A model generated the notes under the pieces. The model had not been told where the DNA came from. It worked only from the letters and a program-made list of their open reading frames with translations, and made no database searches. The position numbers were made by a program, and so were the translations under genes. Source: Desulfobaccales bacterium (GTDB lineage Bacteria; Desulfobacterota; Desulfobaccia; Desulfobaccales; 0-14-0-80-60-11). From it: a stretch of 64,000 bases of DNA. Each line of letters begins with the position of its first letter. Positions within the stretch are counted from its first letter, which is position 1. This document shows, piece by piece, positions 1 through 64,000 of the stretch. Location: contig JBAUPV010000030.1 of NCBI GenBank assembly GCA_049580385.1, positions 769,974 to 833,973 on the forward strand, written 5' to 3'.

Positions 1-532
1 AAGTGAACCCCGACACGGTCTGCCCGCCCAACATGATCCCGGTGATGAACTTACCGATCACCGGAAGGTGCCGGGGAATGTTGGAACTGACCACGGTGGC
101 CCAATAGGCCTTCATGTCCCAGGGCAGGAGGTAGCCCGTGAAACCGAGCCCCAAGGTGATCAGGAACAGGCAGACGCCCATAACCCAGGTGAGTTCCCGG
201 GGAGCCTGGTAGCTCCCGGCAAAGTAGGTGCTCAGCAGGTGCAGGAATACCACCAGGACCAGGGCGCCGGCCCCCCAGTGGTGGAGGCCGCGCAGGACCG
301 CGCCCAAGGGCACGTCCTTCATGATGAAGTCGATGGATTGATAGGCTTTGTCCGGCGAAGGATTGTAGAACATCGCCAGAATGACGCCGGTCACGGCCAT
401 GAGCCCGAACAGCAGGAGGGTGAGGGTTCCCAGGGTCGCCGACCAACCCGTGTCCGGGGGCAATTCCTTATACAGGAAGGGCCGCAGATATTTATCCCAA
501 CCGATGCGGTCCCGGAAATTCGGGCCAACCAT
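1..532 (-). CDS. Cytochrome b (bc1/b6f type), N-terminal part; gene continues beyond the left window edge
   Basis: Absent from the ORF track because no stop lies inside the window. Own translation from ATG 532-530: MVGPNFRDRIGWDKYLRPFLYKELPPDTGWSATLGTL...VLRGLHHWGAGALVLVVFLHLLSTYFAGSY...GFTGYLLPWDMKAYWATVV. The heme-ligand His positions and the GY.LPWD..YWA motif are typical of cytochrome b helices A-C. The ATG is 1 nt after the stop of the upstream Fe-S/Rieske gene. Confidence 0.85.
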   Translation of the reverse strand, partial: MVGPNFRDRIGWDKYLRPFLYKELPPDTGWSATLGTLTLLLFGLMAVTGVILAMFYNPSPDKAYQSIDFIMKDVPLGAVLRGLHHWGAGALVLVVFLHLLSTYFAGSYQAPRELTWVMGVCLFLITLGLGFTGYLLPWDMKAYWATVVSSNIPRHLPVIGKFITGIMLGGQTVSGFT

Positions 533-533
533 C

Positions 534-1775
534 TCAACCCACCTCCACGAGCAGGTGGCCGGAGTCCACTTTGAACCGGTAGCGGTCCAGGGGACGGGGT
601 GGCGGGCCAGCCAGGACGCGGCCGTCCCGGTCAAAGACGCCGCCATGGCAGGCACAGCGGAAGCGTTGCAACTGGCTGTCCCACTTGACGATGCAGCCCA
701 GGTGCGTACAGCTGGCGTTGAAACAGGTGATCTGGCTGCCGGTCCGGGAAACCAGGACTGGGGTCGTCACCTCCTGGCTGTACAGGCCGTTTTTAAGGTC
801 GTAGCGCATCATGAGGGTGGTGATGTCACCCTCAGGTATCCGGCTCAGCGGTGAAACTGGCACCCACAGCTTGGAAGACCTGATCAGGCCGGGACTCACC
901 GCAGTGGTGGCGGCTATGCCTCCCACGGCGATTATCGAGGCGGCGCCCAGAATGCCAACCCCCATCTGGCGCAGGAAGGTTCTCCGGTCCGTAGCAGTAA
1001 CCGGCGGCGTCTCCGGCGCGGCCGCGGGTTTCTCCTTGCCAGGCTGGTCTTGGCAGTGGCTGAGGCCCAGCCTTTGGATGTACTTGATAGCCCTGGTGCT
1101 GCTGATGCCTTTAGGGCAGACCTCGGTGCAGTTGAATTCGGTCCGGCAGTGATAGCAGGAGGCCAAAGTCCGATCCAGGCGTTCCGCAAACAGGCCGTCC
1201 CGGCTGTCGGCCAGGAGTGTGAAAGCCCGGTTCAGAGCCGCGGGGCCGGCGTAGTCTTGGTGGTAGTGCACCATGGTGCAACTGGAGACACAGCAGCCAC
1301 AGGCGATGCACTCGGTGGCCTCGCGGCCGATATCCTGGCGCTCTTTCGAATCGGGGCGGATCTGGGGCGGCTCGGCGAACTCTTCCCGGGGCTCATAGAA
1401 GGACAGCGTCTCCTCGTACTTCTGGAAAAAAGGCTCCATGTCCACCACCAGGTCCTTGATGACCGGGAAGTGGTTCAGGGGCCTGAGGGTGATGTCCTGG
1501 TCCGGGGGCAGGTGCGAGACGTTGGTCTTGCAGGCCAGACGTTCCTGGCCGTTGATGACCATGCCGCAGGAGCCGCACATGTTGACGCGGCAGGCATAGC
1601 GAAAGGCCAGGGTCGGGTCCTGCTCCCGCTGCAACCTAAGGAGCACGTCCAGGATCGTGGTGATAGACTCATCGGGGATCTCCAACACATAGCCTTGGAA
1701 ATGACCCGACCCACCCTTTTGCGGGTCGTAGCGAAATATCTGGATATCGCGTACGCTCCCGGAGGTATCTGACAT
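534..1775 (-). CDS. SdhB/FrdB-type iron-sulfur subunit fused through a twin-arginine/hydrophobic segment to a C-terminal Rieske [2Fe-2S] domain
   Basis: 413-aa ORF with ATG 1775 preceded by AAAGGAAG. Residues ~1-240 carry the SdhB/FrdB cluster motifs CRVNMCGSCG...C, CIACGCCVSSC and CYHCRTEFNCTEVCP. A P/A-rich linker follows, then DRRTFLRQMGVGILGAASIIAVGGIAA (twin-Arg plus hydrophobic helix, as in Rieske Tat anchors), then the Rieske boxes CTHLGC and CACHGG. Confidence 0.85.
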   Translation of the reverse strand: MSDTSGSVRDIQIFRYDPQKGGSGHFQGYVLEIPDESITTILDVLLRLQREQDPTLAFRYACRVNMCGSCGMVINGQERLACKTNVSHLPPDQDITLRPLNHFPVIKDLVVDMEPFFQKYEETLSFYEPREEFAEPPQIRPDSKERQDIGREATECIACGCCVSSCTMVHYHQDYAGPAALNRAFTLLADSRDGLFAERLDRTLASCYHCRTEFNCTEVCPKGISSTRAIKYIQRLGLSHCQDQPGKEKPAAAPETPPVTATDRRTFLRQMGVGILGAASIIAVGGIAATTAVSPGLIRSSKLWVPVSPLSRIPEGDITTLMMRYDLKNGLYSQEVTTPVLVSRTGSQITCFNASCTHLGCIVKWDSQLQRFRCACHGGVFDRDGRVLAGPPPRPLDRYRFKVDSGHLLVEVG

Positions 1776-1823
1776 CTTCCTTTACTCTCGCCTGTTTCTC
1801 TGCCGGCTCTCCCGGGTAACGTC

Positions 1824-2165
1824 CTAGTAGATCGAATACCAAATTCTGGCCACGATGAGCAGCCCCAGGCCCACCAGGCCCCAAATGAGCAGCCGCTGGT
1901 ATTTGACCCCCACCAGGTTGAAATCGAGCAGGATGACCCGCAGTCCCAAGGCGGCATGGAAGGTTACCACCAACAGGAGCAGGAATTGAATGATGGGCTT
2001 GTAGGTCAGAGCGAGGTGCAGGGCCAACAAGACGATGATGGCCAGGGCCGAGAGACGCTGCCACAGCCAGGCCCACATGCCCACCTGGGTCCCCTCCCGG
2101 CGATGAGGGTCGTACTCCCCCCAGGCCAGAGGTTTCCGGTACTCGATGGGAATATCTCGCGCCAT
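1824..2165 (-). CDS. Small 3-TM membrane subunit, SdhC/SdhD-like anchor
   Basis: 113 aa with SD TAGGAG and three hydrophobic helices. HAALGLRVILLDF resembles the H-x3-G-x-R-x4-D signature of SdhC/SdhD anchors. The gene lies between the flavoprotein and Fe-S genes. Confidence 0.6.
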   Translation of the reverse strand: MARDIPIEYRKPLAWGEYDPHRREGTQVGMWAWLWQRLSALAIIVLLALHLALTYKPIIQFLLLLVVTFHAALGLRVILLDFNLVGVKYQRLLIWGLVGLGLLIVARIWYSIY

Positions 2166-2235
2166 TAAATGACTCCTATACTGCCCAAGGGCGTCGGGCC
2201 GCCAGGAAAAGCCGCAGGTTCCGGGCTGCCATCGC

Positions 2236-3960
2236 CTATTTTCTATACCCCTGGCACTCCTCCAAAGTCTTGTGCTTGAAGACTACGGGCTCCCTGCGGG
2301 CCAGGGGCAGTCCGTCCTCGCCGCGGCTCAGGTAGATATTGAAGAGCCCGTAGTCGTCCCGCTGCTCCGGAAAATCCTGGCGGAAGTGCGCCCCCCGGGT
2401 CTCCTCCCTCAACCTGGCCGCAAAAGCGGTCATCCTGGTGGTGTCCACCATGCTAATAAGGTCCAGGAAGGTGTTGTACATCATGTTGTACGCCGCGCCC
2501 CCGGTGACGCTAACGTGCTCCAGTTCTGCGGCGATGGCCTCAATCTCATTTAGAGCCTCGGAAAGATCCGGCTCCCGGCGGGCCACCCCGACCTCGTTCC
2601 AGTTCAATTCCTGGATCTGCCTGCGCAGGACGAAGGGGTCGGACCCGGAAGCGCGGCCGAAAGGAGCCTGGAGCCGGGCCATGGTTTCCTCCACCTGGCC
2701 GCGCCGGGTCTCCTTGACGGTCCGGTTGCCATTAACCAGGTACTGGCCCAGGGCCTTGCCGGTCAACCGGCCATAGACGCAGGAATCGCAGATGCCATTC
2801 CCGCCCAGGCGGTTGGCGCCGTGGACACCGCCGGAATCTTCACCGGCCACAAAAAGCCTTTCCGGGGTGGCCTTACCGCTGGTGTCGATCAGCGCGCCGC
2901 CCATGTAGTAGTGCGCCGTGGGGCCTACCGGAACACGGCCCTCGGCCAGGTCGTAATTGAACTGCTGGCAACGTTCGGCCATGCCGGGGAAATTCTCCAG
3001 GACGAAATCAGCCCCGAGATGGGAGGCGTCAATGTGTACCCCCCCCTCGGGGCAGGCCCGGCCAGCCATCATCTCCAGGTAAGAAGAGCGGCTGACGACA
3101 TCGCGGGTGGCTCGCTCGCCCACCTCGGGGGCGTAGCGAAGCATGTAGCGCTCGCCGACCCCGTTATAAAGGTAGGCGCCGGCGCCCCGGAGGCCCTCTT
3201 CCAGGAGGGCCCCTGCCACCACGCTCCCCGGGACGATGAGGCCGGTGGGGTGGAATTGGAGCATCTCCATATCCCGCATCACCGCCCCGGCCCGGTAAAG
3301 CATGGCGAGGCCGTCCACGGATTTCTCCGGCCCCGGGGCGTGGAAGCGGTAATGGGTGGGCCCTCCGCCGGTGGCCATTAGGGTGGCGGCCGCCTCGGCG
3401 ACGATGAACTCGCCGCGCCGCATGTTTAGCAGCAGCGCCCCTGTGACCATCTCCCCCCCCTCGTCCAGGAGCAGTTCGACGGCCCGGCATTCCTCCAAGA
3501 CCGGGATGCGGCGCTTCATGACCTGCTCGGTGAGGCGGCTGATGATCTCGATACCCGTGAGGTCGCCCTTGTGAACCGTACGATCGAAGACCTGGCCGGC
3601 GAAGGCCTTTTGATGGATGGTGCCGTCGGGATTGCGGTCGAAGAAGCAGCCGAATTTGGTTTCCATCTCCTTGATGGTGGGAGTGGCCTCTTCCACCAAG
3701 GTCTTGGCCAGGTCCTGGTCGTTGAGGTACTGGCCGCCCTTGAGGGTGTCCATGAAATGTTTCTCATGGGAGTCCTCAGAGTTCAACACCACGTTGAAGC
3801 CGCCTTGGACCATGCGGCTGCAGCCGCCTTTGCCCCGGAGCGCCTTGGTGACGATGAGGATGTTCAGGTCCGGATTGCGCTCCTGGGCATAGAGCGCCGC
3901 CATTTCGGCCGCGGCCCCCATGCCGATGATGAGCAAATCGGCCTTGACTTTGGTTACCAT
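2236..3960 (-). CDS. FAD flavoprotein subunit, succinate dehydrogenase/fumarate reductase family
   Basis: 574 aa with SD GAGGAG. The DLLIIGMGAAA dinucleotide fold, LQFHPTG, TRDVVSR, HGANRLGGN and ETRGAHFRQDFP are SdhA/FrdA signatures. The position of the covalent-FAD His (R-S-H-T) reads G-C-S-R, so FAD is probably non-covalently bound. Confidence 0.9.
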   Translation of the reverse strand: MVTKVKADLLIIGMGAAAEMAALYAQERNPDLNILIVTKALRGKGGCSRMVQGGFNVVLNSEDSHEKHFMDTLKGGQYLNDQDLAKTLVEEATPTIKEMETKFGCFFDRNPDGTIHQKAFAGQVFDRTVHKGDLTGIEIISRLTEQVMKRRIPVLEECRAVELLLDEGGEMVTGALLLNMRRGEFIVAEAAATLMATGGGPTHYRFHAPGPEKSVDGLAMLYRAGAVMRDMEMLQFHPTGLIVPGSVVAGALLEEGLRGAGAYLYNGVGERYMLRYAPEVGERATRDVVSRSSYLEMMAGRACPEGGVHIDASHLGADFVLENFPGMAERCQQFNYDLAEGRVPVGPTAHYYMGGALIDTSGKATPERLFVAGEDSGGVHGANRLGGNGICDSCVYGRLTGKALGQYLVNGNRTVKETRRGQVEETMARLQAPFGRASGSDPFVLRRQIQELNWNEVGVARREPDLSEALNEIEAIAAELEHVSVTGGAAYNMMYNTFLDLISMVDTTRMTAFAARLREETRGAHFRQDFPEQRDDYGLFNIYLSRGEDGLPLARREPVVFKHKTLEECQGYRK

Positions 3961-4097
3961 ACGCTCCTCGGGCCTACCCGGGATTTTAGGGCAGCGAGGG
4001 TTGGGGTCTTAAACCTCAGGTGCGGTAATCAGCCTGGGGTTGCGTGCCAATGGGCTTCCAGCCAGTGCCACCCCAGGCCTTCAGGCTAATGATGCGA

Positions 4098-5261
4098 TCA
4101 AGCGCTCCGGTAAAGCTTGGTAAAGACAAACTCCCGGTGCCCCAGGGCCTCAGTGGCAGTCAGGCGGCCGTTGGCGGTCCGCCGGGCCATCTCCAGAAGC
4201 CGGTCACCCGATTGATCCAGGGTCAATTCTCCGCGCAGGATGGCCGAGCAATCGTAATCGATGTGCTCGGACATGGTCTTCACGGTCAAGGGGTTGGCGG
4301 AGAGCTTGATGACCGGCAGGATGGGGTTGCCGCAAATGTTGCCCTGGCCGGTGGGGAAGAGGTGCACCACGAAACCGGCCGCGGCCCACAAGGTGACCGC
4401 CTCGGCCGCGGCCGAAGAAGTATCCATGAACCAGAGTCCGGGGCCGGTGGGGGTTTCGGCCGGGGCCAGCACGCCCACGTATTTAGACTTCTTGCCGATC
4501 TTTTGGAGGTTCCCGAAGGCCTTCTCCTCGATGGTGGTGAGTCCCCCCCGGATGTTGCCCTTGGTGGGCTGGGAACCGGAGAGATCATCAGTCTTGTTGG
4601 CCTGGATGAAGTCGTCGTAATCTTTCCAAATCTGGTAAAACTGCTCTCCGACGGCCGGGGTGGCGGCCCGTTCCTTACAAACCATCTCGGCGCCGGTGAT
4701 TTCGGAGGTCTCCCCGAAAGAAGTCGTGGCGCCCGCGGCCACCAGTTTGTCGATGGCGTTGCCCACAGTGGGGTTGGAGGCCAGGCCCGAGGTCGTGTCG
4801 GACTCGCCGCATTTCACGGAAACCCAGATCTCCGACAGGTCCACTTCAACGCGTCTCAGTTCCGAGGCCCACTGCAGGTATTCTTTCGCCTGGCGGCTGG
4901 CTGCGGCTATGGTGGTGAGGTCTCCGTGACGCTCGATATCAAACCCGGTTACAGGCTTTCCCGTTTTTTTTATGCCTTCCACCACGACGTTGGTCCAATC
5001 GGGCTCAATCCCGATGACCACCGCGGCGGCGACATTGGGGTTGGCGCCCATGCCGATAACGGTGCGAAAGAAAAGCCGCAGGTCTTCCCCAAATTGGAGG
5101 CGCCCGTAGGCGTGCGGAAGGGCCAGGGTGCCCTTGATATTGTTGGCCACGGCCTCGCAGGCCGCATTGGAAAGATCATCCAGGGCCAGGATGACAACAT
5201 GATTACGGACGCCCACCCGGCCGTTTTCACGGCGATAAGCCAAAACTTTGCCTAAACTCAT
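4098..5261 (-). CDS. UxaA/GarD/SuyB-family dehydratase (or sulfo-lyase) large catalytic subunit
   Basis: 387 aa. [25 protein letters not shown] and [13 protein letters not shown] recall the C-terminal catalytic part of altronate/galactarate dehydratases and sulfolactate sulfo-lyase SuyB. The ATG is 1 nt after the small-subunit stop. The substrate cannot be assigned from sequence. Confidence 0.8.
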
Positions 5262-5262
5262 C

Positions 5263-5541
5263 TTACCACCTCTTCGTCTTCAGGTTGTGGATATGGACAT
5301 GGGCCCCTTTGGAGAAGGGGGCGGAGACCACGCCAATATCATGGCCGTATTTGATCACCGTATCGCCCGGTTTCATGGCCTGAAGGGCAATCTTGTGGCC
5401 CAGGGGGATGTCCCCCAGGGCCTTAACTTCCACCGGCTCCTGGTTGTCCATGTACAGGCCTTTGATGGTCTCATTCGCCTTGATGTCCACCGTCGCCACG
5501 CCGACTGTGTCACCCTTTTCATGAACCAGAAATTGAATCAT
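5263..5541 (-). CDS. SAF-domain small subunit of a split UxaA/SuyA-type enzyme
   Basis: Track ORF trimmed to ATG 5541 (AAGGAG SD 7 nt upstream). [20 protein letters not shown]...IPLGHKIAL...GAHVHIHN is the SAF/beta-clip domain found at the N-terminus of UxaA or as a separate SuyA. Confidence 0.75.
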
Positions 5542-5711
5542 GCACGCGCTCCTTGGTTTGGTTAAGGTTGGGTTCTGCCACACTGGCAGCTACTTAATGG
5601 GGAGAGGAGGGCAGCTTGCCTCTAAAACCCCGGTCCGGGTGAGCGGCGAGTCCTCAATGTGGAGAAACTGTCCTGGCCACGACTCCCGGCTAGATTGTTC
5701 TGAGACGATGA

Positions 5712-5727
5712 TGCACAGGCCATGCCA
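5712..5727 (-). promoter_or_regulatory. Candidate sigma-54 (-24/-12) promoter
   Basis: The minus strand reads TGGCATGGCCTGTGCA. The GG and GC dinucleotides sit at canonical spacing (consensus TGGCACG-N4-TTGCA, 2 mismatches). It lies ~170 nt upstream of the SAF-subunit ATG, and a GAFTGA-type activator is encoded 1.2 kb upstream on the same strand. Confidence 0.5.
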
Positions 5728-5814
5728 TTGGTCGCTAAACGAGGGAACCGCTCTGGTGGCGCGAATCATGGCGGATTTGGCGTCCCGCTCGCCAGGCCCA
5801 AATGAGACCAATTT

Positions 5815-5840
5815 TCGGCTCTGAGCCGACTATTCGGCTC
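5815..5840. promoter_or_regulatory. Candidate enhancer (UAS) palindrome
   Basis: TCGGCTC-T-GAGCCGA is a perfect 7+1+7 palindrome, followed by a third TCGGCTC half-site. It is centred ~95 bp upstream of the -24 box, a typical distance for a bacterial enhancer-binding protein site. The function is inferred only. Confidence 0.3.
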
Positions 5841-5931
5841 GGCGTCATCTTGGCCTTGTGGCGCCTAAGCTTGCAGGCCAAACGAGCCAATTAATTTTGC
5901 AGATGGGGCGCGTTTTTAGGCCCCGGAGAGT

Positions 5932-6753
5932 TTAGGGGGCAGTGCAAGGTGGATCAGGAGGGCAGGGGCGCCTGCCAACCCGATAATTGCGAAAGAGCCG
6001 TAAGGTCTGCCGCACGGTGGCCGCCAACCGGAAGCGGCCTTGAGGCGCGAGGCTGTTGGCGGTGGCCTCGCAGAGGCAGGCGCCGAAGGACAATCTGGAT
6101 ATGCCGGCGGCCATGGCCCCCAGGATATCCCGGGGAGTGAGCAGGCTGGCATCGTGGAGGGACAGCCCGCCGGGCACGCTTTGGCGGAGCCGTCTCAGGA
6201 GTTCCATATCCAATCTGAACCCTCGCCTGGTGTCGAGGGGCAGGGATACGGCCAAGGAGTCGATACCGGTTTCGAGGACAAATTTAGCCGCCAGAGCGCA
6301 GATGAGGCATTGGCCCGCGGAGTCCTTACCGAAATCAAAGAAGGCTCCGATCGCTCCTTCCAGGGGGACCCGGGCTCCCGCCGCCAGGTTCACCGCTCTC
6401 GCGGTCAGTTTCACGTTGCTTGCGAGGGGCAGAAAAGAGCCGTCGAACATAACCGTGGAAAAGCCACAATCGAGGGCTATACTCACCAGGTCGAGGTTAC
6501 GGGCATGGCTCAAGATCACCATTACCGGAACCGAGGCGCGTTCCGCCACGGAGGTGGCTACCCCGCTGAGAAGCTTGATAGCCGGCGGCGCCACCAGGTC
6601 GGCATTGACGCACAGCACCACCGGCGAGTCCTCTTCCTCGGCAGTGGCAACGACAACCCGGATGCTCTCCTGGTCCTTGACGCTGAAAGCCGCAAGACAC
6701 CCCTGGCGGCGGGAAGGCCTCGCCAGCGCCTGGACACGGCCGCTGTCCTGCAT
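5932..6753 (-). CDS. Divergent class II ketose-bisphosphate aldolase-family protein
   Basis: Trimmed to ATG 6753 (AGGAGGAG SD). It shows a recognisable but divergent F_bP_aldolase-like pattern: AAFSV..ESIRVVVATAEEEDSPVVL, VPVMVILSHARN, GFSTVMFDGS, LEGAIG. The activity is uncertain. Confidence 0.5.
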   Translation of the reverse strand: MQDSGRVQALARPSRRQGCLAAFSVKDQESIRVVVATAEEEDSPVVLCVNADLVAPPAIKLLSGVATSVAERASVPVMVILSHARNLDLVSIALDCGFSTVMFDGSFLPLASNVKLTARAVNLAAGARVPLEGAIGAFFDFGKDSAGQCLICALAAKFVLETGIDSLAVSLPLDTRRGFRLDMELLRRLRQSVPGGLSLHDASLLTPRDILGAMAAGISRLSFGACLCEATANSLAPQGRFRLAATVRQTLRLFRNYRVGRRPCPPDPPCTAP

Positions 6754-6906
6754 GTCGTCTCCTCCTGAGGCGGCCGCAGCCGCGCCGGGAACCCGCGGCA
6801 ACCGCGGTTTCCCAACGCCCAATCATTCAATATTCGTGCCAAACAGGCCACAGGTAAAACGCGGCCGCACGAGTGGACGACCCCGAAGAGACTGCGCCAG
6901 CTTAAA

Positions 6907-8499
6907 TTATTGGGTAAATTTATGCGGGTTGATGCCGTGGATGCGGAGCCTGTATTGAAGAGTGGACTTGGGCACTTTCAGGATGGCGGCGGCGCCATGT
7001 TTACCGCCGACGACCCCCTTGGTCAGGGAAAGCACCTTGATGAGGTGGGCGCGCTCCATTTCGTCCAAGGTGGGGAGGGGGGAGCAGATCTCATCCTGCT
7101 GGAGGTTGAGCAGCGGCTCCAAGTCCCGGCGGGTTACCGTCTTGCCGCTGAACACAATGATCAGACGGCTGATGATATTTTTGAGCTCCCGCACGTTTCC
7201 GGGCCAGGAGTGCTGTTTCATCAAATCCATGACTTCGCGGGAAAAAATGGGAGGAGCACGGCGAATGGACTCGGCCTGGGCCTGGGTCAAATGGCGGACG
7301 AGGGGCTCGATCTCTTCGACCCGCTCTCTGAGAGGCGGGAGGTGGAAGGAAACCGTATTGAGCCGGTAGAACAGGTCGGACCTGAAGGTCTTTTCTCTAA
7401 TGCCAGTATGCAGGTCATTATTCGAGGCCGCGATCACCCTGAAATTCACATCGACGGGACGGCTGTCCCCCACCCGCTCGAAGCGCTGGTCATGCAAGAC
7501 GTGGAGCAGTTTGGCCTGGAGGGGCATGGGCAGTTCGGCGATTTCATCCAGGAAGATGGTGCCGCCATCGGCCATCTCGAAGCGGCCGACCCGCTTGGAA
7601 GAGGCGCCCGTAAAGGCGCCCTTGACGTGTCCGAACAGTTCGCTCTCGAACAGGCTGGGCGACAGGGCCGGGCAATTGACCTTGACGAACAGGTGGTCCC
7701 GCCTGCCGCTCAGGTAGTGCAGGTAGCGAGCGATGCAGTCCTTGCCGGTCCCGGTTTCGCCGGTGATCAGCACGCTGGCGTCGCTGTCGGCGATAATCTC
7801 CACCTGCCGCATAATTTCCCGCATGGCCGGACTCGAATAATAGAAATTATCCGGGTTGTACTGGGGCGCCACCTGTTTCAGGAGGTAGCGCTTCTGTTGC
7901 TCCAGGCTGGCATTCAGGCTTATCAGCTTGAGGTGGGAGAGCATGTTATCCACGGCCAAGGCCACCTGCCCCGAGAGTTCCACCAGGAACTGAGCCAGTT
8001 CGTCCATCATCTCGGGCGGTTCCTTAAAAGAAAAGTGCAGAGAGCCCACCACCTGGTCGCGGACGATGAGCGGAAAGGCCATGGTCGCTCGCAGGCCGGC
8101 AGCCGTCATGAGCCTGATTGTGTGCCAGTGGCCGTACTGGGACATATCCGGGATAATCAGCGGCTGCCGCGATGTGACTACGGCCCGGGCCACGGGCCCC
8201 TTGTCCAGGGAGCGGGAGACGTCATCCATGCCCTCGACCAGAATGCCTTCAGCCATGGCAAACCAGCTCAGGGAATTGGAATCAGGTTCGTAAATATTGA
8301 TGCTGAAGCGATCATAATTAATGATCTTGCGAATCTCCCGGGCCATACTCCGGAACAGATTCTCCTGGGAGGTCTGATTGACGATGGCATTGTTGATTTC
8401 CAGAAGGACTTTATAACGGGAGGCAGGATTCCAGACAATCTTGGGGCAATTGCGGTTAGGTTGCGGGCGACGGCTCCTGGCCTTGAGGTCCTGTTTCAT
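6907..8499 (-). CDS. Sigma-54-dependent transcriptional activator with N-terminal GAF-like sensor
   Basis: 530 aa. The central AAA+ domain has the GETGTGKD Walker A and ESELFGHVKGAFTGA (GAFTGA sigma-54 contact loop). The C-terminus has a Fis-type HTH (AAAILKVPKSTLQYRL). Confidence 0.9.
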   Translation of the reverse strand: MKQDLKARSRRPQPNRNCPKIVWNPASRYKVLLEINNAIVNQTSQENLFRSMAREIRKIINYDRFSINIYEPDSNSLSWFAMAEGILVEGMDDVSRSLDKGPVARAVVTSRQPLIIPDMSQYGHWHTIRLMTAAGLRATMAFPLIVRDQVVGSLHFSFKEPPEMMDELAQFLVELSGQVALAVDNMLSHLKLISLNASLEQQKRYLLKQVAPQYNPDNFYYSSPAMREIMRQVEIIADSDASVLITGETGTGKDCIARYLHYLSGRRDHLFVKVNCPALSPSLFESELFGHVKGAFTGASSKRVGRFEMADGGTIFLDEIAELPMPLQAKLLHVLHDQRFERVGDSRPVDVNFRVIAASNNDLHTGIREKTFRSDLFYRLNTVSFHLPPLRERVEEIEPLVRHLTQAQAESIRRAPPIFSREVMDLMKQHSWPGNVRELKNIISRLIIVFSGKTVTRRDLEPLLNLQQDEICSPLPTLDEMERAHLIKVLSLTKGVVGGKHGAAAILKVPKSTLQYRLRIHGINPHKFTQ

Positions 8500-8669
8500 G
8501 CTGATCTGAAGGATCCTTTTAATAGCGCTTGGGTCTGGCTAACTACATAATTTATAACCCGAAGGAGGTATATATTCAACGGGAATTAGCGGGCGACAGC
8601 CTGGCAAGGGTGGGGAGCGCCCTGAGGGGGGAGGACCGGCCGGCGGCCAGCTCTCGTGAAACCTGGTCC

Positions 8670-9731
8670 TTATCCCCTTTGCAGGTCCTCGAGGGAGAAG
8701 GGGATGCCAAACTCACTGCACAGAGCCTTAAACTCTGAGATCGTTTCCGCGCCGATGGGTATGCCTAGCGCTCGGTTTTCGCGGGTCTTTCTGATGGAGC
8801 GCTCGCCGGGGATGAGGATCTCTTCGACTCCCGGGAGCCTCTCGCAGCCCTTGATATGGTCCAGTAAGCCATTAATCCGCTCTTTAAAGAGGGCGATATC
8901 CATGAAGGCGGCGATATTGAAAAGGCAGAAGAAATGGCCGATGTTTTGCGTGCGGGAAAAATCCTTGTACAGGGAGCCCACCCCGGGACCGATATCCGAC
9001 CCGGAGAGCACCCCCGCCAGCACCTCTATCATTAACGCCAGGGCGTAACCTTTGTGGCCCGCCATGGTGAGGACGGTCCCGGCCATGGCCCTATCGGGAT
9101 CGGTAGTCGGGTTTCCCTCCGGGTCCAGGGCCCACCCCAGGGGAATGGCCTCACCCCGGCGTCGGGCGGCTATGATGTTGCCCCGGGCCACCACCGAGGT
9201 GGAGAGATCGATTTTTACCGGATAGCCTTTACCGGTGGGGAATGAGATCGCCAGGGGATTGGTGCCGAAAAATGCCGAACGTCCGCCCGTAGGAGGCATG
9301 GCCGACTCGACGTTGGTCATCGCCAAAAGGGCCATCTCATCCTCGGCGGCTTTATTGGTGAAGTAAGAAAGCGCCCCGCAATGGTTGGAGTTGTGGATGG
9401 CGGCGGCGGCACAGCCCGATTCCCGGGCCATGGGAATCAAGAGCTGGAGCGTCTTGTAAGCCTGGACCTGGCCCAACCCGTTGTTGGCATTGATGGTCAG
9501 CGCGGCCGGCTGCTTCTTCTCGATGGTGATCTCGGCCTTGGGATCGATGAGGCCTTCCCGCAGGCGCCGGGAGTAGATGCCTACCCGTGAAACTCCATGC
9601 GTGGAGGTTCCCTGCAGATCGGCCTCGACGAGCGAGTCGGCCAGAATCAGCGCCTCGGCTGCCGGCACCCCGGTGCTTTCGAAGATTTTGGCTGCCAATT
9701 CTCTTATCCGTTCTGGATGGAAGTGCGCCAT
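8670..9731 (-). CDS. Ldh_2-family 2-hydroxyacid dehydrogenase (malate/L-lactate/(R)-sulfolactate ComC/ureidoglycolate dehydrogenase family)
   Basis: The 403-aa track ORF would overlap the MFS gene, so it is trimmed to ATG 9731 with AAGGAGGA SD: MAHFHPERIRELAAKIF... Family motifs are STHGVSRV, NSNHCGALSYF and MAGHKGYALALMIEVLAG. Confidence 0.8.
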   Translation of the reverse strand: MAHFHPERIRELAAKIFESTGVPAAEALILADSLVEADLQGTSTHGVSRVGIYSRRLREGLIDPKAEITIEKKQPAALTINANNGLGQVQAYKTLQLLIPMARESGCAAAAIHNSNHCGALSYFTNKAAEDEMALLAMTNVESAMPPTGGRSAFFGTNPLAISFPTGKGYPVKIDLSTSVVARGNIIAARRRGEAIPLGWALDPEGNPTTDPDRAMAGTVLTMAGHKGYALALMIEVLAGVLSGSDIGPGVGSLYKDFSRTQNIGHFFCLFNIAAFMDIALFKERINGLLDHIKGCERLPGVEEILIPGERSIRKTRENRALGIPIGAETISEFKALCSEFGIPFSLEDLQRG

Positions 9732-9820
9732 TATGAGATCCTCCTTAAGGCTTAGGTCAATGGATTCCCATGATAAAAAGAAAGCAAAATTCGAGCCAGT
9801 GCCAGGATGAAAAAGTGAAG

Positions 9821-11050
9821 CTACAAATTTGTCGGGATAAGTTCGTCTCGTCCGGCCAGGCCGGGAAACAGGCGCATCCACAGCGCCACCACCAATAAGG
9901 TGCCGAGACCGCCGATTACCACCGCCGGCACCGTGCCCAACCAGGCGGCAGTGACTCCGGATTCGAATTCTCCCAGTTGATTGGAGGCGCCGATAAAGAT
10001 AAAATTGACCGCACTCACCCGTCCCCTTTTTTCATCCGGCGTCTCCAACTGCACCAGGGTCGAGCGAATTACCACGCTGATTATGTCGGTGGCCCCGAGG
10101 ACCATGAGGGCGGCCAGGGACAGCCAGAAAAACCGGGAGAGACCGAAGACGATGGTGGCGATGCCAAACCCGGCTACCGCGGCGAACATGATCCTGCCGA
10201 CCCCGTGTTTGACGGGCCGCCGCACCAGATACGCCGACATGGAGAGCGCTCCCACCGCCGGCGCCGCCCGCAGCAATCCCAGACCCCAGGGACCCGTGAA
10301 GAGAATGTCCCGGGCAAAGATAGGCAAGAGAGCGGTAGCGCCGCCCAGCAGCACTGCGAACAAGTCCAGCGAAATGGCGCCGAGTATATCGGGCTTGCTC
10401 TTGATATAGGCGACCCCTTCGAAAACCGATTTCAGGGTAGGTGGTTCCCGGCGAGGCGCAATCGCAGGCGGAGAGATGCCCAAGACAAACAGCGCTGCCA
10501 GACCATAACAGGCGGCAATGCAGGTGTAGGCTACGCCTGCGCCGGCGAGGTAGATGAAGCCGCCCAGGGCCGGGCCCAGGATGCTCCCGAGCTGCCACCC
10601 CGTCGCGCTCAAGGCGAGGCATTCCGGCAATATGTCCGGCTTCACCAACGTGGGCAAAAAAGCCTGCATGGTCGGGTTCTGGAACGCTCTGGCCGCGCCG
10701 AACAGGAAAACACAGGCGAGGATAAGGTGAGGGCTAAGGGCGTGGGCAAAGCTGCCGGCGGCCAGCATTGCGGCCAGGGCGAATTCACTGAGGAAACAGA
10801 TTGAAGCAATCCGCCGCCGCTCATAGCGATCAGCCACGTGTCCTACCACCAAAGAGAGAAGGAATTGAGGCAGGAACAGCGACAGGCCGATGAGTCCCAG
10901 GCTGAGGGCGCTCCGGGTCAAGTCGTAAATCTGCCAACCCACGGCAACCGAGAACATTTGATAGGCGAGATTGGAAGAGATTTGAGCAGCCAGAAACCGC
11001 TTGAAGGCAGGAATGCTAAAGAGATGACGTTGGCTCGGCTGCATCTTCAT
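9821..11050 (-). CDS. MFS transporter (EntS/MFS_3-like)
   Basis: 409 aa with about 12 hydrophobic helices. FKRFLAAQISSNLAYQMFSVAVGW...GHVADRYERRRI is the typical MFS N-terminus and loop 2-3 motif. Confidence 0.85.
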   Translation of the reverse strand: MKMQPSQRHLFSIPAFKRFLAAQISSNLAYQMFSVAVGWQIYDLTRSALSLGLIGLSLFLPQFLLSLVVGHVADRYERRRIASICFLSEFALAAMLAAGSFAHALSPHLILACVFLFGAARAFQNPTMQAFLPTLVKPDILPECLALSATGWQLGSILGPALGGFIYLAGAGVAYTCIAACYGLAALFVLGISPPAIAPRREPPTLKSVFEGVAYIKSKPDILGAISLDLFAVLLGGATALLPIFARDILFTGPWGLGLLRAAPAVGALSMSAYLVRRPVKHGVGRIMFAAVAGFGIATIVFGLSRFFWLSLAALMVLGATDIISVVIRSTLVQLETPDEKRGRVSAVNFIFIGASNQLGEFESGVTAAWLGTVPAVVIGGLGTLLVVALWMRLFPGLAGRDELIPTNL

Positions 11051-11307
11051 GGGGCGCCCAGCCCCCTCGACGATTTGGCTAAGCGTGAGTGCGGGCTAAA
11101 CGTCTTATCTAACCCAGAATCACCCTTAGGACAAGGAAGAATTTAGGCGGCAGCCTCAGGGTACGCCTGGGGAATTTTTATCAGACAATTCTTGGGAGGT
11201 GATGGTCGTTTGCGGCCTGGCAGGGTGGCTACTGATAGTATCTCTAATTTCAACGACCTGAACTAACCGCAGCATCAGGCCCTGCCGCGGTTGGCGGCAA
11301 ACGGAGG

Positions 11308-11616
11308 TCACTTTTTCATGGAGGCCTCCAGGCGGCTCAGACGCTCCTCCAGACAGGAGAAGGGGGTGGGAGGCGGCGTCCCTATCGGGGAAGGCGCCTG
11401 GAAGGCAGGATTGCCGGCCCACCAATCGATGCCGATTTCCCGGGCCTTGTCCACCGAGCAAATTACCAGGCGGATCTGCAAGCTGAGCAGTTCCACGTCC
11501 ACTAGTTTGATCTTGATATCCCCGGCAATGACAATGCCCCGGTCCAGGATCCGCTCTAGCAGGTCCGCCAGGGTGCTGGATTGCATAGCGTGGGTGATGG
11601 CTGCCTGGCGTGCCAT
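11308..11616 (-). CDS. gvpJ: Gas vesicle protein GvpJ (GvpA-family paralogue with extended C-terminus)
   Basis: Trimmed to ATG 11616 (AAGGAG SD). MARQAAITHAMQSSTLADLLERILDRGIVIAGDIKIKLVDVELLSLQIRLVICSVDKA is the GvpA/J core. Confidence 0.8.
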   Translation of the reverse strand: MARQAAITHAMQSSTLADLLERILDRGIVIAGDIKIKLVDVELLSLQIRLVICSVDKAREIGIDWWAGNPAFQAPSPIGTPPPTPFSCLEERLSRLEASMKK

Positions 11617-11620
11617 GGCT

Positions 11621-12010
11621 TCACTCCTTGAATAGCCGGCCCAGGGGACCCAGGTCGAGTGAGAGGTCTGCTTCCTCCAGGCCAAATTCCTGGCGTAGCC
11701 GGTCGATTTCCTGAGCCTGGCGTCTCAGGGTTTCGCCCAGCCGTTCAATCTCTTCGGGGCTGAGGCGGTCGGCTTCCATCCTGCGGATGGCCTGTCGTTC
11801 CAGGAGTTCGTGCAGGAGTTTCACCAGGGCCAGGACCAGCCGCCCCAGCCCGTTTTTCACCTGGTCTTTATCCAGGTTGAGGCGGGGCGGGGAGGTTTCA
11901 ACTCCCGGCAGCCATTCGCCTTCCCGGGGTTCCAGCAAGCGGGCAAAGATGCCGGGAGAGGTGCATTCCACCTGAGAAGGTCCGGAGACCTTGGCTGGTC
12001 CGTGCTTCAA
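11621..12010 (-). CDS. gvpK: Gas vesicle protein GvpK
   Basis: 129 aa. GLGRLVLALVKLLHELLERQAIRRM is the GvpK signature helix. The TTG start overlaps the upstream stop (TTGA). Confidence 0.8.
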   Translation of the reverse strand: MKHGPAKVSGPSQVECTSPGIFARLLEPREGEWLPGVETSPPRLNLDKDQVKNGLGRLVLALVKLLHELLERQAIRRMEADRLSPEEIERLGETLRRQAQEIDRLRQEFGLEEADLSLDLGPLGRLFKE

Positions 12011-12237
12011 TGAATCTGCTCCTTTTCCAGGAAGATCTGCCGCCGGGCCCCTTCAATGGAAGTGATGACCAACTGCAGGCCCAGGTACAACAGGTCCACG
12101 TCCGCCACGGAGACCAGCACTTCTCCGGAGACCACCGCTCCCTTGGTGAGAATCCGATCCAGGGCCTCACACAGGGAGAGATGCTCCTCCTCTTCCTCCC
12201 ATGGCGCCTCGGGTCGCGACCAGCTCTTTGACCTCAT
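12007..12237 (-). CDS. Small GvpA-family paralogue (GvpS/GvpM-like)
   Basis: 76 aa. LCEALDRILTKGAVVSGEVLVSVADVDLLYLGLQLVITSIEGA is a GvpA-fold core. The ATG overlaps the gvpG stop (ATGA). Confidence 0.65.
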   Translation of the reverse strand: MRSKSWSRPEAPWEEEEEHLSLCEALDRILTKGAVVSGEVLVSVADVDLLYLGLQLVITSIEGARRQIFLEKEQIH

Positions 12238-12494
12238 TGATCCTCCTCCCCGGCCCCGATGAAGGCCCGCCGCTCCGGAAGCTGCTCCAGCCGGTCCAGG
12301 AGCTGCCGTTCCCGGTTATCGAACTCCTCTTCGGCAATCCTGCCGGACTCCAGCATCAGGTAGAGTTCCCGCAACTCCGCGGTAATGAGGTCGCCTTCCC
12401 GGGCCGAGTCCTCCTGGCCGGCGTCGCGTACCTTCTCCGCCAGCCACACGATCCCCTTGATCGGGGATAACAAGAGATCATCCAGTAAGAACAT
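12234..12494 (-). CDS. gvpG: Gas vesicle protein GvpG
   Basis: 86 aa. MFLLDDLLLSPIKGIVWLAEKV...GRIAEEEFDNRERQLLDRL matches the GvpG pattern. Confidence 0.75.
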   Translation of the reverse strand: MFLLDDLLLSPIKGIVWLAEKVRDAGQEDSAREGDLITAELRELYLMLESGRIAEEEFDNRERQLLDRLEQLPERRAFIGAGEEDQ

Positions 12495-12503
12495 TAGCCG
12501 CCC

Positions 12504-13322
12504 TTAAAGTTTGAGGTTGAGGTTTACAAAGCTGGCCGCAGGCCAGGGACCGCTGTAATCGAAAGCGACATTGTGATCAAACCGGGAGGCGGCCTCGAAA
12601 ACCCCGGCCTCGAATCGGGCCTGCGCCTCGGGTTCGCGCCCCACCAGGCAGGCCAGGTTCAGCACCTCGCGTTCTTGCCGGCAGCGGTTGCGCTTGCTTT
12701 CAGAGCAAAAGGGAGCCATGATTTCTTCAACCAGATCAGCGCAGGCTTCCCGATCTTCATGGAGGAGGCGCTCGAACAGGCGGCCAATCTCAATCTTGTT
12801 TTCCTGGGTCGCCTCCCGGTTGGCGCCAAATATTTGATCCCGCAGGGCCCGCAGTTCCGGATGGCTGCTGACAAAATATTCGAAGATGTTGGGCACCTCC
12901 CAGACGACCCGCAGCCCCATCTCCACCTTACCGGCCAGCCGGCGTAACTGTTTCACCAGGACCCCCTGGTGGCAGGCTAAAATGTTGAGGATGGCGCGGT
13001 CGCCGTCGGCGATCACGCCGAAGGAGATGGGCAGCATGGCTTCGGCCTCCTGGAGGCGTTTGAGCACCAGCTGGTGGGCGGCCAGGTTGGCGCGCTGCGG
13101 GCGAATCCTCTGAGGTGGGACATCGCTGACGACCGCGGCTACCGGCCCATGGGCCAGGGGATAAACCACGCCGCCGTTGATCCCACAGGGCCCGTAATCC
13201 CTGGCTGCCGTGGCGGTTATGACCGCATACAGATATCGGCCCCGCAGACCTTTATCATAAAGGTTGGCCTCCTGAGGTCGGGAGTTGCGAATCTTGCGGG
13301 CCGTGGCGGACTCGGCTTTCAT
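12504..13322 (-). CDS. Gas vesicle protein GvpF/GvpL family (copy 1)
   Basis: Trimmed to ATG 13322 (AAGAGGAG SD). The YLYAVI N-terminal strand and the C-terminal DYSGPWPAASFVN motif are typical of GvpF/L. Confidence 0.8.
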   Translation of the reverse strand: MKAESATARKIRNSRPQEANLYDKGLRGRYLYAVITATAARDYGPCGINGGVVYPLAHGPVAAVVSDVPPQRIRPQRANLAAHQLVLKRLQEAEAMLPISFGVIADGDRAILNILACHQGVLVKQLRRLAGKVEMGLRVVWEVPNIFEYFVSSHPELRALRDQIFGANREATQENKIEIGRLFERLLHEDREACADLVEEIMAPFCSESKRNRCRQEREVLNLACLVGREPEAQARFEAGVFEAASRFDHNVAFDYSGPWPAASFVNLNLKL

Positions 13323-13354
13323 GGATGAACTCCTCTTTGGGGGCTGCGGCTGGG

Positions 13355-13549
13355 TTAGACCCTGGCCTCCGGCTGGCGGTTCTCTGCCGGGAGAACCGGG
13401 ATCGCCGATTTTACGCATTTGATATGGCCTTGCACCGTTTTGATCAGCAGGAGATGGTGGCAGACAAAACACTTAATCTCCCCTTCATAGTCCTCATAGG
13501 CCTCGTCAATGTCGAAGTTGAAGCCGCACTCCAGGCAATTGATCTTCAT
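13355..13549 (-). CDS. 64-aa zinc-ribbon protein (two CxxC pairs)
   Basis: Hidden inside a 146-aa track ORF. ATG 13549 has an AAGGAG SD: MKINCLECGFNFDIDEAYEDYEGEIKCFVCHHLL... Confidence 0.5.
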   Translation of the reverse strand: MKINCLECGFNFDIDEAYEDYEGEIKCFVCHHLLLIKTVQGHIKCVKSAIPVLPAENRQPEARV

Positions 13550-13575
13550 GTTCGCTTCTCCTTTTTTCCAACGAT

Positions 13576-13944
13576 TCAAATGATCCCCTGCCCCTTGCAG
13601 TGATTGCAGTAAAAGAGTCCACTTTTCCCGGTCCCCCGGCAGCGGGGGCAGGGACCGGCCCCGGGACGCACCGACACCACTCCCACCCCGTTGCAGGCCA
13701 GACAGCGCAGGTCGCCGTGGGCGCAGCCGTTGCCGCCACATTCGAGGCAAGTGACCACCGGAGGCTTCACCCTCACCCGGCCGGCGCCCGCGCACACCGG
13801 GCAGCGGCCGGGACCCCCGTATTTGGGGTCACTACCGGTCCCCCGGCAGTAACCGCAGCTAACCGCTTCCAAAAATATGAGTCGCCGGCCCTGGCGGCCC
13901 TCAATTTTGGCTAACCGGGCCAGGACCTCCCGGGCGTACTCCAT
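13576..13944 (-). CDS. DnaJ-type zinc-finger repeat protein (6 x CxxCxGxG)
   Basis: The six motifs are CGYCRGTG, CPVCAGAG, CLECGGNG, CLACNGVG, CPRCRGTG and CNHCKGQG. The start is set at ATG 13944 (GGTGAGG upstream). The in-frame ORF extends to 14109, so the N-terminus is uncertain. Confidence 0.65.
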   Translation of the reverse strand: MEYAREVLARLAKIEGRQGRRLIFLEAVSCGYCRGTGSDPKYGGPGRCPVCAGAGRVRVKPPVVTCLECGGNGCAHGDLRCLACNGVGVVSVRPGAGPCPRCRGTGKSGLFYCNHCKGQGII

Positions 13945-14233
13945 GAACACCTCACCGCCAGGCGCATCCTGGCCTGGGGCGGCAGCACCCGGCACGGCCC
14001 CGCAGCCCAAAGAGAGTGACTTTGCCATTCCGCCAGCCGCCGACCTCGCCTTTGCTGCCGGCCAACCAGCCTGGCCGCCTCCACCCGGAGCCGGCAGGCG
14101 TCCTGCCATACCCTGGAAACCCCGGTGCCACAGGCCAGGGACCGGAAACCTTTGACATTAAGGCTGCGTCGTAACTGGCCGGAGTCCTTCACCGTTACCA
14201 TCTCTTCACCCCTTTTGGCCCGATGCCCTAACC

Positions 14234-14524
14234 TTAATACCTGATCTTCTGGCCGCCCCGCATCTTGGCGATCATGAGGGGGGCAGCCACCCCGGAGGGC
14301 TGCTCCATCATGAGCAGCAACGCTGCCTTCTCCTTTTCGATCTCTTGGAGCCGGATATCGATCTTATCCATGGTTTTCAGCGCCGCGAACCGCTCCCGGG
14401 TCCGCCGGGCCTTCTCCATCTCCAGGCAACTGATCTTGAGGTAGGCCCGGTAAGGCAGGGAAACCCGGTCCACCCGGCCCGACAGGGTGGGAATGTCCCT
14501 GAGATTTTTTCTAATATCCGCCAT
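14234..14524 (-). CDS. Hypothetical coiled-coil protein of the gvp operon
   Basis: Trimmed to ATG 14524 (AAGGAA SD): MADIRKNLRDIPTLSGRVDRVSLPYRAYLKISCLEMEKARR... No motif recognised. It occupies the slot after gvpN that gvpV holds in Serratia-type clusters (position only). Confidence 0.5.
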   Translation of the reverse strand: MADIRKNLRDIPTLSGRVDRVSLPYRAYLKISCLEMEKARRTRERFAALKTMDKIDIRLQEIEKEKAALLLMMEQPSGVAAPLMIAKMRGGQKIRY

Positions 14525-14573
14525 TCCTATTTCCTTTTCGGCTGATTTTTCCAAACTCTTTAATATCCCTATC

Positions 14574-15548
14574 CTAATTACGGCCCCGGGATTGACACAC
14601 CCGCTTCACCACTTCCATGACCTTATCGGGCATGAGGGATTGGCCTGCCCGGGTTACCTTGGCGGTGTCGATATTCAGCACCTCCAGGCAGGTCTGCACA
14701 AAATTCTGGTCGGACAACCGGGCCTCGGACTTGAGGTGGACCAGCATCTTCGCTATGGCTATGGCCGCCCGGATGGTGGGCCGGTGGTTGTTCACCCCCA
14801 CCTCCCGCAACTCCCGCACCACCTCCACAATGATTTCGGACTCCTCCCGGGGAAACCCCGATTTGGAGGTGGTGATCTGGATCTCCGTCTCCCTGTCGAA
14901 ATGGTGCAGGCTCAGCGTGATAAGCCGGTCCATCAAGGCGTCCTGGGTCTTGTGGATGCCAGCGTACTCCTCAGGATTGGAGGTGAAGATGGCCCGAAAA
15001 TTGGGATGGACCTCCATGTAGCCCTCCCCGGAACGCCGCAATCTCGGGAGGTTGAGAATCTTTTCCGACAAAATGCTGAGAAGAGCGTTATTGGCCTCTG
15101 GCCGCGACCTGGTAAACTCGTCGTAGATCAGGGTGTCGCCATTCTGGCAGGCGGTAGTGAGGCGGTTGTCCACCCAGATGGACTTCATCTCCTCTTCGGT
15201 CTTCATCACCGAACGGATGTAGTTGTCGACGAGTTTAAATTTACGGTAGCCGGAGTCCCGGCCCACCAGGTCGGAGCTGCCGAACTCGGCGTCACCGTGG
15301 AGCAAGGTGACCGGTTGGCCCCGCATGGCGGCCACGTGGAAGGCCAGGGTGGTTTTGCCGGTGCCCGCCGGCCCGCAAAAATGCACAGGATAGCCCACCT
15401 CCAGGTAGGCCAGAGCCCGCCGGGTTAACTCCTGGACATAAGGGGTCTGGACAAACTCCTCGCTCGCTTCCGGGACTATGGTGTCTTCCTGGGGCTGGAC
15501 CCGCACCACCGGCGCCAGGGCCAGACCCTGCAGTTCATCCCTGCTCAT
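14574..15548 (-). CDS. gvpN: Gas vesicle AAA+ ATPase GvpN
   Basis: 324 aa. The FCGPAGTGKTTLAFHVA Walker A and the LIYDEFTRSRPEANNALLSIL region mark the GvpN/CbbQ/NirQ-type AAA+ family. Confidence 0.9.
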   Translation of the reverse strand: MSRDELQGLALAPVVRVQPQEDTIVPEASEEFVQTPYVQELTRRALAYLEVGYPVHFCGPAGTGKTTLAFHVAAMRGQPVTLLHGDAEFGSSDLVGRDSGYRKFKLVDNYIRSVMKTEEEMKSIWVDNRLTTACQNGDTLIYDEFTRSRPEANNALLSILSEKILNLPRLRRSGEGYMEVHPNFRAIFTSNPEEYAGIHKTQDALMDRLITLSLHHFDRETEIQITTSKSGFPREESEIIVEVVRELREVGVNNHRPTIRAAIAIAKMLVHLKSEARLSDQNFVQTCLEVLNIDTAKVTRAGQSLMPDKVMEVVKRVCQSRGRN

Positions 15549-15590
15549 GGTTGCCGCTCCTTTAAGGAAATTGAGAAAACCCGGAGTGGC

Positions 15591-15944
15591 TCAAGCAGAC
15601 GAGCCAGCACCGCCCCGGGGCAAATCTTCCAGCCAGCCACGACCGCGACAGCTGAGACAGGCCATGGCAGGCGCCGAAGGGTCATCTCCCGAACCCCGGC
15701 AGGTGGGGCAGGGGAGGGTGGGGCCCCGGAGGGCCGCCACCATCCCTTTGCCTCCACAAACAGTGCAGGTAAGGGTCTTTACCGCCCCGGTTCCCCGGCA
15801 ATGGCGGCAGGGGCGGGAGGGCGCGGGTGCCCGCACCCAGCCCCGGCCCCCGCAGACGCAGCAGGTGGACTGCCAGGACATGATCCCAAAGGGATCCTTA
15901 CCGCGACCGCCACAGAAGGCGCAGGGAGTTTTTGGTGATGGCAC
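15591..15944 (-). CDS. DnaJ-type zinc-finger repeat protein (6 x CxxCxGxG)
   Basis: 117 aa with a GTG start and GGAAGGAGG SD. The six motifs are CAFCGGRG, CCVCGGRG, CRHCRGTG, CTVCGGKG, CPTCRGSG and CLSCRGRG. Confidence 0.7.
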   Translation of the reverse strand: MPSPKTPCAFCGGRGKDPFGIMSWQSTCCVCGGRGWVRAPAPSRPCRHCRGTGAVKTLTCTVCGGKGMVAALRGPTLPCPTCRGSGDDPSAPAMACLSCRGRGWLEDLPRGGAGSSA

Positions 15945-15965
15945 CGGCGCACCTCCTTCCTCTGG

Positions 15966-16589
15966 TTATTTTTCCTTCTCCGGTTTCTTCCCTTCCTTGG
16001 CCCGGTGTTGCGCTGCGGTCAGGGCCGCGGCCCGCTGCTGGGCTTCTTGTTTTTCCCGATGCAGCCGCGCCGCCTCAGCCTTGGCCTTCTCCGTCTTCTC
16101 TGCCAGGGACGGCCCAAAAAAGGCCCGGCGGGCCCCGTTTAAGTCGTCGGCGGTTTCCTGCCTCAGGGCACTAACGTTCCTTTCCAGACGGGAAAGGAAC
16201 TGCCGCCGGGTCCTCCGGCCCTGCCTGCCCATCTCGGCATGGCTGCGCCGGAAACCGTCCTGCAGATCGCCCACCTGGCCCTGCAACTCGGCCACGAAGG
16301 CCCGCCGCCGGGACCGGTTCTCCGCGCTCATCTGCTGCAATGCCTGACGATGCCCCTGCCGCAGCTGAAACACCCCTGACTTGAGATCGTTTACAAAGCT
16401 CAGGCGGTCCGCCCTGGCAACCTTGGCCAGATGAGTCTGCGCCTTTTTCGTCTCTTTCCTAAGGTGCTGCACCGCGGTCTTCAGGGCCTTGGCGTCTCGG
16501 GCCAGGTTCTGGCACAATTGCCCCCGATCCCGGCGCCAGCCTCCGATCTCCTGGCAGAGCCGGGTCATGTCTTTGGTCAGATTACCCAT
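15966..16589 (-). CDS. GvpC-like repeat protein (candidate outer-surface strengthening protein)
   Basis: Trimmed to ATG 16589 (AAAGGAG SD), 207 aa, directly downstream of gvpA. It has four to five ~33-40-aa repeats (DRGQLCQNLARDAKAL / DRLSFVNDLKSGVFQL / RRRAFVAELQGQVGDL / TRRQFLSRLERNVSAL / ARRAFF) and a Lys/Glu-rich tail. Confidence 0.5.
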   Translation of the reverse strand: MGNLTKDMTRLCQEIGGWRRDRGQLCQNLARDAKALKTAVQHLRKETKKAQTHLAKVARADRLSFVNDLKSGVFQLRQGHRQALQQMSAENRSRRRAFVAELQGQVGDLQDGFRRSHAEMGRQGRRTRRQFLSRLERNVSALRQETADDLNGARRAFFGPSLAEKTEKAKAEAARLHREKQEAQQRAAALTAAQHRAKEGKKPEKEK

Positions 16590-16646
16590 ATTGGGCTCCT
16601 TTGATAATTTGCTACGGTCGCTTCCTGGCCGGAGCATAACCCCTTA

Positions 16647-16679
16647 CCCGGGAGGGAGGCAGCCGCCGCCCCACCCGGG
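16647..16679 (-). terminator. GC-rich intercistronic hairpin after gvpA (possible attenuator or 3'-end stabiliser)
   Basis: On the mRNA strand it reads CCCGGGUGGGG-(11 nt)-UCCCUCCCGGG. That gives 10 pairs with one mismatch, 18 nt after the gvpA stop, with no U-tract. Confidence 0.3.
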
Positions 16680-16696
16680 ATCAGGGCCAGGCTTCC

Positions 16697-16915
16697 TCAA
16701 GCAGGAGCAGCCGCACTGGCAGTGAGACCAATGGCCTCGGCGTACTTCAGGTAGGTTTCCACTGAAGCGATGACCACGCGAGCTTCGATGGAAAGCAGTT
16801 CGATCCCCACCAACGACACCTTAGCCCAGGCATCAATGACGATACCCTTGTCCAGAATGCGGTCCACCACTTCCGCCAGGCTCGAAGAATCTGTGGATTT
16901 CTGTACCTTTGCCAT
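16697..16915 (-). CDS. gvpA: Major gas vesicle structural protein GvpA
   Basis: Trimmed to ATG 16915 (AAAGGAGG SD). [64 protein letters not shown] is a canonical 72-aa GvpA. Confidence 0.95.
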
Positions 16916-16975
16916 GAAGAAGTCCTCCTTTCTTGAGATTTTGCCAGCAGCATCTGCCGGCCTGTCTCTATGAAA

Positions 16976-16991
16976 TGCCATTTCCATGCCA
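16976..16991 (-). promoter_or_regulatory. Candidate sigma-54 (-24/-12) promoter of the gvpA operon
   Basis: The minus strand reads TGGCATGGAAATGGCA. GG and GC sit at exact -24/-12 spacing (consensus TGGCACG-N4-TTGC; the -12 box is TGGC). It lies ~60 nt upstream of the gvpA ATG. Confidence 0.55.
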
Positions 16992-17102
16992 AACCAGAAA
17001 GAAAATCTCGCCGGATAACATGCTGTAATTACAAGTTAAAATGTGGCAAGATCTCGCTGTTTCCATTTATAGGCCCGGTTTCTATGGAGGGCGCTCCCTA
17101 GT

Positions 17103-17492
17103 TCAGGGAATCCTTGCCATACCTTCCAGAAATTTGAGAATCTCCTGATGGTCAAAGGGCTTGGCCACAAAGCCGCAGATGAGCCCTGCGGCCATCGCCT
17201 CCTGCACCGCTGTATCGTCCCGATAGAAATACCCTGAAACCATGACGACGCGAATTCCCGGAACCACCTGGCGGAGGCGCCGGGCCAGCTCCAGCCCGTC
17301 CATGTCCGGTAGTTTGGCGTCCACGAAGGCCAGCCGGTAGGGGGCGGCCACCCCCAGGTATTTTAGGGCCTCCCGGGCTCCCAAGGCCTGGCTGGAGGTG
17401 ATGCCGTATTTATCGAGGAGGCGCGCCAGGGCCCAGCACATATCTGGTTCATCGTCCACGATCAAGGCAGCAGCGGGGGTTGGCTGGGGCAC
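17103..17492 (-). CDS. Stand-alone response-regulator receiver protein (GvrC-like position)
   Basis: 129 aa. LIVDDEPDM...FVDAKLPDMDG...AKPF are the CheY-like receiver motifs. Confidence 0.85.
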   Translation of the reverse strand: MPQPTPAAALIVDDEPDMCWALARLLDKYGITSSQALGAREALKYLGVAAPYRLAFVDAKLPDMDGLELARRLRQVVPGIRVVMVSGYFYRDDTAVQEAMAAGLICGFVAKPFDHQEILKFLEGMARIP

Positions 17493-17507
17493 CTTCGTTC
17501 TCCTGCC

Positions 17508-18977
17508 TCAGGCGAGGGGTAGCCGCACCAGGAAGGTGCTCCCACGGCCCACCTGGCTCTCTACCTCGACCGCGCCGCAGTGCTGCTGCACGATGGAGTA
17601 GGTGATGGAGAGTCCCAGCCCGATGCCACGGCCCACAGGCGACCGGGTATAGAAGGGGTCGAAGATCTTGCCAAGGTCTTCCGGGGCAATGCCCCGGCCG
17701 GTATCGGCCACGCGTACCAACGCCTCTCGCCCCCCTTTTTCCAGGGTAACGGTTATTGCTCCTCCTGGGGGCGTGGCATAAAGGGCGTTGAGGTAAAGGT
17801 TCATGAAAACTTGCTGCAGCAGGCTGGCAACCCCATTGCTGATCAAGGGCTCCCGGGGCAGGCGGAGATCCATGGCGACTTTTTGCAGCCTGGCCTGGTT
17901 AGCCACCAACGCCAGGGGTTCCTGCAAGGTGGCGGCCAGATCCACCGGCGCGGTTTTGAGCGAATCCGAGGGGCGAGCAAAGCGCAGTAGGTTTTCGATA
18001 ATATTGGAGGCCTTGTGAATGCCACTTTGCAGTCTTTGGGCGCACTCCCGGATAAACTGCGGGGTAAGCCCCTCCTCCAGGAGGAACTGGGCGACAGAGG
18101 AGCAGATGGCCAGCGGGTTGCGGATTTCATGGGCGATGCCCCCGGCCATGACTCCCAGGGCAGCCAGCTTCTGGGATTGCATCAGTTGCGCCAAGAGCTT
18201 CCGTTGCTCCGTCTGGTCCCGTCCCAATGCCACCATAGCCACCGTCTGGCCCAGGTCGTTTTTCATGGGTGAGCAGACCCAGGAGACCTGGAGGCGGGAG
18301 CCGTCTTTTTTCAAGAGTTCCCAGGACCCCAACCTGGCGCTGCTGGTATAGCGCAGGTGGGATAAGGTCTGCATCACCTCCTCGCGGTGGTCCTCGGTGA
18401 AGAACTGGGGAAAAAGGGATTCCGACACCTCTTCGAAGGCGTATCCGGAGATCTTTTCAGCCGCCGGGTTCCAGGTGAGGATGCGCCCTTCGATGTCGGT
18501 GGACAGCACCATGTCGCTGGCGCTTTCCACCACGCTGGCCAGGTGCCGCTCCACCCGGCGCACCTCTTCACTTAGCCGCACCTGCTCGGTGATGTCCTCC
18601 ATGAGCAGCATGACATACTCAACTTTCGCCTTCCAGGTGAACGGCAGGATGCGGTAATAGTAGATGTGCAGTGGAATCCCGGGCGCCCGGTAGGTCAGGC
18701 GCTCCCCGCCGGTGGGCTCCCCCCCTGAAAAGACCTGCTGGATGCGCCGGGAGATGTCCATGTGATCCAGAATCACCGGGGGAAAGACCTCCTGGAGGCG
18801 GTTGCCAATGGTATCAGCCGGGGTGCGGCGGCTCCTTTCGAAAAAATTGCGGTTGGCTGAAACCAGACGAAGATCGCGGTCGATGAGGAGCACCGACGAG
18901 GGGATGGCGTCCAGCAGCATGGCGTAGAGCTTCTGGTAGCGGTCTTTGCAGGGGGCACCGTTGGCCTCGGGCATCAT
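17508..18977 (-). CDS. PAS-domain sensor histidine kinase (GvrB-like position)
   Basis: The start is set at ATGATG 18977/18974, overlapping the stop of the upstream gvpF/L gene; the track ORF runs further into that gene. It has two PAS-like segments, the H-box GIAHEIRNPL, the N box NLYLNALYAT, and the G boxes DTGRGI and GIGLGLSI. Confidence 0.85.
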   Translation of the reverse strand: MMPEANGAPCKDRYQKLYAMLLDAIPSSVLLIDRDLRLVSANRNFFERSRRTPADTIGNRLQEVFPPVILDHMDISRRIQQVFSGGEPTGGERLTYRAPGIPLHIYYYRILPFTWKAKVEYVMLLMEDITEQVRLSEEVRRVERHLASVVESASDMVLSTDIEGRILTWNPAAEKISGYAFEEVSESLFPQFFTEDHREEVMQTLSHLRYTSSARLGSWELLKKDGSRLQVSWVCSPMKNDLGQTVAMVALGRDQTEQRKLLAQLMQSQKLAALGVMAGGIAHEIRNPLAICSSVAQFLLEEGLTPQFIRECAQRLQSGIHKASNIIENLLRFARPSDSLKTAPVDLAATLQEPLALVANQARLQKVAMDLRLPREPLISNGVASLLQQVFMNLYLNALYATPPGGAITVTLEKGGREALVRVADTGRGIAPEDLGKIFDPFYTRSPVGRGIGLGLSITYSIVQQHCGAVEVESQVGRGSTFLVRLPLA

Positions 18978-19711
18978 TGCGCCTCCATGGCTGCAGTGGG
19001 CTTCTGAAGCGGCGGGGTCGCCAGGACGAAGTTGTATGGGGGCCAGGGGCCGCTTAGCAGAACCTGGCTCGTGCCTGGAGCGCTCAGGCCGCGGGTGGCC
19101 TCCCGAAAGGCGACCTGCGCCGCAGTGGGGACCAGGAAATATAAGGACAGCAACCGGCCTTGGGGAAGCCCCCGGGATTCTCTTAAATGGCGTCGATAAT
19201 GGCCAGTCAGGGCCAGGCAAACCTTCTCTGCCAGAAGGTCTGCTTCCCGGCCCTCCCGATCTTCCCGGGCAAAGTCCCGCCTGCGGGCGTTCAGGTAACC
19301 CAGGCCAGATGCAGTGCTGGCGGCGGAGTCTTCCCGGGCGGATCCTCCCAGGGCCCCCCTGGGCAGAAAGATGCGTATCCCCATCTCCACGCAGCCCTGG
19401 AGTCCTTCCAGGAGGGTCTTAAAATAGGTGCGGCGCTCCGTCAGCAGGCGCTCCACCTGGGAGGCGTCCGGTAGCAGATAGCCAAAGCGTAAAGGGATGG
19501 CGGTATAATGGTTGTGGTACCATTCTATGATGCGCCCGTATGTTTGCCAGGTCTGGCGGTCCGGATGCAGGTCGTCGCGACGGCAGGGGGATACCGCGGC
19601 GCGCAGGTTGGCGCCACCGACGGTTATCAAGGGCCGCCCCCCCACTCCGGTCAAGGATGGGGGAACGGCGATGCCGTCCCCGGGAAAGATGCAATAGAGC
19701 AAAAGTTCCAT
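18974..19711 (-). CDS. Gas vesicle protein GvpF/GvpL family (copy 2)
   Basis: 245 aa, with the LLLYCIF N-terminus and the LSGPWPPYNFV C-terminal motif. Confidence 0.75.
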   Translation of the reverse strand: MELLLYCIFPGDGIAVPPSLTGVGGRPLITVGGANLRAAVSPCRRDDLHPDRQTWQTYGRIIEWYHNHYTAIPLRFGYLLPDASQVERLLTERRTYFKTLLEGLQGCVEMGIRIFLPRGALGGSAREDSAASTASGLGYLNARRRDFAREDREGREADLLAEKVCLALTGHYRRHLRESRGLPQGRLLSLYFLVPTAAQVAFREATRGLSAPGTSQVLLSGPWPPYNFVLATPPLQKPTAAMEAQ

Positions 19712-19745
19712 AACGTCGATAATGGGCGGTCTAAGGCGGCAAGGC

Positions 19746-20621
19746 TCAGTCGCGGCTGAGGGCCGGGGCGAAACTGAAGGGCGCCCAGGGGCCAGTGCTG
19801 GTGAATGTTAGCCCGTAGGAGGCGCCCAGGCGGTTGGCCCGGTTGAGCCGCGCCCCGAAGGCGGCCAGTTGCGCGCGGGGCACCAGAAAGGCCCAGTTGG
19901 CCACCATTTCCTGTCTCTGCCCGGTAATATCCCGGGGCAGCAACCGGCGTGGGCAAGAGGCGGAGACGCTTTCCCGGATAAGCGTCCGGGCCCGCCCCAG
20001 CGTTTCTTTAAGCCAGGACCGTATTTGGCACTCCAGTTCGCTCCGGAGCCGTTGCTCCCGGAAATAGCGCGCCCCCGGAGGCAGGGCGTCCAACTCCGCG
20101 CCCTGCCCGCTGCGGGCCTGGGAAAAGAGGCGTTGCCGGGCCCGGTCCCGATCCAGGAACCCTTTGACCGCCCATTCCTCCCTGTCGGCCACCCCTTCCC
20201 AAAAGGCGCGGATGGCCTGGCGATGACGCGCCAGGCACCGGGCCAGACTATCCCGGGAGGAAAACAGGGTGCCGAAAGGCAAGGGCAGGACCGGAGAGCG
20301 GCGCATCAGGCCGCCGATGATTTCTTGATGGCGGGCCAACCGGGGAGCCAGCCAGGAGAGGTCCTGAAGGTTGGCCTCTGCCTCGGGGCCGCAAAACTCC
20401 TCCAGGGCCACGGGGCTGAGGACGGCGGTGATATCCTGGAAGCGCTCTGCCGTTAGGTTCGGCAGCCCCTCCACTGCCGTGTCTTTAAGGTGCGGCAACG
20501 ATGTGGCGGGAACCAGGCAAAAGAGATACAAGGCTTCACCGCCGGATTTTTGGTTAAGGGCCGCCGTCATCCCCACCGCCGGTTCATCGGTCCGGAGGCT
20601 TTCTTCCCGAATCGTCTCCAT
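19746..20621 (-). CDS. Gas vesicle protein GvpF/GvpL family (copy 3)
   Basis: Trimmed to ATG 20621, 1 nt after the Cdc48-like stop. Motifs are ALYLFCLV... and the C-terminal STGPWAPFSFA. Confidence 0.75.
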   Translation of the reverse strand: METIREESLRTDEPAVGMTAALNQKSGGEALYLFCLVPATSLPHLKDTAVEGLPNLTAERFQDITAVLSPVALEEFCGPEAEANLQDLSWLAPRLARHQEIIGGLMRRSPVLPLPFGTLFSSRDSLARCLARHRQAIRAFWEGVADREEWAVKGFLDRDRARQRLFSQARSGQGAELDALPPGARYFREQRLRSELECQIRSWLKETLGRARTLIRESVSASCPRRLLPRDITGQRQEMVANWAFLVPRAQLAAFGARLNRANRLGASYGLTFTSTGPWAPFSFAPALSRD

Positions 20622-20622
20622 G

Positions 20623-22743
20623 CTATTGGACCTCGCTGAGGGCGGATTCCAGATCATCCGGGTCGATCAGAACCGCCGGAGGAGGCGCCTTCCGGTCCGG
20701 AGCGGCGGCCACCGCTCGTCGCACCGCCTTGAGGGCGGCCTGGTGGCAAATTGCCCCGATCTCGGCGCCGCTCAAGCCTTCGGTGCGAGCCGCCAGTGCC
20801 GCCGGATCAATGCCCGGGGTCACGGGCTTGGCCCGCAGATGCACCTGAAAGATCTGCAGGCGATCCGCCTCGTCGGGAAGGGGCAGTTCGATGATCTCAT
20901 CGAAGCGGCCCGGCCTTAAGACCGCCGGATCGATAATATCCAGGCGATTGGTGGCCCCCAGCACCAATACCCCCTTCAGCTCCTCGATGCCGTCGAAATC
21001 CGCCAGGAACTGGCTCAGCACCCGCTCCGACACATGCGAATCGGAATTCCCGGCGCTGCGGGTGGGCAGCAGGGCGTCGATTTCGTCAAAGAATACGATA
21101 CAAGGGGCTGCCTGCCTCGCCTTGTGGAACACCTCCCGCACCCCCCGCTCCGATTCCCCCACATACTTGGACATTAAGGCCGGCCCTTTCACCGACATGA
21201 AGTTCACTCCGCTTTCGTTGGCAAAGGCCTTGGCCAGCAAGGTCTTCCCTACGCCTGGAGGCCCGGAGAGGAGGATGCCCTTGGGAGCCCGGATTCCCGC
21301 CTGCTCGAAAAATTGAGGATATTTCAGGGGCCACTCGATGGCCTCCTGGAGACGCTGCCGCACCGTCTCCAGGCCTCCCACGTCCTGCCAGCGGACGTCC
21401 GGGACTTCCACAAATACCTCCCGGATGGCCGAAGGCTCCACGTCTCGTAGGGCCGCCTGGAAATCGTCCCGGGTCACCTCCAGTTTGGCTATCAGTTCAT
21501 AAGGGATGCTGGTAAGGCCAAAGTCGATGTCCGGCATGATCCGGCGCAGGCAGATCATGGCGGCTTCCCTGCACAGGGCCTCCAGATCGGCGCCTACATA
21601 ACCGTGGGTGATTTCCCCCAGATGAGTCAGGTCCACATCCTGAGCCAAGGGCATGCCCCGGCTGTGAATCTCCAGGATTTCCAGGCGGCCGTGGCGGTCG
21701 GGGATGGGGATGGAGATCTCCCGGTCGAAGCGGCCCGGCCGCCGCAAGGCCGGGTCTAAGGCGTTAGGAATGTTGGTGGCGGCAATGACGATGACGTTCT
21801 GGCGCCGGGTAAGGCCGTCCATCAAGGCCAGGAGCTGGGCCACCACCCTTTTCTCCACGTCCCCGACGGTCTGTTCCCGCTTGGGGGCGATGGCGTCCAC
21901 TTCATCCAGAAAGACGATGCTGGGGCCCTTGCGGGAGGCTTCTTCAAAGATCTTGCGCAGGTGGGCTTCGCTCTCTCCATAGAACTTGTGAATCACCTCC
22001 GGACCGCTTACCGAAAAAAAGTTGGCTTCGGTGGCGTGGGCTATGGCGCGAGCGATGAGGGTCTTCCCGGATCCCGGCGGGCCATGGAGCAACACCCCTT
22101 TGGGCGGGTCGATCCCCAGGCGCTCGAAGACCTCCGGGTAGCGCAGGGGCAGCTCTATCATCTCCCGGATCCGTTGCAACTGGGGCCGCAGTCCCCCGAT
22201 GTCTTCGTAGGCAATGGCCTGGGGCCGTTCTTCCACCCGCTCCTTGCCCACTACCAGGGTGGTGGTGGGGTTGATCATCACCGGCCCCTGGGGGGAGGTG
22301 CTCTCCACCTGGAAGTCGGCCCAACGGCTGCCGAAGAGCACTGCCCGGATGCGGTCCCCGGCTACCAGGGGCAGGCCGTCCAGCAGACTGCCGATATATT
22401 TCAGGTCCCGCTCGCCGGGAGTAATGGTCATGGGGGTGAGGAGCACCCGTTCGGCGGCTTTGAAGGGAACCGGCCTTACCCGGACGGATTCATCGATCCC
22501 CACCCCGGCGTTTTCCCGGCTCAGCCCATCCAACTGGATACGGGACTGGCCCCGGAGTTCCTGGTAGGCGGGCATAGCCTTGCATACAGTCTGCCTTTTC
22601 CCCGCCACCTCCACCAGGTCTCCGATGGCCAACCCCAGTCTTTCCAGGTCTTCCGGCCCCATGCGAGCCATAGCCCTCCCCACGTCCTTGCTCAGGGCTT
22701 CGGTCACCTTCAGTTTCAGGGGAGTTTCCTTAGATTCAGGCAT
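20623..22743 (-). CDS. Cdc48/VCP/VAT-type double-ring AAA+ ATPase
   Basis: 706 aa. It has an N-terminal Cdc48-N-like domain (LKLKVTEALSKDVGRAMARM...GDLVEV). Two AAA+ modules follow, with GPPGSGKT and GPPGVGKT Walker A motifs and DEVD/DEID Walker B motifs. Confidence 0.85.
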   Translation of the reverse strand: MPESKETPLKLKVTEALSKDVGRAMARMGPEDLERLGLAIGDLVEVAGKRQTVCKAMPAYQELRGQSRIQLDGLSRENAGVGIDESVRVRPVPFKAAERVLLTPMTITPGERDLKYIGSLLDGLPLVAGDRIRAVLFGSRWADFQVESTSPQGPVMINPTTTLVVGKERVEERPQAIAYEDIGGLRPQLQRIREMIELPLRYPEVFERLGIDPPKGVLLHGPPGSGKTLIARAIAHATEANFFSVSGPEVIHKFYGESEAHLRKIFEEASRKGPSIVFLDEVDAIAPKREQTVGDVEKRVVAQLLALMDGLTRRQNVIVIAATNIPNALDPALRRPGRFDREISIPIPDRHGRLEILEIHSRGMPLAQDVDLTHLGEITHGYVGADLEALCREAAMICLRRIMPDIDFGLTSIPYELIAKLEVTRDDFQAALRDVEPSAIREVFVEVPDVRWQDVGGLETVRQRLQEAIEWPLKYPQFFEQAGIRAPKGILLSGPPGVGKTLLAKAFANESGVNFMSVKGPALMSKYVGESERGVREVFHKARQAAPCIVFFDEIDALLPTRSAGNSDSHVSERVLSQFLADFDGIEELKGVLVLGATNRLDIIDPAVLRPGRFDEIIELPLPDEADRLQIFQVHLRAKPVTPGIDPAALAARTEGLSGAEIGAICHQAALKAVRRAVAAAPDRKAPPPAVLIDPDDLESALSEVQ

Positions 22744-22904
22744 CCATCTTCTCCTTGAGGCATTGGCGCCAGATAGAGAATCGCCATGGGGACGATCCCT
22801 AACTCTCTAATTCCTGTAACCCCGCTCTGACGGCATCCAGCAACGATCAGGCAGGGTTCATCAATCCGTTCCGGGGAGCAGAAACCACAAACCGCAAAAC
22901 TGCA

Positions 22905-23423
22905 TTACTTCCGGCACCTGATCTCCAGAATGCCGTTATTGCAGGTGATCTTCATCTTCTCCCGGGGATAGATCTCGGGCAGGAGCAGTTCCTTGCGGTA
23001 CTTCTTTGCGTCTCTGGCCGCGACCATGGTAAGGAGATCGCCCTCCACCTCGAGACGGATATCCCCGGCCCGGATGCCGGGCATCTCGGCGATGATCAGG
23101 AGGTGGTCCTTCTCTTTGAAGATATCCACCACCGGCTCCCGTACCTCCTGAACCTCGCTTTCACCGGACCGAACATCCCGGCGCAGGTTGCCAAAGGGCT
23201 CCACCCGGACTTCCTCGCCCTTGGGCCCACCCATGCGGACGTTGAAGCCATAAGTTCCCCGGAGGCCCTCTTTGGTCTCAAATTGGCCCGACTTTTTCAG
23301 TTCTTCCCCTTTTTCAGCCAGGTCCCCCAGCTTTTCCACCAAGTTAGCCAGGCCCTTGAACATGCTGCCGACGCCGGCGCCCCATTCCCCTTCCCGTTTC
23401 GGGCTCTCTGCCTTTTTGCTCAT
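22905..23423 (-). CDS. Hsp20/alpha-crystallin-domain protein (GvpH-like position)
   Basis: 172 aa. VDIFKEKDHLLIIAEMPGIRAGDIRLEVEGDLLTM...ILEIR is an alpha-crystallin domain. Confidence 0.75.
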   Translation of the reverse strand: MSKKAESPKREGEWGAGVGSMFKGLANLVEKLGDLAEKGEELKKSGQFETKEGLRGTYGFNVRMGGPKGEEVRVEPFGNLRRDVRSGESEVQEVREPVVDIFKEKDHLLIIAEMPGIRAGDIRLEVEGDLLTMVAARDAKKYRKELLLPEIYPREKMKITCNNGILEIRCRK

Positions 23424-23431
23424 GTCTCACC

Positions 23432-24820
23432 TCAGTGATAATTGATGCCGTGCTGTTTGACTTTAAGGTGCATGGTCTTGTAATCGATGGAAAGCATCCG
23501 GGCGGCCTTGGCTTTGTTGCCGTGGGTGTGTTGCAACACCTGGGTGAGGACCTCCTTTTCCACCCGGTCCACATTGAGACGCACAATCTCCTTGAGTGAG
23601 CTTTCCCGCCAGGAGGCCGGGGCCAGGGGAGGCATGGACTGCGCCGGCGCCCCGGTCCCCATGATATTGAGATGGCCCGGGGTGATGAGGTCCCTGGCCA
23701 GGAGTACCGCCCGGCGGATGACCGAGCGCAACTGCCGGACGTTGCCCGGCCACAGGTAAGAGGACAGAGCCTCCAGGGCGCTGCCGGAGAACCCTTGCAC
23801 CTCCTTGTGGAGTTCGGCGTTAGTCTGGTCCAGAAACCGCCCGGCCAGGTAGGGAATGTCTTCCTGGCGTTCCCGGAGAGGCGGCAGCTGGATGCTGAAT
23901 TCATTCAAGCGGTAGTACAGGTCCCGCCGAAAGGAGCCAGCCGCCACTACCTCTTCCAGGTCCTGATTGGTGGCGCATAGCAGGCGGATGTCCACCTTCA
24001 AGGGGATGGTGCCTCCCAGCCGCTGGATCGTCTTTTCCTGCAAGACCCGGAGCAGTTTGGCCTGGGAGCCTGGTGGCAAATTGGAAATCTCATCCAAAAA
24101 TAGGGTTCCCCCCCTGGCCACCTCCAATTTGCCTACTTTCTTGGCGTCGGCGCTGGTGAAGGCCCCTTTCTCATAGCCGAACAGCTCGCTCTCCAACAAG
24201 GACTCGGGGATGGCGCCGCAGTCCACCGCCACAGAGGGGCCGGCGGCCCGGGGGCTGCACCGATGGATGGCTGCGGCCACCAGTTCCTTGCCGGAGCCGG
24301 TTTCGCCCAGGATGACCACGGAGAAATCGGATTGCGCCACCCGGTTGACGTCGGTGATTAGCCTGCCAACGGCGTCGCTGGGACCCATGGACTCCCTGAG
24401 GCAACAACCGCTATCCCTGGCAGGACCGGTCTCGCTTCCCCTCCGGCGCTGCCGCTCCTCCAGAGCCCGGCGCAGCAGGCGGATGACCTCCCGGTGCTGG
24501 AAGGGCTTGGCAAGATAATCGTAGGCCCCGGCCCGCATAGCCGCCACTGCCTGGTTGACCCCGGCATAGGCGGTGATCATGATTACCGGCAGGTCCGCAT
24601 CCATCTCCCGGGCCTTCTGCAGCAGCTCCAGGCCATCCCGGTCGGGCAGATGCACATCCGCCAACATCACCTCGGCTCCTTGGAGGCGCAGCAATTCCAA
24701 GGCCGAACCGCCGTCCGCCGCCGTCAGCGGCGTGAACCCCTCCTTGCGGACCAGGCGCGCCAGAATCTCCCGGAGATCCTGGTCGTCATCGACAATCAAT
24801 ACTCCTGAGCCTACGGGCAT
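23432..24820 (-). CDS. NtrC-type sigma-54-dependent response regulator (GvrA-like position)
   Basis: Trimmed to ATG 24820 (GGAGG SD). It has a receiver domain (VLIVDDDQD...LADVHLPDRDG...AKPF), an AAA+ domain (GETGSGKE, ESELFGYEKGAFTSA) and a Fis HTH (AARMLSIDYKTMHLKV). Confidence 0.9.
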   Translation of the reverse strand: MPVGSGVLIVDDDQDLREILARLVRKEGFTPLTAADGGSALELLRLQGAEVMLADVHLPDRDGLELLQKAREMDADLPVIMITAYAGVNQAVAAMRAGAYDYLAKPFQHREVIRLLRRALEERQRRRGSETGPARDSGCCLRESMGPSDAVGRLITDVNRVAQSDFSVVILGETGSGKELVAAAIHRCSPRAAGPSVAVDCGAIPESLLESELFGYEKGAFTSADAKKVGKLEVARGGTLFLDEISNLPPGSQAKLLRVLQEKTIQRLGGTIPLKVDIRLLCATNQDLEEVVAAGSFRRDLYYRLNEFSIQLPPLRERQEDIPYLAGRFLDQTNAELHKEVQGFSGSALEALSSYLWPGNVRQLRSVIRRAVLLARDLITPGHLNIMGTGAPAQSMPPLAPASWRESSLKEIVRLNVDRVEKEVLTQVLQHTHGNKAKAARMLSIDYKTMHLKVKQHGINYH

Positions 24821-25164
24821 TTCGCTACCTCCATGAGATAATCGGATGAGCACCGGCTCCTCGCCAGGAAGCCCCGGCCTGGGCGAAGGGGAAGCCTCGG
24901 ATAGGATTTCTAGTTTCTCTTGGGGGGCCGGAAGACTCCTCAGACTCCGCCAGTTTGCGAGCAAATGGAGGCAAGACTCGAAACCACTCTTAAGAGGGCC
25001 AGGGCAAATTTTCTTTAATGGGAAAACCGCCCGCTCCCGGAAGCAGTCTCCGGACATGAGCCCGCACCATCATGAACGGCTGCAACAGCATCGGCTCCAT
25101 TGCCGAAAAAGTTAATTGATCGTCTATTTTTCTGACCCTTTGGGAAAACTCTCCCCGAGCCTAC

Positions 25165-25181
25165 TTCAAGATTAGTGCCAA
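25165..25181 (-). promoter_or_regulatory. Weak sigma-54 promoter candidate upstream of the GvrA-like gene
   Basis: The minus strand reads TTGGCAC-TAATC-TTGAA. The -24 box is perfect, but the -12 box is TTGAA instead of TTGCA (the conserved C is A). It lies ~340 nt upstream of the activator ATG. Confidence 0.25.
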
Positions 25182-25273
25182 CGATCTTAAATTAGTAAAA
25201 CTTTGTTAAACTAAGAGGATATGCTGAAAGGCAGGCATCCTTTAGATAAATAATTGCAAATTCTTACGAAGTT

Positions 25274-25292
25274 ATTCTCATATTATGAGAAT
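25274..25292. promoter_or_regulatory. Perfect 9+1+9 palindrome, candidate regulator binding site
   Basis: ATTCTCATA-T-TATGAGAAT sits in an AT-rich spacer, ~100 bp upstream of the -24-like box at 25165-25181. Confidence 0.3.
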
Positions 25293-25757
25293 TTCTTATC
25301 CGGAGAATTATAATCCAAGATTCCCACGCTGAATTGAATACACAGGCGGGGCGGCCCAGGCCACCCAGGCTTGGCAGCCTGGACCTCCGGCCTAGGTAAT
25401 CCTTAACCGAAGCATAATTTGCTCCCTCGTTGATCCCTTCTCACCCGTGTTTGGACCGGGGAGACAAGTAACGAGCGTTTGAGGACCTGGATAGGACATT
25501 TTGATGCGAATGGTGATAAAAGCGTCGCGAAGCGTCGCGAAAGCTTGGGTGCGCCCAACCACTGCCAATAACCGGGAAAAAAGAGGCGGGGCTATAATCC
25601 CCAGGTGCCCTTGACGGTCCGGCATGATATATTGCTACATTCAAAAGCGCCGGGGCGCCGGGGAACCAGGAGGGAACCCGGATTTGCCCGGAAGGATTTG
25701 GCTTTAAGACCGGCTGCCAGCCGGTCAGCCCCAGGTTGGGGAGGCGGGGGAGTACTC

Positions 25758-27209
25758 ATGTCGGCCAGGGAGAAGATCGACAAAATTCTGATCGCCAACC
25801 GCGGGGAGATCGCCCTGCGCATCATGCGCTCGGCCCAGGAACTGGGCCTCAAGGTGGTGGTCGTCTATGAAGAGACCGACAAGGACGCCTACCATATTAT
25901 GCATGCCGATGAGGCGGTGTGTATCGGCGCCGGCCCCAGGAAAGATTACCTGGATATCGGCAAGATTATCGAGGCGGCCAGAGAGACCGGGGCCCAGGCG
26001 ATCCACCCGGGCTACGGCTTTCTGGCGGAGAACGCCAATTTTCCCGAGGCCTGCCTCGACGCGGGCCTGGTGTTCGTAGGACCGCCTCCGGAGGTGATCC
26101 GCAATCTGGGGAGCAAGGTGGTCGCCCGCCAGATCGCCCAGGAGGCGGGAATCCCGGTGATTCCCGCCACTGCCAGCCTGACCCCGGGCCCTCCGGGGGA
26201 GCGGCAGGCCCTCGAATTCGCGGCGGCCCACGGCTATCCGTTGATGATCAAGGCAGTTTCCGGCGGCGGCGGCCGGGGGATTCGCCAGGCGGAGGATGAG
26301 AAACAACTGCTGGCCGGCCTGGAACGATCCCGGGCCGAGGCCCTGATGTCCTTCGGGGACCCGTCTATCTATCTGGAAAAGCAGATAAACCGGCCGCGGC
26401 ACGTGGAAGTGCAAGTCCTGGCCGACAATTACGGGAACGTTTTGCATCTCGGCACCCGTAACTGCTCTATCCAACGCCGCCACCAGAAACTCATAGAGGT
26501 CGCCCCTGCCGGGCTGGCTCCGGACCTGGTTGCGGAAATCTGCGCAGCCGCGGTGCGGGTCGTTAAGAATGCCGATTATCTCAGCGCCGGCACGGTGGAG
26601 TTTCTGGTGGAGCCCGAAGGGGCTTACTACTTCCTGGAAGTGAACACCCGGTTGCAGGTGGAGCACACCGTTACCGAGATGATCACCGGCATCGATCTAG
26701 TCCGGGAGCAGCTCCTCATCGCCATGGGCGAGCCCATCAGCTTCAGCCAGGAGCAGGTGGTGGAGCGCGGCTGTGCCATCGAATTGCGGATCAATGCCGA
26801 AGACCCTAAGAACGACTTTCTCTCCAGTCCCGGGGTGGTCCAGGTCTACCAGTCACCCGGCGGCCATGGGGTCCGGCTGGACGGGAGCATCTACCAGGGT
26901 TACGAAATTACCCCCTATTATGACTCCATGATGGTGAAGCTCACAGTCTACGGCTTCAATTGGCTGGAGGCGGTGGATCGCATGTCCCGGGCCCTTAATG
27001 GCTTCCTGATCATTGGGGTGAAGACCACCATCCCCTACTTTCAGCAGATCGTCCAGGAGCCGGACTTTATCGCCATGAAGCTGGATACCGCCTACATCGA
27101 AGAGCATCCGGAACTCCTCGATTATCGGGAAGAGGAACGCGAGGTGGACAAGGTCGCCCGTCTCATCGCCGAGATCAACGCCCATGGCAAGAACCCTTAT
27201 GCCCAGTAA
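25758..27209 (+). CDS. Biotin carboxylase (AccC/PycA/CfiB type)
   Basis: Trimmed to ATG 25758: MSAREKIDKILIANRGEIALRIMRSAQELG. It has the ATP-grasp motif GGGGRGIR and EVNTRLQVEHTVTE. Confidence 0.9.
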   Translation: MSAREKIDKILIANRGEIALRIMRSAQELGLKVVVVYEETDKDAYHIMHADEAVCIGAGPRKDYLDIGKIIEAARETGAQAIHPGYGFLAENANFPEACLDAGLVFVGPPPEVIRNLGSKVVARQIAQEAGIPVIPATASLTPGPPGERQALEFAAAHGYPLMIKAVSGGGGRGIRQAEDEKQLLAGLERSRAEALMSFGDPSIYLEKQINRPRHVEVQVLADNYGNVLHLGTRNCSIQRRHQKLIEVAPAGLAPDLVAEICAAAVRVVKNADYLSAGTVEFLVEPEGAYYFLEVNTRLQVEHTVTEMITGIDLVREQLLIAMGEPISFSQEQVVERGCAIELRINAEDPKNDFLSSPGVVQVYQSPGGHGVRLDGSIYQGYEITPYYDSMMVKLTVYGFNWLEAVDRMSRALNGFLIIGVKTTIPYFQQIVQEPDFIAMKLDTAYIEEHPELLDYREEEREVDKVARLIAEINAHGKNPYAQ

Positions 27210-27213
27210 AAAC

Positions 27214-27276
27214 GTTCAAAGTTCAAAGTTCAAAGTTCAAGGTTCAAGGTTCAAGGTTCAAGGTTCAAGGTTTAAC
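27214..27276. repeat. Tandem heptanucleotide array (9 units)
   Basis: GTTCAAA x3, GTTCAAG x5 and GTTTAAC x1 run head to tail in perfect register, starting 5 nt after the biotin carboxylase stop. Confidence 0.9.
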
Positions 27277-27280
27277 TCTA

Positions 27281-27335
27281 AGAACTCGAGACTCGGAACT
27301 GGGCGACCCAGCGAGTCGCCCCTATAACTCGAAAC
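27281..27335 (+). repeat. REP-like palindromic intergenic element, family A (copy 1)
   Basis: AACTCGAGACTCGGAAC-TGGGCGACCCAGCGAGTCGCCCC-TATAACTCGAAAC is an 8-bp-stem hairpin flanked by AACTCGAAAC-like motifs. The same unit occurs at 32750-32887 (x3) and inverted at 39250-39310. Confidence 0.7.
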
Positions 27336-27339
27336 TCTT

Positions 27340-29013
27340 ATGAGGCATGAATACATGGAGCCGCGCCTAAAAAAAGGTATGGAGCCGGCGGCCATCCTGG
27401 AGACCCTGCGAGGGGTGGATGGCTATTACCTCTGCAACAATGAGCGGGACGTCTCCCAGTCCGATTTCAAGAACCGGCAGATGCCCATGACCAGTGTGCG
27501 GGTGGCCTCCGCCCGCGAGGCCGCCGGTTTTTTCTCGGTGGAGGTGAGCGGCGGTGCCTCGGTGCACGTGGACCTGATGCGGCGCCAGGTGAATCCCTTC
27601 CAGCGGCTGCGCATCATCCGCAAGGCCATGCCCGGGACCCTGTTGCAGACGGTGGTGCGGGGTGCTTCCCTCTTCGGTTATCGCCATTATCCGGAAAAGG
27701 TCATCCGTCTGGTAGTCCGGGAGTTTGCCCGCTACGTGGACGTTTGGCGGGTTTATGATTTCCTCAACCATGTGCCCAACCTGATCCCGGTCTGTGAAGA
27801 GGTGCAACGGGCCGGGCGGCTGTTGATGCCCAGCATCTGCTTTTCCACCGGCAAGGAGCATACCGACGCCTACTACGTTGCCAAGGTGCGGGAGATCCTG
27901 GAGGTCACCGGCCCGGACGTTATCATCTCCATCAAGAATTACGCCGGATTGGGGACTCCCAAGCGCCTGGGCGAACTGGTGGCGGCCCTGAGCCAGGCCT
28001 TTCCGGGCATCATCCTGCACTATCATGGCTGCAACACCGACGGCAACGACATCGGCCGCATGAGCGCCGCCATTCTGGCGGGGGTGAAGATCGTGGATGT
28101 GGCGGACCATGGTTACGGCTCCATCTACGGCCAGGCGCCGGCCCTCACCCTGATCCAGGCCCTGGAGGACTACAACAAGAAGGCCGTGGGAGTGGATCTC
28201 CCCTCCCTCATCCAGTCGTCCAACCTGCTGCGCCAGGAGCGCAAGATTTATGAGCCCTTTGAGAGCCCTTTCCGGGGCCACGATCCCACCGTGGCCTACT
28301 ATAAACTTACCGGCGGGGCGCTGACCAGCGTCTTTGAACTGGCGGACCGCGGCGGTTTCCTGGAGCGAACCCCCGAGATTTTGGAGGAGCTGGCCCGGGT
28401 GCAGGTGGAGCTGGGGAACTGGTGGGCGGTAACCCCGGGCTCCACTATCCTCTGGACCACCGCCATGAATAACGTCCTCCATGGCCGGTACCAGCAGCCC
28501 TCCCTGGACTTGCAGAACGTGCTCCTGGGCCGCTATGGGCCGCTGCCTTTCTATGAGCCGGAGCCCTGGATCTATGAAAAAGTCCTGGAATACCAGCGCC
28601 ATGACGGCAAGAAATGGCAGCAGATCCTGGAGGAAGAGGGAGGCCTGGTTCCCCTGCCGGAACCAAACCTGGAGCGGGAGCGACTCATTTTACAGAAGGA
28701 ATTGGGACGTCCGGCCACCCCGGAGGACCTGGCCCTTTACCTGTTGTTTCCCTTTGATGCCTCGTCGTATTTCAAGTTTGAGGCCCGATACGGCAAGACC
28801 TGGCTGTTGCCGCCGGAAGCCTGGTTTCGCCGAGGGGGCTTTAAGGACGGGGAACACTTGAGCTTCACCGACGAATACGGGGTGCCCCATGATATCGAGG
28901 TCATCGCCACCCGGCGGGAAGGGGGCAACGTTCTCACCACCCTGCTGGCGGACCATATCTTGCGGACCTTCAGTGTCCCGGTGGAAGGCGGGAGTCCCGC
29001 GGCGGCCGTTTAG
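27340..29013 (+). CDS. Pyruvate/oxaloacetate/2-oxoglutarate carboxyltransferase-family protein (HMGL-like barrel + PYC_OADA-like region) lacking a biotinyl domain
   Basis: 557 aa. Motifs are ..ERDVSQS.. (cf. LRDAHQS), SIKNYAGLG (cf. KDMAG) and LHYHGCNTDG (HxH). No (A/E)MKM biotin-attachment motif is present anywhere. The start is uncertain (ATG 27340, 27355 or 27379). Confidence 0.75.
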   Translation: MRHEYMEPRLKKGMEPAAILETLRGVDGYYLCNNERDVSQSDFKNRQMPMTSVRVASAREAAGFFSVEVSGGASVHVDLMRRQVNPFQRLRIIRKAMPGTLLQTVVRGASLFGYRHYPEKVIRLVVREFARYVDVWRVYDFLNHVPNLIPVCEEVQRAGRLLMPSICFSTGKEHTDAYYVAKVREILEVTGPDVIISIKNYAGLGTPKRLGELVAALSQAFPGIILHYHGCNTDGNDIGRMSAAILAGVKIVDVADHGYGSIYGQAPALTLIQALEDYNKKAVGVDLPSLIQSSNLLRQERKIYEPFESPFRGHDPTVAYYKLTGGALTSVFELADRGGFLERTPEILEELARVQVELGNWWAVTPGSTILWTTAMNNVLHGRYQQPSLDLQNVLLGRYGPLPFYEPEPWIYEKVLEYQRHDGKKWQQILEEEGGLVPLPEPNLERERLILQKELGRPATPEDLALYLLFPFDASSYFKFEARYGKTWLLPPEAWFRRGGFKDGEHLSFTDEYGVPHDIEVIATRREGGNVLTTLLADHILRTFSVPVEGGSPAAAV

Positions 29014-29176
29014 ACGGCTGGTGAATCCTAAATGCCTCACCACCTGGACGCCCTAGGGGAAACGCCGGGAATTGCCGATGGCCCGAGGGGAGATTTTCTA
29101 GATACTGAAGGAGGCCCAGATCCTGGCTTCTCGGAGTTTAACCGGGTTGGCGAAAAGGTAGACAAAGGAGAAATCG

Positions 29177-29566
29177 ATGAGAACAAAAGTGGGTCTCTGG
29201 ATTGACCATAGAAAGGCTATTATCGTGGCTGTTACGGACAAGGGGGAAGAGATAGGACTGATCATATCGAATGTGGGAAAACAGCTCCGCCGTTCTGGTG
29301 ATTCACCCCTTAAGGGTCCCTATGAACCCGAGCAAGTACCGGCACAAGATAGCCGCCAGAGAAGGGTTACGGGACATCTCAACATTTACTACGATGCGGT
29401 AATTGCGTCTATTCGGGATGCAGAATCTATTCTGATATTTGGCCCGGGTGAAGCAAAGGGGGAACTGAAAAGGCGTCTTGAAAGAGACAACCTCGGTGGG
29501 CGCATCGTGGGTATTGAAACAGTCGACAAGATGACGGATCGTCAAATTGCTGCGAAAGTTCGATAG
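29177..29566 (+). CDS. Hypothetical protein
   Basis: 129 aa with AAAGGAGAA SD: MRTKVGLWIDHRKAIIVAV...ILIFGPGEAKGELKRRL. No motif recognised. Confidence 0.6.
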   Translation: MRTKVGLWIDHRKAIIVAVTDKGEEIGLIISNVGKQLRRSGDSPLKGPYEPEQVPAQDSRQRRVTGHLNIYYDAVIASIRDAESILIFGPGEAKGELKRRLERDNLGGRIVGIETVDKMTDRQIAAKVR

Positions 29567-29730
29567 CGCTTTTCAGCCTAGCGTCCGGGAATTAGCTAGA
29601 AAAGGAACCAGCGGCCCGCCGGAGGCAGGTCTGGACACCTTATCTAAAATTATGCAGCTACCTTGGCCCTGCAGTCGAAAATGGTTTTGGAGGCCTTCTC
29701 AACGAGTTTAACCCCGAAAACGTTTCCCTA

Positions 29731-29770
29731 TCTCAGGAATGAGGCCCAGAGATCGGCCTCATTCCTGAGA
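29731..29770. terminator. Perfect 16-bp-stem hairpin between convergent genes (probable bidirectional terminator)
   Basis: The sequence is TCTCAGGAATGAGGCC-(8 nt)-GGCCTCATTCCTGAGA. Confidence 0.6.
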
Positions 29771-29807
29771 TTTGACCGTTATTTTAAGGAGCCAGGTCTC
29801 GGCAGGT

Positions 29808-30257
29808 TTACTTAGCTGCCGCCGGCGCCGACTTCTTCTTCCTGCCTCCCTCTTTTCCAAATCCTCTATCTTTGGCCATCTGACTCCGCTTTGCCGAATA
29901 CTCCCTGCACACCAGAGGAAATTTCTTCGCATCAAGCCCAAATTGTTTAAGGTATTCTTTGGGCATTAACCCGTGGGCTTTCTTGAGATGTGCTTTCAAA
30001 GTCCGGCATTTCTTGCCGCACTCCAGACAGACCACAAATTTTTCCGTAACGATGTCTTTCAAAGGAATCGGCGGTTTTTTCACCAATGCGGTTGCTGGAG
30101 CAGAAGCCACGATCTCCGGAGCCATACCTGATTCCAGAGAAGACAAGACGCCATAGATCTCTTTAATTTCGTCGACTAATTCCTGGGTGGATAATTCGGT
30201 CATAGATGCATGGGAAATGATAACCTCTGCCGTTAACTTCAAAATCTCACTGGCCAT
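29808..30257 (-). CDS. Ros/MucR-family zinc-finger transcriptional regulator
   Basis: Trimmed to ATG 30257 (AAGGAG SD). The C-terminal CLECGKKCRTLKAHLKKAHGLMPKEYLKQFGL is the Ros/MucR DNA-binding domain. Confidence 0.85.
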   Translation of the reverse strand: MASEILKLTAEVIISHASMTELSTQELVDEIKEIYGVLSSLESGMAPEIVASAPATALVKKPPIPLKDIVTEKFVVCLECGKKCRTLKAHLKKAHGLMPKEYLKQFGLDAKKFPLVCREYSAKRSQMAKDRGFGKEGGRKKKSAPAAAK

Positions 30258-30716
30258 GGATTTTCTCCTTTCACCTTGGCATAATGGTTGAATCAATGTA
30301 ATGATGTTATTAATTTTATATGTTCGTTTTGTCAAGGCAGATATGCCAATATTTCGAAAAAAATAATTATATCATTGCTTTTTTTTGGAAAAACATTGGA
30401 ATAGAAGCTAAAGGCACGCACCAGACAATTCGGCTGCAAGGAAAAACCGGGTCTGACTCGTTGGGGTGCGCAAGTTAGGTTGAGAAGTAAGGGATTCTCC
30501 TGCAGGTAATCGGGGCGCTAATATCAGCCGGTAATATCCTGACGTCTATCCGGGGTCGCCTAAGGCGCAAATGCAGCTCGATTTTTTTCGGGCCCCATTA
30601 ACAATCGGCCTTGAGATGCAATCAAAGAAATTAAAGCGCAAAAAATTGCGCCAAGAATGGTCCGGACCAGACGCGGCGATTCAATCATTTCCATTATACG
30701 ATCAGGAGGGTTTACA

Positions 30717-31064
30717 ATGAGGGTGTGGAACAGAGGAATGGTGGCAGCCGTGATCATGGGCAGTCTCCTTTACGGCGGAATTCCGGCGCTCGCACAATCA
30801 ACGAACGATCCGGGCATCGACGCCCGGGAGCAACGCCAGCAATCGCGCATCCAACAAGGGATCAAGTCCAGCCAGTTGAGGCCGGGAGAAGCTAATCACC
30901 TGGAGGGCCAACAGGGACGGATCGATGCCACCGAGGACCGTTTGAAGGCCGACGGCAACCTTACAGGACGGGACCGGGCCAGACTGACCCGGATGCAGAA
31001 CCGGGCCAGCCGGAATATTTATCGGAAAAAGCACAACAACCGGACGGTTGCCAGCAGCAAATAA
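30717..31064 (+). CDS. Small secreted Gln/Arg-rich protein
   Basis: Trimmed to ATG 30717 (CAGGAGGG SD). MRVWNRGMVAAVIMGSLLYGGIPALA/QS is a signal peptide. Confidence 0.6.
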   Translation: MRVWNRGMVAAVIMGSLLYGGIPALAQSTNDPGIDAREQRQQSRIQQGIKSSQLRPGEANHLEGQQGRIDATEDRLKADGNLTGRDRARLTRMQNRASRNIYRKKHNNRTVASSK

Positions 31065-31093
31065 TTGCGGATAGAGCAGATGTCAGAACCAGC

Positions 31094-31119
31094 GGGGGGC
31101 TTCGGGCCCCCATTTTTTT
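31094..31119 (+). terminator. Rho-independent terminator
   Basis: A G-C stem around a C(UUCG)G tetraloop is followed by A-T7. Confidence 0.6.
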
Positions 31120-31230
31120 CCCGGGGAAGGGGGGCCCATCAGGCACGATTTATCGAGGGTTTCCGGGTTGTTTAAGAGTCTTCTATGATTATCTTATCAT
31201 CAACATAGGGCGCAAGGGCGCCGGCAATCC

Positions 31231-32682
31231 TTGCCCATGCCGGAAACCAGCTTGAATATCCTGATCATCGCCACCAACCGCAACCGCTTTCCGGCGCCGG
31301 TCCTTCCCTACGGCGCCTGCATGGTGGCTGAGGCGACCGCCGCGGCCGGGCATCGGGTGAGCTTTCTGGACCTCATGTTCCGGGCTGACCCGTTGCAGGC
31401 GGTGGCTGCGGCCTTGCGCAGTTTCCCTGCCGATGTCATCGGCCTGTCGGTCCGCAATCTGGACAATAACGACGCCCAGGCCCCGGTGGCATACGTCAGC
31501 CAATTGCTGGAGATTGGGGACACCCTGCGGAACCTGACGCGCGCCCCTCTGGTCCTGGGGGGCGCGGCCCTGGGGGTCATGCCCGAGGCGCTGTTGCGCT
31601 GCACCGGGGCGGCTGCAGCCGTTCTCGGGGACGGGGAGTCGGCCTTTCCCGCCCTGCTGCGGTCCTGGAACGGCGATCGTGGCGGTTTCCAGGCGGCGCC
31701 GCGGGTTGCCTGGTTGGACAACGGCCGCTTGCAGGTGAGCGCCGCTGACCGTGCCTCGCTGGGTTCCGCCAGCATCACGCCGCGATTTGAGCGCTGGCTG
31801 GACCCCAGGCCCTACCGGGCCAACCTGGCCGCCGCTCCTCTCCAATCCAAGCGCGGCTGTCCCTTTACCTGCACCTACTGCACGTACGGTATCAGTGAGG
31901 GCCGGGAATACCGGCTGGTCCCACCGGAGGAGGCCGCCGCGGCAGTGCAGCGCCTGGAGGGCAGGGGCTGGCGGGACGTCGAATTTGTGGATAATGTCTT
32001 CAACGCCCCCTATGATCACGCCCTGGAGGTGTGCGAGCATCTGGCTCGCCGGCGGACGCGGGTGCGGCTGCAAACCCTGGAGCTGAACCCGGCCTTCATC
32101 GACAAGAGACTGCTTAAGGCCATGGAGCGGGCCGGGTTCGTGGGATTGGGGGTCACGGCCGAGAGCGCCGCGGACCCGGTGCTGGCCGGCCTGCAGAAGG
32201 GCTTCCACCGCGGTCAGTTGGAGCAGGCCGCCGCGGCCATTCGCGGGAGTTTGCTCCCCGTTCTCTGGATGTACCTGCTGGGAGGCCCCGGGGAGACCCA
32301 GGAGACGGTGTCCGAGACCCTGGACTTTGCGCAACGCACCCTGAGGCCGGGAGACGTGGCCTACTTCAACGTGGGAATACGGATCTATCCGGGGACGGAG
32401 TTGGAGCGTCAGGCCCGCCGCCAGGGCGTCTTGGCCGCTTCTCAAGAGGAAATGCTGACCCCGGAATTCTATGTCGCCCCGGAATTGGACCTGCCGCAGA
32501 CCCTCTCCCTGCTCCGCCGGGCCGCGGCAGAGAACCTGAACCTGTTGCATTCGGCTTCCTTGAGCCATCCCTGGTTGCCGGCCGTCAGCCGCTGGTTTGG
32601 CCGGCTGCCGCTGACCAGACCGCTGTGGCGGCACACCCGGAGCATCCGCCGGGGATTGCGAATCCTGGGCCGGGATATCTGA
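31231..32682 (+). CDS. B12-binding-domain radical SAM enzyme
   Basis: 483 aa. The N-terminus is a B12-binding-like Rossmann fold (LNILIIATNR...GHRVSFLDL...DVIGLSV). The radical SAM motif is CPFTCTYC (CxxxCxxC). Confidence 0.85.
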   Translation: MPMPETSLNILIIATNRNRFPAPVLPYGACMVAEATAAAGHRVSFLDLMFRADPLQAVAAALRSFPADVIGLSVRNLDNNDAQAPVAYVSQLLEIGDTLRNLTRAPLVLGGAALGVMPEALLRCTGAAAAVLGDGESAFPALLRSWNGDRGGFQAAPRVAWLDNGRLQVSAADRASLGSASITPRFERWLDPRPYRANLAAAPLQSKRGCPFTCTYCTYGISEGREYRLVPPEEAAAAVQRLEGRGWRDVEFVDNVFNAPYDHALEVCEHLARRRTRVRLQTLELNPAFIDKRLLKAMERAGFVGLGVTAESAADPVLAGLQKGFHRGQLEQAAAAIRGSLLPVLWMYLLGGPGETQETVSETLDFAQRTLRPGDVAYFNVGIRIYPGTELERQARRQGVLAASQEEMLTPEFYVAPELDLPQTLSLLRRAAAENLNLLHSASLSHPWLPAVSRWFGRLPLTRPLWRHTRSIRRGLRILGRDI

Positions 32683-32749
32683 TGGGTGCTGAGGCGGGTG
32701 GGCCGCTCTTTTGAAGGGAGCGGTGTCCAGGGAGCCAGATTGAGACTCA

Positions 32750-32887
32750 GGGCGGACACCTGGGTCCGCCCCTACAACTCGAAACCCGATTGGGCGACCC
32801 AGCGGGTCGCCCCCACAACTGGAAACTGGGCGGGCCAGTCACAGGCTGGAAGCCTGTGCCACTGTCGCCCCGATAACTCGAAACCCA
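32750..32887 (+). repeat. REP-like element family A, three tandem units
   Basis: Unit 1 is GGGCGGACACCTGGGTCCGCCC-CTACAACTCGAAAC. Unit 2 is TGGGCGACCCAGCGGGTCGCCCC-CACAACTGGAAAC. Unit 3 is the longer hairpin GGGCGGGCCAGTCACAGGCT-GGA-AGCCTGTGCCACTGTCGCCC-CGATAACTCGAAAC. Confidence 0.75.
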
Positions 32888-32901
32888 AGTGAGAGGTGCT
32901 G

Positions 32902-33969
32902 ATGGACCATGCCGGAGGGCCCTTGGTGAGGCTGGCCACGGTGGCCAGCGCCACCCCGCCCTATGAGGCGGACCAGCGGGAGGCCAAGGATTTCTTTGTC
33001 CGCCATTTCGCCAAGCAGCTCAGCGCCCGCTCTCTAAGACTGCTCAAGAGATTCCTGGCTCATCCCAGCATCAGGCGGCGTTGCTTTGCCCTGGACCGTC
33101 CCGATTGTCTGGCGTCCGAGAATCCGGACCAACGGATGGCGCGGTTTACCCGTTGGGCCTTGGAGTTGTCAGCCCGGGCGAGCCGGGAGGCGCTGGCGCG
33201 AGCCGGCCTGGCGCCCGCGGAGGTGGGGGCCCTGGTGATCAACACTTGCACCGGCTATCTCTGCCCCGGTATCTCCAGCTACCTCCTGGAGACTCTGAAC
33301 CTGCCCCGGAACATCCGGGCTTATGACTTGGTGGGCAGCGGCTGCGGCGGCGCCCTCCCCAATCTCCAGGTGGCCCGGGAGTACCTGCGGGCCGGCGGGA
33401 AGGGCGCCGCTCTGTGCGTCTCGGTGGAGATCTGCAGCGCCACCTTCCACATGGAGGACGACCTGAGCCTGATTCTCTCCAATGCCCTGTTCGCCGACGG
33501 GGCGGCGGCTGCGGTCCTCTGGACCCGACCCAGGGGGCTGGAGCTGGTGGCTGCCGCCAGCCGGCATGCGCCGGAAGACCGGGAGGCCATCCGGTACATC
33601 CATAAGAACGGACAGCTCTATAACCAGCTAGCCCCCGGCTTGCCGTACCTCGTCAAAAGGGCGGTGGCTCAGGCGGTGCAAGAGGTCCTGGCCGCACTTA
33701 ACCTGCGGGTTGCCGATGTGGCGCATTGGGCCTTGCACGGGGGCGGCCACAAGGTCCTGGAGGCCGTGGCCCGGGAATTGGATTTGCCTCCGGAAAAACT
33801 TCTTCCCACCCGGGAAACCCTGGCCCGCTTCGGCAACATGTCCTCCCCTTCGGTCCTCTTCACCCTCGGGGACATCCTCAACAACGGCCTGCGGCGCCGG
33901 GACTGGGTCATGATGGCCTCCTTCGGCGCCGGCCTTTCGGCCCACGCCCTCCTCTTGCGGTCATCCTGA
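32902..33969 (+). CDS. Type III polyketide synthase
   Basis: ATG 32902 has a GAGAGG SD; the track starts at GTG 32896. The catalytic triad context is NTCTGYLCPG (Cys), WALHGGGHKVL (His) and FGNMSSPSVLF (Asn), as in bacterial PKS11/PKS18/BpsA-type enzymes. Confidence 0.85.
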   Translation: MDHAGGPLVRLATVASATPPYEADQREAKDFFVRHFAKQLSARSLRLLKRFLAHPSIRRRCFALDRPDCLASENPDQRMARFTRWALELSARASREALARAGLAPAEVGALVINTCTGYLCPGISSYLLETLNLPRNIRAYDLVGSGCGGALPNLQVAREYLRAGGKGAALCVSVEICSATFHMEDDLSLILSNALFADGAAAAVLWTRPRGLELVAAASRHAPEDREAIRYIHKNGQLYNQLAPGLPYLVKRAVAQAVQEVLAALNLRVADVAHWALHGGGHKVLEAVARELDLPPEKLLPTRETLARFGNMSSPSVLFTLGDILNNGLRRRDWVMMASFGAGLSAHALLLRSS

Positions 33970-34065
33970 CCGGGCTCGCCGGGGGGTCTGGTCCAAGGCG
34001 TCACTGCCCCGGGGAAATAAAAAAAATATATAGCAATCTTTCCGCATAGACAATATAATGTATAT

Positions 34066-34167
34066 GAAAGGTGAACGATTGAGGTTACCCCCTTCTCCTT
34101 GATTGATTCAGGCCTTTCGACAAAGCGGACTGGCCGGAGGCACCCCTTCCTCCGGCCAGTTTTTTTT
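34066..34167 (+). ncRNA. Candidate ~100-nt orphan transcript (sRNA or leader), speculative
   Basis: A promoter-like sequence TAGCAA-17 nt-TATAAT (34031-34059) lies ~70 nt upstream of a textbook terminator. The segment contains CCUUCUCCUU (anti-SD-like) and only a 14-codon ORF. Confidence 0.2.
34130..34167 (+). terminator. Rho-independent terminator
   Basis: CTGGCCGGAGG-(8 nt)-CCTCCGGCCAG is followed by T8. Confidence 0.8.
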
Positions 34168-34270
34168 AGGCGGCGCCTGAGATTCCGGCGGCGCGAGACG
34201 CCCGCCCCTGGTGGCAGGCAGTCTGGGGAGCGCTTCGGCCCTGGAGACAGCCGTCAGCCGGCGGCCGCGC

Positions 34271-34642
34271 TCATTCTGCCCTGGGGCTGGGCTCGCCGAT
34301 CTTGACGGCCTCGATCCTCTGAAGGCAGTCCTCGGCGCTAAGGCGGCCGTGGAAATAATCCTGCAGGGCCTGGAGGAAGGGGTTGGCTGCGAAAAACTGC
34401 TGAATTCCCAGCCGGTCTCCCAGGTCGGGGAGCGGCAAAGGGATTTTGAAGTGGGCGGCAATTTTCCGGAAGACTTCCAGTTGCTGGATTTCAGCCTGGC
34501 GCATCTGGGCTTCCACCTGGAACAGGAGTTTCCGCAGCCTAAGCAGATAATCGTCATTTTCGCGGTATTCCCGGACTTTGTGCTTCAGAAAGTTAAGTTG
34601 GTGCTTTCTGGCCAGGGTGTTGTAGGAGATGACTTTGCTCAT
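34271..34642 (-). CDS. Hypothetical helical protein
   Basis: Trimmed to ATG 34642: [26 protein letters not shown]... No motif recognised. Confidence 0.5.
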
Positions 34643-34760
34643 GGGGGGAAGCCTCTCTCTGCAAAATGATCTACGGGTGGGCCAGGGATCATGGGCGCCT
34701 GTTGGAAAAATTATCATCCAACCTTGCAGATTCAAGGCAAAAAGGTTAATTTCGTCAGAT

Positions 34761-35150
34761 ATGAAAAGCACGGAGATACCTGACTTTGCCAAAATGGGGG
34801 GCTTGGTGCCGGCCATTGTCCAGGAGGCGGCCAGCGGCGAGGTGCTGATGCTGGCCTTCATGAATGAAGCGGCCTGGGTCGAGACCTTGAAAACCGGCGA
34901 GGCCCATTATTTCAGCCGCAGCCGCAACGAGCTCTGGCACAAGGGCGGCACCTCCGGCCACGTGCAGCGGGTCAAGGAGATCTACCTCGATTGCGACAAT
35001 GATACGATCCTCCTGAAGGTGGAGCAGGTGGGAGGCGCCGCCTGCCACACCGGTTACCGCAGTTGTTTTTACCGCCGCCGCCGGGGGACCGGCTGGGAGG
35101 TGGTGGGTTCGCCAGTCTTTGATCCCAAGGAGGTGTACGGAGGTGTCTAA
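34761..35150 (+). CDS. hisI: Phosphoribosyl-AMP cyclohydrolase
   Basis: Trimmed to ATG 34761. The HisI pattern is [24 protein letters not shown]...[22 protein letters not shown]...[27 protein letters not shown]. Confidence 0.9.
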
Positions 35151-36018
35151 ACTGCGACTGGGGCTCCCCAAGGGCAGCCTGGAGAAAGCCACCCTGGAGT
35201 TGTTTCGCCGTTCCGGCTGGCATATTCAGGTGAATGGCCGGAGCTACTTTCCGGACATCGACGATCCGGAGATTACCTGCTCCATGTGCCGGGCCCAGGA
35301 AATGAGCCGCTACGTGGAGAACGGCACCCTGGACTGCGGCATCACCGGCAAAGACTGGACCATGGAGAACGACTCCAAGGTGACGGTGGTGGCTGACTTG
35401 ATGTATTCCAAGTCTAGCCTCAACCCGGTGAGCTGGGTGCTCGCGGTGCCTGCGGAGTCAGAGATCAGGTCCCTCAGGGACCTGGCGGGCAAGAAGCTGG
35501 CCACCGAACTGGTGAACTACACCCGCCGCTATTTCGAGCAGCGCCAAATCCCGGTAAGTGTGGAGTTTTCCTGGGGGGCCACCGAGGCCAAGGTGGCCGC
35601 CGGCCTGGTGGACGCCATCGTCGAGGTGACCGAGACCGGCAGCACCATCAAGGCTCACGGCCTCAAGATCGTTCACGAGCTGTTCCAGAGCAATACGCAG
35701 TTCATCGCCAACAATCAGGTGTGGGAAAACGACGCAACGAAGCGGGAGAAGATGGAATCTCTATCGGTTTTGCTCCTGGGGGCGCTCAGGGCCGAACGCA
35801 TGGTGGGCCTGAAGATGAACATCCCGGAAAAGCAATTGAAGAGCATCGTGGACCTGCTCCCCAGCCTGCTGGCCCCCACCATCGCCAGCCTCTATGAAAC
35901 CGATTGGTATTCGGTGGAGGTGGTGGTGAACTCCTCCGAGGTCAGGAACCTTATCCCCAATTTAATCCGGGCCGGGGCCCAGGGGATTGTGGAGTATCCG
36001 CTGCATAAGGTGATTTGA
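35143..36018 (+). CDS. hisG: ATP phosphoribosyltransferase (long form)
   Basis: GTG 35143 has AGGAGG upstream (alternative ATG 35119) and overlaps the hisI end. The N-terminus is [20 protein letters not shown]... Confidence 0.85.
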
Positions 36019-36133
36019 TTCCGCACTTGTCCAACACCCATTAATCCCAAAGGTGTTTCAACCCCGAGGGGGAGATGCCCGGAAGGTTGCCCAACGGGCA
36101 GCTAATGCCGGCGAGGCACACAGGTGCTCTGAT

Positions 36134-37183
36134 ATGAATGAGGCTTTCGAGGCTGATACCACTCAACCGGTCAGCGACCCCTGGTGGCTGGCCGGTCTTC
36201 TCTTTACGCCCTTGCGCTGGCTCATGGGCTGGTTCTTCTTTTCGGCGCTGTGGCGGCGCCTCGTGCTCGAATATAAGCTCGACCCAGGGGGGCCGGGTTA
36301 CGTGGGCGAGAAGATCAATCATTTCCTGCCCCACGCCCTGCTGATCGGGCCGATGATCGCCAAGATGCTGGACCATCCCCCATTGCTGCTTCTCAACCTG
36401 TGGTTCTTCACCCTGGTGGAGGGACTGGCCGGTATCGCGCTGCTGCTGGGAGTGGCGACCCGGCTTGCCGGCCTGGCTCTGGCGTGCCTCGCTTTCGGCA
36501 TCCTCCTGGGGTCGGGATGGCTGGGCACCACCTGCCTGGACGAGTGGCAGATCGGTTGTCTGGGTGTGGTCAGCGGCTTGCTCATCATCCTCGCCGGCGG
36601 CGGTCCCCTGTCCGTAGATGCCTGGCTGGCCAGGCGCCTTCCGAACCTCGCCTCCGGGAGGATATTCCCGCTTTTGACCTCTGGAAGTTTGCCGCTGGCT
36701 CGCCCGGCTGTGCGCGGCCTGGCGCTTGCCGCCGGCATTGTCTGCCTGGCGCTCACCTTATGGACCAACCAGGTTTTCCACGGAGGGGTTTGGGGGCCGC
36801 TCCATAACAAATCAGTCAAACCCCATTTGCTAGTGACTGAAGCGGCGCTGAGCCCTGATGGCCGACTCAGTTTTGACGTTTATCGCGATGAAGGGGTGGA
36901 CACCTACGGCGCCTTCATTGTCGAGGTGGATCTGGTAAACTCTGCGGGCGCGGCGGTCTATCGGTGGGATAGCGCGGCCCTGGCAGCCGTCGCCCCTGGA
37001 GATATCCGCAACCGCTGGCTGGTGAAGGTTAAACCGGTCCATTATGGCCTGGAGGTGCCGCTGGGAGGCAAGGCGCAGGTGCGGCTCTCTCTGCCTGCCG
37101 GCGTGAGGCCCGAATCCCGGTTGGCAGTGGTGCTCCACGACGTGAGCGGGGCCAAATGGTCGGGGCCAGTGACTGCTGAGTGA
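36134..37183 (+). CDS. Polytopic membrane protein, DoxX/DoxD-like N-terminal half plus C-terminal soluble domain (tentative)
   Basis: The start is set at ATG 36134. The N-terminal half has 4-5 hydrophobic helices (WWLAGLLFTPLRWLMGWFFFSALWRRL, LWFFTLVEGLAGIALLLGV). The C-terminal ~130 aa look beta-rich. The family call is weak. Confidence 0.45.
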   Translation: MNEAFEADTTQPVSDPWWLAGLLFTPLRWLMGWFFFSALWRRLVLEYKLDPGGPGYVGEKINHFLPHALLIGPMIAKMLDHPPLLLLNLWFFTLVEGLAGIALLLGVATRLAGLALACLAFGILLGSGWLGTTCLDEWQIGCLGVVSGLLIILAGGGPLSVDAWLARRLPNLASGRIFPLLTSGSLPLARPAVRGLALAAGIVCLALTLWTNQVFHGGVWGPLHNKSVKPHLLVTEAALSPDGRLSFDVYRDEGVDTYGAFIVEVDLVNSAGAAVYRWDSAALAAVAPGDIRNRWLVKVKPVHYGLEVPLGGKAQVRLSLPAGVRPESRLAVVLHDVSGAKWSGPVTAE

Positions 37184-37392
37184 TAAATCTTATATCAGTG
37201 GTTACTAATAGTCCGTAGTCCGTGAGGGGGGAAAGCAAAGCGCCTCCCGCCTTGAGCATTATGCCTTCTCTATCTTTCCCCTCTGGAATTTTGTGCTGCA
37301 AGGCGACGGCAAAGCAGGGCGACTGTGAAGAAGAACCTGCCGCCAGGACTTTTCATGCGCGAATATGTTGCGGCACCCTGTTAGGCCATACT

Positions 37393-37429
37393 CAAAAACC
37401 CAAGGCGGGATGCGCTTCGCTTTCCCGCC
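37393..37429 (-). terminator. Possible terminator of nrdJ
   Basis: The minus strand reads GGCGGGA-(12 nt)-TCCCGCC followed by TTGGGTTTTTGAG. Confidence 0.4.
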
Positions 37430-37454
37430 CTACGACTGCTCAAAATAACCCCTA

Positions 37455-39236
37455 TTAGACCGAACAGAGGCGGCATTCTTCGGCGAATTCCTGGGACAGG
37501 GTGAGGGCCCGGGTTGCGCTCGGCAGGCTCAGGACCTGGCCCGGCTTGGAGCCGTAGCGGTAAACCGTGATGCCCTTGAGGCCCAGTTGCCAGGCCAGCC
37601 GGTAGGCCCGGGCGATGTCCGCGAGGGTTGCGTCCGGGGCCAGATTGATGGTCTTGGAGACCGCGTTCTCCACATGGGCCTGGAAGGCGGCCTGCATCCG
37701 CACCTGGTAATCGACGCTCACCTCGAAGGTGGTGGGGAACAGGCGCCTGAGCTCTTCGGGCAATTCCTGAAAGGGCCGCACCCGGCCGCTCCCGAGAATG
37801 GAGGGCAGCCAATCCTCGTAGTTCAGGCCGAACTCCTGCAACTTTTGCAGGAACAACGGCTGAACCTCTTCAAATTCCTGCCCCTCCAGGGCCCGGCGCC
37901 GGTAGGCCACCGCGAAGAGAGGTTCGATGCCGCTGGAGGCGCCGGCGATGATACTGATGGTGCCGGTGGGGGCCACGGTGGTCACGGTGGCGTGCCGCCG
38001 CGGTTTTCTGCCCTCCTTAAAATAGCGGCTGTGGGGAAAATTCGGAAAGGGGCCGCGTTCCTCCGCCAGGACTTCGGAGCGGGCCACCGTCCGGGCCTGG
38101 ATGCGAGCCATGAGGCGCCCTCCCAGGTCCAGGGCTTCCTGGGAATCGTAGGCAATCCCCAATTGGATAAACAGGTCCGCCAACCCCATGACCCCCAGGC
38201 CGATCTTGCGGTTGGCCCGGGTAATTTTGCTGATCTGGGGCAGGGGGTAGTGGCTCTGGTCGATGACGTCATCCAGAAAAGTTACTCCCAGGTCCACCAG
38301 GCGGTCCAACTCCTCCCAGTCCAGGCCGCCGCTCTTAACCAGGCTGCCCAGGTTGATGGAACCCAGGTTGCAGGATTCATAGGGCAGCAGCGGCTGTTCG
38401 CCGCAGGGGTTGGTGGCCTCCAGGCGGCCCAACTCCGGGGTGGGGTTGGCGCGCTCGATGGCGTCCAGAAAGATGAGACCCGGATCGCCGGTCGTGAGGG
38501 CAGAGCCGCAGATGAGGTCAAAAACCTCCTGGGCCCGGAGTCGCCCGGTTTCCTGCCGGGTACGGGGATTAACCAGAGGATAGGTTTGGTCCCGAGCCTC
38601 CCGTTCCATGAAGTCGTCAGTGACTGCCACCGAGAGGTTGAAGTTGCTGAGAATCCCCGGTTCGCTCTTGGCCTTGATGAACTCCAATACGTCCGGGTGA
38701 TCGACATTGAGGATGCCCATATTGGCGCCCCGGCGCCGGCCGCCCTGCTTCACCACCGCGGTGGTGGTATCAAAAATCTGCATGAAGCCGACGGGCCCGG
38801 AGGCCACCCCCCCGGTGCTCTTGACCTGGTCGCCCCGGGGCCGCAGGTGGGTGAAGGAGAAACCGGTGCCGCCCCCGGTCTGGTGTATCAGGGCCATGTC
38901 CCGGACGCCTTCCAGGATGGAGCGCATGTCGTCTGCCACCGGGACGACGAAGCAGGCGGCCAATTGCCCCCGGGGCAAACCGGCATTCATCAAGGTCGGG
39001 GTGTTGGGCAGGAATTTCAGGGAGCTCATGGCCTCGTGAAAGGACGCCTCCTGGCGGGCCACCGCCTGGGGGCCACCGTAGCGCTTTTCCGCGGCCGCCA
39101 CCCCCCGCGCTACCCGGACAAACAACTCCGCCGGGGTTTCCACCACTTTTCCATCCGGGTCGCGGCGGAGATAGCGTTCCTCAAGGACCCGCAGGGCGAT
39201 GGGACGAAACTGCGGAAGGGGAGGGGAGGCGGCCAT
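37455..39236 (-). CDS. nrdJ: Class II (adenosylcobalamin-dependent) ribonucleotide reductase
   Basis: 593 aa. Motifs are NTPTLMNAG, GGGTGFSFTHLRPRGD and NPCGEQPLLPYESCNLGSINL. Confidence 0.9.
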   Translation of the reverse strand: MAASPPLPQFRPIALRVLEERYLRRDPDGKVVETPAELFVRVARGVAAAEKRYGGPQAVARQEASFHEAMSSLKFLPNTPTLMNAGLPRGQLAACFVVPVADDMRSILEGVRDMALIHQTGGGTGFSFTHLRPRGDQVKSTGGVASGPVGFMQIFDTTTAVVKQGGRRRGANMGILNVDHPDVLEFIKAKSEPGILSNFNLSVAVTDDFMEREARDQTYPLVNPRTRQETGRLRAQEVFDLICGSALTTGDPGLIFLDAIERANPTPELGRLEATNPCGEQPLLPYESCNLGSINLGSLVKSGGLDWEELDRLVDLGVTFLDDVIDQSHYPLPQISKITRANRKIGLGVMGLADLFIQLGIAYDSQEALDLGGRLMARIQARTVARSEVLAEERGPFPNFPHSRYFKEGRKPRRHATVTTVAPTGTISIIAGASSGIEPLFAVAYRRRALEGQEFEEVQPLFLQKLQEFGLNYEDWLPSILGSGRVRPFQELPEELRRLFPTTFEVSVDYQVRMQAAFQAHVENAVSKTINLAPDATLADIARAYRLAWQLGLKGITVYRYGSKPGQVLSLPSATRALTLSQEFAEECRLCSV

Positions 39237-39249
39237 GCACAGCTCCTAA

Positions 39250-39310
39250 GGAATTTTGAGTTGTGGGGGCGACCCGCTGGGTCGCCCAGTTTCGGATTTC
39301 GAGTTTGATT
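39250..39310 (-). repeat. REP-like element family A (inverted copy)
   Basis: The reverse complement reads AACTCGAAATCCGAAAC-TGGGCGACCCAGCGGGTCGCCCC-CACAACTCAAAA. Confidence 0.7.
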
Positions 39311-39362
39311 GAATGCGAACATATTAAGGATTAAAGCTGCGGGAGGCAAGGGCGTACTGGAA

Positions 39363-39427
39363 GGTAAAAGTAAAAAGTAAAAAGGCAAAACGAACTCAGG
39401 GCCTTTGTTTTATTGCCTTTTGCCTTT
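39363..39427. repeat. A-arm/T-arm heptad palindrome (family B)
   Basis: GGTAAAA GTAAAAA GTAAAAA GGCAAAA is followed by a spacer and TTTGTTTTATTGCCTTTTGCCTTT. AAAGGCAAAA (39381-39390) pairs with TTTTGCCTTT (39418-39427). The 25-mer at 39366-39390 is identical to 52731-52755. Confidence 0.7.
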
Positions 39428-39446
39428 AATCAGCTTCCGGCTACTG

Positions 39447-40628
39447 CTAACTCCGGTAACTGGCGTTAATCCGTATGTAGTCCTCGGTGAGGTCGCAGGT
39501 GTCGTAGAAGTCGGAAAAGGTCCCCTGGTGCAGGTGGATAGTCAGGTTGAAGGCCCCGCTGCGGATGATCTTCTGGGCCCGGGCTTCCGGCTCCGGCCCC
39601 AGCCCCTCTCCTTTTTGCACCACCAGGGAGTCGCCATACGAAATTTCCACCTGCTGGGGGTCGAAGCGGGCGCCGGAGCGGCCCAGGGCCGCCATGACGC
39701 GCCCCCAATTGACGTCCGCCCCGGCCATGGCGGTCTTCACCAAGGGTGAGAGGGCCACGGTGCGGGCCGCCTTCAGGGCCTCAGCCGCACTGTACGCGCC
39801 CCGCACCTCCACCCGGTAAAGATGCCGGGCTCCCTCGCCATCGGCCACCACTTGGGAGGCCAGATCCGCCATCACCTGGTTGAGCATCTCTCCCAGGGTA
39901 GCCATGGCTGGCCCCTCCTCCCGGAGCGGTGGGTTCCCGGCCCGGCCGCTGGCCAGCAAGAGAATGGTATCGTTGGTGGAGGTGTCGCCATCTATGGTGA
40001 TGCGGTTGAAACTGAGCGGCAGGGCCCGGCGCAGCAGTTTGGCGAGGATTCTAGGGGATACGGCCGCATCGGTGAACAGGAAGACCAACAGGGTGGCCAG
40101 ATCCGGATGGATCATGCCGGCCCCTTTGGCCATACCGGCCAGGGTCACCTGGCGGCCGCCGATCTCCTCCCGCAGCAGGGCGGTCTTGGGGCGGGTGTCG
40201 GTGGTCAGGATGGCCTCGGCCGCTTCGGGGAAACCCTGGGGGTGCAGCCGCTCCGCCAGCCCGGGCAAGGCCCGGGTGATCTTAGCCAGCGGCAGGGGTT
40301 GGCCGATAACCCCGGTGGAGGCGGGCAGCACCAGGGGTTCCGGGATCTTGAGTAAACCGGCGGCAATCCTGGTGCATTCCCGGGCGTCCGCCAGCCCCCC
40401 CGGGCCGGTGCAGGCGTTGGCGTTGCCGGCGTTCACCAGGATGGCCTGGGCCTTGCCGGACCTGAGGCGCTCCCGGCTGAGGAGCACCGGGGCCGCCTTG
40501 ACGAGGTTGGTGGTGAAGACCCCGGCCGCGGCGGCGGGGGCGTCCGCGGCCATCAAGGCCAGGTCCAGGGCGCCGGTCTTCTTGAGGCCGGCGGCGGTGG
40601 CGGCAAAACGGAATCCGGGAATAATCAA
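39447..40628 (-). CDS. argJ: Bifunctional glutamate N-acetyltransferase / amino-acid acetyltransferase
   Basis: 393 aa with a TTG start and GGGAGGTG SD. MAKGAGMIHPDLATLLVFLFTDA contains the autoprocessing site. Confidence 0.9.
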   Translation of the reverse strand: MIIPGFRFAATAAGLKKTGALDLALMAADAPAAAAGVFTTNLVKAAPVLLSRERLRSGKAQAILVNAGNANACTGPGGLADARECTRIAAGLLKIPEPLVLPASTGVIGQPLPLAKITRALPGLAERLHPQGFPEAAEAILTTDTRPKTALLREEIGGRQVTLAGMAKGAGMIHPDLATLLVFLFTDAAVSPRILAKLLRRALPLSFNRITIDGDTSTNDTILLLASGRAGNPPLREEGPAMATLGEMLNQVMADLASQVVADGEGARHLYRVEVRGAYSAAEALKAARTVALSPLVKTAMAGADVNWGRVMAALGRSGARFDPQQVEISYGDSLVVQKGEGLGPEPEARAQKIIRSGAFNLTIHLHQGTFSDFYDTCDLTEDYIRINASYRS

Positions 40629-40798
40629 GGTTCACCTCCCAGGAAAATTTACCACAGGGCGTTGGGGAACCAAGAAAAAAATGGAAAGCGGAGGGACGCC
40701 AGCGTCGCTGAAGCCTGATACCAAGCCCAGACCCCTGTTAAAATGCTTTAAGCGGCGGCCGCAGGCCTCCCTATAAATCTATCCGGGTTGATCCCGCG

Positions 40799-41116
40799 CT
40801 AACGGGTCGGGGAGCGCAGCCTGCCGAAATAGGTGGCTAGCCAGGCTGCGGCGATCAAGACGCCCAATCCCACCACGATCCAACCAATTCCAGCCTCGGG
40901 ACCATGCGGGGTGAAGAACCAGAGAAGGACAAAGCCCACCACAAAATTGACAAATCCCCAAAGGGCGTTGCTGAGGGGCGAGGATTCGCCGACCCCGGGT
41001 GGCGAGGCAAAGGGCGACTGAAAGCGGTGGCCGCTAATGCCCTGAACGAAATGAGGGACGCCGTTGGCTAGAAACAGCCCGCTGACGAATTCGAGCAGGT
41101 AAAAATACCACGCCAT
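40799..41116 (-). CDS. Small hypothetical membrane protein
   Basis: 105 aa with 3 hydrophobic helices (MAWYFYLLEFVSGLFLANG...). Confidence 0.55.
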   Translation of the reverse strand: MAWYFYLLEFVSGLFLANGVPHFVQGISGHRFQSPFASPPGVGESSPLSNALWGFVNFVVGFVLLWFFTPHGPEAGIGWIVVGLGVLIAAAWLATYFGRLRSPTR

Positions 41117-41174
41117 TTCAGTTTCCTTTCAGGATATCTTGATTTCCTGCCCTTCACCAGCCCCGACCCGAAAA

Positions 41175-43676
<2,502 letters not shown>

Positions 43677-43732
43677 ATTGGTTTAGATATCATCCACCAG
43701 GAAATAGGTTTGCATGGGGCAAATTAGATTAT

Positions 43733-43966
43733 TTACGAAGCATCCTTTAATAACGCCAGAAATTCTTCTCTAGAGATTCCCGCGGTTTTAAGATTATTTT
43801 TTATAATGGAAACCGGCACTTCATCATAAGTTGGAATTACGAAGGGCCTGGAAATGCCGGGTTTCACATATGCTCGATGACTGCCTTCTTGACGCGCCAA
43901 TTTGAATCCATTAGTCACGAATATCTTCTCCAGTACCTTCCAATGGAGCGGCGCCATCCTGGTCAT
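43733..43966 (-). CDS. hicA: HicA-family toxin (mRNA interferase)
   Basis: 77 aa. The HicA pattern is GFKLARQEGSHRAYVKPG...VIPTYDEVP...IIKNNLKTAGISREEF. Confidence 0.75.
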   Translation of the reverse strand: MTRMAPLHWKVLEKIFVTNGFKLARQEGSHRAYVKPGISRPFVIPTYDEVPVSIIKNNLKTAGISREEFLALLKDAS

Positions 43967-43969
43967 ATA

Positions 43970-44251
43970 TCAGATGGCGACCACGGCGGAATGCCTTTCA
44001 ATCGATACCCAGGGAGGGCTTTTCCAGCTTCCCTGGATCAATTCATAACCGCATTCCTGGAGGACTTCCGCAGTTGTCTCCATATCGTCGAGGGTAAGCA
44101 GGAAGACCTTGACGGCTTCATCGAGCGCCTTGCGGGCTGCTTTCGGGGTAGGGCCTGAACTCATGACGTCCAGGGGCAGGGCATGAGCAATAAACTGATG
44201 GCCTTCTTGCCAAATATATAAGGTATATTCAATAGTTACTTCGGATGGCAT
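43970..44251 (-). CDS. hicB: HicB-like antitoxin (UPF0150 fold)
   Basis: 93 aa, 3 nt upstream of hicA (YTLYIWQEGHQFIAHALPLDVMSSGPT). No obvious C-terminal HTH. Confidence 0.6.
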   Translation of the reverse strand: MPSEVTIEYTLYIWQEGHQFIAHALPLDVMSSGPTPKAARKALDEAVKVFLLTLDDMETTAEVLQECGYELIQGSWKSPPWVSIERHSAVVAI

Positions 44252-44262
44252 AATTTATTCCC

Positions 44263-44736
44263 TTAATCTAAAATAGTTCCCTTATCCAGCTCCAGGAGCA
44301 TGGGGACCTCGTCGCAAAGATCCGGATATTTGATGCAGTCCTTACACTCGCTCCAAATATGGGGCGGCAAATCTTCTTTAGGAAATTTTCGAAAGCCTAA
44401 TCTTTTGAAGAACTCAGGGCGGGTAGTAAGTGCAAAAATCTTTTGCAACCCTATGGTTCTTGCCTCTTCCAGGCATTTTTTAACCAATCGGGAGCCCATT
44501 CCCTTTTTTTGAAATTCCGGCAAGACTACCACGGAGCGAATCTCGCCGAAATCCTCCCAATATATGTGCAGGGCGGCGACGCCAATTAACGGGGACCCGT
44601 CAAGGCGATAGACGAAGTATTCCCGTAGTTGGCTGTAAAGATCAGCTTTAGTCCGGGGCAGGACATCCCGATCGGCGAAGTCGTGCAACATCCGCCAGAT
44701 TTCCGGGACTTCGTATATTTGGGCCTTGCGAATCAT
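44263..44736 (-). CDS. GNAT-family N-acetyltransferase
   Basis: 157 aa. GVAALHIYWEDFGEIRSVVVLPEFQKKGMGSRLV contains the acetyl-CoA binding motif. Confidence 0.8.
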   Translation of the reverse strand: MIRKAQIYEVPEIWRMLHDFADRDVLPRTKADLYSQLREYFVYRLDGSPLIGVAALHIYWEDFGEIRSVVVLPEFQKKGMGSRLVKKCLEEARTIGLQKIFALTTRPEFFKRLGFRKFPKEDLPPHIWSECKDCIKYPDLCDEVPMLLELDKGTILD

Positions 44737-44884
44737 TTTGGGTTAAAAGGGTTACGGTAACATTTTCGCTAAGTTATAATCTTTTAACGGTGCTGATTTT
44801 TTTGCCGCCGACTGTGCGGCGGATGGGGCGCCTGCCTGCCAGCACATCATATCAATTATATCATCTTTTTGGGGATAGGAATAC

Positions 44885-45391
44885 ATGACAGTCATTGCCA
44901 AAGATCGATACGTGGTCGTGGAATACCGCATGCGCCTCGATTCCGGGGAACAGATTCGGGGCAACGCCGAAGCGCCGGCCTATCTGCAATTCGTGGCGGG
45001 CTACGGCGAGGTGCTGCCGGGGTTGGAACGCCGCCTTTGGGGGCTTAGGGAGCAGGAGGCGGTGGAGTTCCTGGTGCCCGCGGCAGAGGCCTTCGGCGCT
45101 TATGAGCCGGAAAACATCCAGGTTTGGAGTCGCAAGGTCTTTCCGTTGGACATGGAATTGCGGGTGGACCAGAAGGTGCTGCCGGCCAATCTGCCCTTCC
45201 CGCCGGAATATCCTCTGACCATCAAGGAAGTGAGGGAGGACGCCGTCATCCTGGATATGAACCACCCGCTGGCCGGCCACGATCTGCACTACATGGTGCG
45301 GGTGCTGGAGGTGCGGCCGGCGACCGCAGCGGAATTGGAGCCGCTCAAGCAGTGCAAGTCTTGCAAGGAAACGACGAGTTGCGGGACCTGA
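44885..45391 (+). CDS. slyD: FKBP-type peptidyl-prolyl isomerase, SlyD-like
   Basis: 168 aa. It has GYGEVLPGLERRL, DMNHPLAGHDLHYMVRVLEV and the Cys-rich tail CKSCKETTSCG. Confidence 0.8.
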   Translation: MTVIAKDRYVVVEYRMRLDSGEQIRGNAEAPAYLQFVAGYGEVLPGLERRLWGLREQEAVEFLVPAAEAFGAYEPENIQVWSRKVFPLDMELRVDQKVLPANLPFPPEYPLTIKEVREDAVILDMNHPLAGHDLHYMVRVLEVRPATAAELEPLKQCKSCKETTSCGT

Positions 45392-45416
45392 GGGCGGCTG
45401 ATTGGCCTTGCCGCGC

Positions 45417-46874
45417 TTAGCGGGATTGGGAGAGCCTAAGCTCCCGGCCGGGCGCAGGCGGCCGGGCCGGAACGCCTGCCAGGGCCAGGGCTTGCCGCCG
45501 GTACTCCCGGGCGCGCCGCACCAGGCCCGGGGCCCATTGGGGCGATCCCAAGGCGTGGAGGTGGGTGTAAGTGGCCAGGACGTTTTCCCGGATGAGGCCT
45601 TCCCGCTGCCCCCCCATACCGGTGCCCCGGGTGAGCCGGAAGGCCATGGCGGCCTCGGCTGCCGGTTCTGGGGAGATTTGAGAGTAGTGGAACTCGTGGC
45701 CCCGGAGCCGGGCGCCCAATGGGAAGAAGGGGTTCTCCCGGACCACTTCCAGAGTGGTGTACCCGTGGCCCTGGGGTCTTTTTTCCATGACGAAATCGTA
45801 GGGGAAAAGTCCCACCATAGGGAACCTGTCTCCCCGGACCTGAATGTTCTTGCCCAGGTACATGAGACCACCGCATTCAGCATAGATGGGGAGGCCCGCG
45901 AGGGCCGCGGCCTTGACCGCCTGGCGGAAACTGACGTTATCGGCCAGACCCTGGGCGTGGGTCTCGGGAAAGCCGCCACCGATATAGAGGCCATCGAGTC
46001 CGGGAGGCAGGAGGGGATCGTCCAGGGCGCTGATCTCCACCAGTTTGGCGCCTTGACGCTCCAGGGCCTCCAGGTTTTCCGGATAGTAAAATTGAAAGGC
46101 TGAGTCCCGGACTACCCCGAGGGTTACCGGCGTTCCCCGGCTGGCCAAAGGAGTGAGGTGGGGGCCGGATTGCGTCGGCAGCGGCGGCGCCTGGGCCGCC
46201 AGGCGCCAGAGGCCCTCCAGGTCCAGGTAACGGTGGGCCAGCTCCCTGGCGGTGCAGATGGCCTTGAGGGCCATGGCGTGCTCCTGCGGGGGCACGAGGC
46301 CCATGTGGCGTTCCGGAAAGACTTCGCACTTGAGGCGGGGAATGGCCCCTAGCACCGGCAGGCCGCAGTAGCGTTGGATGGTGCTCCGCAGCATCTCTTC
46401 ATGGCGCGGCCTCGCCACCTGGTTGAGAATCACCCCCCGGAGGGGGACTTGGGGGTCGAAGTGCTGACAACCGAGGACCAGGGCGGCGGCGGTGCGGGTG
46501 GTCATGGTGCAGTCCACCACCAACACCACCGGAGTGGCCAGAAATTTGGCCAGCTCGGCGGTGCTGTAAGTTCCCTGGGCATCCAGGCCGTCGTAAAGAC
46601 CGCGGTTGCCTTCAATGAGGAGGGCGTCTGCGTGGTTGGCGTGACGGACCACCATGGCCATAATCTGGTCCCCTTCCATGAGGAAGGGGTCCAGATTGTG
46701 GCTGGGGCAGGCGGCGGCCAGGGCGTGCCAGGCCGGGTCGATGTAGTCGGGACCCTTCTTGAAGGGCACCAGGCGTCGTCCCTGGTCGCGCCAGGCGGCC
46801 AGGAGCCCCAAGGTTAGGGTGGTCTTGCCCGCCCCACCCCGAAGGGCGGCCAGCAGCAGGCGGGGGCAGTTCAT
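45417..46874 (-). CDS. dsrN: CobB/CbiA-family amidase, DsrN (siroheme amidation)
   Basis: 485 aa. It has the LRGGAGKTTLTLGLLAAW P-loop and a C-terminal GATase-like YAECGGLMYL. The ATG overlaps the dsrD stop (TAATG). Confidence 0.8.
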   Translation of the reverse strand: MNCPRLLLAALRGGAGKTTLTLGLLAAWRDQGRRLVPFKKGPDYIDPAWHALAAACPSHNLDPFLMEGDQIMAMVVRHANHADALLIEGNRGLYDGLDAQGTYSTAELAKFLATPVVLVVDCTMTTRTAAALVLGCQHFDPQVPLRGVILNQVARPRHEEMLRSTIQRYCGLPVLGAIPRLKCEVFPERHMGLVPPQEHAMALKAICTARELAHRYLDLEGLWRLAAQAPPLPTQSGPHLTPLASRGTPVTLGVVRDSAFQFYYPENLEALERQGAKLVEISALDDPLLPPGLDGLYIGGGFPETHAQGLADNVSFRQAVKAAALAGLPIYAECGGLMYLGKNIQVRGDRFPMVGLFPYDFVMEKRPQGHGYTTLEVVRENPFFPLGARLRGHEFHYSQISPEPAAEAAMAFRLTRGTGMGGQREGLIRENVLATYTHLHALGSPQWAPGLVRRAREYRRQALALAGVPARPPAPGRELRLSQSR

Positions 46875-47119
46875 TAATTTCTCTTCGCTGCGCCTTCTTC
46901 GTGGGGAATCTCGATGAAGCTCCCGCCAAAGTAAGTGTAAACGCAGCGACCGTTGTCGATCAAGTCCTTGATGGCGAATTTCACCATGGTCTTGTCCTGG
47001 TCAGGATGCTCTTTGAGCACGGCCTTCTGCAGGTCCATGGCCTTGAGCTGCTTCTTGCCCTGGACCGATTTGACCAGGTTGTAGATGAATTCCACCAACT
47101 CTTCTTTGGATAGTGCCAT
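46874..47119 (-). CDS. dsrD: DsrD
   Basis: 81 aa immediately after dsrB, with KFAIKDLIDNGRCVYTYFGGS. Confidence 0.8.
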   Translation of the reverse strand: MALSKEELVEFIYNLVKSVQGKKQLKAMDLQKAVLKEHPDQDKTMVKFAIKDLIDNGRCVYTYFGGSFIEIPHEEGAAKRN

Positions 47120-47133
47120 TTATCCCACCTGCT

Positions 47134-48204
47134 TTAAAATTTAAAATGCATCGACGTCCGATAGGTGTCATAAGCCCAGCGGTAGTCGTCGATGTGCTGG
47201 AACATGAAGGGAATGTCGCAAACCTCGAAGAACTTCTCCCAACCGATGCGCTCCACCCATTCGCCGACGCGTTCCCACTTATTGGCGCCTTCGGCGTACT
47301 TGGTGATAATCTTACGGACGGCCTTCACCACCTCCGGCCAGCGGGGCGGGTTGTTGGGCAGATAGGGCACCGCCAGCTTGGAGAACATAGGCGGGGTCTT
47401 GGAGTTGGAGACCTTGCCGCCCACCAGCAGGGCGACGCCGCCTTTCTGGGCGTCGAACACCGGCAAGGCCGGGCACATGGTGTAGCAGTTGCCACAGTAC
47501 ATGCAGCGCTCTTCGTTGATGATCACGCTCTTTAGGTTCTTGTCTGGATTGGGCCGGATGGCGCCGGTGGGACAGGCGGCGATGGTGGTTGGAATTTCGC
47601 AGAGATGGCGCAGCCGCTCGTGGTTCACCTTGGGCGGGGTGCGGTGGATGCCCAGGATGGCGATGTCGGAGCAGTGCACAGCGCCGCACATGTTCAGGCA
47701 GCAGGCCAGGGCGATGCGCACCTGGGCCGGCAGCTTGTGGCTCCCGAAATACTCATACAGATCGTCCATCACCGATTTGACGATGCCTGAGGCGTCAATG
47801 GCCGGGGTATGGCAATGGACCCAGCCCTGGGTATGGACGATATTGCTCACCGAGTGGCCGGTGGCGCCAATGGGCACGCCCATCTTTTTGCAAGCGTCCT
47901 TGACACCGGCGATGTTGTCCTGTTTGGTGAGCAGAAACTCGACGTTGTTCCGGCTGGTGAAGCGCAGATAGCCATCGCAGAATTTGTCGGCGATGTCGCA
48001 CAGTTCTTTGACGAAGTCGGTGGTTACGAGCCGGGGGGACCCGCCGCGGACGGAATAAACCTTGGCGCCGGATTCGGATACGTGCACCAACACTCCGGGT
48101 TCCAGAATCTGGTGATATTTCCATTTGCCGTAGTTCTCTTTGATAACGGGCGGCAAGAATTTATCAAATTTCGGTGGTCCGATATCGGTGATACGCTCAG
48201 CCAT
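47134..48204 (-). CDS. dsrB: Dissimilatory sulfite reductase beta subunit
   Basis: 356 aa. It has [31 protein letters not shown] and the ferredoxin insert [12 protein letters not shown]. The SD is AAGGAGG. Confidence 0.92.
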
Positions 48205-48267
48205 TGTCTTAATTCCTCCTTATCTAATCGCCCCTAAGTCAGCAAAGGACTTCTCTGGGCGCTGATC

Positions 48268-49509
48268 TTACAGTTTGATGTACTTGCGGCCCTTTGCCTC
48301 GGCCTCGAAATCTTCCGGGTGCCAGAAGAAGAAGGGGTTGGCCCGGGGGGTCCGGATGGTCTGCCGGGGCGGTTCCAGGCCCACGGACTGGAAGAAATTC
48401 CGCATGCCCAGGCGCAGCATCAACTCACCGGTGCGCTCCCGGTTCTTGCCGTGTTCCGACCACCATTCATGAATGTTGCCCACCAGTTCCATGAATTCGT
48501 CATAGGGCGCTTCCATGTGCATGAAGGGCACGATCACCCAGCTCATCTGGGCGCCTTCCAGGATGGGGGCGTGGGAGCCCAGGAGCAGGGTGGCGCCGGT
48601 CTCGGTGCCGATCCGCAGGGCCTGAGGCATCAGGCTGATGCAGTGCATGCAATGGTTGCAGTTCTTGTTGTCGATGGCCAGCTTTTTGCCGTCATAGCTC
48701 ATGCAGATAGTGGGGCAGAGGTCGGTGACATCGGCCTTGATATCCAGCTTGGCATAAGGAGTGCCGCCGGCCCGGGGTTTCAGTTCACCGGCCGCATAAG
48801 CCGCCACCGCAGCCTGGTCAATGCGAATGTCATCCTTCCAGACGCCGATGACGCTCATATCGGCCCGGGCCACCGCGGCCACGCAATCGTTGGGGCAGCC
48901 GGAGCATTTGACCTTGAACTTATAGGGGAAGGAGGGGCGGTGCATATCGAACTGGAAGTTCTGGGTGACCTGGTTGCACAGGTCCATGGTGTCATAGCAG
49001 GCGTATTCGCACCGGGCTTTGCCCACGCAGCAACTGGGGGTGCGCATGGCGGAACCGGAACCCCCCAGGTCCCAGCCCTTGGCGGTCAATGCCGCAAAAG
49101 TGGGTTCCAACTCATCGGTGGTGGTTCCCAGAAAGACCATGTCGCCGGTGGAGCCGTGCACGTTCAGGACCCCGGAGCCGTGCTCGTCCCAGATGGCGCA
49201 GAGCTCCCGCAGGGCCTTGCTGGTGTAGAACCAACCCGAGGGCTGGTTGATCCGAATGGTATGGAAGTGCTCCACGCCGGGGAATTCGTCCGGCAGGTCG
49301 GAGTAACGGCCGATGATGCCGGAGCCGTAACCCAGTACGCCCACGATACCGCCGTGCTTCCAATGGGTGATCTTGTCTTTATAGGACCGATCCAACTGCC
49401 GTAGTAAATCGCGGGTTGCCGGCTTTCTGGCGGCCACCCGCTTCAGGTCCTTGACGAAGCTGGGCCAAGGTCCGGTCTCGAGTTGATCCAACAACGGGGT
49501 TTCGGACAT
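48268..49509 (-). CDS. dsrA: Dissimilatory sulfite reductase alpha subunit
   Basis: 413 aa. It has TGPWPSFVKDLK, CCVGKARCEYAC and the ferredoxin domain CNHCMHC. The SD is GGGAGGAG. Confidence 0.92.
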   Translation of the reverse strand: MSETPLLDQLETGPWPSFVKDLKRVAARKPATRDLLRQLDRSYKDKITHWKHGGIVGVLGYGSGIIGRYSDLPDEFPGVEHFHTIRINQPSGWFYTSKALRELCAIWDEHGSGVLNVHGSTGDMVFLGTTTDELEPTFAALTAKGWDLGGSGSAMRTPSCCVGKARCEYACYDTMDLCNQVTQNFQFDMHRPSFPYKFKVKCSGCPNDCVAAVARADMSVIGVWKDDIRIDQAAVAAYAAGELKPRAGGTPYAKLDIKADVTDLCPTICMSYDGKKLAIDNKNCNHCMHCISLMPQALRIGTETGATLLLGSHAPILEGAQMSWVIVPFMHMEAPYDEFMELVGNIHEWWSEHGKNRERTGELMLRLGMRNFFQSVGLEPPRQTIRTPRANPFFFWHPEDFEAEAKGRKYIKL

Positions 49510-49574
49510 TAAACTCTCCTCCCTCTCTTAATGGTCCCCAAAGGGCTTATTCTTTTTTTCACAAAATCATTCCT

Positions 49575-49603
49575 ATCTCATAACATCAGGAGACATTTGT
49601 CAA
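49575..49603 (-). promoter_or_regulatory. Candidate sigma-70 promoter of dsrAB
   Basis: The minus strand reads TTGACA-17 nt-TGAGAT, ~70 nt upstream of the dsrA ATG. Confidence 0.35.
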
Positions 49604-49619
49604 CTAAAAAAATTGGAGT

Positions 49620-50933
49620 CTATGATGCCTCCAGGAATTGCACAGGTCCCAGTTCCTGCAAGGCCTCGGCGCACCGGGCCGCCGGCCCCATCACCATGAC
49701 GACCAGGGACTCGGGGTGCAGATGCTCATCAGCCGCCCTGGCCGCGGTCTTCAAGGAAACGCCGCGAATTTGGTCACAATAACCCTTAAGGTAATCGAGG
49801 CCCAGGTCGAAGAGGTCGATGGATAGCAGTTGGCGGCTGATACCGTTGGGGTTCTCCAGACCCAGGGGGAAATGGCCCACGTGATAACTCTGGGCCTCCT
49901 CCAGTTCCTGGGCTGTGAGTCCCTGTCGGCGGAAGTCCCGGACCACCTGGCCGATTTCCTTCACCACCGCGGCGGTGTTGGCCGCCGGGGTAAAGGTGGA
50001 GATGATGAAGGGACCCGGGGCCCGGCGGAAGGAGAAGCTGCTGCGGATGCCGTAGGTGAAGCCCAGATCCGAGCGGATACGGGTCATGAGTCGGGAGGAG
50101 AAGCCGCCCCCACCCAGGATGTAGTTTACCAGCTTCAGAGGGAAGTAATCGGGGTGCGAGCGGGGCGGGCCCAGGTGTCCGACCCGAATCTCACTCTGGG
50201 TCAAATCGGGCCGGTCCAGGAGATAGATGCCGGGGGAGCAGAGCTTATCAGGGGCCGCAGTGAAGGCCTGGCTGGCGGGGCCGCCGCCGCGAAAGTTCCC
50301 CCAGAGGCGCTCCGCTTCCCGAACCAGGTCGGGGAATGCCACCATGCCCACCGCCAACAGGGTAGAGGTTCCGGGAGTGAACTGGCGCTGATAAAAGCCT
50401 TGCAGGTCAGCGAGCGACAGGGCCTCTATTGTCCTCAGGTCGCCCGCCGCCTGATGGCCGTAAGGCGAATCTCCGAAGAACAGGCGCAGGTAGCGCAGAG
50501 TGGCCAGCTCCCGGGGGTCTTGCAACTGTTGTACCAGCTCGGCGCGGCGGCGCTCCCGGATCAGGAGGAACTCGTCCTCCGGGAAGGCCGGGGTCTGGAC
50601 GACCTCCGCCAGCGTGGCCAGATGTTCCTCAAAATCCTCGGCCAGGCCCTCCAGAGAGACCAGGGTGGCGTCAAAGCCGGAGTGGCCCGAGAGGCTCGCT
50701 CCCCGGGCTTCGATATCCTGGGCCAATTGCAACTGGCTGCGGCTGGAAGATCCCAGGGTGAGAAGCTCCGCGGCCCAGTCGGCCACCCCGGGCTTCCCCG
50801 GCGGGTCGGTCTCTGAGCCCCGCTTGGCCATGAAGGTGAGACTCAGCCACGGCGCTCGGGCGTACTCCACCCCCAGCAGGTTCATGCCGTTGGCCAGGGT
50901 AGCCTGGTGGATTTCGGGGAGAAAGTTTGGCAT
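49620..50933 (-). CDS. M16-family peptidase-like protein lacking the HxxEH zinc motif (non-catalytic partner)
   Basis: 437 aa with insulinase-fold repeats. The N-terminal region reads GVADWAAELL where HxxEH would be. Confidence 0.8.
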   Translation of the reverse strand: MPNFLPEIHQATLANGMNLLGVEYARAPWLSLTFMAKRGSETDPPGKPGVADWAAELLTLGSSSRSQLQLAQDIEARGASLSGHSGFDATLVSLEGLAEDFEEHLATLAEVVQTPAFPEDEFLLIRERRRAELVQQLQDPRELATLRYLRLFFGDSPYGHQAAGDLRTIEALSLADLQGFYQRQFTPGTSTLLAVGMVAFPDLVREAERLWGNFRGGGPASQAFTAAPDKLCSPGIYLLDRPDLTQSEIRVGHLGPPRSHPDYFPLKLVNYILGGGGFSSRLMTRIRSDLGFTYGIRSSFSFRRAPGPFIISTFTPAANTAAVVKEIGQVVRDFRRQGLTAQELEEAQSYHVGHFPLGLENPNGISRQLLSIDLFDLGLDYLKGYCDQIRGVSLKTAARAADEHLHPESLVVMVMGPAARCAEALQELGPVQFLEAS

Positions 50934-50947
50934 ATCGCGTCCTTTTT

Positions 50948-51012
50948 AGTGAGCAGTGAGCAGTAAGCAGTGAACAGTTAAAGACAAGTGATCAGTGATC
51001 AGTGGCCAGTCA
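50948..51012. repeat. Degenerate tandem heptanucleotide array (AGTGAGC type)
   Basis: The array reads AGTGAGC AGTGAGC AGTAAGC AGTGAAC AGTTAAA ... GATCAGT GATCAGT GGCCAGT. Confidence 0.8.
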
Positions 51013-51202
51013 GTAGGGTGGGCACTGCCCACCGATTCCTTATAATCAAAATTTGAGATGGATGTGTTCGCTGCAATTGTTCAGGTCAAGGCTCCGCATG
51101 ATGGGTTAAGGGGACCTGTGAAAGCTGCATTACCTGGTTTTCCTTTTATCGAAAACCGGAAACCGCTTTATAAGGATTAATGGTGGGCAGTGCCCACCCT
51201 AC
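51013..51202. repeat. 190-bp inverted-repeat (MITE-like) element
   Basis: The left end is GTAGGGTGGGCACTGCCCACCGATTCCTTATAA (51013-51045). The right end, as reverse complement of 51168-51202, is GTAGGGTGGGCACTGCCCACCATTAATCCTTATAA. Each end contains the self-complementary GGTGGGCA-N-TGCCCACC. Confidence 0.7.
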
Positions 51203-51260
51203 ACGGCTTTTGTTCACGCAAACGGCCCCAGTCTTATATGGCGGCCTATGACCGCTGCAA

Positions 51261-51316
51261 CTGACCCCTGGTCCCTAACCCCTGGCTACTGACTACTGAC
51301 TACTGACTACTGCTCA
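51261..51316. repeat. Tandem heptanucleotide array (CTGACTA type), mirror of the left array
   Basis: The array reads CTGACCC CTGGTCC CTAACCC CTGGCTA CTGACTA CTGACTA CTGACTA CTGCTCA. The last unit contains the stop of the M16 gene. Confidence 0.8.
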
Positions 51317-52642
51317 CGCCAGGGGCCCCAAAGAGGCGCTCTCCTCGGGCGAGACCGGCTGCAGGGTGACCACGGTGCGATTGTCCGGACGCAGGTAGGT
51401 CTGGGCCACCCGCAGGATGTCCGCCTCGCTGACCGCCTCGAAGGAGGCCAGGATGCGGTTGGCCCGGGAGGCGTCGCCGGTCTTCAGGTGAAAGAGTCCC
51501 GCCAGCAGGCCCCGGAAGAAATTGTGGGAAAGGCTTTTGACCATTTGGGACCGCACCAATTTCTTGGCCCGGGCCAACTCGAGAGATTCGACTCCGTCCC
51601 GGCGCAGACGCTCCAGGGACCGCCACATCTCCTCTTCCAGGGCCGTCAGGGGGACCCCCGGGGCGGCCACCGCCACCACCACCATGAGGTCGGGATCCTG
51701 GCCCGCAAAGGGCAGGGGGGCCAGCTCCACTTCCAGGGAGGCGGCCTTGCCGGGGCGGACAAATTCCTGGTGAAAGCGGGAGGCCTTACCGCCGGTGAGG
51801 ATCATCGACAAGAGCTGCAAGGGATAATAGTCCAGATGCCCCATGTCCACCACATGGTAGCCCGCCAGCAGGGCCTCCACCTGGGAGACCTTTTTGACCA
51901 CGGCGCGGCGTTCGCCCCGCTGGGGGGGCTCGGAGAAGGGGCGCGGCGGGGTCGTCCCGGGGTTGGGGATAGCCCCGAAGTAGCGGTCCACCAAGTCCCG
52001 GGCCCGACCGGGGTCGGCGTCCCCAGCGATGACCACCGTCAGCTGGCCCGGGTGGTAATGGCTGCGGTAGTACGCCAGGCAATCCTCCAGGCTCAGGTGG
52101 TGCAAATCCTGGTCCCAGCCGATCACCGGCCACTGGTAGGGGTGCTGGGTGTAGGCGGCGGCGAACAGTTCCTCTTCCACCAGACCCAGGGGACTGTCCA
52201 CGCTCCTAAGTTTGCGCTCGCTGATTACTACCTGCAACTCCGGAGCGAAGGTGTCGTTGTTCAGCTTCAGGTGCAGCAGGCGATCCGCCTCCAACTGGAG
52301 GCCCAACTCCAGGTGTTCGGAGGGCAGGTTTTCGAAGTACGAGGTATTATCCCGGGTGGTGAAGGCGTTGATCTCCCCGCCCCGGGACTGGAGGATGCGG
52401 GAGAACTCTTCGGGTCCCCGGGTTTCCGTACCCCGGAACATCAGGTGCTCGAAGAGGTGGGAGATGCCGGTGATCCCCGGCAATTCGTTCCGGGAGCCCA
52501 CATGATAATGGAGCTGCAGGGAGATGATGGGGAGACTGGCGTCGGGCAAGACCAGAAGGGTGAGGCCATTATCCAGGGTGTGTTGCACCAGGTCGATTCC
52601 CGGCTGCCAGGCCGCCGGCGCGAACTTGGGGGATGGGGTCAC
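51314..52642 (-). CDS. M16-family zinc metallopeptidase (catalytic subunit)
   Basis: 442 aa. GISHLFEHLMFRGT contains the HxxEH motif. Confidence 0.85.
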   Translation of the reverse strand: MTPSPKFAPAAWQPGIDLVQHTLDNGLTLLVLPDASLPIISLQLHYHVGSRNELPGITGISHLFEHLMFRGTETRGPEEFSRILQSRGGEINAFTTRDNTSYFENLPSEHLELGLQLEADRLLHLKLNNDTFAPELQVVISERKLRSVDSPLGLVEEELFAAAYTQHPYQWPVIGWDQDLHHLSLEDCLAYYRSHYHPGQLTVVIAGDADPGRARDLVDRYFGAIPNPGTTPPRPFSEPPQRGERRAVVKKVSQVEALLAGYHVVDMGHLDYYPLQLLSMILTGGKASRFHQEFVRPGKAASLEVELAPLPFAGQDPDLMVVVAVAAPGVPLTALEEEMWRSLERLRRDGVESLELARAKKLVRSQMVKSLSHNFFRGLLAGLFHLKTGDASRANRILASFEAVSEADILRVAQTYLRPDNRTVVTLQPVSPEESASLGPLA

Positions 52643-52724
52643 GGGTTCCTCCTGCGGATTTTTCGCCTTCCCTCGCTCAGCAGGGGAGGCGCTTGGATTG
52701 ATCTAGTCTTGGGCTCCATGTGAG

Positions 52725-52812
52725 AAAGGCAAAAGTAAAAAGTAAAAAGGCAAAAAGGAGGCGGCTCCTAATTTTTTCTTTTTTTTCCTTTTTCCTTTTT
52801 CCTTTTGCCTTT
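52725..52812. repeat. A-arm/T-arm heptad palindrome (family B, second copy)
   Basis: AAAGGCAAAAGTAAAAAGTAAAAAGGCAAAAAGG is followed by GGAGGCGGCTCC and then TTTTTTC...TCCTTTT x3 GCCTTTT. AAAGGCAAAAG (52725-52735) pairs with CTTTTGCCTTT (52802-52812). Confidence 0.7.
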
Positions 52813-52857
52813 TCTATTTTACCCCGATCCGGATCGGAGAGATCGGCAAAATTCCTC

Positions 52858-53856
52858 CTAGTGAACAGAGGGAGGGGGTGGATAACCGCTCCAGCGGCGC
52901 AGCAGATCCTCATCCACTTCCATGGTCACGGGTGTCATTTGGGCAATGGGAATGGTCTTGGGGGACTCGCCCTGGAGGACCCGCCGGGCCAAGGCGGCGG
53001 TGTCCGCCCCCAGGCGGCGGTAGTCCAGGACCAGCCACAATAAGGCCCCCTGGTGCGACCCCTCGGGATAGCCGCTCACCACTATGACCTTGAGGCGCCG
53101 GCCCCAATCCAGCACCAAGGGGGCGTAGCGGCCGGTGCTGGCCGCAGCAGGGAGATAGAGTACCCGGGCGCCGCCTGCCAGGAGACGTTCCAGTTGCGGG
53201 CGATCCGTAGCCGCGGCGCTGCTGGCCTCGATCAAGGGTTTGATCCCGAACCGGGGAGCTAATTGGCCAAATTCCCGGGCCAGGTCCGCGGCCACCCCGT
53301 CGGTGGGATCGTATAACAGTCCCCAGGCCGCGCTCCCCAGGAGGCCGGAGCCCTCCTTCAAGGCTGCTTCCAGGGGGGGCGGCGAGGCGATGCCGGTGAT
53401 ATTTTCCTGATGCTCCCCGGGATGCTCCGGCGCATAGACGGCCTTGGTGAAATAGGGATTGGCCACCAGGGCGAAGACCACCGGGGTGTTTTTCACCTCC
53501 GGCGCCACCTGAAGCAGGGCCGGGGTGCCCAGGACCACCAGCAGCCGGGGCCGGAGCTGCTGCGCCCGCCGCAGTTGCTCCCGGATTTCCGGGTCGGCGT
53601 CCGGGGCGCACACCACTTTCAGGGGAATGTCCTTGAGGTTTTCTTCCAGGCCCGCAATGGCCTGGCGCATCCGCGGCGAATCCGGGGAGCAAAAAATGAC
53701 AACGGGATTCTGCCGGGAAGAACGGCAGCCCCAGGTGACCAGCGCCAGGACCAAGGCCAGAGACAGGAATAGGAACAGGACCAGAAGCTTGCGGTTTTGG
53801 ATTTTCGGTTTTCGGTATATGCATCTCTGAGTGGGAGGGCTGGTGTGCTGCTTCAT
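52858..53856 (-). CDS. ABC-transporter substrate-binding lipoprotein (ABC_sub_bind-like)
   Basis: The start is set at ATG 53856. It has a lipoprotein-type signal (LALVLALVTWGC) and the C-terminal YRRLGADTAALARRVLQGESPKTIPI, which is typical of this family. Confidence 0.6.
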   Translation of the reverse strand: MKQHTSPPTQRCIYRKPKIQNRKLLVLFLFLSLALVLALVTWGCRSSRQNPVVIFCSPDSPRMRQAIAGLEENLKDIPLKVVCAPDADPEIREQLRRAQQLRPRLLVVLGTPALLQVAPEVKNTPVVFALVANPYFTKAVYAPEHPGEHQENITGIASPPPLEAALKEGSGLLGSAAWGLLYDPTDGVAADLAREFGQLAPRFGIKPLIEASSAAATDRPQLERLLAGGARVLYLPAAASTGRYAPLVLDWGRRLKVIVVSGYPEGSHQGALLWLVLDYRRLGADTAALARRVLQGESPKTIPIAQMTPVTMEVDEDLLRRWSGYPPPPSVH

Positions 53857-53961
53857 AATTGCCAGGACGTTTCGAATTACGGTTTTAACCCCTTCCCAAT
53901 GGGACCTCAAAACCCTGGACCGGTTGCCGGATACTATTGGCCCAAGTGAGCAAAACGCCTC

Positions 53962-54786
53962 TCAATGGATGATTTTTCCTATCCGGTTCCAGCGCACCTG
54001 GAATTGTTGAGTGTCCCAGGAATGGTGGCGAATCAGCCCCTCCAGTCCCCCCAGGAAGCTCTGGAGGAATTTTGGTTCCCCGGGAGGCCCCTTCCACGAG
54101 AAATAGATGATCGTGGCCCTACCCTTGAAAGCGCTCATGTTGACGAAACCCCAAAAACGGCTGTCGAAGCTGCGGTCCCGGTTATCGCCCATGCAGAAAT
54201 AGCAGTTGGCAGGGACCACCACCGGGCCGTAATTATCCCGGGGCGCCTGGTCGGCCGGGATAACTTCGTCGGGGTCTTTGAAGATGGCCTGGGGTGTGAT
54301 GTATTGCTGGCCGTTAATGTAAACCTTTTTATTGATAATCTGCAGCTTATCACCGGGCAGGCCGATGACCCTCTTGATATAGTCCTTGGGTTCGATATAG
54401 GCCGGGTTATCGCGGTAAGCACTGGTTGGCGGCTGATTGATATAGCCTTTGCTGGGGTCCAGGGTGAAGATGAAGACCACCACGTCGCCCCGCTGGGGTG
54501 TGCCCACCGGGACCAGTACCCTGTTGCTGAAGGGGTTGCGGATGCCGTAGCTCGATCGGTTTACCAGGAGGTAGTCCCCCACCAGCAGGGTGTTTTCCAT
54601 GGACCCGGAGGGAATGGAAAAGGCCTCGAAAAGAAAGGCCCGGATGACCAGGGCCAGGATGATGGCGATGCCCAAGGCCTCGCCATATTCCCGGAAGATG
54701 GATTTCTGCCGCGGACGCAGGCTGGGGGCGGATCCCTGAAGTTTGGCAAACAATGTTTTTATATTCCTTGAATGGTAGTGGGGCAA
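53962..54786 (-). CDS. lepB: Signal peptidase I
   Basis: Motifs are SGSMENTLL (catalytic Ser), KRVIGLPGD (Lys) and GDNRDRSFDSRFWG. The start (TTG) is uncertain. Confidence 0.9.
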   Translation of the reverse strand: MPHYHSRNIKTLFAKLQGSAPSLRPRQKSIFREYGEALGIAIILALVIRAFLFEAFSIPSGSMENTLLVGDYLLVNRSSYGIRNPFSNRVLVPVGTPQRGDVVVFIFTLDPSKGYINQPPTSAYRDNPAYIEPKDYIKRVIGLPGDKLQIINKKVYINGQQYITPQAIFKDPDEVIPADQAPRDNYGPVVVPANCYFCMGDNRDRSFDSRFWGFVNMSAFKGRATIIYFSWKGPPGEPKFLQSFLGGLEGLIRHHSWDTQQFQVRWNRIGKIIH

Positions 54787-54811
54787 CGGGCGCTAGCAGC
54801 GCCGGGATCCC

Positions 54812-54973
54812 TTAATCCATGGGTGCGAATTGATCCTGGGGGGCGCCGCATAAGGGACAAACCCACTCCGGAGGCAGTTTTTCAAAGGGGGTGCCGGGCG
54901 GGACGCCATTGTCTTCGTCACCCTGGGCGGGATCATAAATATAACCGCAAATCTGGCACTGATATTTCTGCAT
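54812..54973 (-). CDS. Rubredoxin
   Basis: Below the track length cut-off. Own translation from ATG 54973 (AAGGAG SD): [53 protein letters not shown]. It has the CxxCG...CPxCG motifs. Confidence 0.85.
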
Positions 54974-54987
54974 GATGAGCTCCTTTC

Positions 54988-55620
54988 TCAGTTGGGTGCG
55001 ACCCGGTTGAGTCTCCGGATCAGGGCAGGGGCGGCCGCGAAGGAGTCGAGATGATGCGCCGCTTTAAGACGGGGGTTGCGGTAGGCCACCAGGGACACCC
55101 CGGCATTGGCGGCAAAGTCCTGGTCTACCTCAGAGTCCCCGATATAGATGGCGTCCCGGGCCTCGAGACCGAAGTGGCCCAGGATGCGTTCAAATGATTC
55201 CGGGTGCGGTTTGGGGCGGGAGACGTCCTGGGCCGAAATCACCAGGTCAAAGCCTGCCGTCAAGCCGTGGTATTGCAGCACCGCACCGGTGGTGGTAGTG
55301 CGATTGGTAGCCAGTGCGGTGAAACAGCCGGGGCGCAAAAAGTTCAGGAATTCCCGGAGGTGCGGCTCTTCCACCATCATCGGAATAAAGGGCCCGTAAT
55401 CGTAACTGCGGGCGAAATCGAAGACCGACTGCAGGCTGGGGAAGCCCTTAAAGAGATATTCGAGGGATTCCAGGACAGTATGGCTGTGGACATAATCCTC
55501 GGCCTGGGTGCTCAAGCGCGGGCGCTCAAAGCGGGCCAGAATGGTATTATAAAAGGCGATGTTGGCCTGCCGGGAATCGAACAAGACCCCATCGCAATCG
55601 AAGGCTACCAGCTTGATCAA
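54988..55620 (-). CDS. HAD-superfamily phosphatase
   Basis: TTG start. [16 protein letters not shown] is the DxDG motif I, and YIGDSEVD is motif IV. Confidence 0.8.
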
Positions 55621-55935
55621 ACCAGGTGTCCCGAATAAATAGAAATGGAGGCGCCCCCGCTGGCGGCGGGGGCGGAATCCCTGCCCAGATTTCAGTAATT
55701 AATTTTACTAGGTTAATTTGAAATATCCAGGTTGTCAATAGCCCAGCCAACGGAGCTGCCTGGCCGAGTCCGGGTAGCAAAGGCGTCCCGCCTGTGTAAG
55801 GTTAATTTGTGAGTTTAGTTCACACAGGCCAGAGGCCTAGGCTACCAATTCGGGTAAGGGTAATTTCAGGGCCCGCCTCCCCTTAAAAAATGCTTTTCCC
55901 TTGATTTTTAGCGGGAGTTTTCCCAAAATGCAGGA

Positions 55936-57042
55936 ATGCCTGAAACTTCCGAAAGTTCGCGGCTTCCGGCCCTGAGAAACCGGCTGGCGTCCCGGGACTT
56001 CGACGCCATCTTGATCTCCGGCCCGGAGAACCGCCGTTATCTCAGCGGCTTCACCGCCGACGATCCCGACTGGGGATTGCTTCTCATCACCCAGGCCGCG
56101 GCAGTGCTCATCACCGATTTCCGCTACCAAATTTGGGCCCAACAGGAGGCCGCGGCCTTTCGGATCGAGGTTTACCGCCAAGACCTGGGGCAAAGCCTGG
56201 TGCAGTTCCTTAAGGAGTTGGGAGTGCGCCGCCTGGGCTTCGAGGCGGCGCACCTGAGCTACCGCCAGTATCAGCGGCTGAGCGCCGCCGCGGCCGCCTC
56301 ATCCCTGCGGGTGGAGTGGGAGCCCGTGGAAGGACTGGTGGAAGAGCTGCGGGAAACCAAGGCCCCGGATGAATTGGCAGCCATGCGCCGGGCTCTGGAA
56401 CTGAGCGAACAGGTTCTGCGCCGGGTTGCTGCGGCGCTGGCCCCGGGGCAGACCGAGCGCCAGGTGGCCTGGGAGGTTGAAAAGGGTCTCAGGGAGGCAG
56501 GGGCGGAGGCCCTGGCCTTTCCCCCCATCGTGGCCGCGGGACCCAACAGCGCCCGCCCCCACCACCAGCCGGGCGACAGGGTCATCGAGGCCGGGGAACC
56601 CATCATCATCGATATGGGCGCCCGGCTGCACGGGTACTGCGCCGATATCACCCGCACCTATCTCCTGGGACCTGCGGATGAGCGGTTTAAGGAGATTTAC
56701 ACCCTGGTGCGCCGGGCCCAGGTGCAGGCGGAGAGGGGACTCCGGGCCGGGATGGACAGCCTGGCGGGAGACGCCTTGGCCCGGGAGGTGATCTCCGAGG
56801 CGGGCTATGGCGAGGCCTTCGGCCATTCCCTGGGTCACGGGGTGGGCCTGGCGGTGCATGAAAACCCCTCTCTGAACCCGAACCCGGAGCGCCGCTCCTT
56901 ACTCAAGCCCGGCAGCGTCTTGACGGTGGAGCCGGGGATCTACCTGGCGGATTGGGGCGGGGTGCGCCTGGAAGATATGGTGTTGCTGGAGCGAGAGGGG
57001 GCTGAGGTCTTGAACCGTTATCAGGAGTTTTATAGATGGTGA
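55936..57042 (+). CDS. M24B Xaa-Pro aminopeptidase/dipeptidase
   Basis: 368 aa with a creatinase-like N-domain. The metal ligands are DMGARLHGYCADITRT, HSLGHGVGLAVHE, LTVEPGIY and VRLED. Confidence 0.85.
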   Translation: MPETSESSRLPALRNRLASRDFDAILISGPENRRYLSGFTADDPDWGLLLITQAAAVLITDFRYQIWAQQEAAAFRIEVYRQDLGQSLVQFLKELGVRRLGFEAAHLSYRQYQRLSAAAAASSLRVEWEPVEGLVEELRETKAPDELAAMRRALELSEQVLRRVAAALAPGQTERQVAWEVEKGLREAGAEALAFPPIVAAGPNSARPHHQPGDRVIEAGEPIIIDMGARLHGYCADITRTYLLGPADERFKEIYTLVRRAQVQAERGLRAGMDSLAGDALAREVISEAGYGEAFGHSLGHGVGLAVHENPSLNPNPERRSLLKPGSVLTVEPGIYLADWGGVRLEDMVLLEREGAEVLNRYQEFYRW

Positions 57043-57172
57043 GGGAGTTTTATCCCAGCCCCTCAATATCTAGATATTGCGCCTACTTAGGAAAACTAGG
57101 GGTCTGTTCAGCAATCGGTTATCCATTTAAAAGACTGATTTGTACCCCCCCTTTTTCAAGGCGATATTATAC

Positions 57173-57201
57173 TTGACAGACCTGGAAGCATGATATAAGC
57201 T
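57173..57201 (+). promoter_or_regulatory. Inward-facing promoter-like sequence in the left IR
   Basis: TTGACA-N15-TATAAG (or N17-TAAGCT) lies upstream of the DUF3800 gene. Confidence 0.35.
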
Positions 57202-57254
57202 CTTGTCACGCTTGCGGAAATCGGGTATAATATCGCCTCTTAGGAGAAGGGGCG

Positions 57255-58175
57255 ATGGGTATACTTGGTAATTTTAACAAGCTTTTCCAGGAATTACAGG
57301 GTGGTGAAAAGACCCTCCCTGGAGATTATTTCCGGTTTTTTGAGTGCGGCTTGCCAGCCCGTGAAAGAAACAAAAGGTGGATTGTGGCGCTAAAAGCCTA
57401 CATAGATGCTAGCGGGATGTCGAATATAAGGAAAGACCCCATTTTGCTTCTTGGCGGATTTGTTGGCGTTGCCCAAACCTGGGCGAATTTTTCAGATGCT
57501 TGGCAAGCAGAGCTTGATAACCCTCCAACCATTGAATATTTTAGTCTAAATGAAGCATTTCATCCCAAACATGATAGTCAGTTCAAGGGATGGGATAAAC
57601 AGGATATTATGCTTAAAATCAATAAATTAGTAAATGTGATTAAGTCAACTTTCCCCTTGGGGCGTGTTGCTTCATATATTGATAAAAGAGAGTATGGCCA
57701 ATTAATTATAAAACAAATCCCTAAACGTAGAAAGGACAATCCATATTGGTTATGTTTCCAGCATCTAATTGTTAATGTGGTTGCTAAACAACATAAATCA
57801 AAGTCTCAATATAAAGTTCCTATTGATTTTATATTCGATGAAGAGGGTGAATTGGGTTACGATTGCGCCAAGTGGATGAATTATTTTAAAATGACCGTGA
57901 TTCCTAAATATGCCCTTCCTTATTTCGGCACCATAACTTTTGGTGATGATAAGAAGATTGTTGCGCTACAAGCTGCCGATTTATATGCTGGATTATACAG
58001 GCGGCACCTATTTGAAAATAAAGCTATTTTTATGCCAATGCCGAAAGAATTGCAATTACTACAAGAAATACCTGCGATTTATGATCAACCAATAAACTTG
58101 AGAGATGTATCAATAGATATACAGAAAGAAGAAATCAGACAACTTATGAAAAAGAAGCGTTCTGACTCTACTTAG
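57255..58175 (+). CDS. DUF3800-like protein (passenger gene)
   Basis: 306 aa. The N-terminal AYIDASG (cf. Y.DESG) and the C-terminal VALQAADLYAG (cf. LQ.AD) are the two motifs I associate with DUF3800. Confidence 0.55.
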   Translation: MGILGNFNKLFQELQGGEKTLPGDYFRFFECGLPARERNKRWIVALKAYIDASGMSNIRKDPILLLGGFVGVAQTWANFSDAWQAELDNPPTIEYFSLNEAFHPKHDSQFKGWDKQDIMLKINKLVNVIKSTFPLGRVASYIDKREYGQLIIKQIPKRRKDNPYWLCFQHLIVNVVAKQHKSKSQYKVPIDFIFDEEGELGYDCAKWMNYFKMTVIPKYALPYFGTITFGDDKKIVALQAADLYAGLYRRHLFENKAIFMPMPKELQLLQEIPAIYDQPINLRDVSIDIQKEEIRQLMKKKRSDST

Positions 58176-58317
58176 TAGCACGTTTCTTCTTAGCAATCTT
58201 ATCAAATGCTTTCTCAAAGCCTTTCTTTGAAAGGGGTTCTTCGATCTTCTTGGCAGCCTCGATAAACCGGGCGGCCTGTTCTTTGTCGTCTGGCTCGGGT
58301 TTCTTTTTCCTGCCCAT
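58168..58317 (-). CDS. 49-aa Lys-rich ORF at the end of the transposase/R-M operon
   Basis: Own translation: MGRKKKPEPDDKEQAARFIEAAKKIEEPLSKKGFEKAFDKIAKKKRATK. It starts 5 nt after the S-subunit stop. It replaces the implausible 70-aa track ORF in another frame. Confidence 0.4.
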   Translation of the reverse strand: MGRKKKPEPDDKEQAARFIEAAKKIEEPLSKKGFEKAFDKIAKKKRATK

Positions 58318-58322
58318 ATCAA

Positions 58323-59255
58323 TCACCGTCCATCTATAAAAGCGGCGTAAGGTGTCGTTTCAATAATAGCGGCGATGGCATCTTCATCGACCATTCCGAG
58401 GGCTGTAGCTGGTAATGGAACGGTGACGCGTTCCAATTTTGCTTTATAGCATTTCCGATAATAAGAAAAACGCCATTGTTCGCGTTTGAGCATTACTATG
58501 ATTAGCGATTGAGTAGCGGGACTCATAGGAACCTTTGGCGTACATATTGCCACATCGTCTTTAGCTGCAAATTTATATGGATGATACTTTGCGCTCAATG
58601 TACTACCATTAAAAGCGATAGTCATCCGATTTTCATACACCCCTTTATCAACCTGGAAATATCCGCAAACCCCATTATCTAAATTGCCACACGATATAAT
58701 GGGAATATTCCCAGCGGGAAGGACGCTGTAATTGTGATAATCGCCGGGAATCAAGTCAAAGAGCGATCCGAGAGCAAACCGTTGTAGGTGAAACTGCACA
58801 TTATCTTGTTTTGGCTTATTCATTTTGGGCATGTACTCTATGACTGGGAAACGCACATTGCTGGGAATATGAGCTGGAACCATAAGGCGAGCAATCCGAT
58901 CCGCCGTTGTCTGCCAGTACCATGAAAATCTCCATCGAACAGCAAGATTGATATAGCTCGCCATGTATGCAAGCTGCTCGGGCCGCAGTGGATGTTTTGG
59001 CTCCAAGACTACCAATCCATTGCCCGCACGTCCGCAAGCCACAAACGGAGGCGCTTGCACGCTCGCTTCACAAAACGCAGATACAGCAATTCCCATGAAT
59101 CCAAAAACTCTATCTGTTGGGAGCGGGGTAACAAGACCAACCACTGCGTTGTCTGATAAGCCATTGCCGACGTATGGCACGGGACCCGCCTTGTATCTAT
59201 TGAACAAATCAGATTTGGCTCGATGAAGATCAAACAATGCGTCGATACGTTTCAT
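58323..59255 (-). CDS. Restriction-modification specificity subunit (two TRD-like halves; BcgI-B-like)
   Basis: 310 aa with an internal duplication: IDALFDLHRAKSDLFNRYKAGPVPYVGNGLSDNAVVGLV versus LGSLFDLIPGDYHNYSVLPAGNIPIISCGNLDNGVCGYF. The ATG overlaps the methylase stop (ATGA). Confidence 0.65.
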   Translation of the reverse strand: MKRIDALFDLHRAKSDLFNRYKAGPVPYVGNGLSDNAVVGLVTPLPTDRVFGFMGIAVSAFCEASVQAPPFVACGRAGNGLVVLEPKHPLRPEQLAYMASYINLAVRWRFSWYWQTTADRIARLMVPAHIPSNVRFPVIEYMPKMNKPKQDNVQFHLQRFALGSLFDLIPGDYHNYSVLPAGNIPIISCGNLDNGVCGYFQVDKGVYENRMTIAFNGSTLSAKYHPYKFAAKDDVAICTPKVPMSPATQSLIIVMLKREQWRFSYYRKCYKAKLERVTVPLPATALGMVDEDAIAAIIETTPYAAFIDGR

Positions 59256-61180
59256 TTGTAATCCTCCGCATTGATTTCTTTCCCGAACCGAACAAGGAAT
59301 GCAGCAGTCTGCCTAGCCATGTCATCCACGGCCGTCCGCAATGTCTCTTCCGTAAGCGGTTCGGTATCTAAGTATGCCTCTGGAACTATCTCTAAAAGCG
59401 GGTCTGAGTAGTCGATAGGCGCAGTCTTGCAGAACTTTGGAATATTCACACTGTTACCGCCGGGGTGTGAAATAAACGCTCGCAATAAAGGTAAAACTTC
59501 AGGTAATTGATTCTTTTCGATTCGGGGAGGCCGCATTTCCGATGCAGGCAGTCGTTTTGATTTCAGTTTTAAGTGACCATCGTGGGCAACTCTTGCCCAG
59601 AAAACATCTTGTTTCGGCGGATGAGGGATACCTTTTTTAATAATGATCGCGGCAACTTGCTTTTGGGCTGCCGGATAGAATAGCTCTTCTGGTAAGCTGA
59701 TTACTGCTAATAACGTGTTTGAGGCCAGTAGTTCATCTTTGCGCCAAGTTCTTTCGTCATGAGCACCAAATAATGAACCAAGAGGCAGAAGCGAAAAGAG
59801 AATCTTTCCATCCACCATTGTAGATAGGGCTTGTGAAACGAACCTGTATTCCTTTTCGGACCCTTTGGAGGCAAACGGCGGATTCATCAATACTCGCGTA
59901 ACAGCTTCTTCTCCTATTGGTGGCTTTGTGGCCGTAACAATGGCAGAGGCGTTCCCTTTGACCGTATGTTTTTTTAGAAAAGTATTAAAGGCATTCCGTT
60001 CATCAATGTTATTTTTACCGTCGCCCCTAAAAATCATGTTAACTATCGCTAATGCCGCAACCGTGGAAGCAGGTTCAGAACCGAAAATGTTGTATTTTTT
60101 GAAGCGCTCGATCTGTGTTGGTGTGTTACGCCGTACATAGTCAAACGCCGCAACTAGAAATCCTCCAGTGCCGCAAGCCGGGTCATATACAATATCTTCA
60201 CTCGATATGCCTACCGCCTCGACTGCAAAGCGCGTAATGTGACGAGGAGTCAACACAATTCCAATTTCTTTTGCGCCATTCCCATACTTAAGAAAGACCT
60301 CGTAAAACTGACCAAGCACATCAGTACTGGAATTCATTGCAGCCCGAATATTGAGATTCAAGAGTTCCTGAATGGTCATGACTAAAGCGCTCTTGAATTT
60401 GGTGTGGTTGTCGCTATTTGATGGTGGTATAAGATGCACAAATGGCGCAAATTCCGGTTTTTCGTGCTGTTTTAGAACACTATCACTGCGTGCATTAATG
60501 TCAGCAATTAAAATAGCTAACTTGGTATCGAGATCGGGCGGTTCCTCTATGACAGAAAGCAGGAGCGCCGCAATCGTTTTTGCCCGATCGTTTCTTTCAA
60601 TACCGCCGCTGTGAAGAATTTCATTGATTCTCTGGGCAGTATTCAAAAAAAGTAGCGGAGGAGGGATAAAGTCATGAACATCCGAGATTTGACCACGCAG
60701 AAGAATGGCTGTTTGCTGCGGCGAAAGTAACCCAGTTGCGATCTGCCCGTTGATAGTGACATCGTTCCACTTCCCACCAATTAACGCCTTAGTGCGAATG
60801 AGGTAGCCATGTTCTTCGCTACCAGCGACGCCGGTTGCCAAAAATGCGCGCACCTGCCCTGGGGAATCATTGATTTTGACTGCGTAGTCGTCTATGGCCT
60901 CCTGGATGGCTTGATCTTTTTGCCTTCGTGATGCTTTAGCCTCAATAATCCACAGAACATTCTCTGAAAGTTTGACAATATTTTCGGGGCGCATCTGTCC
61001 AAGGGCATTTTTAATTTGGGCGTGTGCAAGGCATTGATTCTGAGTCCAAACTTGTCCGCTGCCGACCTTACTTGGATCGCGTACAATCCAACCCAAATCG
61101 CGAAGCTGACGACGGATGAACTCATAGGCTTCGACTTCGGTCTCTTTGGCCTTCTTCATTTTGCCATCCATTACTTCCAA
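59252..61180 (-). CDS. Fused PD-(D/E)xK nuclease / N6-adenine DNA methyltransferase (type IIB/IIG, BcgI-A-like)
   Basis: 642 aa. The N-terminus RPENIVKLSENVLWIIEAKASR fits the E...ExK nuclease motif. The SAM motif is VYDPACGTGGFLV and the catalytic motif is VLMNPPFASKG. Confidence 0.8.
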   Translation of the reverse strand: MEVMDGKMKKAKETEVEAYEFIRRQLRDLGWIVRDPSKVGSGQVWTQNQCLAHAQIKNALGQMRPENIVKLSENVLWIIEAKASRRQKDQAIQEAIDDYAVKINDSPGQVRAFLATGVAGSEEHGYLIRTKALIGGKWNDVTINGQIATGLLSPQQTAILLRGQISDVHDFIPPPLLFLNTAQRINEILHSGGIERNDRAKTIAALLLSVIEEPPDLDTKLAILIADINARSDSVLKQHEKPEFAPFVHLIPPSNSDNHTKFKSALVMTIQELLNLNIRAAMNSSTDVLGQFYEVFLKYGNGAKEIGIVLTPRHITRFAVEAVGISSEDIVYDPACGTGGFLVAAFDYVRRNTPTQIERFKKYNIFGSEPASTVAALAIVNMIFRGDGKNNIDERNAFNTFLKKHTVKGNASAIVTATKPPIGEEAVTRVLMNPPFASKGSEKEYRFVSQALSTMVDGKILFSLLPLGSLFGAHDERTWRKDELLASNTLLAVISLPEELFYPAAQKQVAAIIIKKGIPHPPKQDVFWARVAHDGHLKLKSKRLPASEMRPPRIEKNQLPEVLPLLRAFISHPGGNSVNIPKFCKTAPIDYSDPLLEIVPEAYLDTEPLTEETLRTAVDDMARQTAAFLVRFGKEINAEDYK

Positions 61181-61183
61181 GGT

Positions 61184-62110
61184 TTAGCTATGAGTCGTTT
61201 GGTAAGTGAGCCTCTTGCCCTTGACCCCTTGCAGCAGTTTCTCGGCCCGCTCTGAATCATCAACACCCCTGGCGATGCGCTTGTTATAACGGAAATCAAA
61301 CTCGGCCAGATAGCGGTGAAGATGCTGTTTCTTGCAATGCTGATATACCCCCTTCATACCACGCTTGAAGATGGAAAAGAAGCCCTCCACGGTATTTGTG
61401 TGAATTGAGGGATCGGCCTGAGAAACATATTCGCCCTGGCCGTGGCCCACGGCTCCATGCTCCGCAAAATGTTCATCCATGTGTTTATACTGCCCGGCGT
61501 CATCGGTCATCACCCTGGCTTCACGGGCAATATTTTCTTCCAGGATCGGCACAATGGTAGCAGCACTTAAACTGTCTATCACCATGCTCCGGGCTTCGCC
61601 GGATTCCCGATCCAACAGGGATAGCACCTTGCGCTTATGGGCGTATCCCTGTTTTACCGGCATGTTGGCTTCATTCCAGAGAAAAGTTTCATCCACTTCC
61701 ACAATGCCGCCCCCGGAGCCGAAGGGAGCCAGGCTGCCCTCTCTCATGGCTTCCCGGATACGGTGCCCCATGAACCAGGCGGTTTTGAGAGTCACCCCAA
61801 GGGTCCGGTGAAGCTGATTGGCGCTGAAACCTTTCTTTGAGGAGCAAATCAGATACATAGCCTGGAGCCAGAGGCGCATAGGGACATGGCTATCTTCAAA
61901 GATGGTCCCGATCTTGACAGTAAAATGTTTTCGGCATACATAGCACTTGTAGGTGCCGATCCGGGTGCTTTGGCCGTTCATCTTCCCGGTGCGCTCCCGG
62001 GTGCCGCAGTGGGGGCAAACTGGACCCTTGGGCCACAGCCGGGCCTCGACAAAGGCATAAGCAGCCTCTTCATTGAGGAAACGGGGAGCGGAAAAAATTG
62101 ACTTGCTCAT
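61184..62110 (-). CDS. IS1595-family transposase (zinc ribbon + DDE)
   Basis: The start is set at ATG 62110 (AAGGAG SD, downstream of the IR promoter). It has the zinc ribbon CPHCG...CYVCRKHF and an ISXO2-like DDE region (VEVDETF...). Confidence 0.85.
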   Translation of the reverse strand: MSKSIFSAPRFLNEEAAYAFVEARLWPKGPVCPHCGTRERTGKMNGQSTRIGTYKCYVCRKHFTVKIGTIFEDSHVPMRLWLQAMYLICSSKKGFSANQLHRTLGVTLKTAWFMGHRIREAMREGSLAPFGSGGGIVEVDETFLWNEANMPVKQGYAHKRKVLSLLDRESGEARSMVIDSLSAATIVPILEENIAREARVMTDDAGQYKHMDEHFAEHGAVGHGQGEYVSQADPSIHTNTVEGFFSIFKRGMKGVYQHCKKQHLHRYLAEFDFRYNKRIARGVDDSERAEKLLQGVKGKRLTYQTTHS

Positions 62111-62131
62111 GGCTATCTCCTTGTTAAACAT

Positions 62132-62160
62132 ACTATAACCATTCGTTTCAGGTCTGTCAA
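62132..62160 (-). promoter_or_regulatory. Sigma-70 promoter inside the right IR driving the transposase operon
   Basis: The minus strand reads TTGACA-17 nt-TATAGT, followed by AAGGAG and ATG 62110. Confidence 0.5.
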
Positions 62161-62376
62161 GTATAATATCCCGTTTTTCAAAGGGGGACTTAGGGGGACT
62201 TCACATGCCAAATCGAGCCTTCCAGTCCTGATTTTATGTCAAGCTCATTATAAAACACTCCACTGGCAGACAATAATTTTCAGTGGGAGGCGCACCCAAA
62301 TTCATCCTGACCGGAACCGGACTCCCAAAACCCTCTTCGTTGACATTTCCGGGGATTCTGGTAATTTTGGCCCCAC

Positions 62377-64000
62377 ATGGAACCCGGCAGCATTGTGGAA
62401 TTTTTCGAAGAAAAGCGCATCCTTTGCGGCGTGGTCTTGGAGCTCAAAGGGGAGCGCTTGCATGTCCTGAGCCAAACCGGCCGGGAACTAACGCTCCCCC
62501 CCAAGCGTCTCTTGCACGCCGGGCCCTCTCTACCCCTGAACCGATTAATCCGCCAGGATTTGCTGAAGCGTCTGGAGGAGGCCGCCTCCCGGCGGGAAGC
62601 CCTGAAGGCCGCCATCAATCTGGAGGAGCTTTGGGAACTGCTGGCCCCGGAGGAACATCCCGCCACCGTGGCGGAGTTGGCAGAACTGTGGTTCGGCCGC
62701 ACCACTGCGGATGAAGTGGCGGCCACCGGCAGAAGGCTGCGGGAAGATCGGCTCCTCTTCAAGCTCAGGGACGAGCAGGTCGAGGCCAACCCGCCGGAGC
62801 TGGTAGCCCAACTTCGCCAGCAGCAGGAGCGGGAAGCGGCCCGGCGACAAGAACTGGCGGAGGTGGGCGCCTGGCTGCAGGAGGTCTGGGAGGGGCGGGA
62901 GCTTTCCAGGCACTATCCCTGGCGGGAATCGGTGGTGGCGGTGCTGCGGCGGATGGCGGTCAGCGGAGCTGAGGCCCCGGATTATGACCAGGGTAAGGTT
63001 TATCTGGACCAGGCCGGCCTGAGCGCCGCCGCGGCCCCTTTCCGGCTGTTGGTGCGCCTGGGGATCTTTCATGAAGATGAAGACCTGGAATTGCACCGTC
63101 TGGAAACGCCGCTGGAGTTTTCCCCCGCGGCTCTGTCTCAGACCCGGCAACTGGCCAGTTCACCTCCTGCCCCGGACCCGTACGCCGCCTGGCGCCGGGA
63201 CCTGAGCAACCTGCCGCTGATCACCATCGACGGGGAGCACACCCGGGATTTCGATGACGCCCTCAGCCTGGAAGAGCTCCCGGAGGGCTGGCGTCTCGGT
63301 ATTCACATTTCCGACGTCTCGACCGTGGTCCAACCCGGGGCCCCCCTGGATCAGGAGGCCTGGGAACGGGGCACTTCCATCTATCTGCCGGAACGGCGCC
63401 TGCCCATGCTGCCGGAGGAGATTTCCGAAGATCTTTTAAGCCTCCTGGCAAGGCGCCAACGCCGGGCCTTGAGCTTCATGGTGACCCTGAGCCCGGAGGC
63501 GGAGGTCCTGGACTGGGCCATCGAGCCCACTATCATCGAGGTAAGCCGCAGGCTGACTTACCACGAGGCGGAGGCCCTGATTCAGCAGGAGCCAACCCTG
63601 GCGGTCCTCTCCCGGTTGACCCGGAGGCTCAAGGAGGAGCGCCTGGGCCGGGGCGGCTATGAGCTGCAACTGCCTGAGGTTTGGGTGATTTTTGGCCCCC
63701 AGGGTGAGTTGCAGGTGTCGGTGGAGGACCAGGAGACTGCCAGCCGCCAATTAGTAGCTGAGGCCATGGTGCTGGCCAATTCCCTGGCGGCCCGCTTTCT
63801 GGCCGACCGCGGCATCCCGGCGATCTATCGCAGTCAGCCGGAGCCCCGGGAACCTATTCAGCCCAAGGACCACAAGAGTCTGTTGGAATTATGGCGGGAC
63901 CGGCGCAATCTCAGCCGGGTGGTGATGGGCGTTACGCCCCAGCCCCATTGGGGTCTGGGGTTGAACTGCTATACCCTGGCTACTTCCCCTATCCGCCGCT
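62377..64000 (+). CDS. RNB-domain exoribonuclease (RNase II/R family), 5' part; continues beyond the right window edge
   Basis: Absent from the track because there is no stop before the window end. From ATG 62377: MEPGSIVEFFEEKRILCGVVLE... The RNB catalytic motif is ITIDGEHTRDFDDALS. Confidence 0.85.
   Translation, partial: MEPGSIVEFFEEKRILCGVVLELKGERLHVLSQTGRELTLPPKRLLHAGPSLPLNRLIRQDLLKRLEEAASRREALKAAINLEELWELLAPEEHPATVAELAELWFGRTTADEVAATGRRLREDRLLFKLRDEQVEANPPELVAQLRQQQEREAARRQELAEVGAWLQEVWEGRELSRHYPWRESVVAVLRRMAVSGAEAPDYDQGKVYLDQAGLSAAAAPFRLLVRLGIFHEDEDLELHRLETPLEFSPAALSQTRQLASSPPAPDPYAAWRRDLSNLPLITIDGEHTRDFDDALSLEELPEGWRLGIHISDVSTVVQPGAPLDQEAWERGTSIYLPERRLPMLPEEISEDLLSLLARRQRRALSFMVTLSPEAEVLDWAIEPTIIEVSRRLTYHEAEALIQQEPTLAVLSRLTRRLKEERLGRGGYELQLPEVWVIFGPQGELQVSVEDQETASRQLVAEAMVLANSLAARFLADRGIPAIYRSQPEPREPIQPKDHKSLLELWRDRRNLSRVVMGVTPQPHWGLGLNCYTLATSPIRR

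Follow-up and report, generated by a model that had tools for sequence, protein, structure and literature searches.

A sigma-54-controlled sulfolactate sulfo-lyase operon is predicted to feed sulfite reduction in a Desulfobaccales bacterium

We propose that a 64,000-nt stretch of DNA from a Desulfobaccales bacterium (assembly GCA_049580385.1, contig JBAUPV010000030.1, positions 769,974-833,973; hereafter the window), of which positions 4,098-11,050 were followed up, carries genes for a sulfolactate sulfo-lyase, SuyAB, which would be under sigma-54 control, would feed dissimilatory sulfite reduction (Dsr), and would head a longer operon in which a 3-sulfopropanoate route may be encoded. To this explanation as a whole we assign a probability of about 0.8. 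The Fe(II)-dependent lyase would split (2R)-sulfolactate into pyruvate and sulfite, and the freed sulfite would either be reduced by DsrAB, encoded 42 kb away, or be exported via TauE; a ComC-type Ldh_2 dehydrogenase may, on the basis of synteny, connect sulfopyruvate-yielding substrates or the other sulfolactate enantiomer to the lyase. The core of this proposal, a sulfolactate-to-pyruvate-plus-sulfite module feeding Dsr, had been put forward in a sequence-only reading of the window and is supported by phylogeny, by a gap in sequence identity, by the cysteine pattern, by gene context and by the published biochemistry of the orthologous group.

All minus-strand genes named in that reading were recovered where it had placed them (Table 1), as was its -24/-12 promoter, and its placement of dsrABDN in the window was borne out by dsrA, dsrB, a dsrD-sized ORF and a dsrN-sized ORF. 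Its unit, however, had ended at 4098, and the operon runs on downstream through 534 and past the window start. The MFS, Ldh_2, activator, SuyA and SuyB genes have equal lengths in independent gene calls of 96%-identical Desulfobaccales MAGs; for the aldolase-like gene those calls give 269 aa, versus 273 aa here. The suyA gene is preceded by a ribosome-binding site, AAGGAG.

Table 1. Features of the suy locus and the dsrAB genes, in window coordinates except where the contig is named
Feature	Position	Strand	Basis
MFS transporter (MFS_3/EntS-like), 409 aa	9821-11050	-	Pfam MFS_3 130 bits, MFS_1 113 bits
Ldh_2 dehydrogenase, ComC-like, 353 aa	8670-9731	-	Pfam Ldh_2 388 bits
GAF/sigma-54 activator, 530 aa	6907-8499	-	Pfam GAF, Sigma54_activat, AAA_lid_14
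Degenerate class II aldolase-like protein, 273 aa	5932-6753	-	Weak PF01116, 108 bits
Palindrome TCGGCTCAGAGCCGA plus third half-site GAGCCGA, putative activator site	5815-5840	-	Sequence read directly
Sigma-54 (-24/-12) promoter TGGCATGGCCTGTGCA	5712-5727	-	Sequence read directly
suyA, SAF small subunit, 92 aa	5263-5541	-	Pfam SAF
suyB, large catalytic subunit, 387 aa	4098-5261	-	GD_AH_second, GD_AH_C domains
SdhA/TfrA-like flavoprotein, 574 aa	2236-3960	-	FAD_binding_2, Succ_DH_flav_C
Sdh_cyt-like small membrane subunit, 113 aa	1824-2165	-	Pfam Sdh_cyt
SdhB-like iron-sulfur subunit::Rieske fusion, 413 aa	534-1775	-	Fer2_3, Fer4_8, Rieske domains
Cytochrome b::cytochrome c fusion gene, 5' part, runs off window start	1-532	-	Pfam
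Fumarase-like alpha and beta, LUD, SDF transporter, TauE, beyond window start	contig G000:C30:764351-769055		Pfam
dsrA	48268-49509		
dsrB	47134-48204		

Identity of the lyase subunits

The assignment of the SAF protein and the 387-aa protein as the two subunits of (2R)-3-sulfolactate sulfo-lyase, and not of a sugar-acid dehydratase, is well supported by sequence comparison. In a phylogeny run with UxaA and GarD, the 387-aa protein nests in an 81-row SuyB clade (100/100 support, stem length 3.25); UxaA and GarD branch elsewhere, as do three further split proteins of the UxaA type. Of the four cysteines that UxaA/GarD-type dehydratases conserve, the window SuyB lacks three, and every one of the 81 clade rows shows L, R and a gap at these positions, in agreement with the loss of those cysteines described for sulfolactate sulfo-lyase (PMC6336799). 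Among the matches listed for plasmid records, the two best are 64-69% identical to the window SuyB and the next at most 38%; plasmid records in the 60-80% identity band number 13. The link to characterised SuyB is provided by the canonical gene context of the clade and by the identity statement in a paper on Desulfovibrio sp. DF1, which belongs to the same phylum as the window: recombinant DF1 SuyAB cleaves sulfolactate, and 397 homologues of >70% identity were reported across proteobacteria and sulfate reducers (PMC6278857). The clade includes a Paracoccus aestuarii locus with the order GntR-SuyA-SuyB-TTT transporter-hydroxyacid dehydrogenase-Ldh-PSE exporter, to whose canonical copy the window SuyB is 69% identical.

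The window SuyB is the sole member of its family in the genome, in single copy. Of 80 related loci, 76 have suyA directly upstream of the large-subunit gene and four are cut by contig ends; a 92-aa suyA is also called in loci L092-L095. Neighbours in the 80 loci include Ldh_2 (37), SDR (15), HpsN-type histidinol dehydrogenase (14), Zn-ADH (14), a PF03601 SuyZ-type exporter (12), TRAP subunits (DctM in 18) and TauE. It is very improbable that the enzyme here cleaves some other beta-substituted 2-hydroxy acid, for instance a different sulfonate or an analogue with a thio or phospho group. The locus does include proteins whose presence is unexplained (the LUD protein, the EntS-like MFS and the degenerate aldolase-like protein), but the window SuyB shares 66-88% identity with clade members in at least six phyla, in contexts that all point to sulfolactate; conservation this tight usually marks a single retained function, and the DF1 enzyme has been confirmed biochemically.

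Hexuronate or aldarate catabolism had earlier been considered equally defensible. A UxaA/GarD-like dehydratase, acting alongside a reductase of the Ldh_2 type and a class II aldolase, would be compatible with Pfam domains common to altronate and galactarate dehydratases, and the NCBIfam galactarate-dehydratase model does match the 387-aa protein, but at 153 bits against a cut-off of 731. Sugar-acid clusters of Bacillus, Haloferax and Sporomusa also contain uncharacterised split UxaA-type pairs, so the split SAF-plus-catalytic architecture alone is not diagnostic. Against this alternative, too, stand the inclusion of TauE in the operon, the residues missing from the aldolase-like protein, and a genome (94.6% complete) in which no UxaC or mannitol-dehydrogenase-type UxaB gene was found and no KdgD scored over cut-off. 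It is effectively excluded by the tree, the cysteines and the missing pathway genes, and we regard it as extremely improbable.

In the aldolase-like protein itself, I/V-LSH stands in place of HLDH and HDASL in place of HGGSG, and the GxxHG loop is missing. A working class II aldolase is ruled out by the missing catalytic Asp and one missing zinc-binding histidine motif; owing to these losses the protein, once a hint of sugar-acid breakdown, supports neither pathway. It has about 15 close homologues, those named being from Desulfobaccales and several of them lying on contigs equal in length to contigs with SuyB hits, and similarly altered copies occur in suyAB loci of Desulfovibrio and Desulfovibrionales.

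Predicted regulation and the upstream genes

Transcription of suyAB would start at the sigma-54 promoter TGGCATGGCCTGTGCA (5727-5712), 186 nt upstream of the suyA start codon, and would be switched on by the GAF activator, encoded just upstream, upon binding to the palindrome TCGGCTCAGAGCCGA (5829-5815), 96 bp upstream of the promoter. The activator, the predicted dedicated regulator of the suy operon, carries GETGTGK (Walker A), ESELFGH and GAFTGA motifs and a C-terminal HTH, and rpoN is present in the genome. Full-length orthologues (47-77% identity) adjoin suyAB in 13 of 80 loci, and an orthologue at 59% identity is found in a Desulfovibrio suyAB locus. Three related loci (L001, L092 and L093) have the palindrome at the corresponding position, with an equivalent -24/-12 promoter in L001, the sole one of them checked for a promoter; related TCGGC-N5-GCCGA palindromes occupy activator-adjacent spacers of L094 and L011, and in L014, L018, L023, L057 and L106 a sigma-54 promoter lies ahead of the operon's first gene. 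The same activator family stands beside suyAB whatever feeder genes accompany the pair, so that sulfolactate, the intermediate common to these loci, is most likely what it senses.

The Ldh_2 gene, the only one in the genome, forms a transcription unit separate from suyAB. Its product is a probable ComC-like (2R)-sulfolactate/sulfopyruvate oxidoreductase: the top-scoring NCBIfam model is that for L-sulfolactate dehydrogenase (NF040650, 281 bits, under the cut-off of 500), and among PDB entries 2x06 (M. jannaschii sulfolactate dehydrogenase) and 1vbi tie at 229 bits. In 11 loci from Nitrospirota, Verrucomicrobiota and Acidobacteriota, an orthologue with 51-62% identity is encoded no more than about 3 kb from suyAB and in most cases right next to it. 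The usual partner dehydrogenase is absent at the locus, the best 2-hydroxyacid dehydrogenase homologue (42%) being encoded elsewhere in the genome. The MFS protein resembles exporter-type transporters; the MFS-Ldh_2 pair is also present in the related MAG locus L092, and the MFS gene is not conserved near suyAB in other loci.

The longer operon and a possible 3-sulfopropanoate route

The suyAB genes are the first pair of a predicted 11-gene operon, followed in order by genes for the SDH-like flavoprotein, Sdh_cyt, SdhB::Rieske, cytochrome b/c, the fumarase-like subunits, LUD, SDF and TauE; L092 and L093 keep this order apart from TauE, which is not represented among their called genes. 3-Sulfopropanoate is the sulfonate analogue of succinate, and (2R)-sulfolactate is the L-malate-like enantiomer, the one SuyAB accepts. 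At roughly even odds, and with its direction uncertain, the operon would encode a route from 3-sulfopropanoate through sulfoacrylate and sulfolactate to pyruvate and sulfite. The SDF-type dicarboxylate transporter would import 3-sulfopropanoate, the SDH-like complex, wired to the Rieske/cytochrome b module, would oxidise it to 3-sulfoacrylate, and the two-subunit class I fumarase-like hydratase would turn this into (2R)-sulfolactate.

The flavoprotein, a candidate 3-sulfopropanoate dehydrogenase, scores 495 bits with the TfrA model, under cut-off, and is 33% identical to the housekeeping SdhA. It is decidedly unlikely that the SDH-like, fumarase-like and SDF genes are merely co-transcribed with a genuine SuyAB and handle succinate, fumarate and malate, with Ldh_2 as a malate dehydrogenase. 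All canonical succinate-binding His/Arg residues are kept (HPT, RG, H(Y/F)xMGG and NRLG motifs), SDF belongs to the DctA/GltP family, and malate dehydrogenases do occur within the Ldh_2 family; yet the genes are extra paralogues, 32-37% identical to the housekeeping SdhAB and class I fumarase already in the genome, and all sulfonate-linked flavoproteins share substitutions beside the catalytic Arg ((T/S)E to EE, RGEGG to RG(A/S)G). Moreover, the fumarase-like subunits, 65-80% identical across genomes, always accompany the SDH-like genes plus SuyAB, TauE, ComA or DsrAB.

Outside the window, the SDH/fumarase module adjoins suyAB in Nitrospirota, Desulfobacterales, Desulfovibrio, Alphaproteobacteria and Acidiferrobacterales; at least three of these loci also have TauE, as does the window's own operon. 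Cultured organisms that carry the cluster include Hansschlegelia beijingensis DSM 25481 (L069). The Sdh_cyt-like subunit is conserved in four loci (L092, L093, L006, L010) and the SdhB::Rieske fusion in eight (L001, L010, L023, L092, L097, L098, L106, L107), and the alphaproteobacterial and Acidiferrobacterales modules use SdhB and Sdh_cyt anchor subunits of the ordinary kind. Of 400 genomes sampled from the phylum, 15 have an SDH-like orthologue and only two of these also have SuyB; the module is therefore not dependent on SuyAB, which counts against the proposed 3-sulfopropanoate route. In SuyB-less Desulfobacterota the module lies beside ComA and dsrAB, and a ComA-coupled copy may work in reverse, forming sulfonates.

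Sulfite reduction takes six electrons, and a sulfolactate user is therefore electron-poor and not in need of a further sink (compare PMC6278857). This speaks against the possibility, which we consider unlikely, that the window operon itself is reductive, sulfolactate being partly cleaved by SuyAB and partly dehydrated to sulfoacrylate by the fumarase-like enzyme; the SDH-like complex would then reduce sulfoacrylate to 3-sulfopropanoate ("sulfoacrylate respiration") with electrons from menaquinol via the Rieske/cytochrome b module, and TauE would export the product. A flavoprotein fed by quinol oxidation would be consistent with the SdhB::Rieske fusion and the cytochrome b next to it, the coupling to sulfite-fixing ComA next to dsrAB suggests sulfonate formation in the SuyB-less relatives, and a TauE protein of Enterococcus gilvus is annotated as a probable 3-sulfopropanoate exporter (PMC11489063). 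The operon, however, has an SDF-type importer for a dicarboxylate-like substrate, and the module occurs with SuyAB and TauE in presumed aerobes (Alphaproteobacteria, Acidiferrobacterales), where an oxidative role is natural.

For the oxidative route, 3-sulfopropanoate is a known fermentation product that supports sulfite respiration in Bilophila; the genes for its degradation are unknown, and a route via sulfoacrylate and sulfolactate has been proposed in a thesis (PMC11489063; PMC12890257). A suyAB pair with a sigma-54 activator in a sulfite respirer represents a known kind of module, and the feeding of sulfite respiration by SuyAB has been published; the longer suy operon, if our reading is correct, would add to this candidate genes for 3-sulfopropanoate breakdown, which are still unpublished.

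The lyase pair and the sugar-acid alternative

Every gene that the sequence-only reading had listed between 4098 and 11050 on the minus strand was found as described (table), and external gene calls on 96%-identical contigs of Desulfobaccales MAGs give equal lengths and order, save for an aldolase-like gene of 269 rather than 273 aa. Of the dsrABDN genes, dsrA and dsrB (47134-49509) were also recovered in the window, with a score above the curated cut-off logic for dsrA, and behind them lie ORFs of a size that fits dsrD and dsrN. A scan of positions 1-11400 for sigma-70 promoters and terminators returned counts at chance level, and no transcription-unit boundaries were drawn from it.

Table. 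Genes of the suy operon and its neighbors within the window
Feature	Position	Strand	Remark
MFS transporter	9821-11050	minus	EntS-like
Ldh_2 dehydrogenase	8670-9731	minus	
GAF/sigma-54 activator	6907-8499	minus	
PF01116 aldolase-like protein	5932-6753	minus	273 aa
suyA, SAF protein	5263-5541	minus	92 aa
suyB, GD_AH protein	4098-5261	minus	387 aa
SdhA/TfrA-like flavoprotein	2236-3960	minus	
Small Sdh_cyt-like subunit	1824-2165	minus	
SdhB-like protein fused to Rieske domain	534-1775	minus	
Cytochrome b::c fusion	runs off window start	minus	

The gene for SuyA, a 92-aa SAF protein, ends 1 nt ahead of that for the 387-aa SuyB, and such a pair, with the SAF gene directly upstream, is present in 76 of 80 related loci, the remaining four being truncated at contig ends. 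Relatives of the large subunit number in the hundreds, span many phyla at 70-99% identity and are named either sulfolactate sulfo-lyase beta (JGI) or UxaA family hydrolase (NCBI). The sole NCBIfam model returned by a search with SuyB is that for galactarate dehydratase, there being apparently no SuyB model in that collection; SuyB reaches 153 of the 731 bits required by TIGR03248, and the solved relatives found in the PDB are limited to GarD. In a maximum-likelihood tree, SuyB of the window falls within a clade of 81 rows (support 100/100) on a stem of 3.25 substitutions per site, with two context-verified UxaA, one context-verified GarD and a further three split enzymes of UxaA type, encoded in sugar-acid clusters, placed outside. 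This clade is anchored by the statement on >70% identity in the paper on Desulfovibrio sp. DF1 and by a plasmid locus of Paracoccus aestuarii with the canonical gene set (GntR regulator, SuyA, SuyB, TTT transporter, hydroxyacid dehydrogenase, Ldh-family oxidoreductase and PSE exporter), whose SuyB is 69% identical to that of the window. Matches were obtained in 467 plasmid records. Thirteen of these are 60-80% identical, the best two of those listed having 69% and 64%, after which the listed identities drop to 38% or less.

Four cysteines are conserved throughout the UxaA/GarD superfamily, sulfolactate sulfo-lyase excepted (Watanabe et al., PMC6336799). The corresponding alignment columns hold Cys in 6 of 7 outgroup rows, and L/I, R, a gap and Cys in all 81 rows of the SuyB clade; the window SuyB, with L30, R54 and a gap, has lost three of the four dehydratase cysteines and keeps C151 alone. 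Recombinant SuyAB of strain DF1 splits sulfolactate to pyruvate and sulfite, the cleavage being Fe(II)-dependent and acting on the (2R) form, and 397 homologues >70% identical to it occur in proteobacteria, deltaproteobacterial sulfate reducers and Firmicutes (Burrichter et al., PMC6278857).

Gene context was surveyed by fetching 80 genomic loci of SuyB relatives and clustering their neighboring genes. Of the genes near suyAB, Ldh_2 is present in 37 loci, a D-2-hydroxyacid dehydrogenase in 22, DctM (one of the TRAP transporter subunits seen) in 18, SDR genes in 15, Zn-ADH genes and histidinol-dehydrogenase-type (HpsN-like) genes in 14 each, and PF03601 putative sulfate exporters of the SuyZ/TauZ family in 12; TauE and ComC-like genes likewise figure among the neighbors of the clade. 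The SDR and Zn-ADH families are those of HpsO and HpsP in DHPS degradation. The suyAB pair studied here has its own link to sulfite-handling and sulfolactate-forming genes, with TauE inside the operon and Ldh_2 close by. The host genome, which is 94.6% complete, contains SuyB as its only family member; UxaC and a mannitol-dehydrogenase-type UxaB are absent from it, and no KdgD scores over cut-off.

We file the pair as SuyAB, a sulfolactate sulfo-lyase, an assignment from sequence that is supported by the tree, the cysteine columns, gene context, the DF1 biochemistry, the single family member and the lack of sugar-acid genes. The proposal of a module converting sulfolactate to pyruvate and sulfite is supported by the tree, identity gap, cysteine signature and context. 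The competing view, that hexuronate or aldarate catabolism would be equally defensible, has the position of the pair in the tree, its cysteines and the missing UxaC, UxaB and KdgD all against it, and a dehydratase of that kind is rejected. Given a genuine SuyAB, the ambiguity with sugar acids is gone.

Companion genes and sigma-54 control

The Ldh_2 protein, encoded by the sole gene of its kind in the host genome, matches PF02615 at 388 bits. Its best curated model is L-sulfolactate dehydrogenase (NF040650), at 281 bits against a cut-off of 500, so it is described here as ComC-like and not as a proven equivalog; the best solved relatives, tied at 229 bits, are a Thermus type-2 malate/lactate dehydrogenase and the sulfolactate dehydrogenase of M. 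jannaschii. Orthologues (51-62% identity) lie within ~3 kb of suyAB, mostly directly adjoining, in 11 loci from Nitrospirota, Verrucomicrobiota and Acidobacteriota, in several of which a 2-hydroxyacid dehydrogenase gene comes next, and such linked genes have been named comC (PMC6018796). That partner dehydrogenase is absent from the window's suy locus. A reading of the protein as ComC is supported by conserved linkage and falls short on the curated score. The pairing of Ldh_2 with the MFS gene is kept in a close-relative locus, and across the 80 related loci the MFS gene shows no further conservation near suyAB. In a 96%-identical relative (L092:2723-5770), the Ldh_2 and activator genes are set apart by an inserted type ISP restriction-modification gene of 1015 aa, which indicates that the MFS-Ldh_2 pair can be separated from the suy operon. 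Directly upstream of the MFS gene begin genes for gas vesicles (GvpA/J-like and GvpL/F, 11308-13472), which bear no relation to the suy module.

A role for the aldolase-like protein as a class II aldolase is contradicted by its motifs. HLDH is replaced by I/V-LSH, with loss of the catalytic Asp (now Ser), the GxxHG zinc-ligand loop is deleted, and HGGSG has become HDASL, in which phosphate-binding GGSG is altered to DASL and the His varies among close homologues. A working fructose/tagatose-bisphosphate aldolase is ruled out by these missing catalytic, zinc and phosphate motifs. There are only ~15 close homologues, those with a source name coming from Desulfobaccales MAGs and several lying on contigs of the same size as contigs with SuyB matches; similarly altered copies (HLNH, without GxxHG) occupy suyAB loci in Desulfovibrio and another Desulfovibrionales genome. 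As judged from these sequences, the degenerate protein is a recurrent companion of suyAB, one not described in the literature searched and returned by the ESM Atlas among generic class II aldolase clusters only.

The -24/-12 promoter proposed ahead of suyA is present in the spacer as TGGCATGGCCTGTGCA (5727-5712), with GG and GC at the expected spacing and a palindrome, TCGGCTCAGAGCCGA, 96 bp upstream. The palindrome recurs at the matching place in three fetched loci (L001, L092 and L093) and the promoter also in L001; rpoN is present in the host genome, and the activator carries Walker A, ESELFGH, GAFTGA and a Fis-type HTH. Full-length activator orthologues (47-77% identity) adjoin suyAB in 13 of the 80 loci, and a Desulfovibrio suyAB locus has one at 59%. 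The feeder genes in such loci vary, being HpsN-like, LarA-like with TRAP or TTT transporters, or SDH/fumarase-like, and because they differ, the intermediate that they share, sulfolactate, would be the most economical guess for the activator's ligand. No description of this sigma-54/GAF regulator family of suyAB was found in the literature searched, and the paper on the sigma-54 regulome of Desulfovibrio vulgaris does not cover suyAB.

Several further loci are of interest with regard to sulfonates. A LarA-family gene (nickel-pincer lactate racemase-like) is located directly upstream of suyA in a Desulfovibrio sp. (L094:8415-9707), and others within a few kb of suyAB in six of the 80 loci (L052, L057, L015, L008, L007 and L028). 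A sulfolactate racemase, for which the product is a candidate, would stand in for the dehydrogenase pair SlcC/ComC; the literature searched yielded no LarA-type sulfolactate racemase. Contig 21 of the host genome (L084:1238-8326) carries an HpsN-like histidinol dehydrogenase gene that shares 48% identity with the copy in a Grimontia suy locus and is not the hisD gene, which lies on contig 15. An SDR gene and a branched-chain-amino-acid-type ABC importer come after it, and the set is possibly a unit for oxidation of DHPS or cysteinolate feeding sulfolactate or cysteate. A second TauE, 80% identical to the operon copy, ends a cluster on contig 17 (G000:C17:85.5-99.2 kb; L085:7506-15082 and L096:1264-7227) encoding an MFS protein, a ferredoxin-like protein, acyl-CoA dehydrogenase, ETF beta and alpha, an HdrD-like CCG protein, two CoA-transferase subunits and a hydrolase, with a divergent sigma-54 activator alongside and a sulfatase and radical-SAM/SPASM maturase adjoining; this may be a CoA-dependent organosulfur pathway.

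The downstream genes and a possible route from 3-sulfopropanoate

Genes on the same strand follow suyB with gaps of 137, 70 and 48 bp. Beyond the window, the series in the host genome goes on to the two subunits, alpha and beta, of a class I fumarase-like enzyme (G000:C30:767546-769055), then a LUD-domain protein, an SDF transporter of DctA/GltP type and TauE. Related MAGs keep this order through SDF, TauE not being among their called genes. The LUD (LutC-like) protein, between the fumarase-like genes and the transporter (G000:C30:766900-767511; L083:8927-9538), is stand-alone and has three paralogues in the genome, one adjoining another SdhA-like flavoprotein at C30:35497-37654. Just past the TauE end, on the opposite strand, is an extracellular-electron-transfer-like set (L083:470-6254; G000:C30:758443-764227) comprising a multihaem cytochrome with paired CXXCH, an MtrB/PioB-type outer-membrane porin and a NapC/NirT-like multihaem protein.

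The housekeeping SdhAB and fumarase genes lie elsewhere in the genome and are 32-37% identical to the operon copies. Other suyAB loci with SDH-like and fumarase-like genes come from Nitrospirota, Desulfotignum, an uncultured Desulfovibrio, several Alphaproteobacteria and one Acidiferrobacterales genome, several proteobacterial copies having ordinary SdhB and Sdh_cyt subunits and three of these TauE. Among cultured bacteria, Hansschlegelia beijingensis DSM 25481 (L069) has the cluster and Desulfovibrio isolates one of L106 type, and the plain suy locus is present in Grimontia and Enterovibrio. The flavoprotein retains the catalytic His/Arg substrate-binding motifs, and all sulfonate-linked SdhA-like copies show two changes flanking the catalytic Arg, (T/S)E to EE and RGEGG to RG(A/S)G. 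That the downstream genes handle ordinary C4-dicarboxylates is, in our estimate, quite improbable. The literature searched does not describe suyAB joined with an SDH-like::Rieske/cytochrome b and fumarase-like module.

We put at roughly even odds the proposal that the operon carries out oxidation of 3-sulfopropanoate, by analogy with the conversion of succinate through fumarate to L-malate. The SDF importer would take up 3-sulfopropanoate, the complex-II-like dehydrogenase would oxidize it to 3-sulfoacrylate, the fumarase-like hydratase would add water to give sulfolactate, and SuyAB would free sulfite for DsrAB. By CIP priority rules the L-malate-like enantiomer of sulfolactate is (2R), the substrate of SuyAB. 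Operation of the same genes in the reductive direction is unlikely, if somewhat less so than a role in C4-dicarboxylate metabolism. The oxidative route from 3-sulfopropanoate is made plausible by literature on that compound, which gut Firmicutes make from sulfoquinovose, which Enterococcus gilvus and related Firmicutes excrete, and which serves Bilophila wadsworthia as a sulfite source by degradation genes that are not known (PMC11489063). A sulfoacrylate/sulfolactate route was proposed for Roseovarius in a thesis, as cited there, and a 2026 review holds the mechanism of degradation to be still unclear (PMC12890257).

If the SDH-like enzyme solely fed SuyAB, genomes with its orthologue would be expected to carry SuyB. 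Of 400 genomes sampled from the phylum, 15 have an orthologue of the flavoprotein (51-72% identity) and 17 have SuyB; both are found, in one cluster, in 2 of the 15, a result that lowers the odds of a strict route from 3-sulfopropanoate to SuyAB. Ten of the 13 SuyB-less genomes were fetched; the SDH-like genes come with a Rieske protein or fusion in 10/10 and cytochrome b in 9/10, and fumarase-like genes (65-80% identity) are present in 7/10, the other contigs being short. In one SuyB-less family the cluster holds a SucCD-like ligase, 2-hydroxyacid dehydrogenase, RpiR regulator, fumarase-like subunits and ComA (phosphosulfolactate synthase, over cut-off), and continues with SDH-like::Rieske, cytochrome b/c, a nitrilase-family protein, DsrA, DsrB and a DsrN-like protein. 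At L098:1493-19562, from a SuyB-less member of Desulfobacterota, the same-strand ComA/SDH-like/fumarase-like cluster directly adjoins dsrA, dsrB and the DsrN-like gene. Another family has HdrD/NarI-like proteins, acyl-CoA dehydrogenase and a TPP enzyme; the TPP enzyme of locus L099 was rejected as Xsc (162 bits, cut-off 676) and belongs to the PRK08327 family. As the independent markers SuyAB, TauE, ComA and DsrAB all attest, the SDH/fumarase module is tied to C3-sulfonate and sulfite chemistry rather than to SuyAB itself, and it may run in different directions in different contexts. Neither SuyB nor the SDH-like flavoprotein is present in 12 sampled genomes of the same family or in one of the same genus, which marks the operon as an accessory trait in the lineage.

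Taking all parts jointly, we give somewhat less than an even chance (about 0.45) to the view that the locus is the regulatory and desulfonating front of an undescribed pathway of anaerobic 3-sulfopropanoate respiration. The dehydrogenase would be hard-wired to the Rieske/cytochrome b components, a wiring that may overcome unfavourable electron transfer to menaquinone; a sulfolactate-sensing GAF/sigma-54 activator would switch on the whole pathway; and the aldolase-like companion, with its remodelled active site, may have acquired a new function. For bacteria that respire sulfite in sediments, soils and guts, organosulfonates are a major source of sulfite and hence of H2S. A Desulfobaccales lineage here joins the known sulfolactate respirers, the context yields a sigma-54/GAF regulator family of suyAB, candidate LarA-like racemases and the degenerate aldolase-like companion, and the operon architecture points to candidate genes for 3-sulfopropanoate degradation.

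Relation to known systems

Characterised SuyAB enzymes (EC 4.4.1.24; Desulfovibrio sp. DF1, Paracoccus pantotrophus NKNCYSA and Cupriavidus pinatubonensis JMP134) share with the window pair a small SAF and a ~42 kDa GD_AH subunit, the same tight orthologous clade and the cysteine-poor signature. In strain DF1 sulfite has been shown to pass to Dsr, which the window organism likewise possesses, and the path from SuyAB through sulfite to dissimilatory sulfite reduction is already published (PMC6278857, PMC6018796). The window locus differs in having a GAF/sigma-54 activator where GntR-family regulators are annotated beside proteobacterial suyAB, in the co-transcription, as gene order suggests, of suyAB with SDH-like, Rieske/cytochrome b and fumarase-like genes, and in its lack of HpsN, DhpA or SlaB feeder genes; the enzyme here is known from sequence.

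SlcC, ComC and SuyAB constitute the sulfolactate pathway of Chromohalobacter salexigens. A suyAB-comC-slcC arrangement was reported from dsr-carrying peatland Acidobacteria (Hausmann et al., PMC6018796), and these systems have in common with ours the linkage of a ComC-type Ldh_2 to suyAB where the organism also has DsrAB. The Ldh_2 copies adjoining suyAB in acidobacterial MAGs are 51-56% identical to that of the window. Unlike them, the window locus has no partner (S)-sulfolactate dehydrogenase (SlcC or 2-hydroxyacid dehydrogenase) and no TTT importer, and its Ldh_2 is in a separate unit with the MFS gene.

With the UxaA/GarD superfamily (altronate, galactarate, D-idonate and D-arabinonate dehydratases; GarD structure 6u7l), SuyB has two domains in common, GD_AH_second and GD_AH_C, as well as 22 invariant alignment columns, one of them a cysteine. 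SuyAB, in contrast, consists of separate subunits instead of a single polypeptide and has lost three of the four cysteines that bind iron; a long branch sets SuyB apart and no sugar-acid genes are nearby. The downstream genes repeat the series of respiratory complex II and class I fumarase (flavoprotein, Fe-S subunit, small anchor and two-subunit Fe-S hydratase) with catalytic motifs kept, yet they are extra paralogues of the housekeeping set, placed between suyAB and TauE, with a Rieske domain joined to the Fe-S subunit and a cytochrome b::c fusion coming next, and their presumed substrates are sulfonate analogues. The activator, finally, resembles those of the NifA/FhlA type in its GAF sensor, AAA+ domain with GAFTGA and Fis-type HTH, and in the upstream palindrome ~100 bp before a -24/-12 promoter, but it scores below every curated equivalog cut-off and forms an orthologous group of its own that travels with suyAB.

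Follow-up and report, generated by a model that had tools for sequence, protein, structure and literature searches.

An intact IS1595-family element with a predicted restriction-modification pair lies within a hairpin of a Desulfobaccales chromosome

The window, by which we mean the whole 64-kb stretch of DNA that was analysed, contains an AT-rich 5-kb segment between the genes for an M24 peptidase and an RNase II. The question raised by this locus is whether the segment moves as a single unit, or whether its genes were brought together in place. We consider it very probable that this segment of a Desulfobaccales chromosome is an intact transporter IS (tIS) belonging to the IS1595 family, the full 5 kb of which would move together. 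In the window sequence, the element measures 5,014 bp (57160-62173) and has complete inverted repeats (IRs), target duplication and ORFs (Table 1). The IRs are 25 bp long and 23/25 identical, with mismatches at positions 1 and 3, and a perfect 8-bp target duplication, TTTTTCAA, lies at 57152-57159 and 62174-62181; the earlier note had described the IRs and the identical flanking 8-mer, and recomputation returned the same values. The 22-nt core of the IR occurred at two places only within the 64 kb, and none of 100 shuffles matched. The AT-rich interior pointed out in that note was also evident, with a GC content of 0.32-0.50 in the cargo and about 0.53 in the transposase gene, versus 0.65-0.70 in the flanks. 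All of the five ORFs listed there were present, but the starts of the transposase and restriction-modification (RM) genes were revised. The transposase, RM subunit, specificity (S) subunit and 49-aa protein genes form, in this order, a codirectional array on the minus strand, and the DUF3800 gene on the plus strand is convergent to it. The 5-kb element generated no megablast match to plasmids or phages.

Table 1. Coordinates of the element, its genes and its insertion site in the window.
Feature	Position	Strand	Remarks
Left half of target hairpin, CCCCCTTT arm	57147..57159	.	includes left TTTTTCAA copy (57152-57159)
Terminal IR, DUF3800 side, GGCGATATTATACTTGACAGACCTG	57160..57184	+	same IR type in 16 metagenome stretches
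Sub-terminal stem-loop	57160..57238	+	terminal 13-17 nt pair with inverted copy 57225-57238; inner hairpin AAGCATGA...TCACGCTT
Predicted sigma-70 promoter for DUF3800, TTGTCA-17-TATAAT	57203..57231	+	11/12 consensus matches; consensus match only
DUF3800 protein, 306 aa	57255..58175	+	YIDASG motif; Pfam PF12686, 9.6e-9, 36.5 bits vs cut-off 21
49-aa Lys-rich protein	58168..58317	-	core K.KPEPDD.EQ.ARF.E.A; closes putative transposase operon; distal border of cargo slot
S subunit, 310 aa	58323..59255	-	PADLOC Specificity_II 5.2e-8; Pfam Methylase_S 0.0077, weak
RM subunit, 635 aa	59252..61159	-	N-terminal nuclease-like domain + gamma-class N6-adenine methyltransferase
IS1595-family transposase, 308 aa	61184..62110	-	zinc ribbon C32/C35/C56/C59; DDE D140/D203/E242
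Predicted promoter of transposase operon, TTGACA-17-TATAGT	62132..62160	-	-35 box inside IR; 11/12 consensus matches
Terminal IR, transposase side, CGGGATATTATACTTGACAGACCTG	62149..62173	-	near-copy of 57160-57184 IR on complement
Right TTTTTCAA copy, right hairpin arm and tail	62174..62198	.	TTTTTCAA 62174-62181; arm AAAGGGGG 62180-62187; REP-like tail GGGGGACTTAGGGGGA 62183-62198

The transposase generated hits on DDE_Tnp_IS1595 (PF12762, 4.1e-32) and Zn_ribbon_IS1595 (PF12760, 5.2e-11) in Pfam and on transpos_IS1595 (NF033547) in NCBIfam, the latter with 185.7 bits versus a cut-off of 75. The zinc-ribbon cysteines, arranged as CPHC at 32 and CYVC at 56, and the three DDE residues were invariant across 27 relatives. 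An N-terminal zinc ribbon is found in all IS1595 subgroups except IS1016. These domain matches, together with the 8-bp duplication, agree with the IS1595 assignment made previously from the sequence alone. The element may belong to the ISNwi1 type, a subgroup of DDEK chemistry whose ends read GGnnAT..TAT. Neither a transposase of another family with another duplication length nor the same interior lacking the IRs and direct repeats, either of which the earlier note had named as speaking against its reading, was encountered. The transposase starts at MSKSIF and not at the first ATG; only the 308-aa form occurs in public assemblies, in which the 315-aa form had no exact-protein match. The promoter-like sequence reported upstream is present as described, as are the AAGGAG and the ATG (62110) after it; its TTGACA recurs in relatives as a conserved part of their IRs. 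Annotated plasmid relatives, with transposase identities of 57% or less, are labelled merely 'IS1595 family transposase', and a match in IMG/VR (L104) showed 66% transposase identity.

Comparison with 31 complete related elements (1,990-5,777 bp), which have 8-bp duplications, revealed a common order of transposase, zero to four genes, a small ORF and a convergent gene. The convergent gene encodes a DUF3800 protein in 11 elements and belongs to cluster c2 in 13, and minimal elements of about 2.0 kb contain only the three common genes (L021, L022, L026, L031). DNA homology between the window element and its relatives is limited to element positions 1-990 and 3856-3993. In 12 relatives, homology ends at the transposase stop codon and restarts at the start of the small ORF, leaving a slot of 38-2,884 nt between them, and no att-like or repeated sequences were found at the slot borders of these 12. 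By sequence comparison, then, the transposase, the small protein and the DUF3800 protein (elsewhere a HEPN-like gene product instead) form a conserved chassis, and only the two predicted RM genes fill an exchangeable slot reaching from the transposase stop codon to the small-ORF start. Of the cargo cassette suggested earlier, the RM pair is thus retained in the variable slot, whereas the DUF3800 gene and the 49-aa ORF are reassigned to the conserved parts of the family. The slot of relatives is empty or carries other methylase/nuclease cassettes: behind transposases of 87-95% identity we found an EcoRI-like methylase with a GmrSD/HNH protein, an N6_N4 methylase with a BglII-like nuclease, and methylase-Mrr fusions. 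The 49-aa protein generated tblastn matches in 33 related loci, and its ORF showed a third-codon-position excess of 3473 versus 2323 and 1913. Its family comprises 45 protein clusters, all labelled 'hypothetical' and none with a Pfam domain; the ORF did not generate hits in PADLOC, NCBIfam or PHROGs.

The biochemical functions of the slot genes were predicted from domain searches and a structure model. The RM subunit matched N6_Mtase in Pfam (4e-32) and REase_MTase_IIG in PADLOC (7.5e-37), and contains the methyltransferase motif NPPF at 426-429 and a nuclease-like P58 E59 ... E73 A K75 motif, of which P58 E59 ... E73 x K75 was invariant among 30 homologues. Its AlphaFold model (pLDDT 77) was aligned by Foldseek to chain A of the type IIB RM subunit BsaXI (8e-13) over 630 columns of 635 residues, at 15-16% sequence identity and a low TM-score of 0.37; the fold match to BpuSI was likewise full-length, and DrdV was also matched by fold. 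A PDB sequence search matched the methylase domain and nothing else, BsaXI being reached by the fold search, and the N-terminal domain had no sequence-level or domain-level family match in Pfam or the PDB search. From the motif and the low-TM-score whole-chain fold match only, this domain is predicted to be nuclease-like. For the RM gene, ATG 61159 is the most likely start (635 aa): public assemblies call it at this codon, and from there on it is homologous to the related locus L095. The transposase gene is then followed by a gap of 24 nt, previously given as 3 nt. The S gene, whose product has only weak family matches (Table 1), has a 4-nt overlap with the RM stop codon and was always paired with an RM gene in five other contexts (L095, L098-L100, L102). 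Type IIB systems combine nuclease and methylase in a single polypeptide with an adjacent, separate S subunit, and cleave on both sides of a bipartite recognition site; sequence and fold point to the first two of these features here. The cargo is accordingly described as a predicted type IIB-like (BsaXI/BcgI-like) RM pair: it resembles BsaXI and BcgI in its two genes, for a nuclease-methylase fusion of about 635 aa and a specificity protein, and in its NPPF gamma-class methylase, and differs from them in the low identity and TM-score and in an N-terminal domain of no sequence-level family. The same RM cassette, 88% identical in nucleotide sequence, occupies the same slot in L095, an IS1595 element that lies elsewhere, is flanked by a separate 8-bp duplication and encodes a transposase only 42% identical, and the cassette also occurs without any IS (L098-L100).

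At the other end of the element, homologues of the DUF3800 gene were found in the same position in L038, L046, L051, L067, L078, L110 and L113. The DUF3800 protein generated no match in PADLOC, NCBIfam or PHROGs; the DUF3800 fold is RNase H-like (PMC10910872). The left terminus has a perfect 14-nt inverted copy at 57225-57238, which contains the -10 box of the predicted DUF3800 promoter. The stem-loop so formed is kept in seven far ends of the closest sub-clade and is absent in more distant relatives. No Rfam model, including the DUF3800 motifs, matched it at E<=1. In lying immediately before a DUF3800 gene, this conserved stem-loop resembles the DUF3800-I to -XI RNA motifs (Weinberg et al. 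2017; PMC5737381), from which it differs in matching no Rfam model and in using the transposon terminal repeat as its 5' arm. As the predicted promoter would start the transcript past the 3' arm, action at the DNA level or as a binding site of the transposase is no less likely than action in RNA.

Removal of the element and subsequent folding restored a site, ...CCCCCCCTTTTTCAAAGGGGG..., with an 8-bp stem and a 3-nt loop (-12.7 kcal/mol), in line with the earlier proposal of an insertion into a hairpin loop. The hairpin, GC-clamped and AT-centred, has no T-run and is therefore not a canonical intrinsic terminator. Among complete relatives, 19/38 had a perfect stem of 6 bp or more centred on the insertion site, versus 0.49% of 20,000 control positions (P ~4e-34). 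The hairpins of these 19 are of the form CCCCCTTT-N3-AAAGGGGG, REP-like and often paired. Hairpin targeting is thus a family-wide preference and no coincidence, strong though not absolute. CCCCTTT-N-AAAGGGG hairpins without an insertion numbered 24 in 1.33 Mb of relatives' flanks, many of them separated by about 60 bp, with GGGGGATTTAGGGGGA as the linker. In the 64-kb window, the occupied hairpin is the sole one of this type, and thus locally unique. None of the hairpin-sited relatives shares the gene neighbourhood of the window, and no empty site was found in the 64-kb window or in JGI metagenomes. The M24 peptidase-RNase II neighbourhood is found in no GTDB relative, so there is no orthologous empty site for comparison.

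The exact element was detected in 17 contigs, at the one chromosomal site between the M24 peptidase and RNase II genes, and no second copy exists in the 64-kb window. Among these contigs, the element showed 0/5014 differences and the flanks differed by up to 2.8%, which suggests a recent arrival or sweep and lends indirect support to the earlier view of a recently active transposon. The distance to the first flank difference was graded, at 7/12 bp in L001, 187/65 bp in L003, ~540/790 bp in L008 and >2 kb in L005. The assemblies of L001 and L003 are error-prone and contain split genes. Relatives with cargo, about 2.87 kb long, were present at three sites of one MAG (L032, L034, L055), each with a different duplication. 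The claim that the element moves as a unit gains from these relatives and from the cassette in L095, and is weakened by the confinement of the exact element to one site.

Two alternatives concern where the element ends. The left 79 bp (57160-57238), which the earlier note likened to a miniature IR-IR unit, has IR-like termini in inverted orientation and might be a separate MITE abutting a transposon whose true left end is elsewhere. This is very unlikely: the 79-bp unit has no 8-bp duplication of its own and no other copy in the window, its inner copy has only 13-17 nt in common with the IR, the duplication flanks the outer IR, and seven related elements have the same arrangement immediately before their last gene. 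The MITE reading was rejected on its missing duplication, its missing second copy and this conservation; the inverted copy is real, but it belongs to a structure conserved in the sub-clade and is neither a MITE nor a chance match. It is scarcely credible, likewise, that the C-run and G-run flanks are longer inverted repeats of the element itself and not a pre-existing target hairpin. Although CCCCCTTT precedes both ends in many relatives, half of the relatives lack such flanks with their IRs unchanged, the same genomes contain identical hairpins that are unoccupied, and the loop bases are direct, not inverted, at the two ends of every element; as the loops are direct repeats, the hairpin arms were rejected as parts of the IRs.

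The remaining alternatives concern history. A resident, immobile three-gene IS could have captured the RM cassette in place, in which case the RM genes never travelled and the 5 kb is no transposing unit. Such capture would fit the occurrence of the cassette both without an IS and in an unrelated IS1595 chassis (L095), the single site of the exact element, and the other cargo carried by relatives with 93-95% identical transposases, from which it follows that the slot exchanges its contents faster than the chassis changes. Yet chassis and cargo are invariant together, over all 5,014 bp, across strains with 2-3% flank difference, and the assembled unit therefore appears to have spread whole; its ends, duplication and every ORF are intact, and cargo-bearing relatives are multi-copy with separate duplications. 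We regard capture in place as unlikely. That the invariance itself reflects homologous recombination through the flanks or strain collapse in metagenome assembly, instead of recent transposition, is a real possibility, although we lean against it. Zero diversity could arise in either way, the graded flank distances fit recombination tracts of variable length, and the quality of the L001 and L003 assemblies points in the same direction. On the other hand, L001 has substitutions 7 bp and 12 bp beyond the duplications, distances too short for ordinary homologous exchange to have occurred at both ends, and, given the strong site preference of the family, the same hairpin, locally unique as it is, could plausibly have been hit more than once.

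Under the preferred reading of a tIS moving as one unit, the transposase would cut with an 8-bp stagger whose centre is the hairpin loop, and the element would therefore, as we propose, land in harmless intergenic DNA. The RM pair would be co-expressed with the transposase from the promoter that has its -35 box in the IR, would methylate host DNA and cut unmodified incoming DNA, and would penalise loss of the element, as loss of RM systems is penalised in general. The whole 5 kb would thus move as a single unit that lately entered, or swept through, already diverged strains. It is doubtful, but conceivable, that this IS1595 clade is a dedicated shuttle for defence cassettes, combining the chassis, hairpin-seeking insertion and one slot with a specific exchange mechanism. 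The chassis would then consist of the transposase, the 50-aa basic protein, the DUF3800 or HEPN-like nuclease and the structured sub-terminal site. An exchange mechanism of this kind would explain how the same RM cassette, with near-gene borders, came to lie in chassis only 42% identical by transposase, and the accessory proteins, instead of being passengers, would serve cassette exchange, the choice of targets or addiction.

The element itself is ordinary, as IS1595-family elements with passengers have been on record since 2009 and five other IS families are known to target REPs. What appears to be new is the fixed three-gene chassis with one slot repeatedly holding methylase/nuclease cassettes, the preference of IS1595 elements for GC-clamped hairpins, and the invariance of the element across strains 2-3% apart in their flanks. 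If these hold true, small ISs, beside phages, plasmids and large islands, shuttle RM systems among strains of uncultured soil and peat bacteria, and the DUF3800 protein and the unnamed 50-aa family gain a context in which they can be tested.

The tIS of the IS1595 family were reportedly described by Siguier, Gagnevin and Chandler in 2009. A tIS carries genes unrelated to transposition, and the RM and S genes here lie inside both the IRs and the duplication. Described IS1595 tIS have a transposase with zinc-ribbon and DDE_Tnp_IS1595 domains, an 8-bp duplication, short IRs starting with GG or CG, and passenger genes inside (PMC8101967, PMC11891212). The window element has the same transposase domains, duplication length, short IRs and passenger genes. 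Unlike them, its clade conserves a 49-59-aa basic protein and a DUF3800 or HEPN-like protein with the transposase, confines its cargo, here type IIB-like RM, to one defined slot, and favours REP-like hairpins for insertion; we found no description of the three-gene set or of hairpin targeting for the IS1595 family. Known REP-targeting ISs include IS1397 and ISKpn1 (IS3), ISPpu9, ISPpu10, ISPa11 and IS621 (IS110) and ISRm22 (IS4), and the survey reporting them covers IS3, IS110, IS4, IS256 and IS5 but not IS1595, with only a 2/17 association for IS1016 (PMC1525189). The window family resembles these ISs in inserting into extragenic palindromes, single or paired, and in sparing genes (PMC1525189), and differs in a predicted 8-bp staggered cut centred on the loop and in a preference that is strong but not absolute (19/38). 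Compared with integrons, the element has no integrase, attC-like repeats or conserved slot-border sequence. With integrons and the defence hotspots of other mobile elements it nevertheless shares a fixed platform, a platform promoter and one position for the exchange of unrelated, mostly defence-type cassettes.

The element at 57160-62173 is an intact IS1595-family transporter IS, and the overall reading of the earlier note was essentially right. That note had described an element of this family at 57152-62181, with one 8-mer directly outside both ends, an AT-richer interior, a hairpin (8-bp stem, 3-nt loop) restored by removing the element, and an inward TTGACA-17-TATAGT followed by AAGGAG and the transposase ATG at the right end; all of this matches the sequence. 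The 25-nt terminal inverted repeats (IRs) mismatch at positions 1 and 3 only, and their 22-nt core had no further occurrence in the 64-kb window and no match in 100 shuffles. The duplication TTTTTCAA lies on both sides, and GC content drops from 0.65-0.70 in the flanks to 0.32-0.53 inside (~0.53 in the transposase gene, 0.32-0.50 in the remainder). Deletion of the element and one 8-mer yields ...GTACCCCCCCTTTTTCAAAGGGGGACTTAG..., whose predicted hairpin (-12.7 kcal/mol) lies ~100 nt downstream of the M24 aminopeptidase gene. A canonical terminator was ruled out for this hairpin because no T-run follows it.

The transposase generated hits on DDE_Tnp_IS1595 (4e-32) and Zn_ribbon_IS1595 (5e-11) in Pfam and scored 185.7 bits with NCBIfam transpos_IS1595 (cut-off 75), bearing out the family assignment. 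Its four zinc-ribbon cysteines and D140, D203 and E242 are unchanged across 27 relatives, and the -35 box of its predicted promoter falls within the IR. The N-terminal residues P58-E59...E73-A-K75 of the restriction-modification (RM) subunit are invariant among 30 homologues. Its AlphaFold model (pLDDT 77) gave full-length matches to the RM subunit of BsaXI, a type IIB enzyme (E=8e-13, 630 columns), and to BpuSI and DrdV, which are type IIG. With the specificity (S) subunit, the RM subunit makes up a predicted two-gene BcgI/BsaXI-like restriction-modification system. Published work presents DUF3800 as an RNase H-like domain of unknown function, tied to structured RNAs as well as to defence loci and mobile elements (PMC10910872, PMC13594972, PMC5737381). 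A search for a family match to the 49-aa Lys-rich small ORF found none; the ORF belongs to 45 protein clusters, every one unnamed, has tblastn matches in 33 loci and shows an excess of third-position changes.

Features of the window element and of compared elements
Feature	Position	Strand	Size	Description
Left IR	57160-57184		25 nt	
Inner inverted copy	57225-57238			
Second small hairpin	57236-57254			CGCCTCTTAGGAGAAGGGGCG; covers the DUF3800 ribosome-binding site
DUF3800 protein				convergent gene; 36.5 bits, cut-off 21
S subunit			310 aa	4-nt overlap with RM stop codon; PADLOC Specificity_II 5e-8
RM subunit			635 aa	N6_Mtase domain (4e-32, NPPF); N-terminal region with P58-E59...E73-A-K75
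Transposase	61184-62110	minus	308 aa	from MSKSIF
Right IR	complement of 62149-62173		25 nt	
Repeat tail	62183-62198			GGGGGACTTAGGGGGA
Small protein of relatives			49-59 aa	homologous to the window's small ORF; between variable genes and convergent gene
Convergent gene of relatives			265-320 aa	DUF3800-like (11 elements) or family c2 (13 elements)
L095 element (GCA_052916145.1)	1928-6040 of L095			between dnaB and rplI; IRs and 8-bp duplication CTTATTTG

With one genome scanned per species, 77 loci were identified that have transposases 43-84% identical to that of the window, mostly in Desulfobaccales, Desulfomonilaceae and Syntrophobacteraceae MAGs and in Alphaproteobacteria. Thirty-one complete elements, bounded by IRs and an 8-bp duplication and including the window element, were delimited (1,990-5,777 bp). 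Their gene order is constant: IR, transposase, zero to four variable genes, small protein, convergent gene, second IR. The minimal ones (L021, L022, L026 and L031; L-numbers denote compared loci or contigs), ~2.0 kb long, contain only the transposase, small ORF and convergent gene. DNA likeness of the window element to its relatives is restricted to element positions 1-990 (IR and transposase, ~80%) and 3856-3993 (small ORF). In 12 close relatives, homology ends at the transposase stop codon and returns at the start of the small ORF, leaving a slot of 38-2,884 nt. The RM pair is thus the cargo, whereas the small ORF and DUF3800 gene are part of a conserved chassis. Family c2 (270-320 aa) takes the convergent place of DUF3800 as last gene in L018, L022, L024, L028, L030, L031, L042, L048, L066 and L073, and a c2-type protein also lies within the slot of L106. 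The c2 proteins have conserved motifs, EAG.C.A.G.YTA..FH.MR..E (FHLMR..E) and WRNP..H (Rx4H), and look HEPN-like; one weak Pfam HEPN match (E=0.004) is the sole support from databases. A further element, L032:3643-7232, has IRs identical to those of the window, three other genes (378, 243 and 111 aa) and an oppositely oriented, split transposase that is probably inactivated. L104 (IMGVR_UViG_3300014205_001023), a contig classed as viral in IMG/VR, encodes a transposase that shares 66% identity with that of the window.

Scanning JGI metagenomes with the IR core gave 16 stretches, among them complete elements with the same IRs and transposases 93-95% (L106, L110, L112) or 87% (L113, L117) identical to the window's. 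Across these and more distant relatives, the slot holds an EcoRI-like methylase (6e-133) with a GmrSD_N/HNH protein, an N6_N4 methylase with a BglII-like nuclease, methylase-Mrr_cat fusions (L109, L030), a HEPN-like protein with a membrane protein, a Schlafen AlbA_2 protein, a RelA_SpoT protein, or proteins without identification; the slot has thus repeatedly held methylase/nuclease cassettes. Full-length RM subunit homologues number in the thousands, in many phyla. The closest (93% aa) lies immediately after the IS1595 transposase stop codon in the L095 element, which contains transposase, RM, S and an unrelated 55-aa ORF, with no DUF3800 gene. RM and S there are 88% identical in DNA to those of the window, from the RM ATG to 6 nt short of the S stop, whereas the two transposases share only 42% identity and the flanking DNA is unrelated. 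The second-closest homologue (87% aa) is part of an RM-S pair with no IS in the vicinity. The cassette thus exists independently and has come to occupy the same position in two distantly related IS1595 chassis. Searches of the borders, including those of the slot in the 12 close relatives, turned up neither repeats nor att-like sites.

Seventeen contigs, which come from several assemblies and samples, have the exact transposase and exact aminopeptidase on record, with the element at the same site in all. Across these contigs the 5,014 bp of the element are 100.000% identical, whereas the flanks diverge by up to 2.8% in 3 kb on the left and up to 1.9% in 1.8 kb on the right; that level of divergence would predict ~100 or more differences within the element, and none was observed. 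An invariant element in diverged flanks is evidence of recent entry into, or a sweep through, already diverged strains, in line with the recent activity proposed in the earlier note. The pattern may stem from repeated insertion into the same hairpin, from recombination with tracts of variable length, or from the collapse of strains by the assembler. L001 has substitutions 7 bp outside the left duplication and 12 and 21 bp outside the right one; in other contigs the identical tract runs 65 bp to >2 kb beyond the element. In L001 and L003 (ENA contigs ERZ25039501 and ERZ25039471), the M24 peptidase, RNase II and TamB genes are split into fragments, which suggests indel errors and makes their differences from the window uncertain. 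One MAG (MFD03323.bin.2.103) contains three ~2.87-kb copies of a variant architecture (c2-like gene, transposase, then other genes) at L032:9082-11952, L055:9082-11953 and L034:9018-11894. They occupy three hairpin sites with differing duplications (TTTTGTAA, TTTTCTAA, TTAGAAAA), which is direct evidence for the transposition, as units, of multi-gene members of this element family.

The earlier note had also likened the left end to a miniature IR-IR unit. The inner inverted copy is real and conserved in the closest sub-clade (L105, L110, L113/L119, L117; weaker in L106 and L112), but is absent from more distant relatives. In this sub-clade the terminal 13-17 nt pair with the inner copy ~50 nt away, and an inner hairpin retains its base pairs in L110 despite a changed sequence. 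The -10 box of the predicted DUF3800 promoter, TTGTCA-17-TATAAT, falls inside the inner copy. This copy may act as a second binding site for the transposase, coupled to expression of DUF3800, or may form a nucleic-acid structure comparable to those adjoining DUF3800 genes elsewhere. The stem-loop at 57160-57238 had no match among Rfam models. The L112/L113 counterpart of the second small hairpin, GCCCCCAAAGGGGGC, resembles the element's own target hairpin.

Hairpins are strongly preferred as targets at the family level. Of 38 complete elements, 19 restore to a perfect palindrome of at least 6 bp with the duplication at its centre (stem of at least 8 bp in 18). Among 20,000 control positions taken from these loci, only 0.49% reach 6 bp (binomial P ~4e-34). 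The usual form is C5-6 TTT N3 AAA G5-6, with variable loops. That the arms are part of the IRs was rejected: the bases of the loop recur in direct orientation at both ends, so the arms are target DNA. The target sites are independent, because flanks differ and no element shares the window's neighbours. The remaining relatives are inserted in AT-rich 8-mers, several of them T-runs following GC-rich stems. In the left flanks of L036, L045, L046, L047 and L075, a T-run right after a GC-rich stem (e.g. ...CCCCCGCCGGGTCTTTTTTT in L075) looks like an intrinsic terminator.

Twenty-four unoccupied hairpins of the same type were found in 1.33 Mb of flanking DNA of relatives, often paired ~60 bp apart and linked by GGGGGATTTAGGGGGA...AAATCCCCC, like REP/BIME repeats; the window has this tail (GGGGGACTTAGGGGGA, 62183-62198), but a search of its 64 kb found no further hairpin of the type. 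Such a REP/BIME-like family, with CCCCCTTT-N3-AAAGGGGG hairpins, occurs in Thermodesulfobacteriota MAGs (loci L018-L094 and L105-L120; e.g. pairs at L022:13260 and 13320 and at L035:2854 and 2914). No account of REP targeting by the IS1595 family was found in the literature; it is known in the IS3, IS110, IS4, IS256 and IS5 families (PMC1525189). Transporter ISs are a known kind of element (Siguier et al. 2009, as cited in PMC11891212), and features of the IS1595 family have been described (PMC8101967). Relative to these, the novelty lies at the family level, in a conserved three-gene chassis, one exchangeable slot in which restriction-modification cassettes are found repeatedly, a strong bias of insertion towards REP-like hairpins, and evidence of recent spread.
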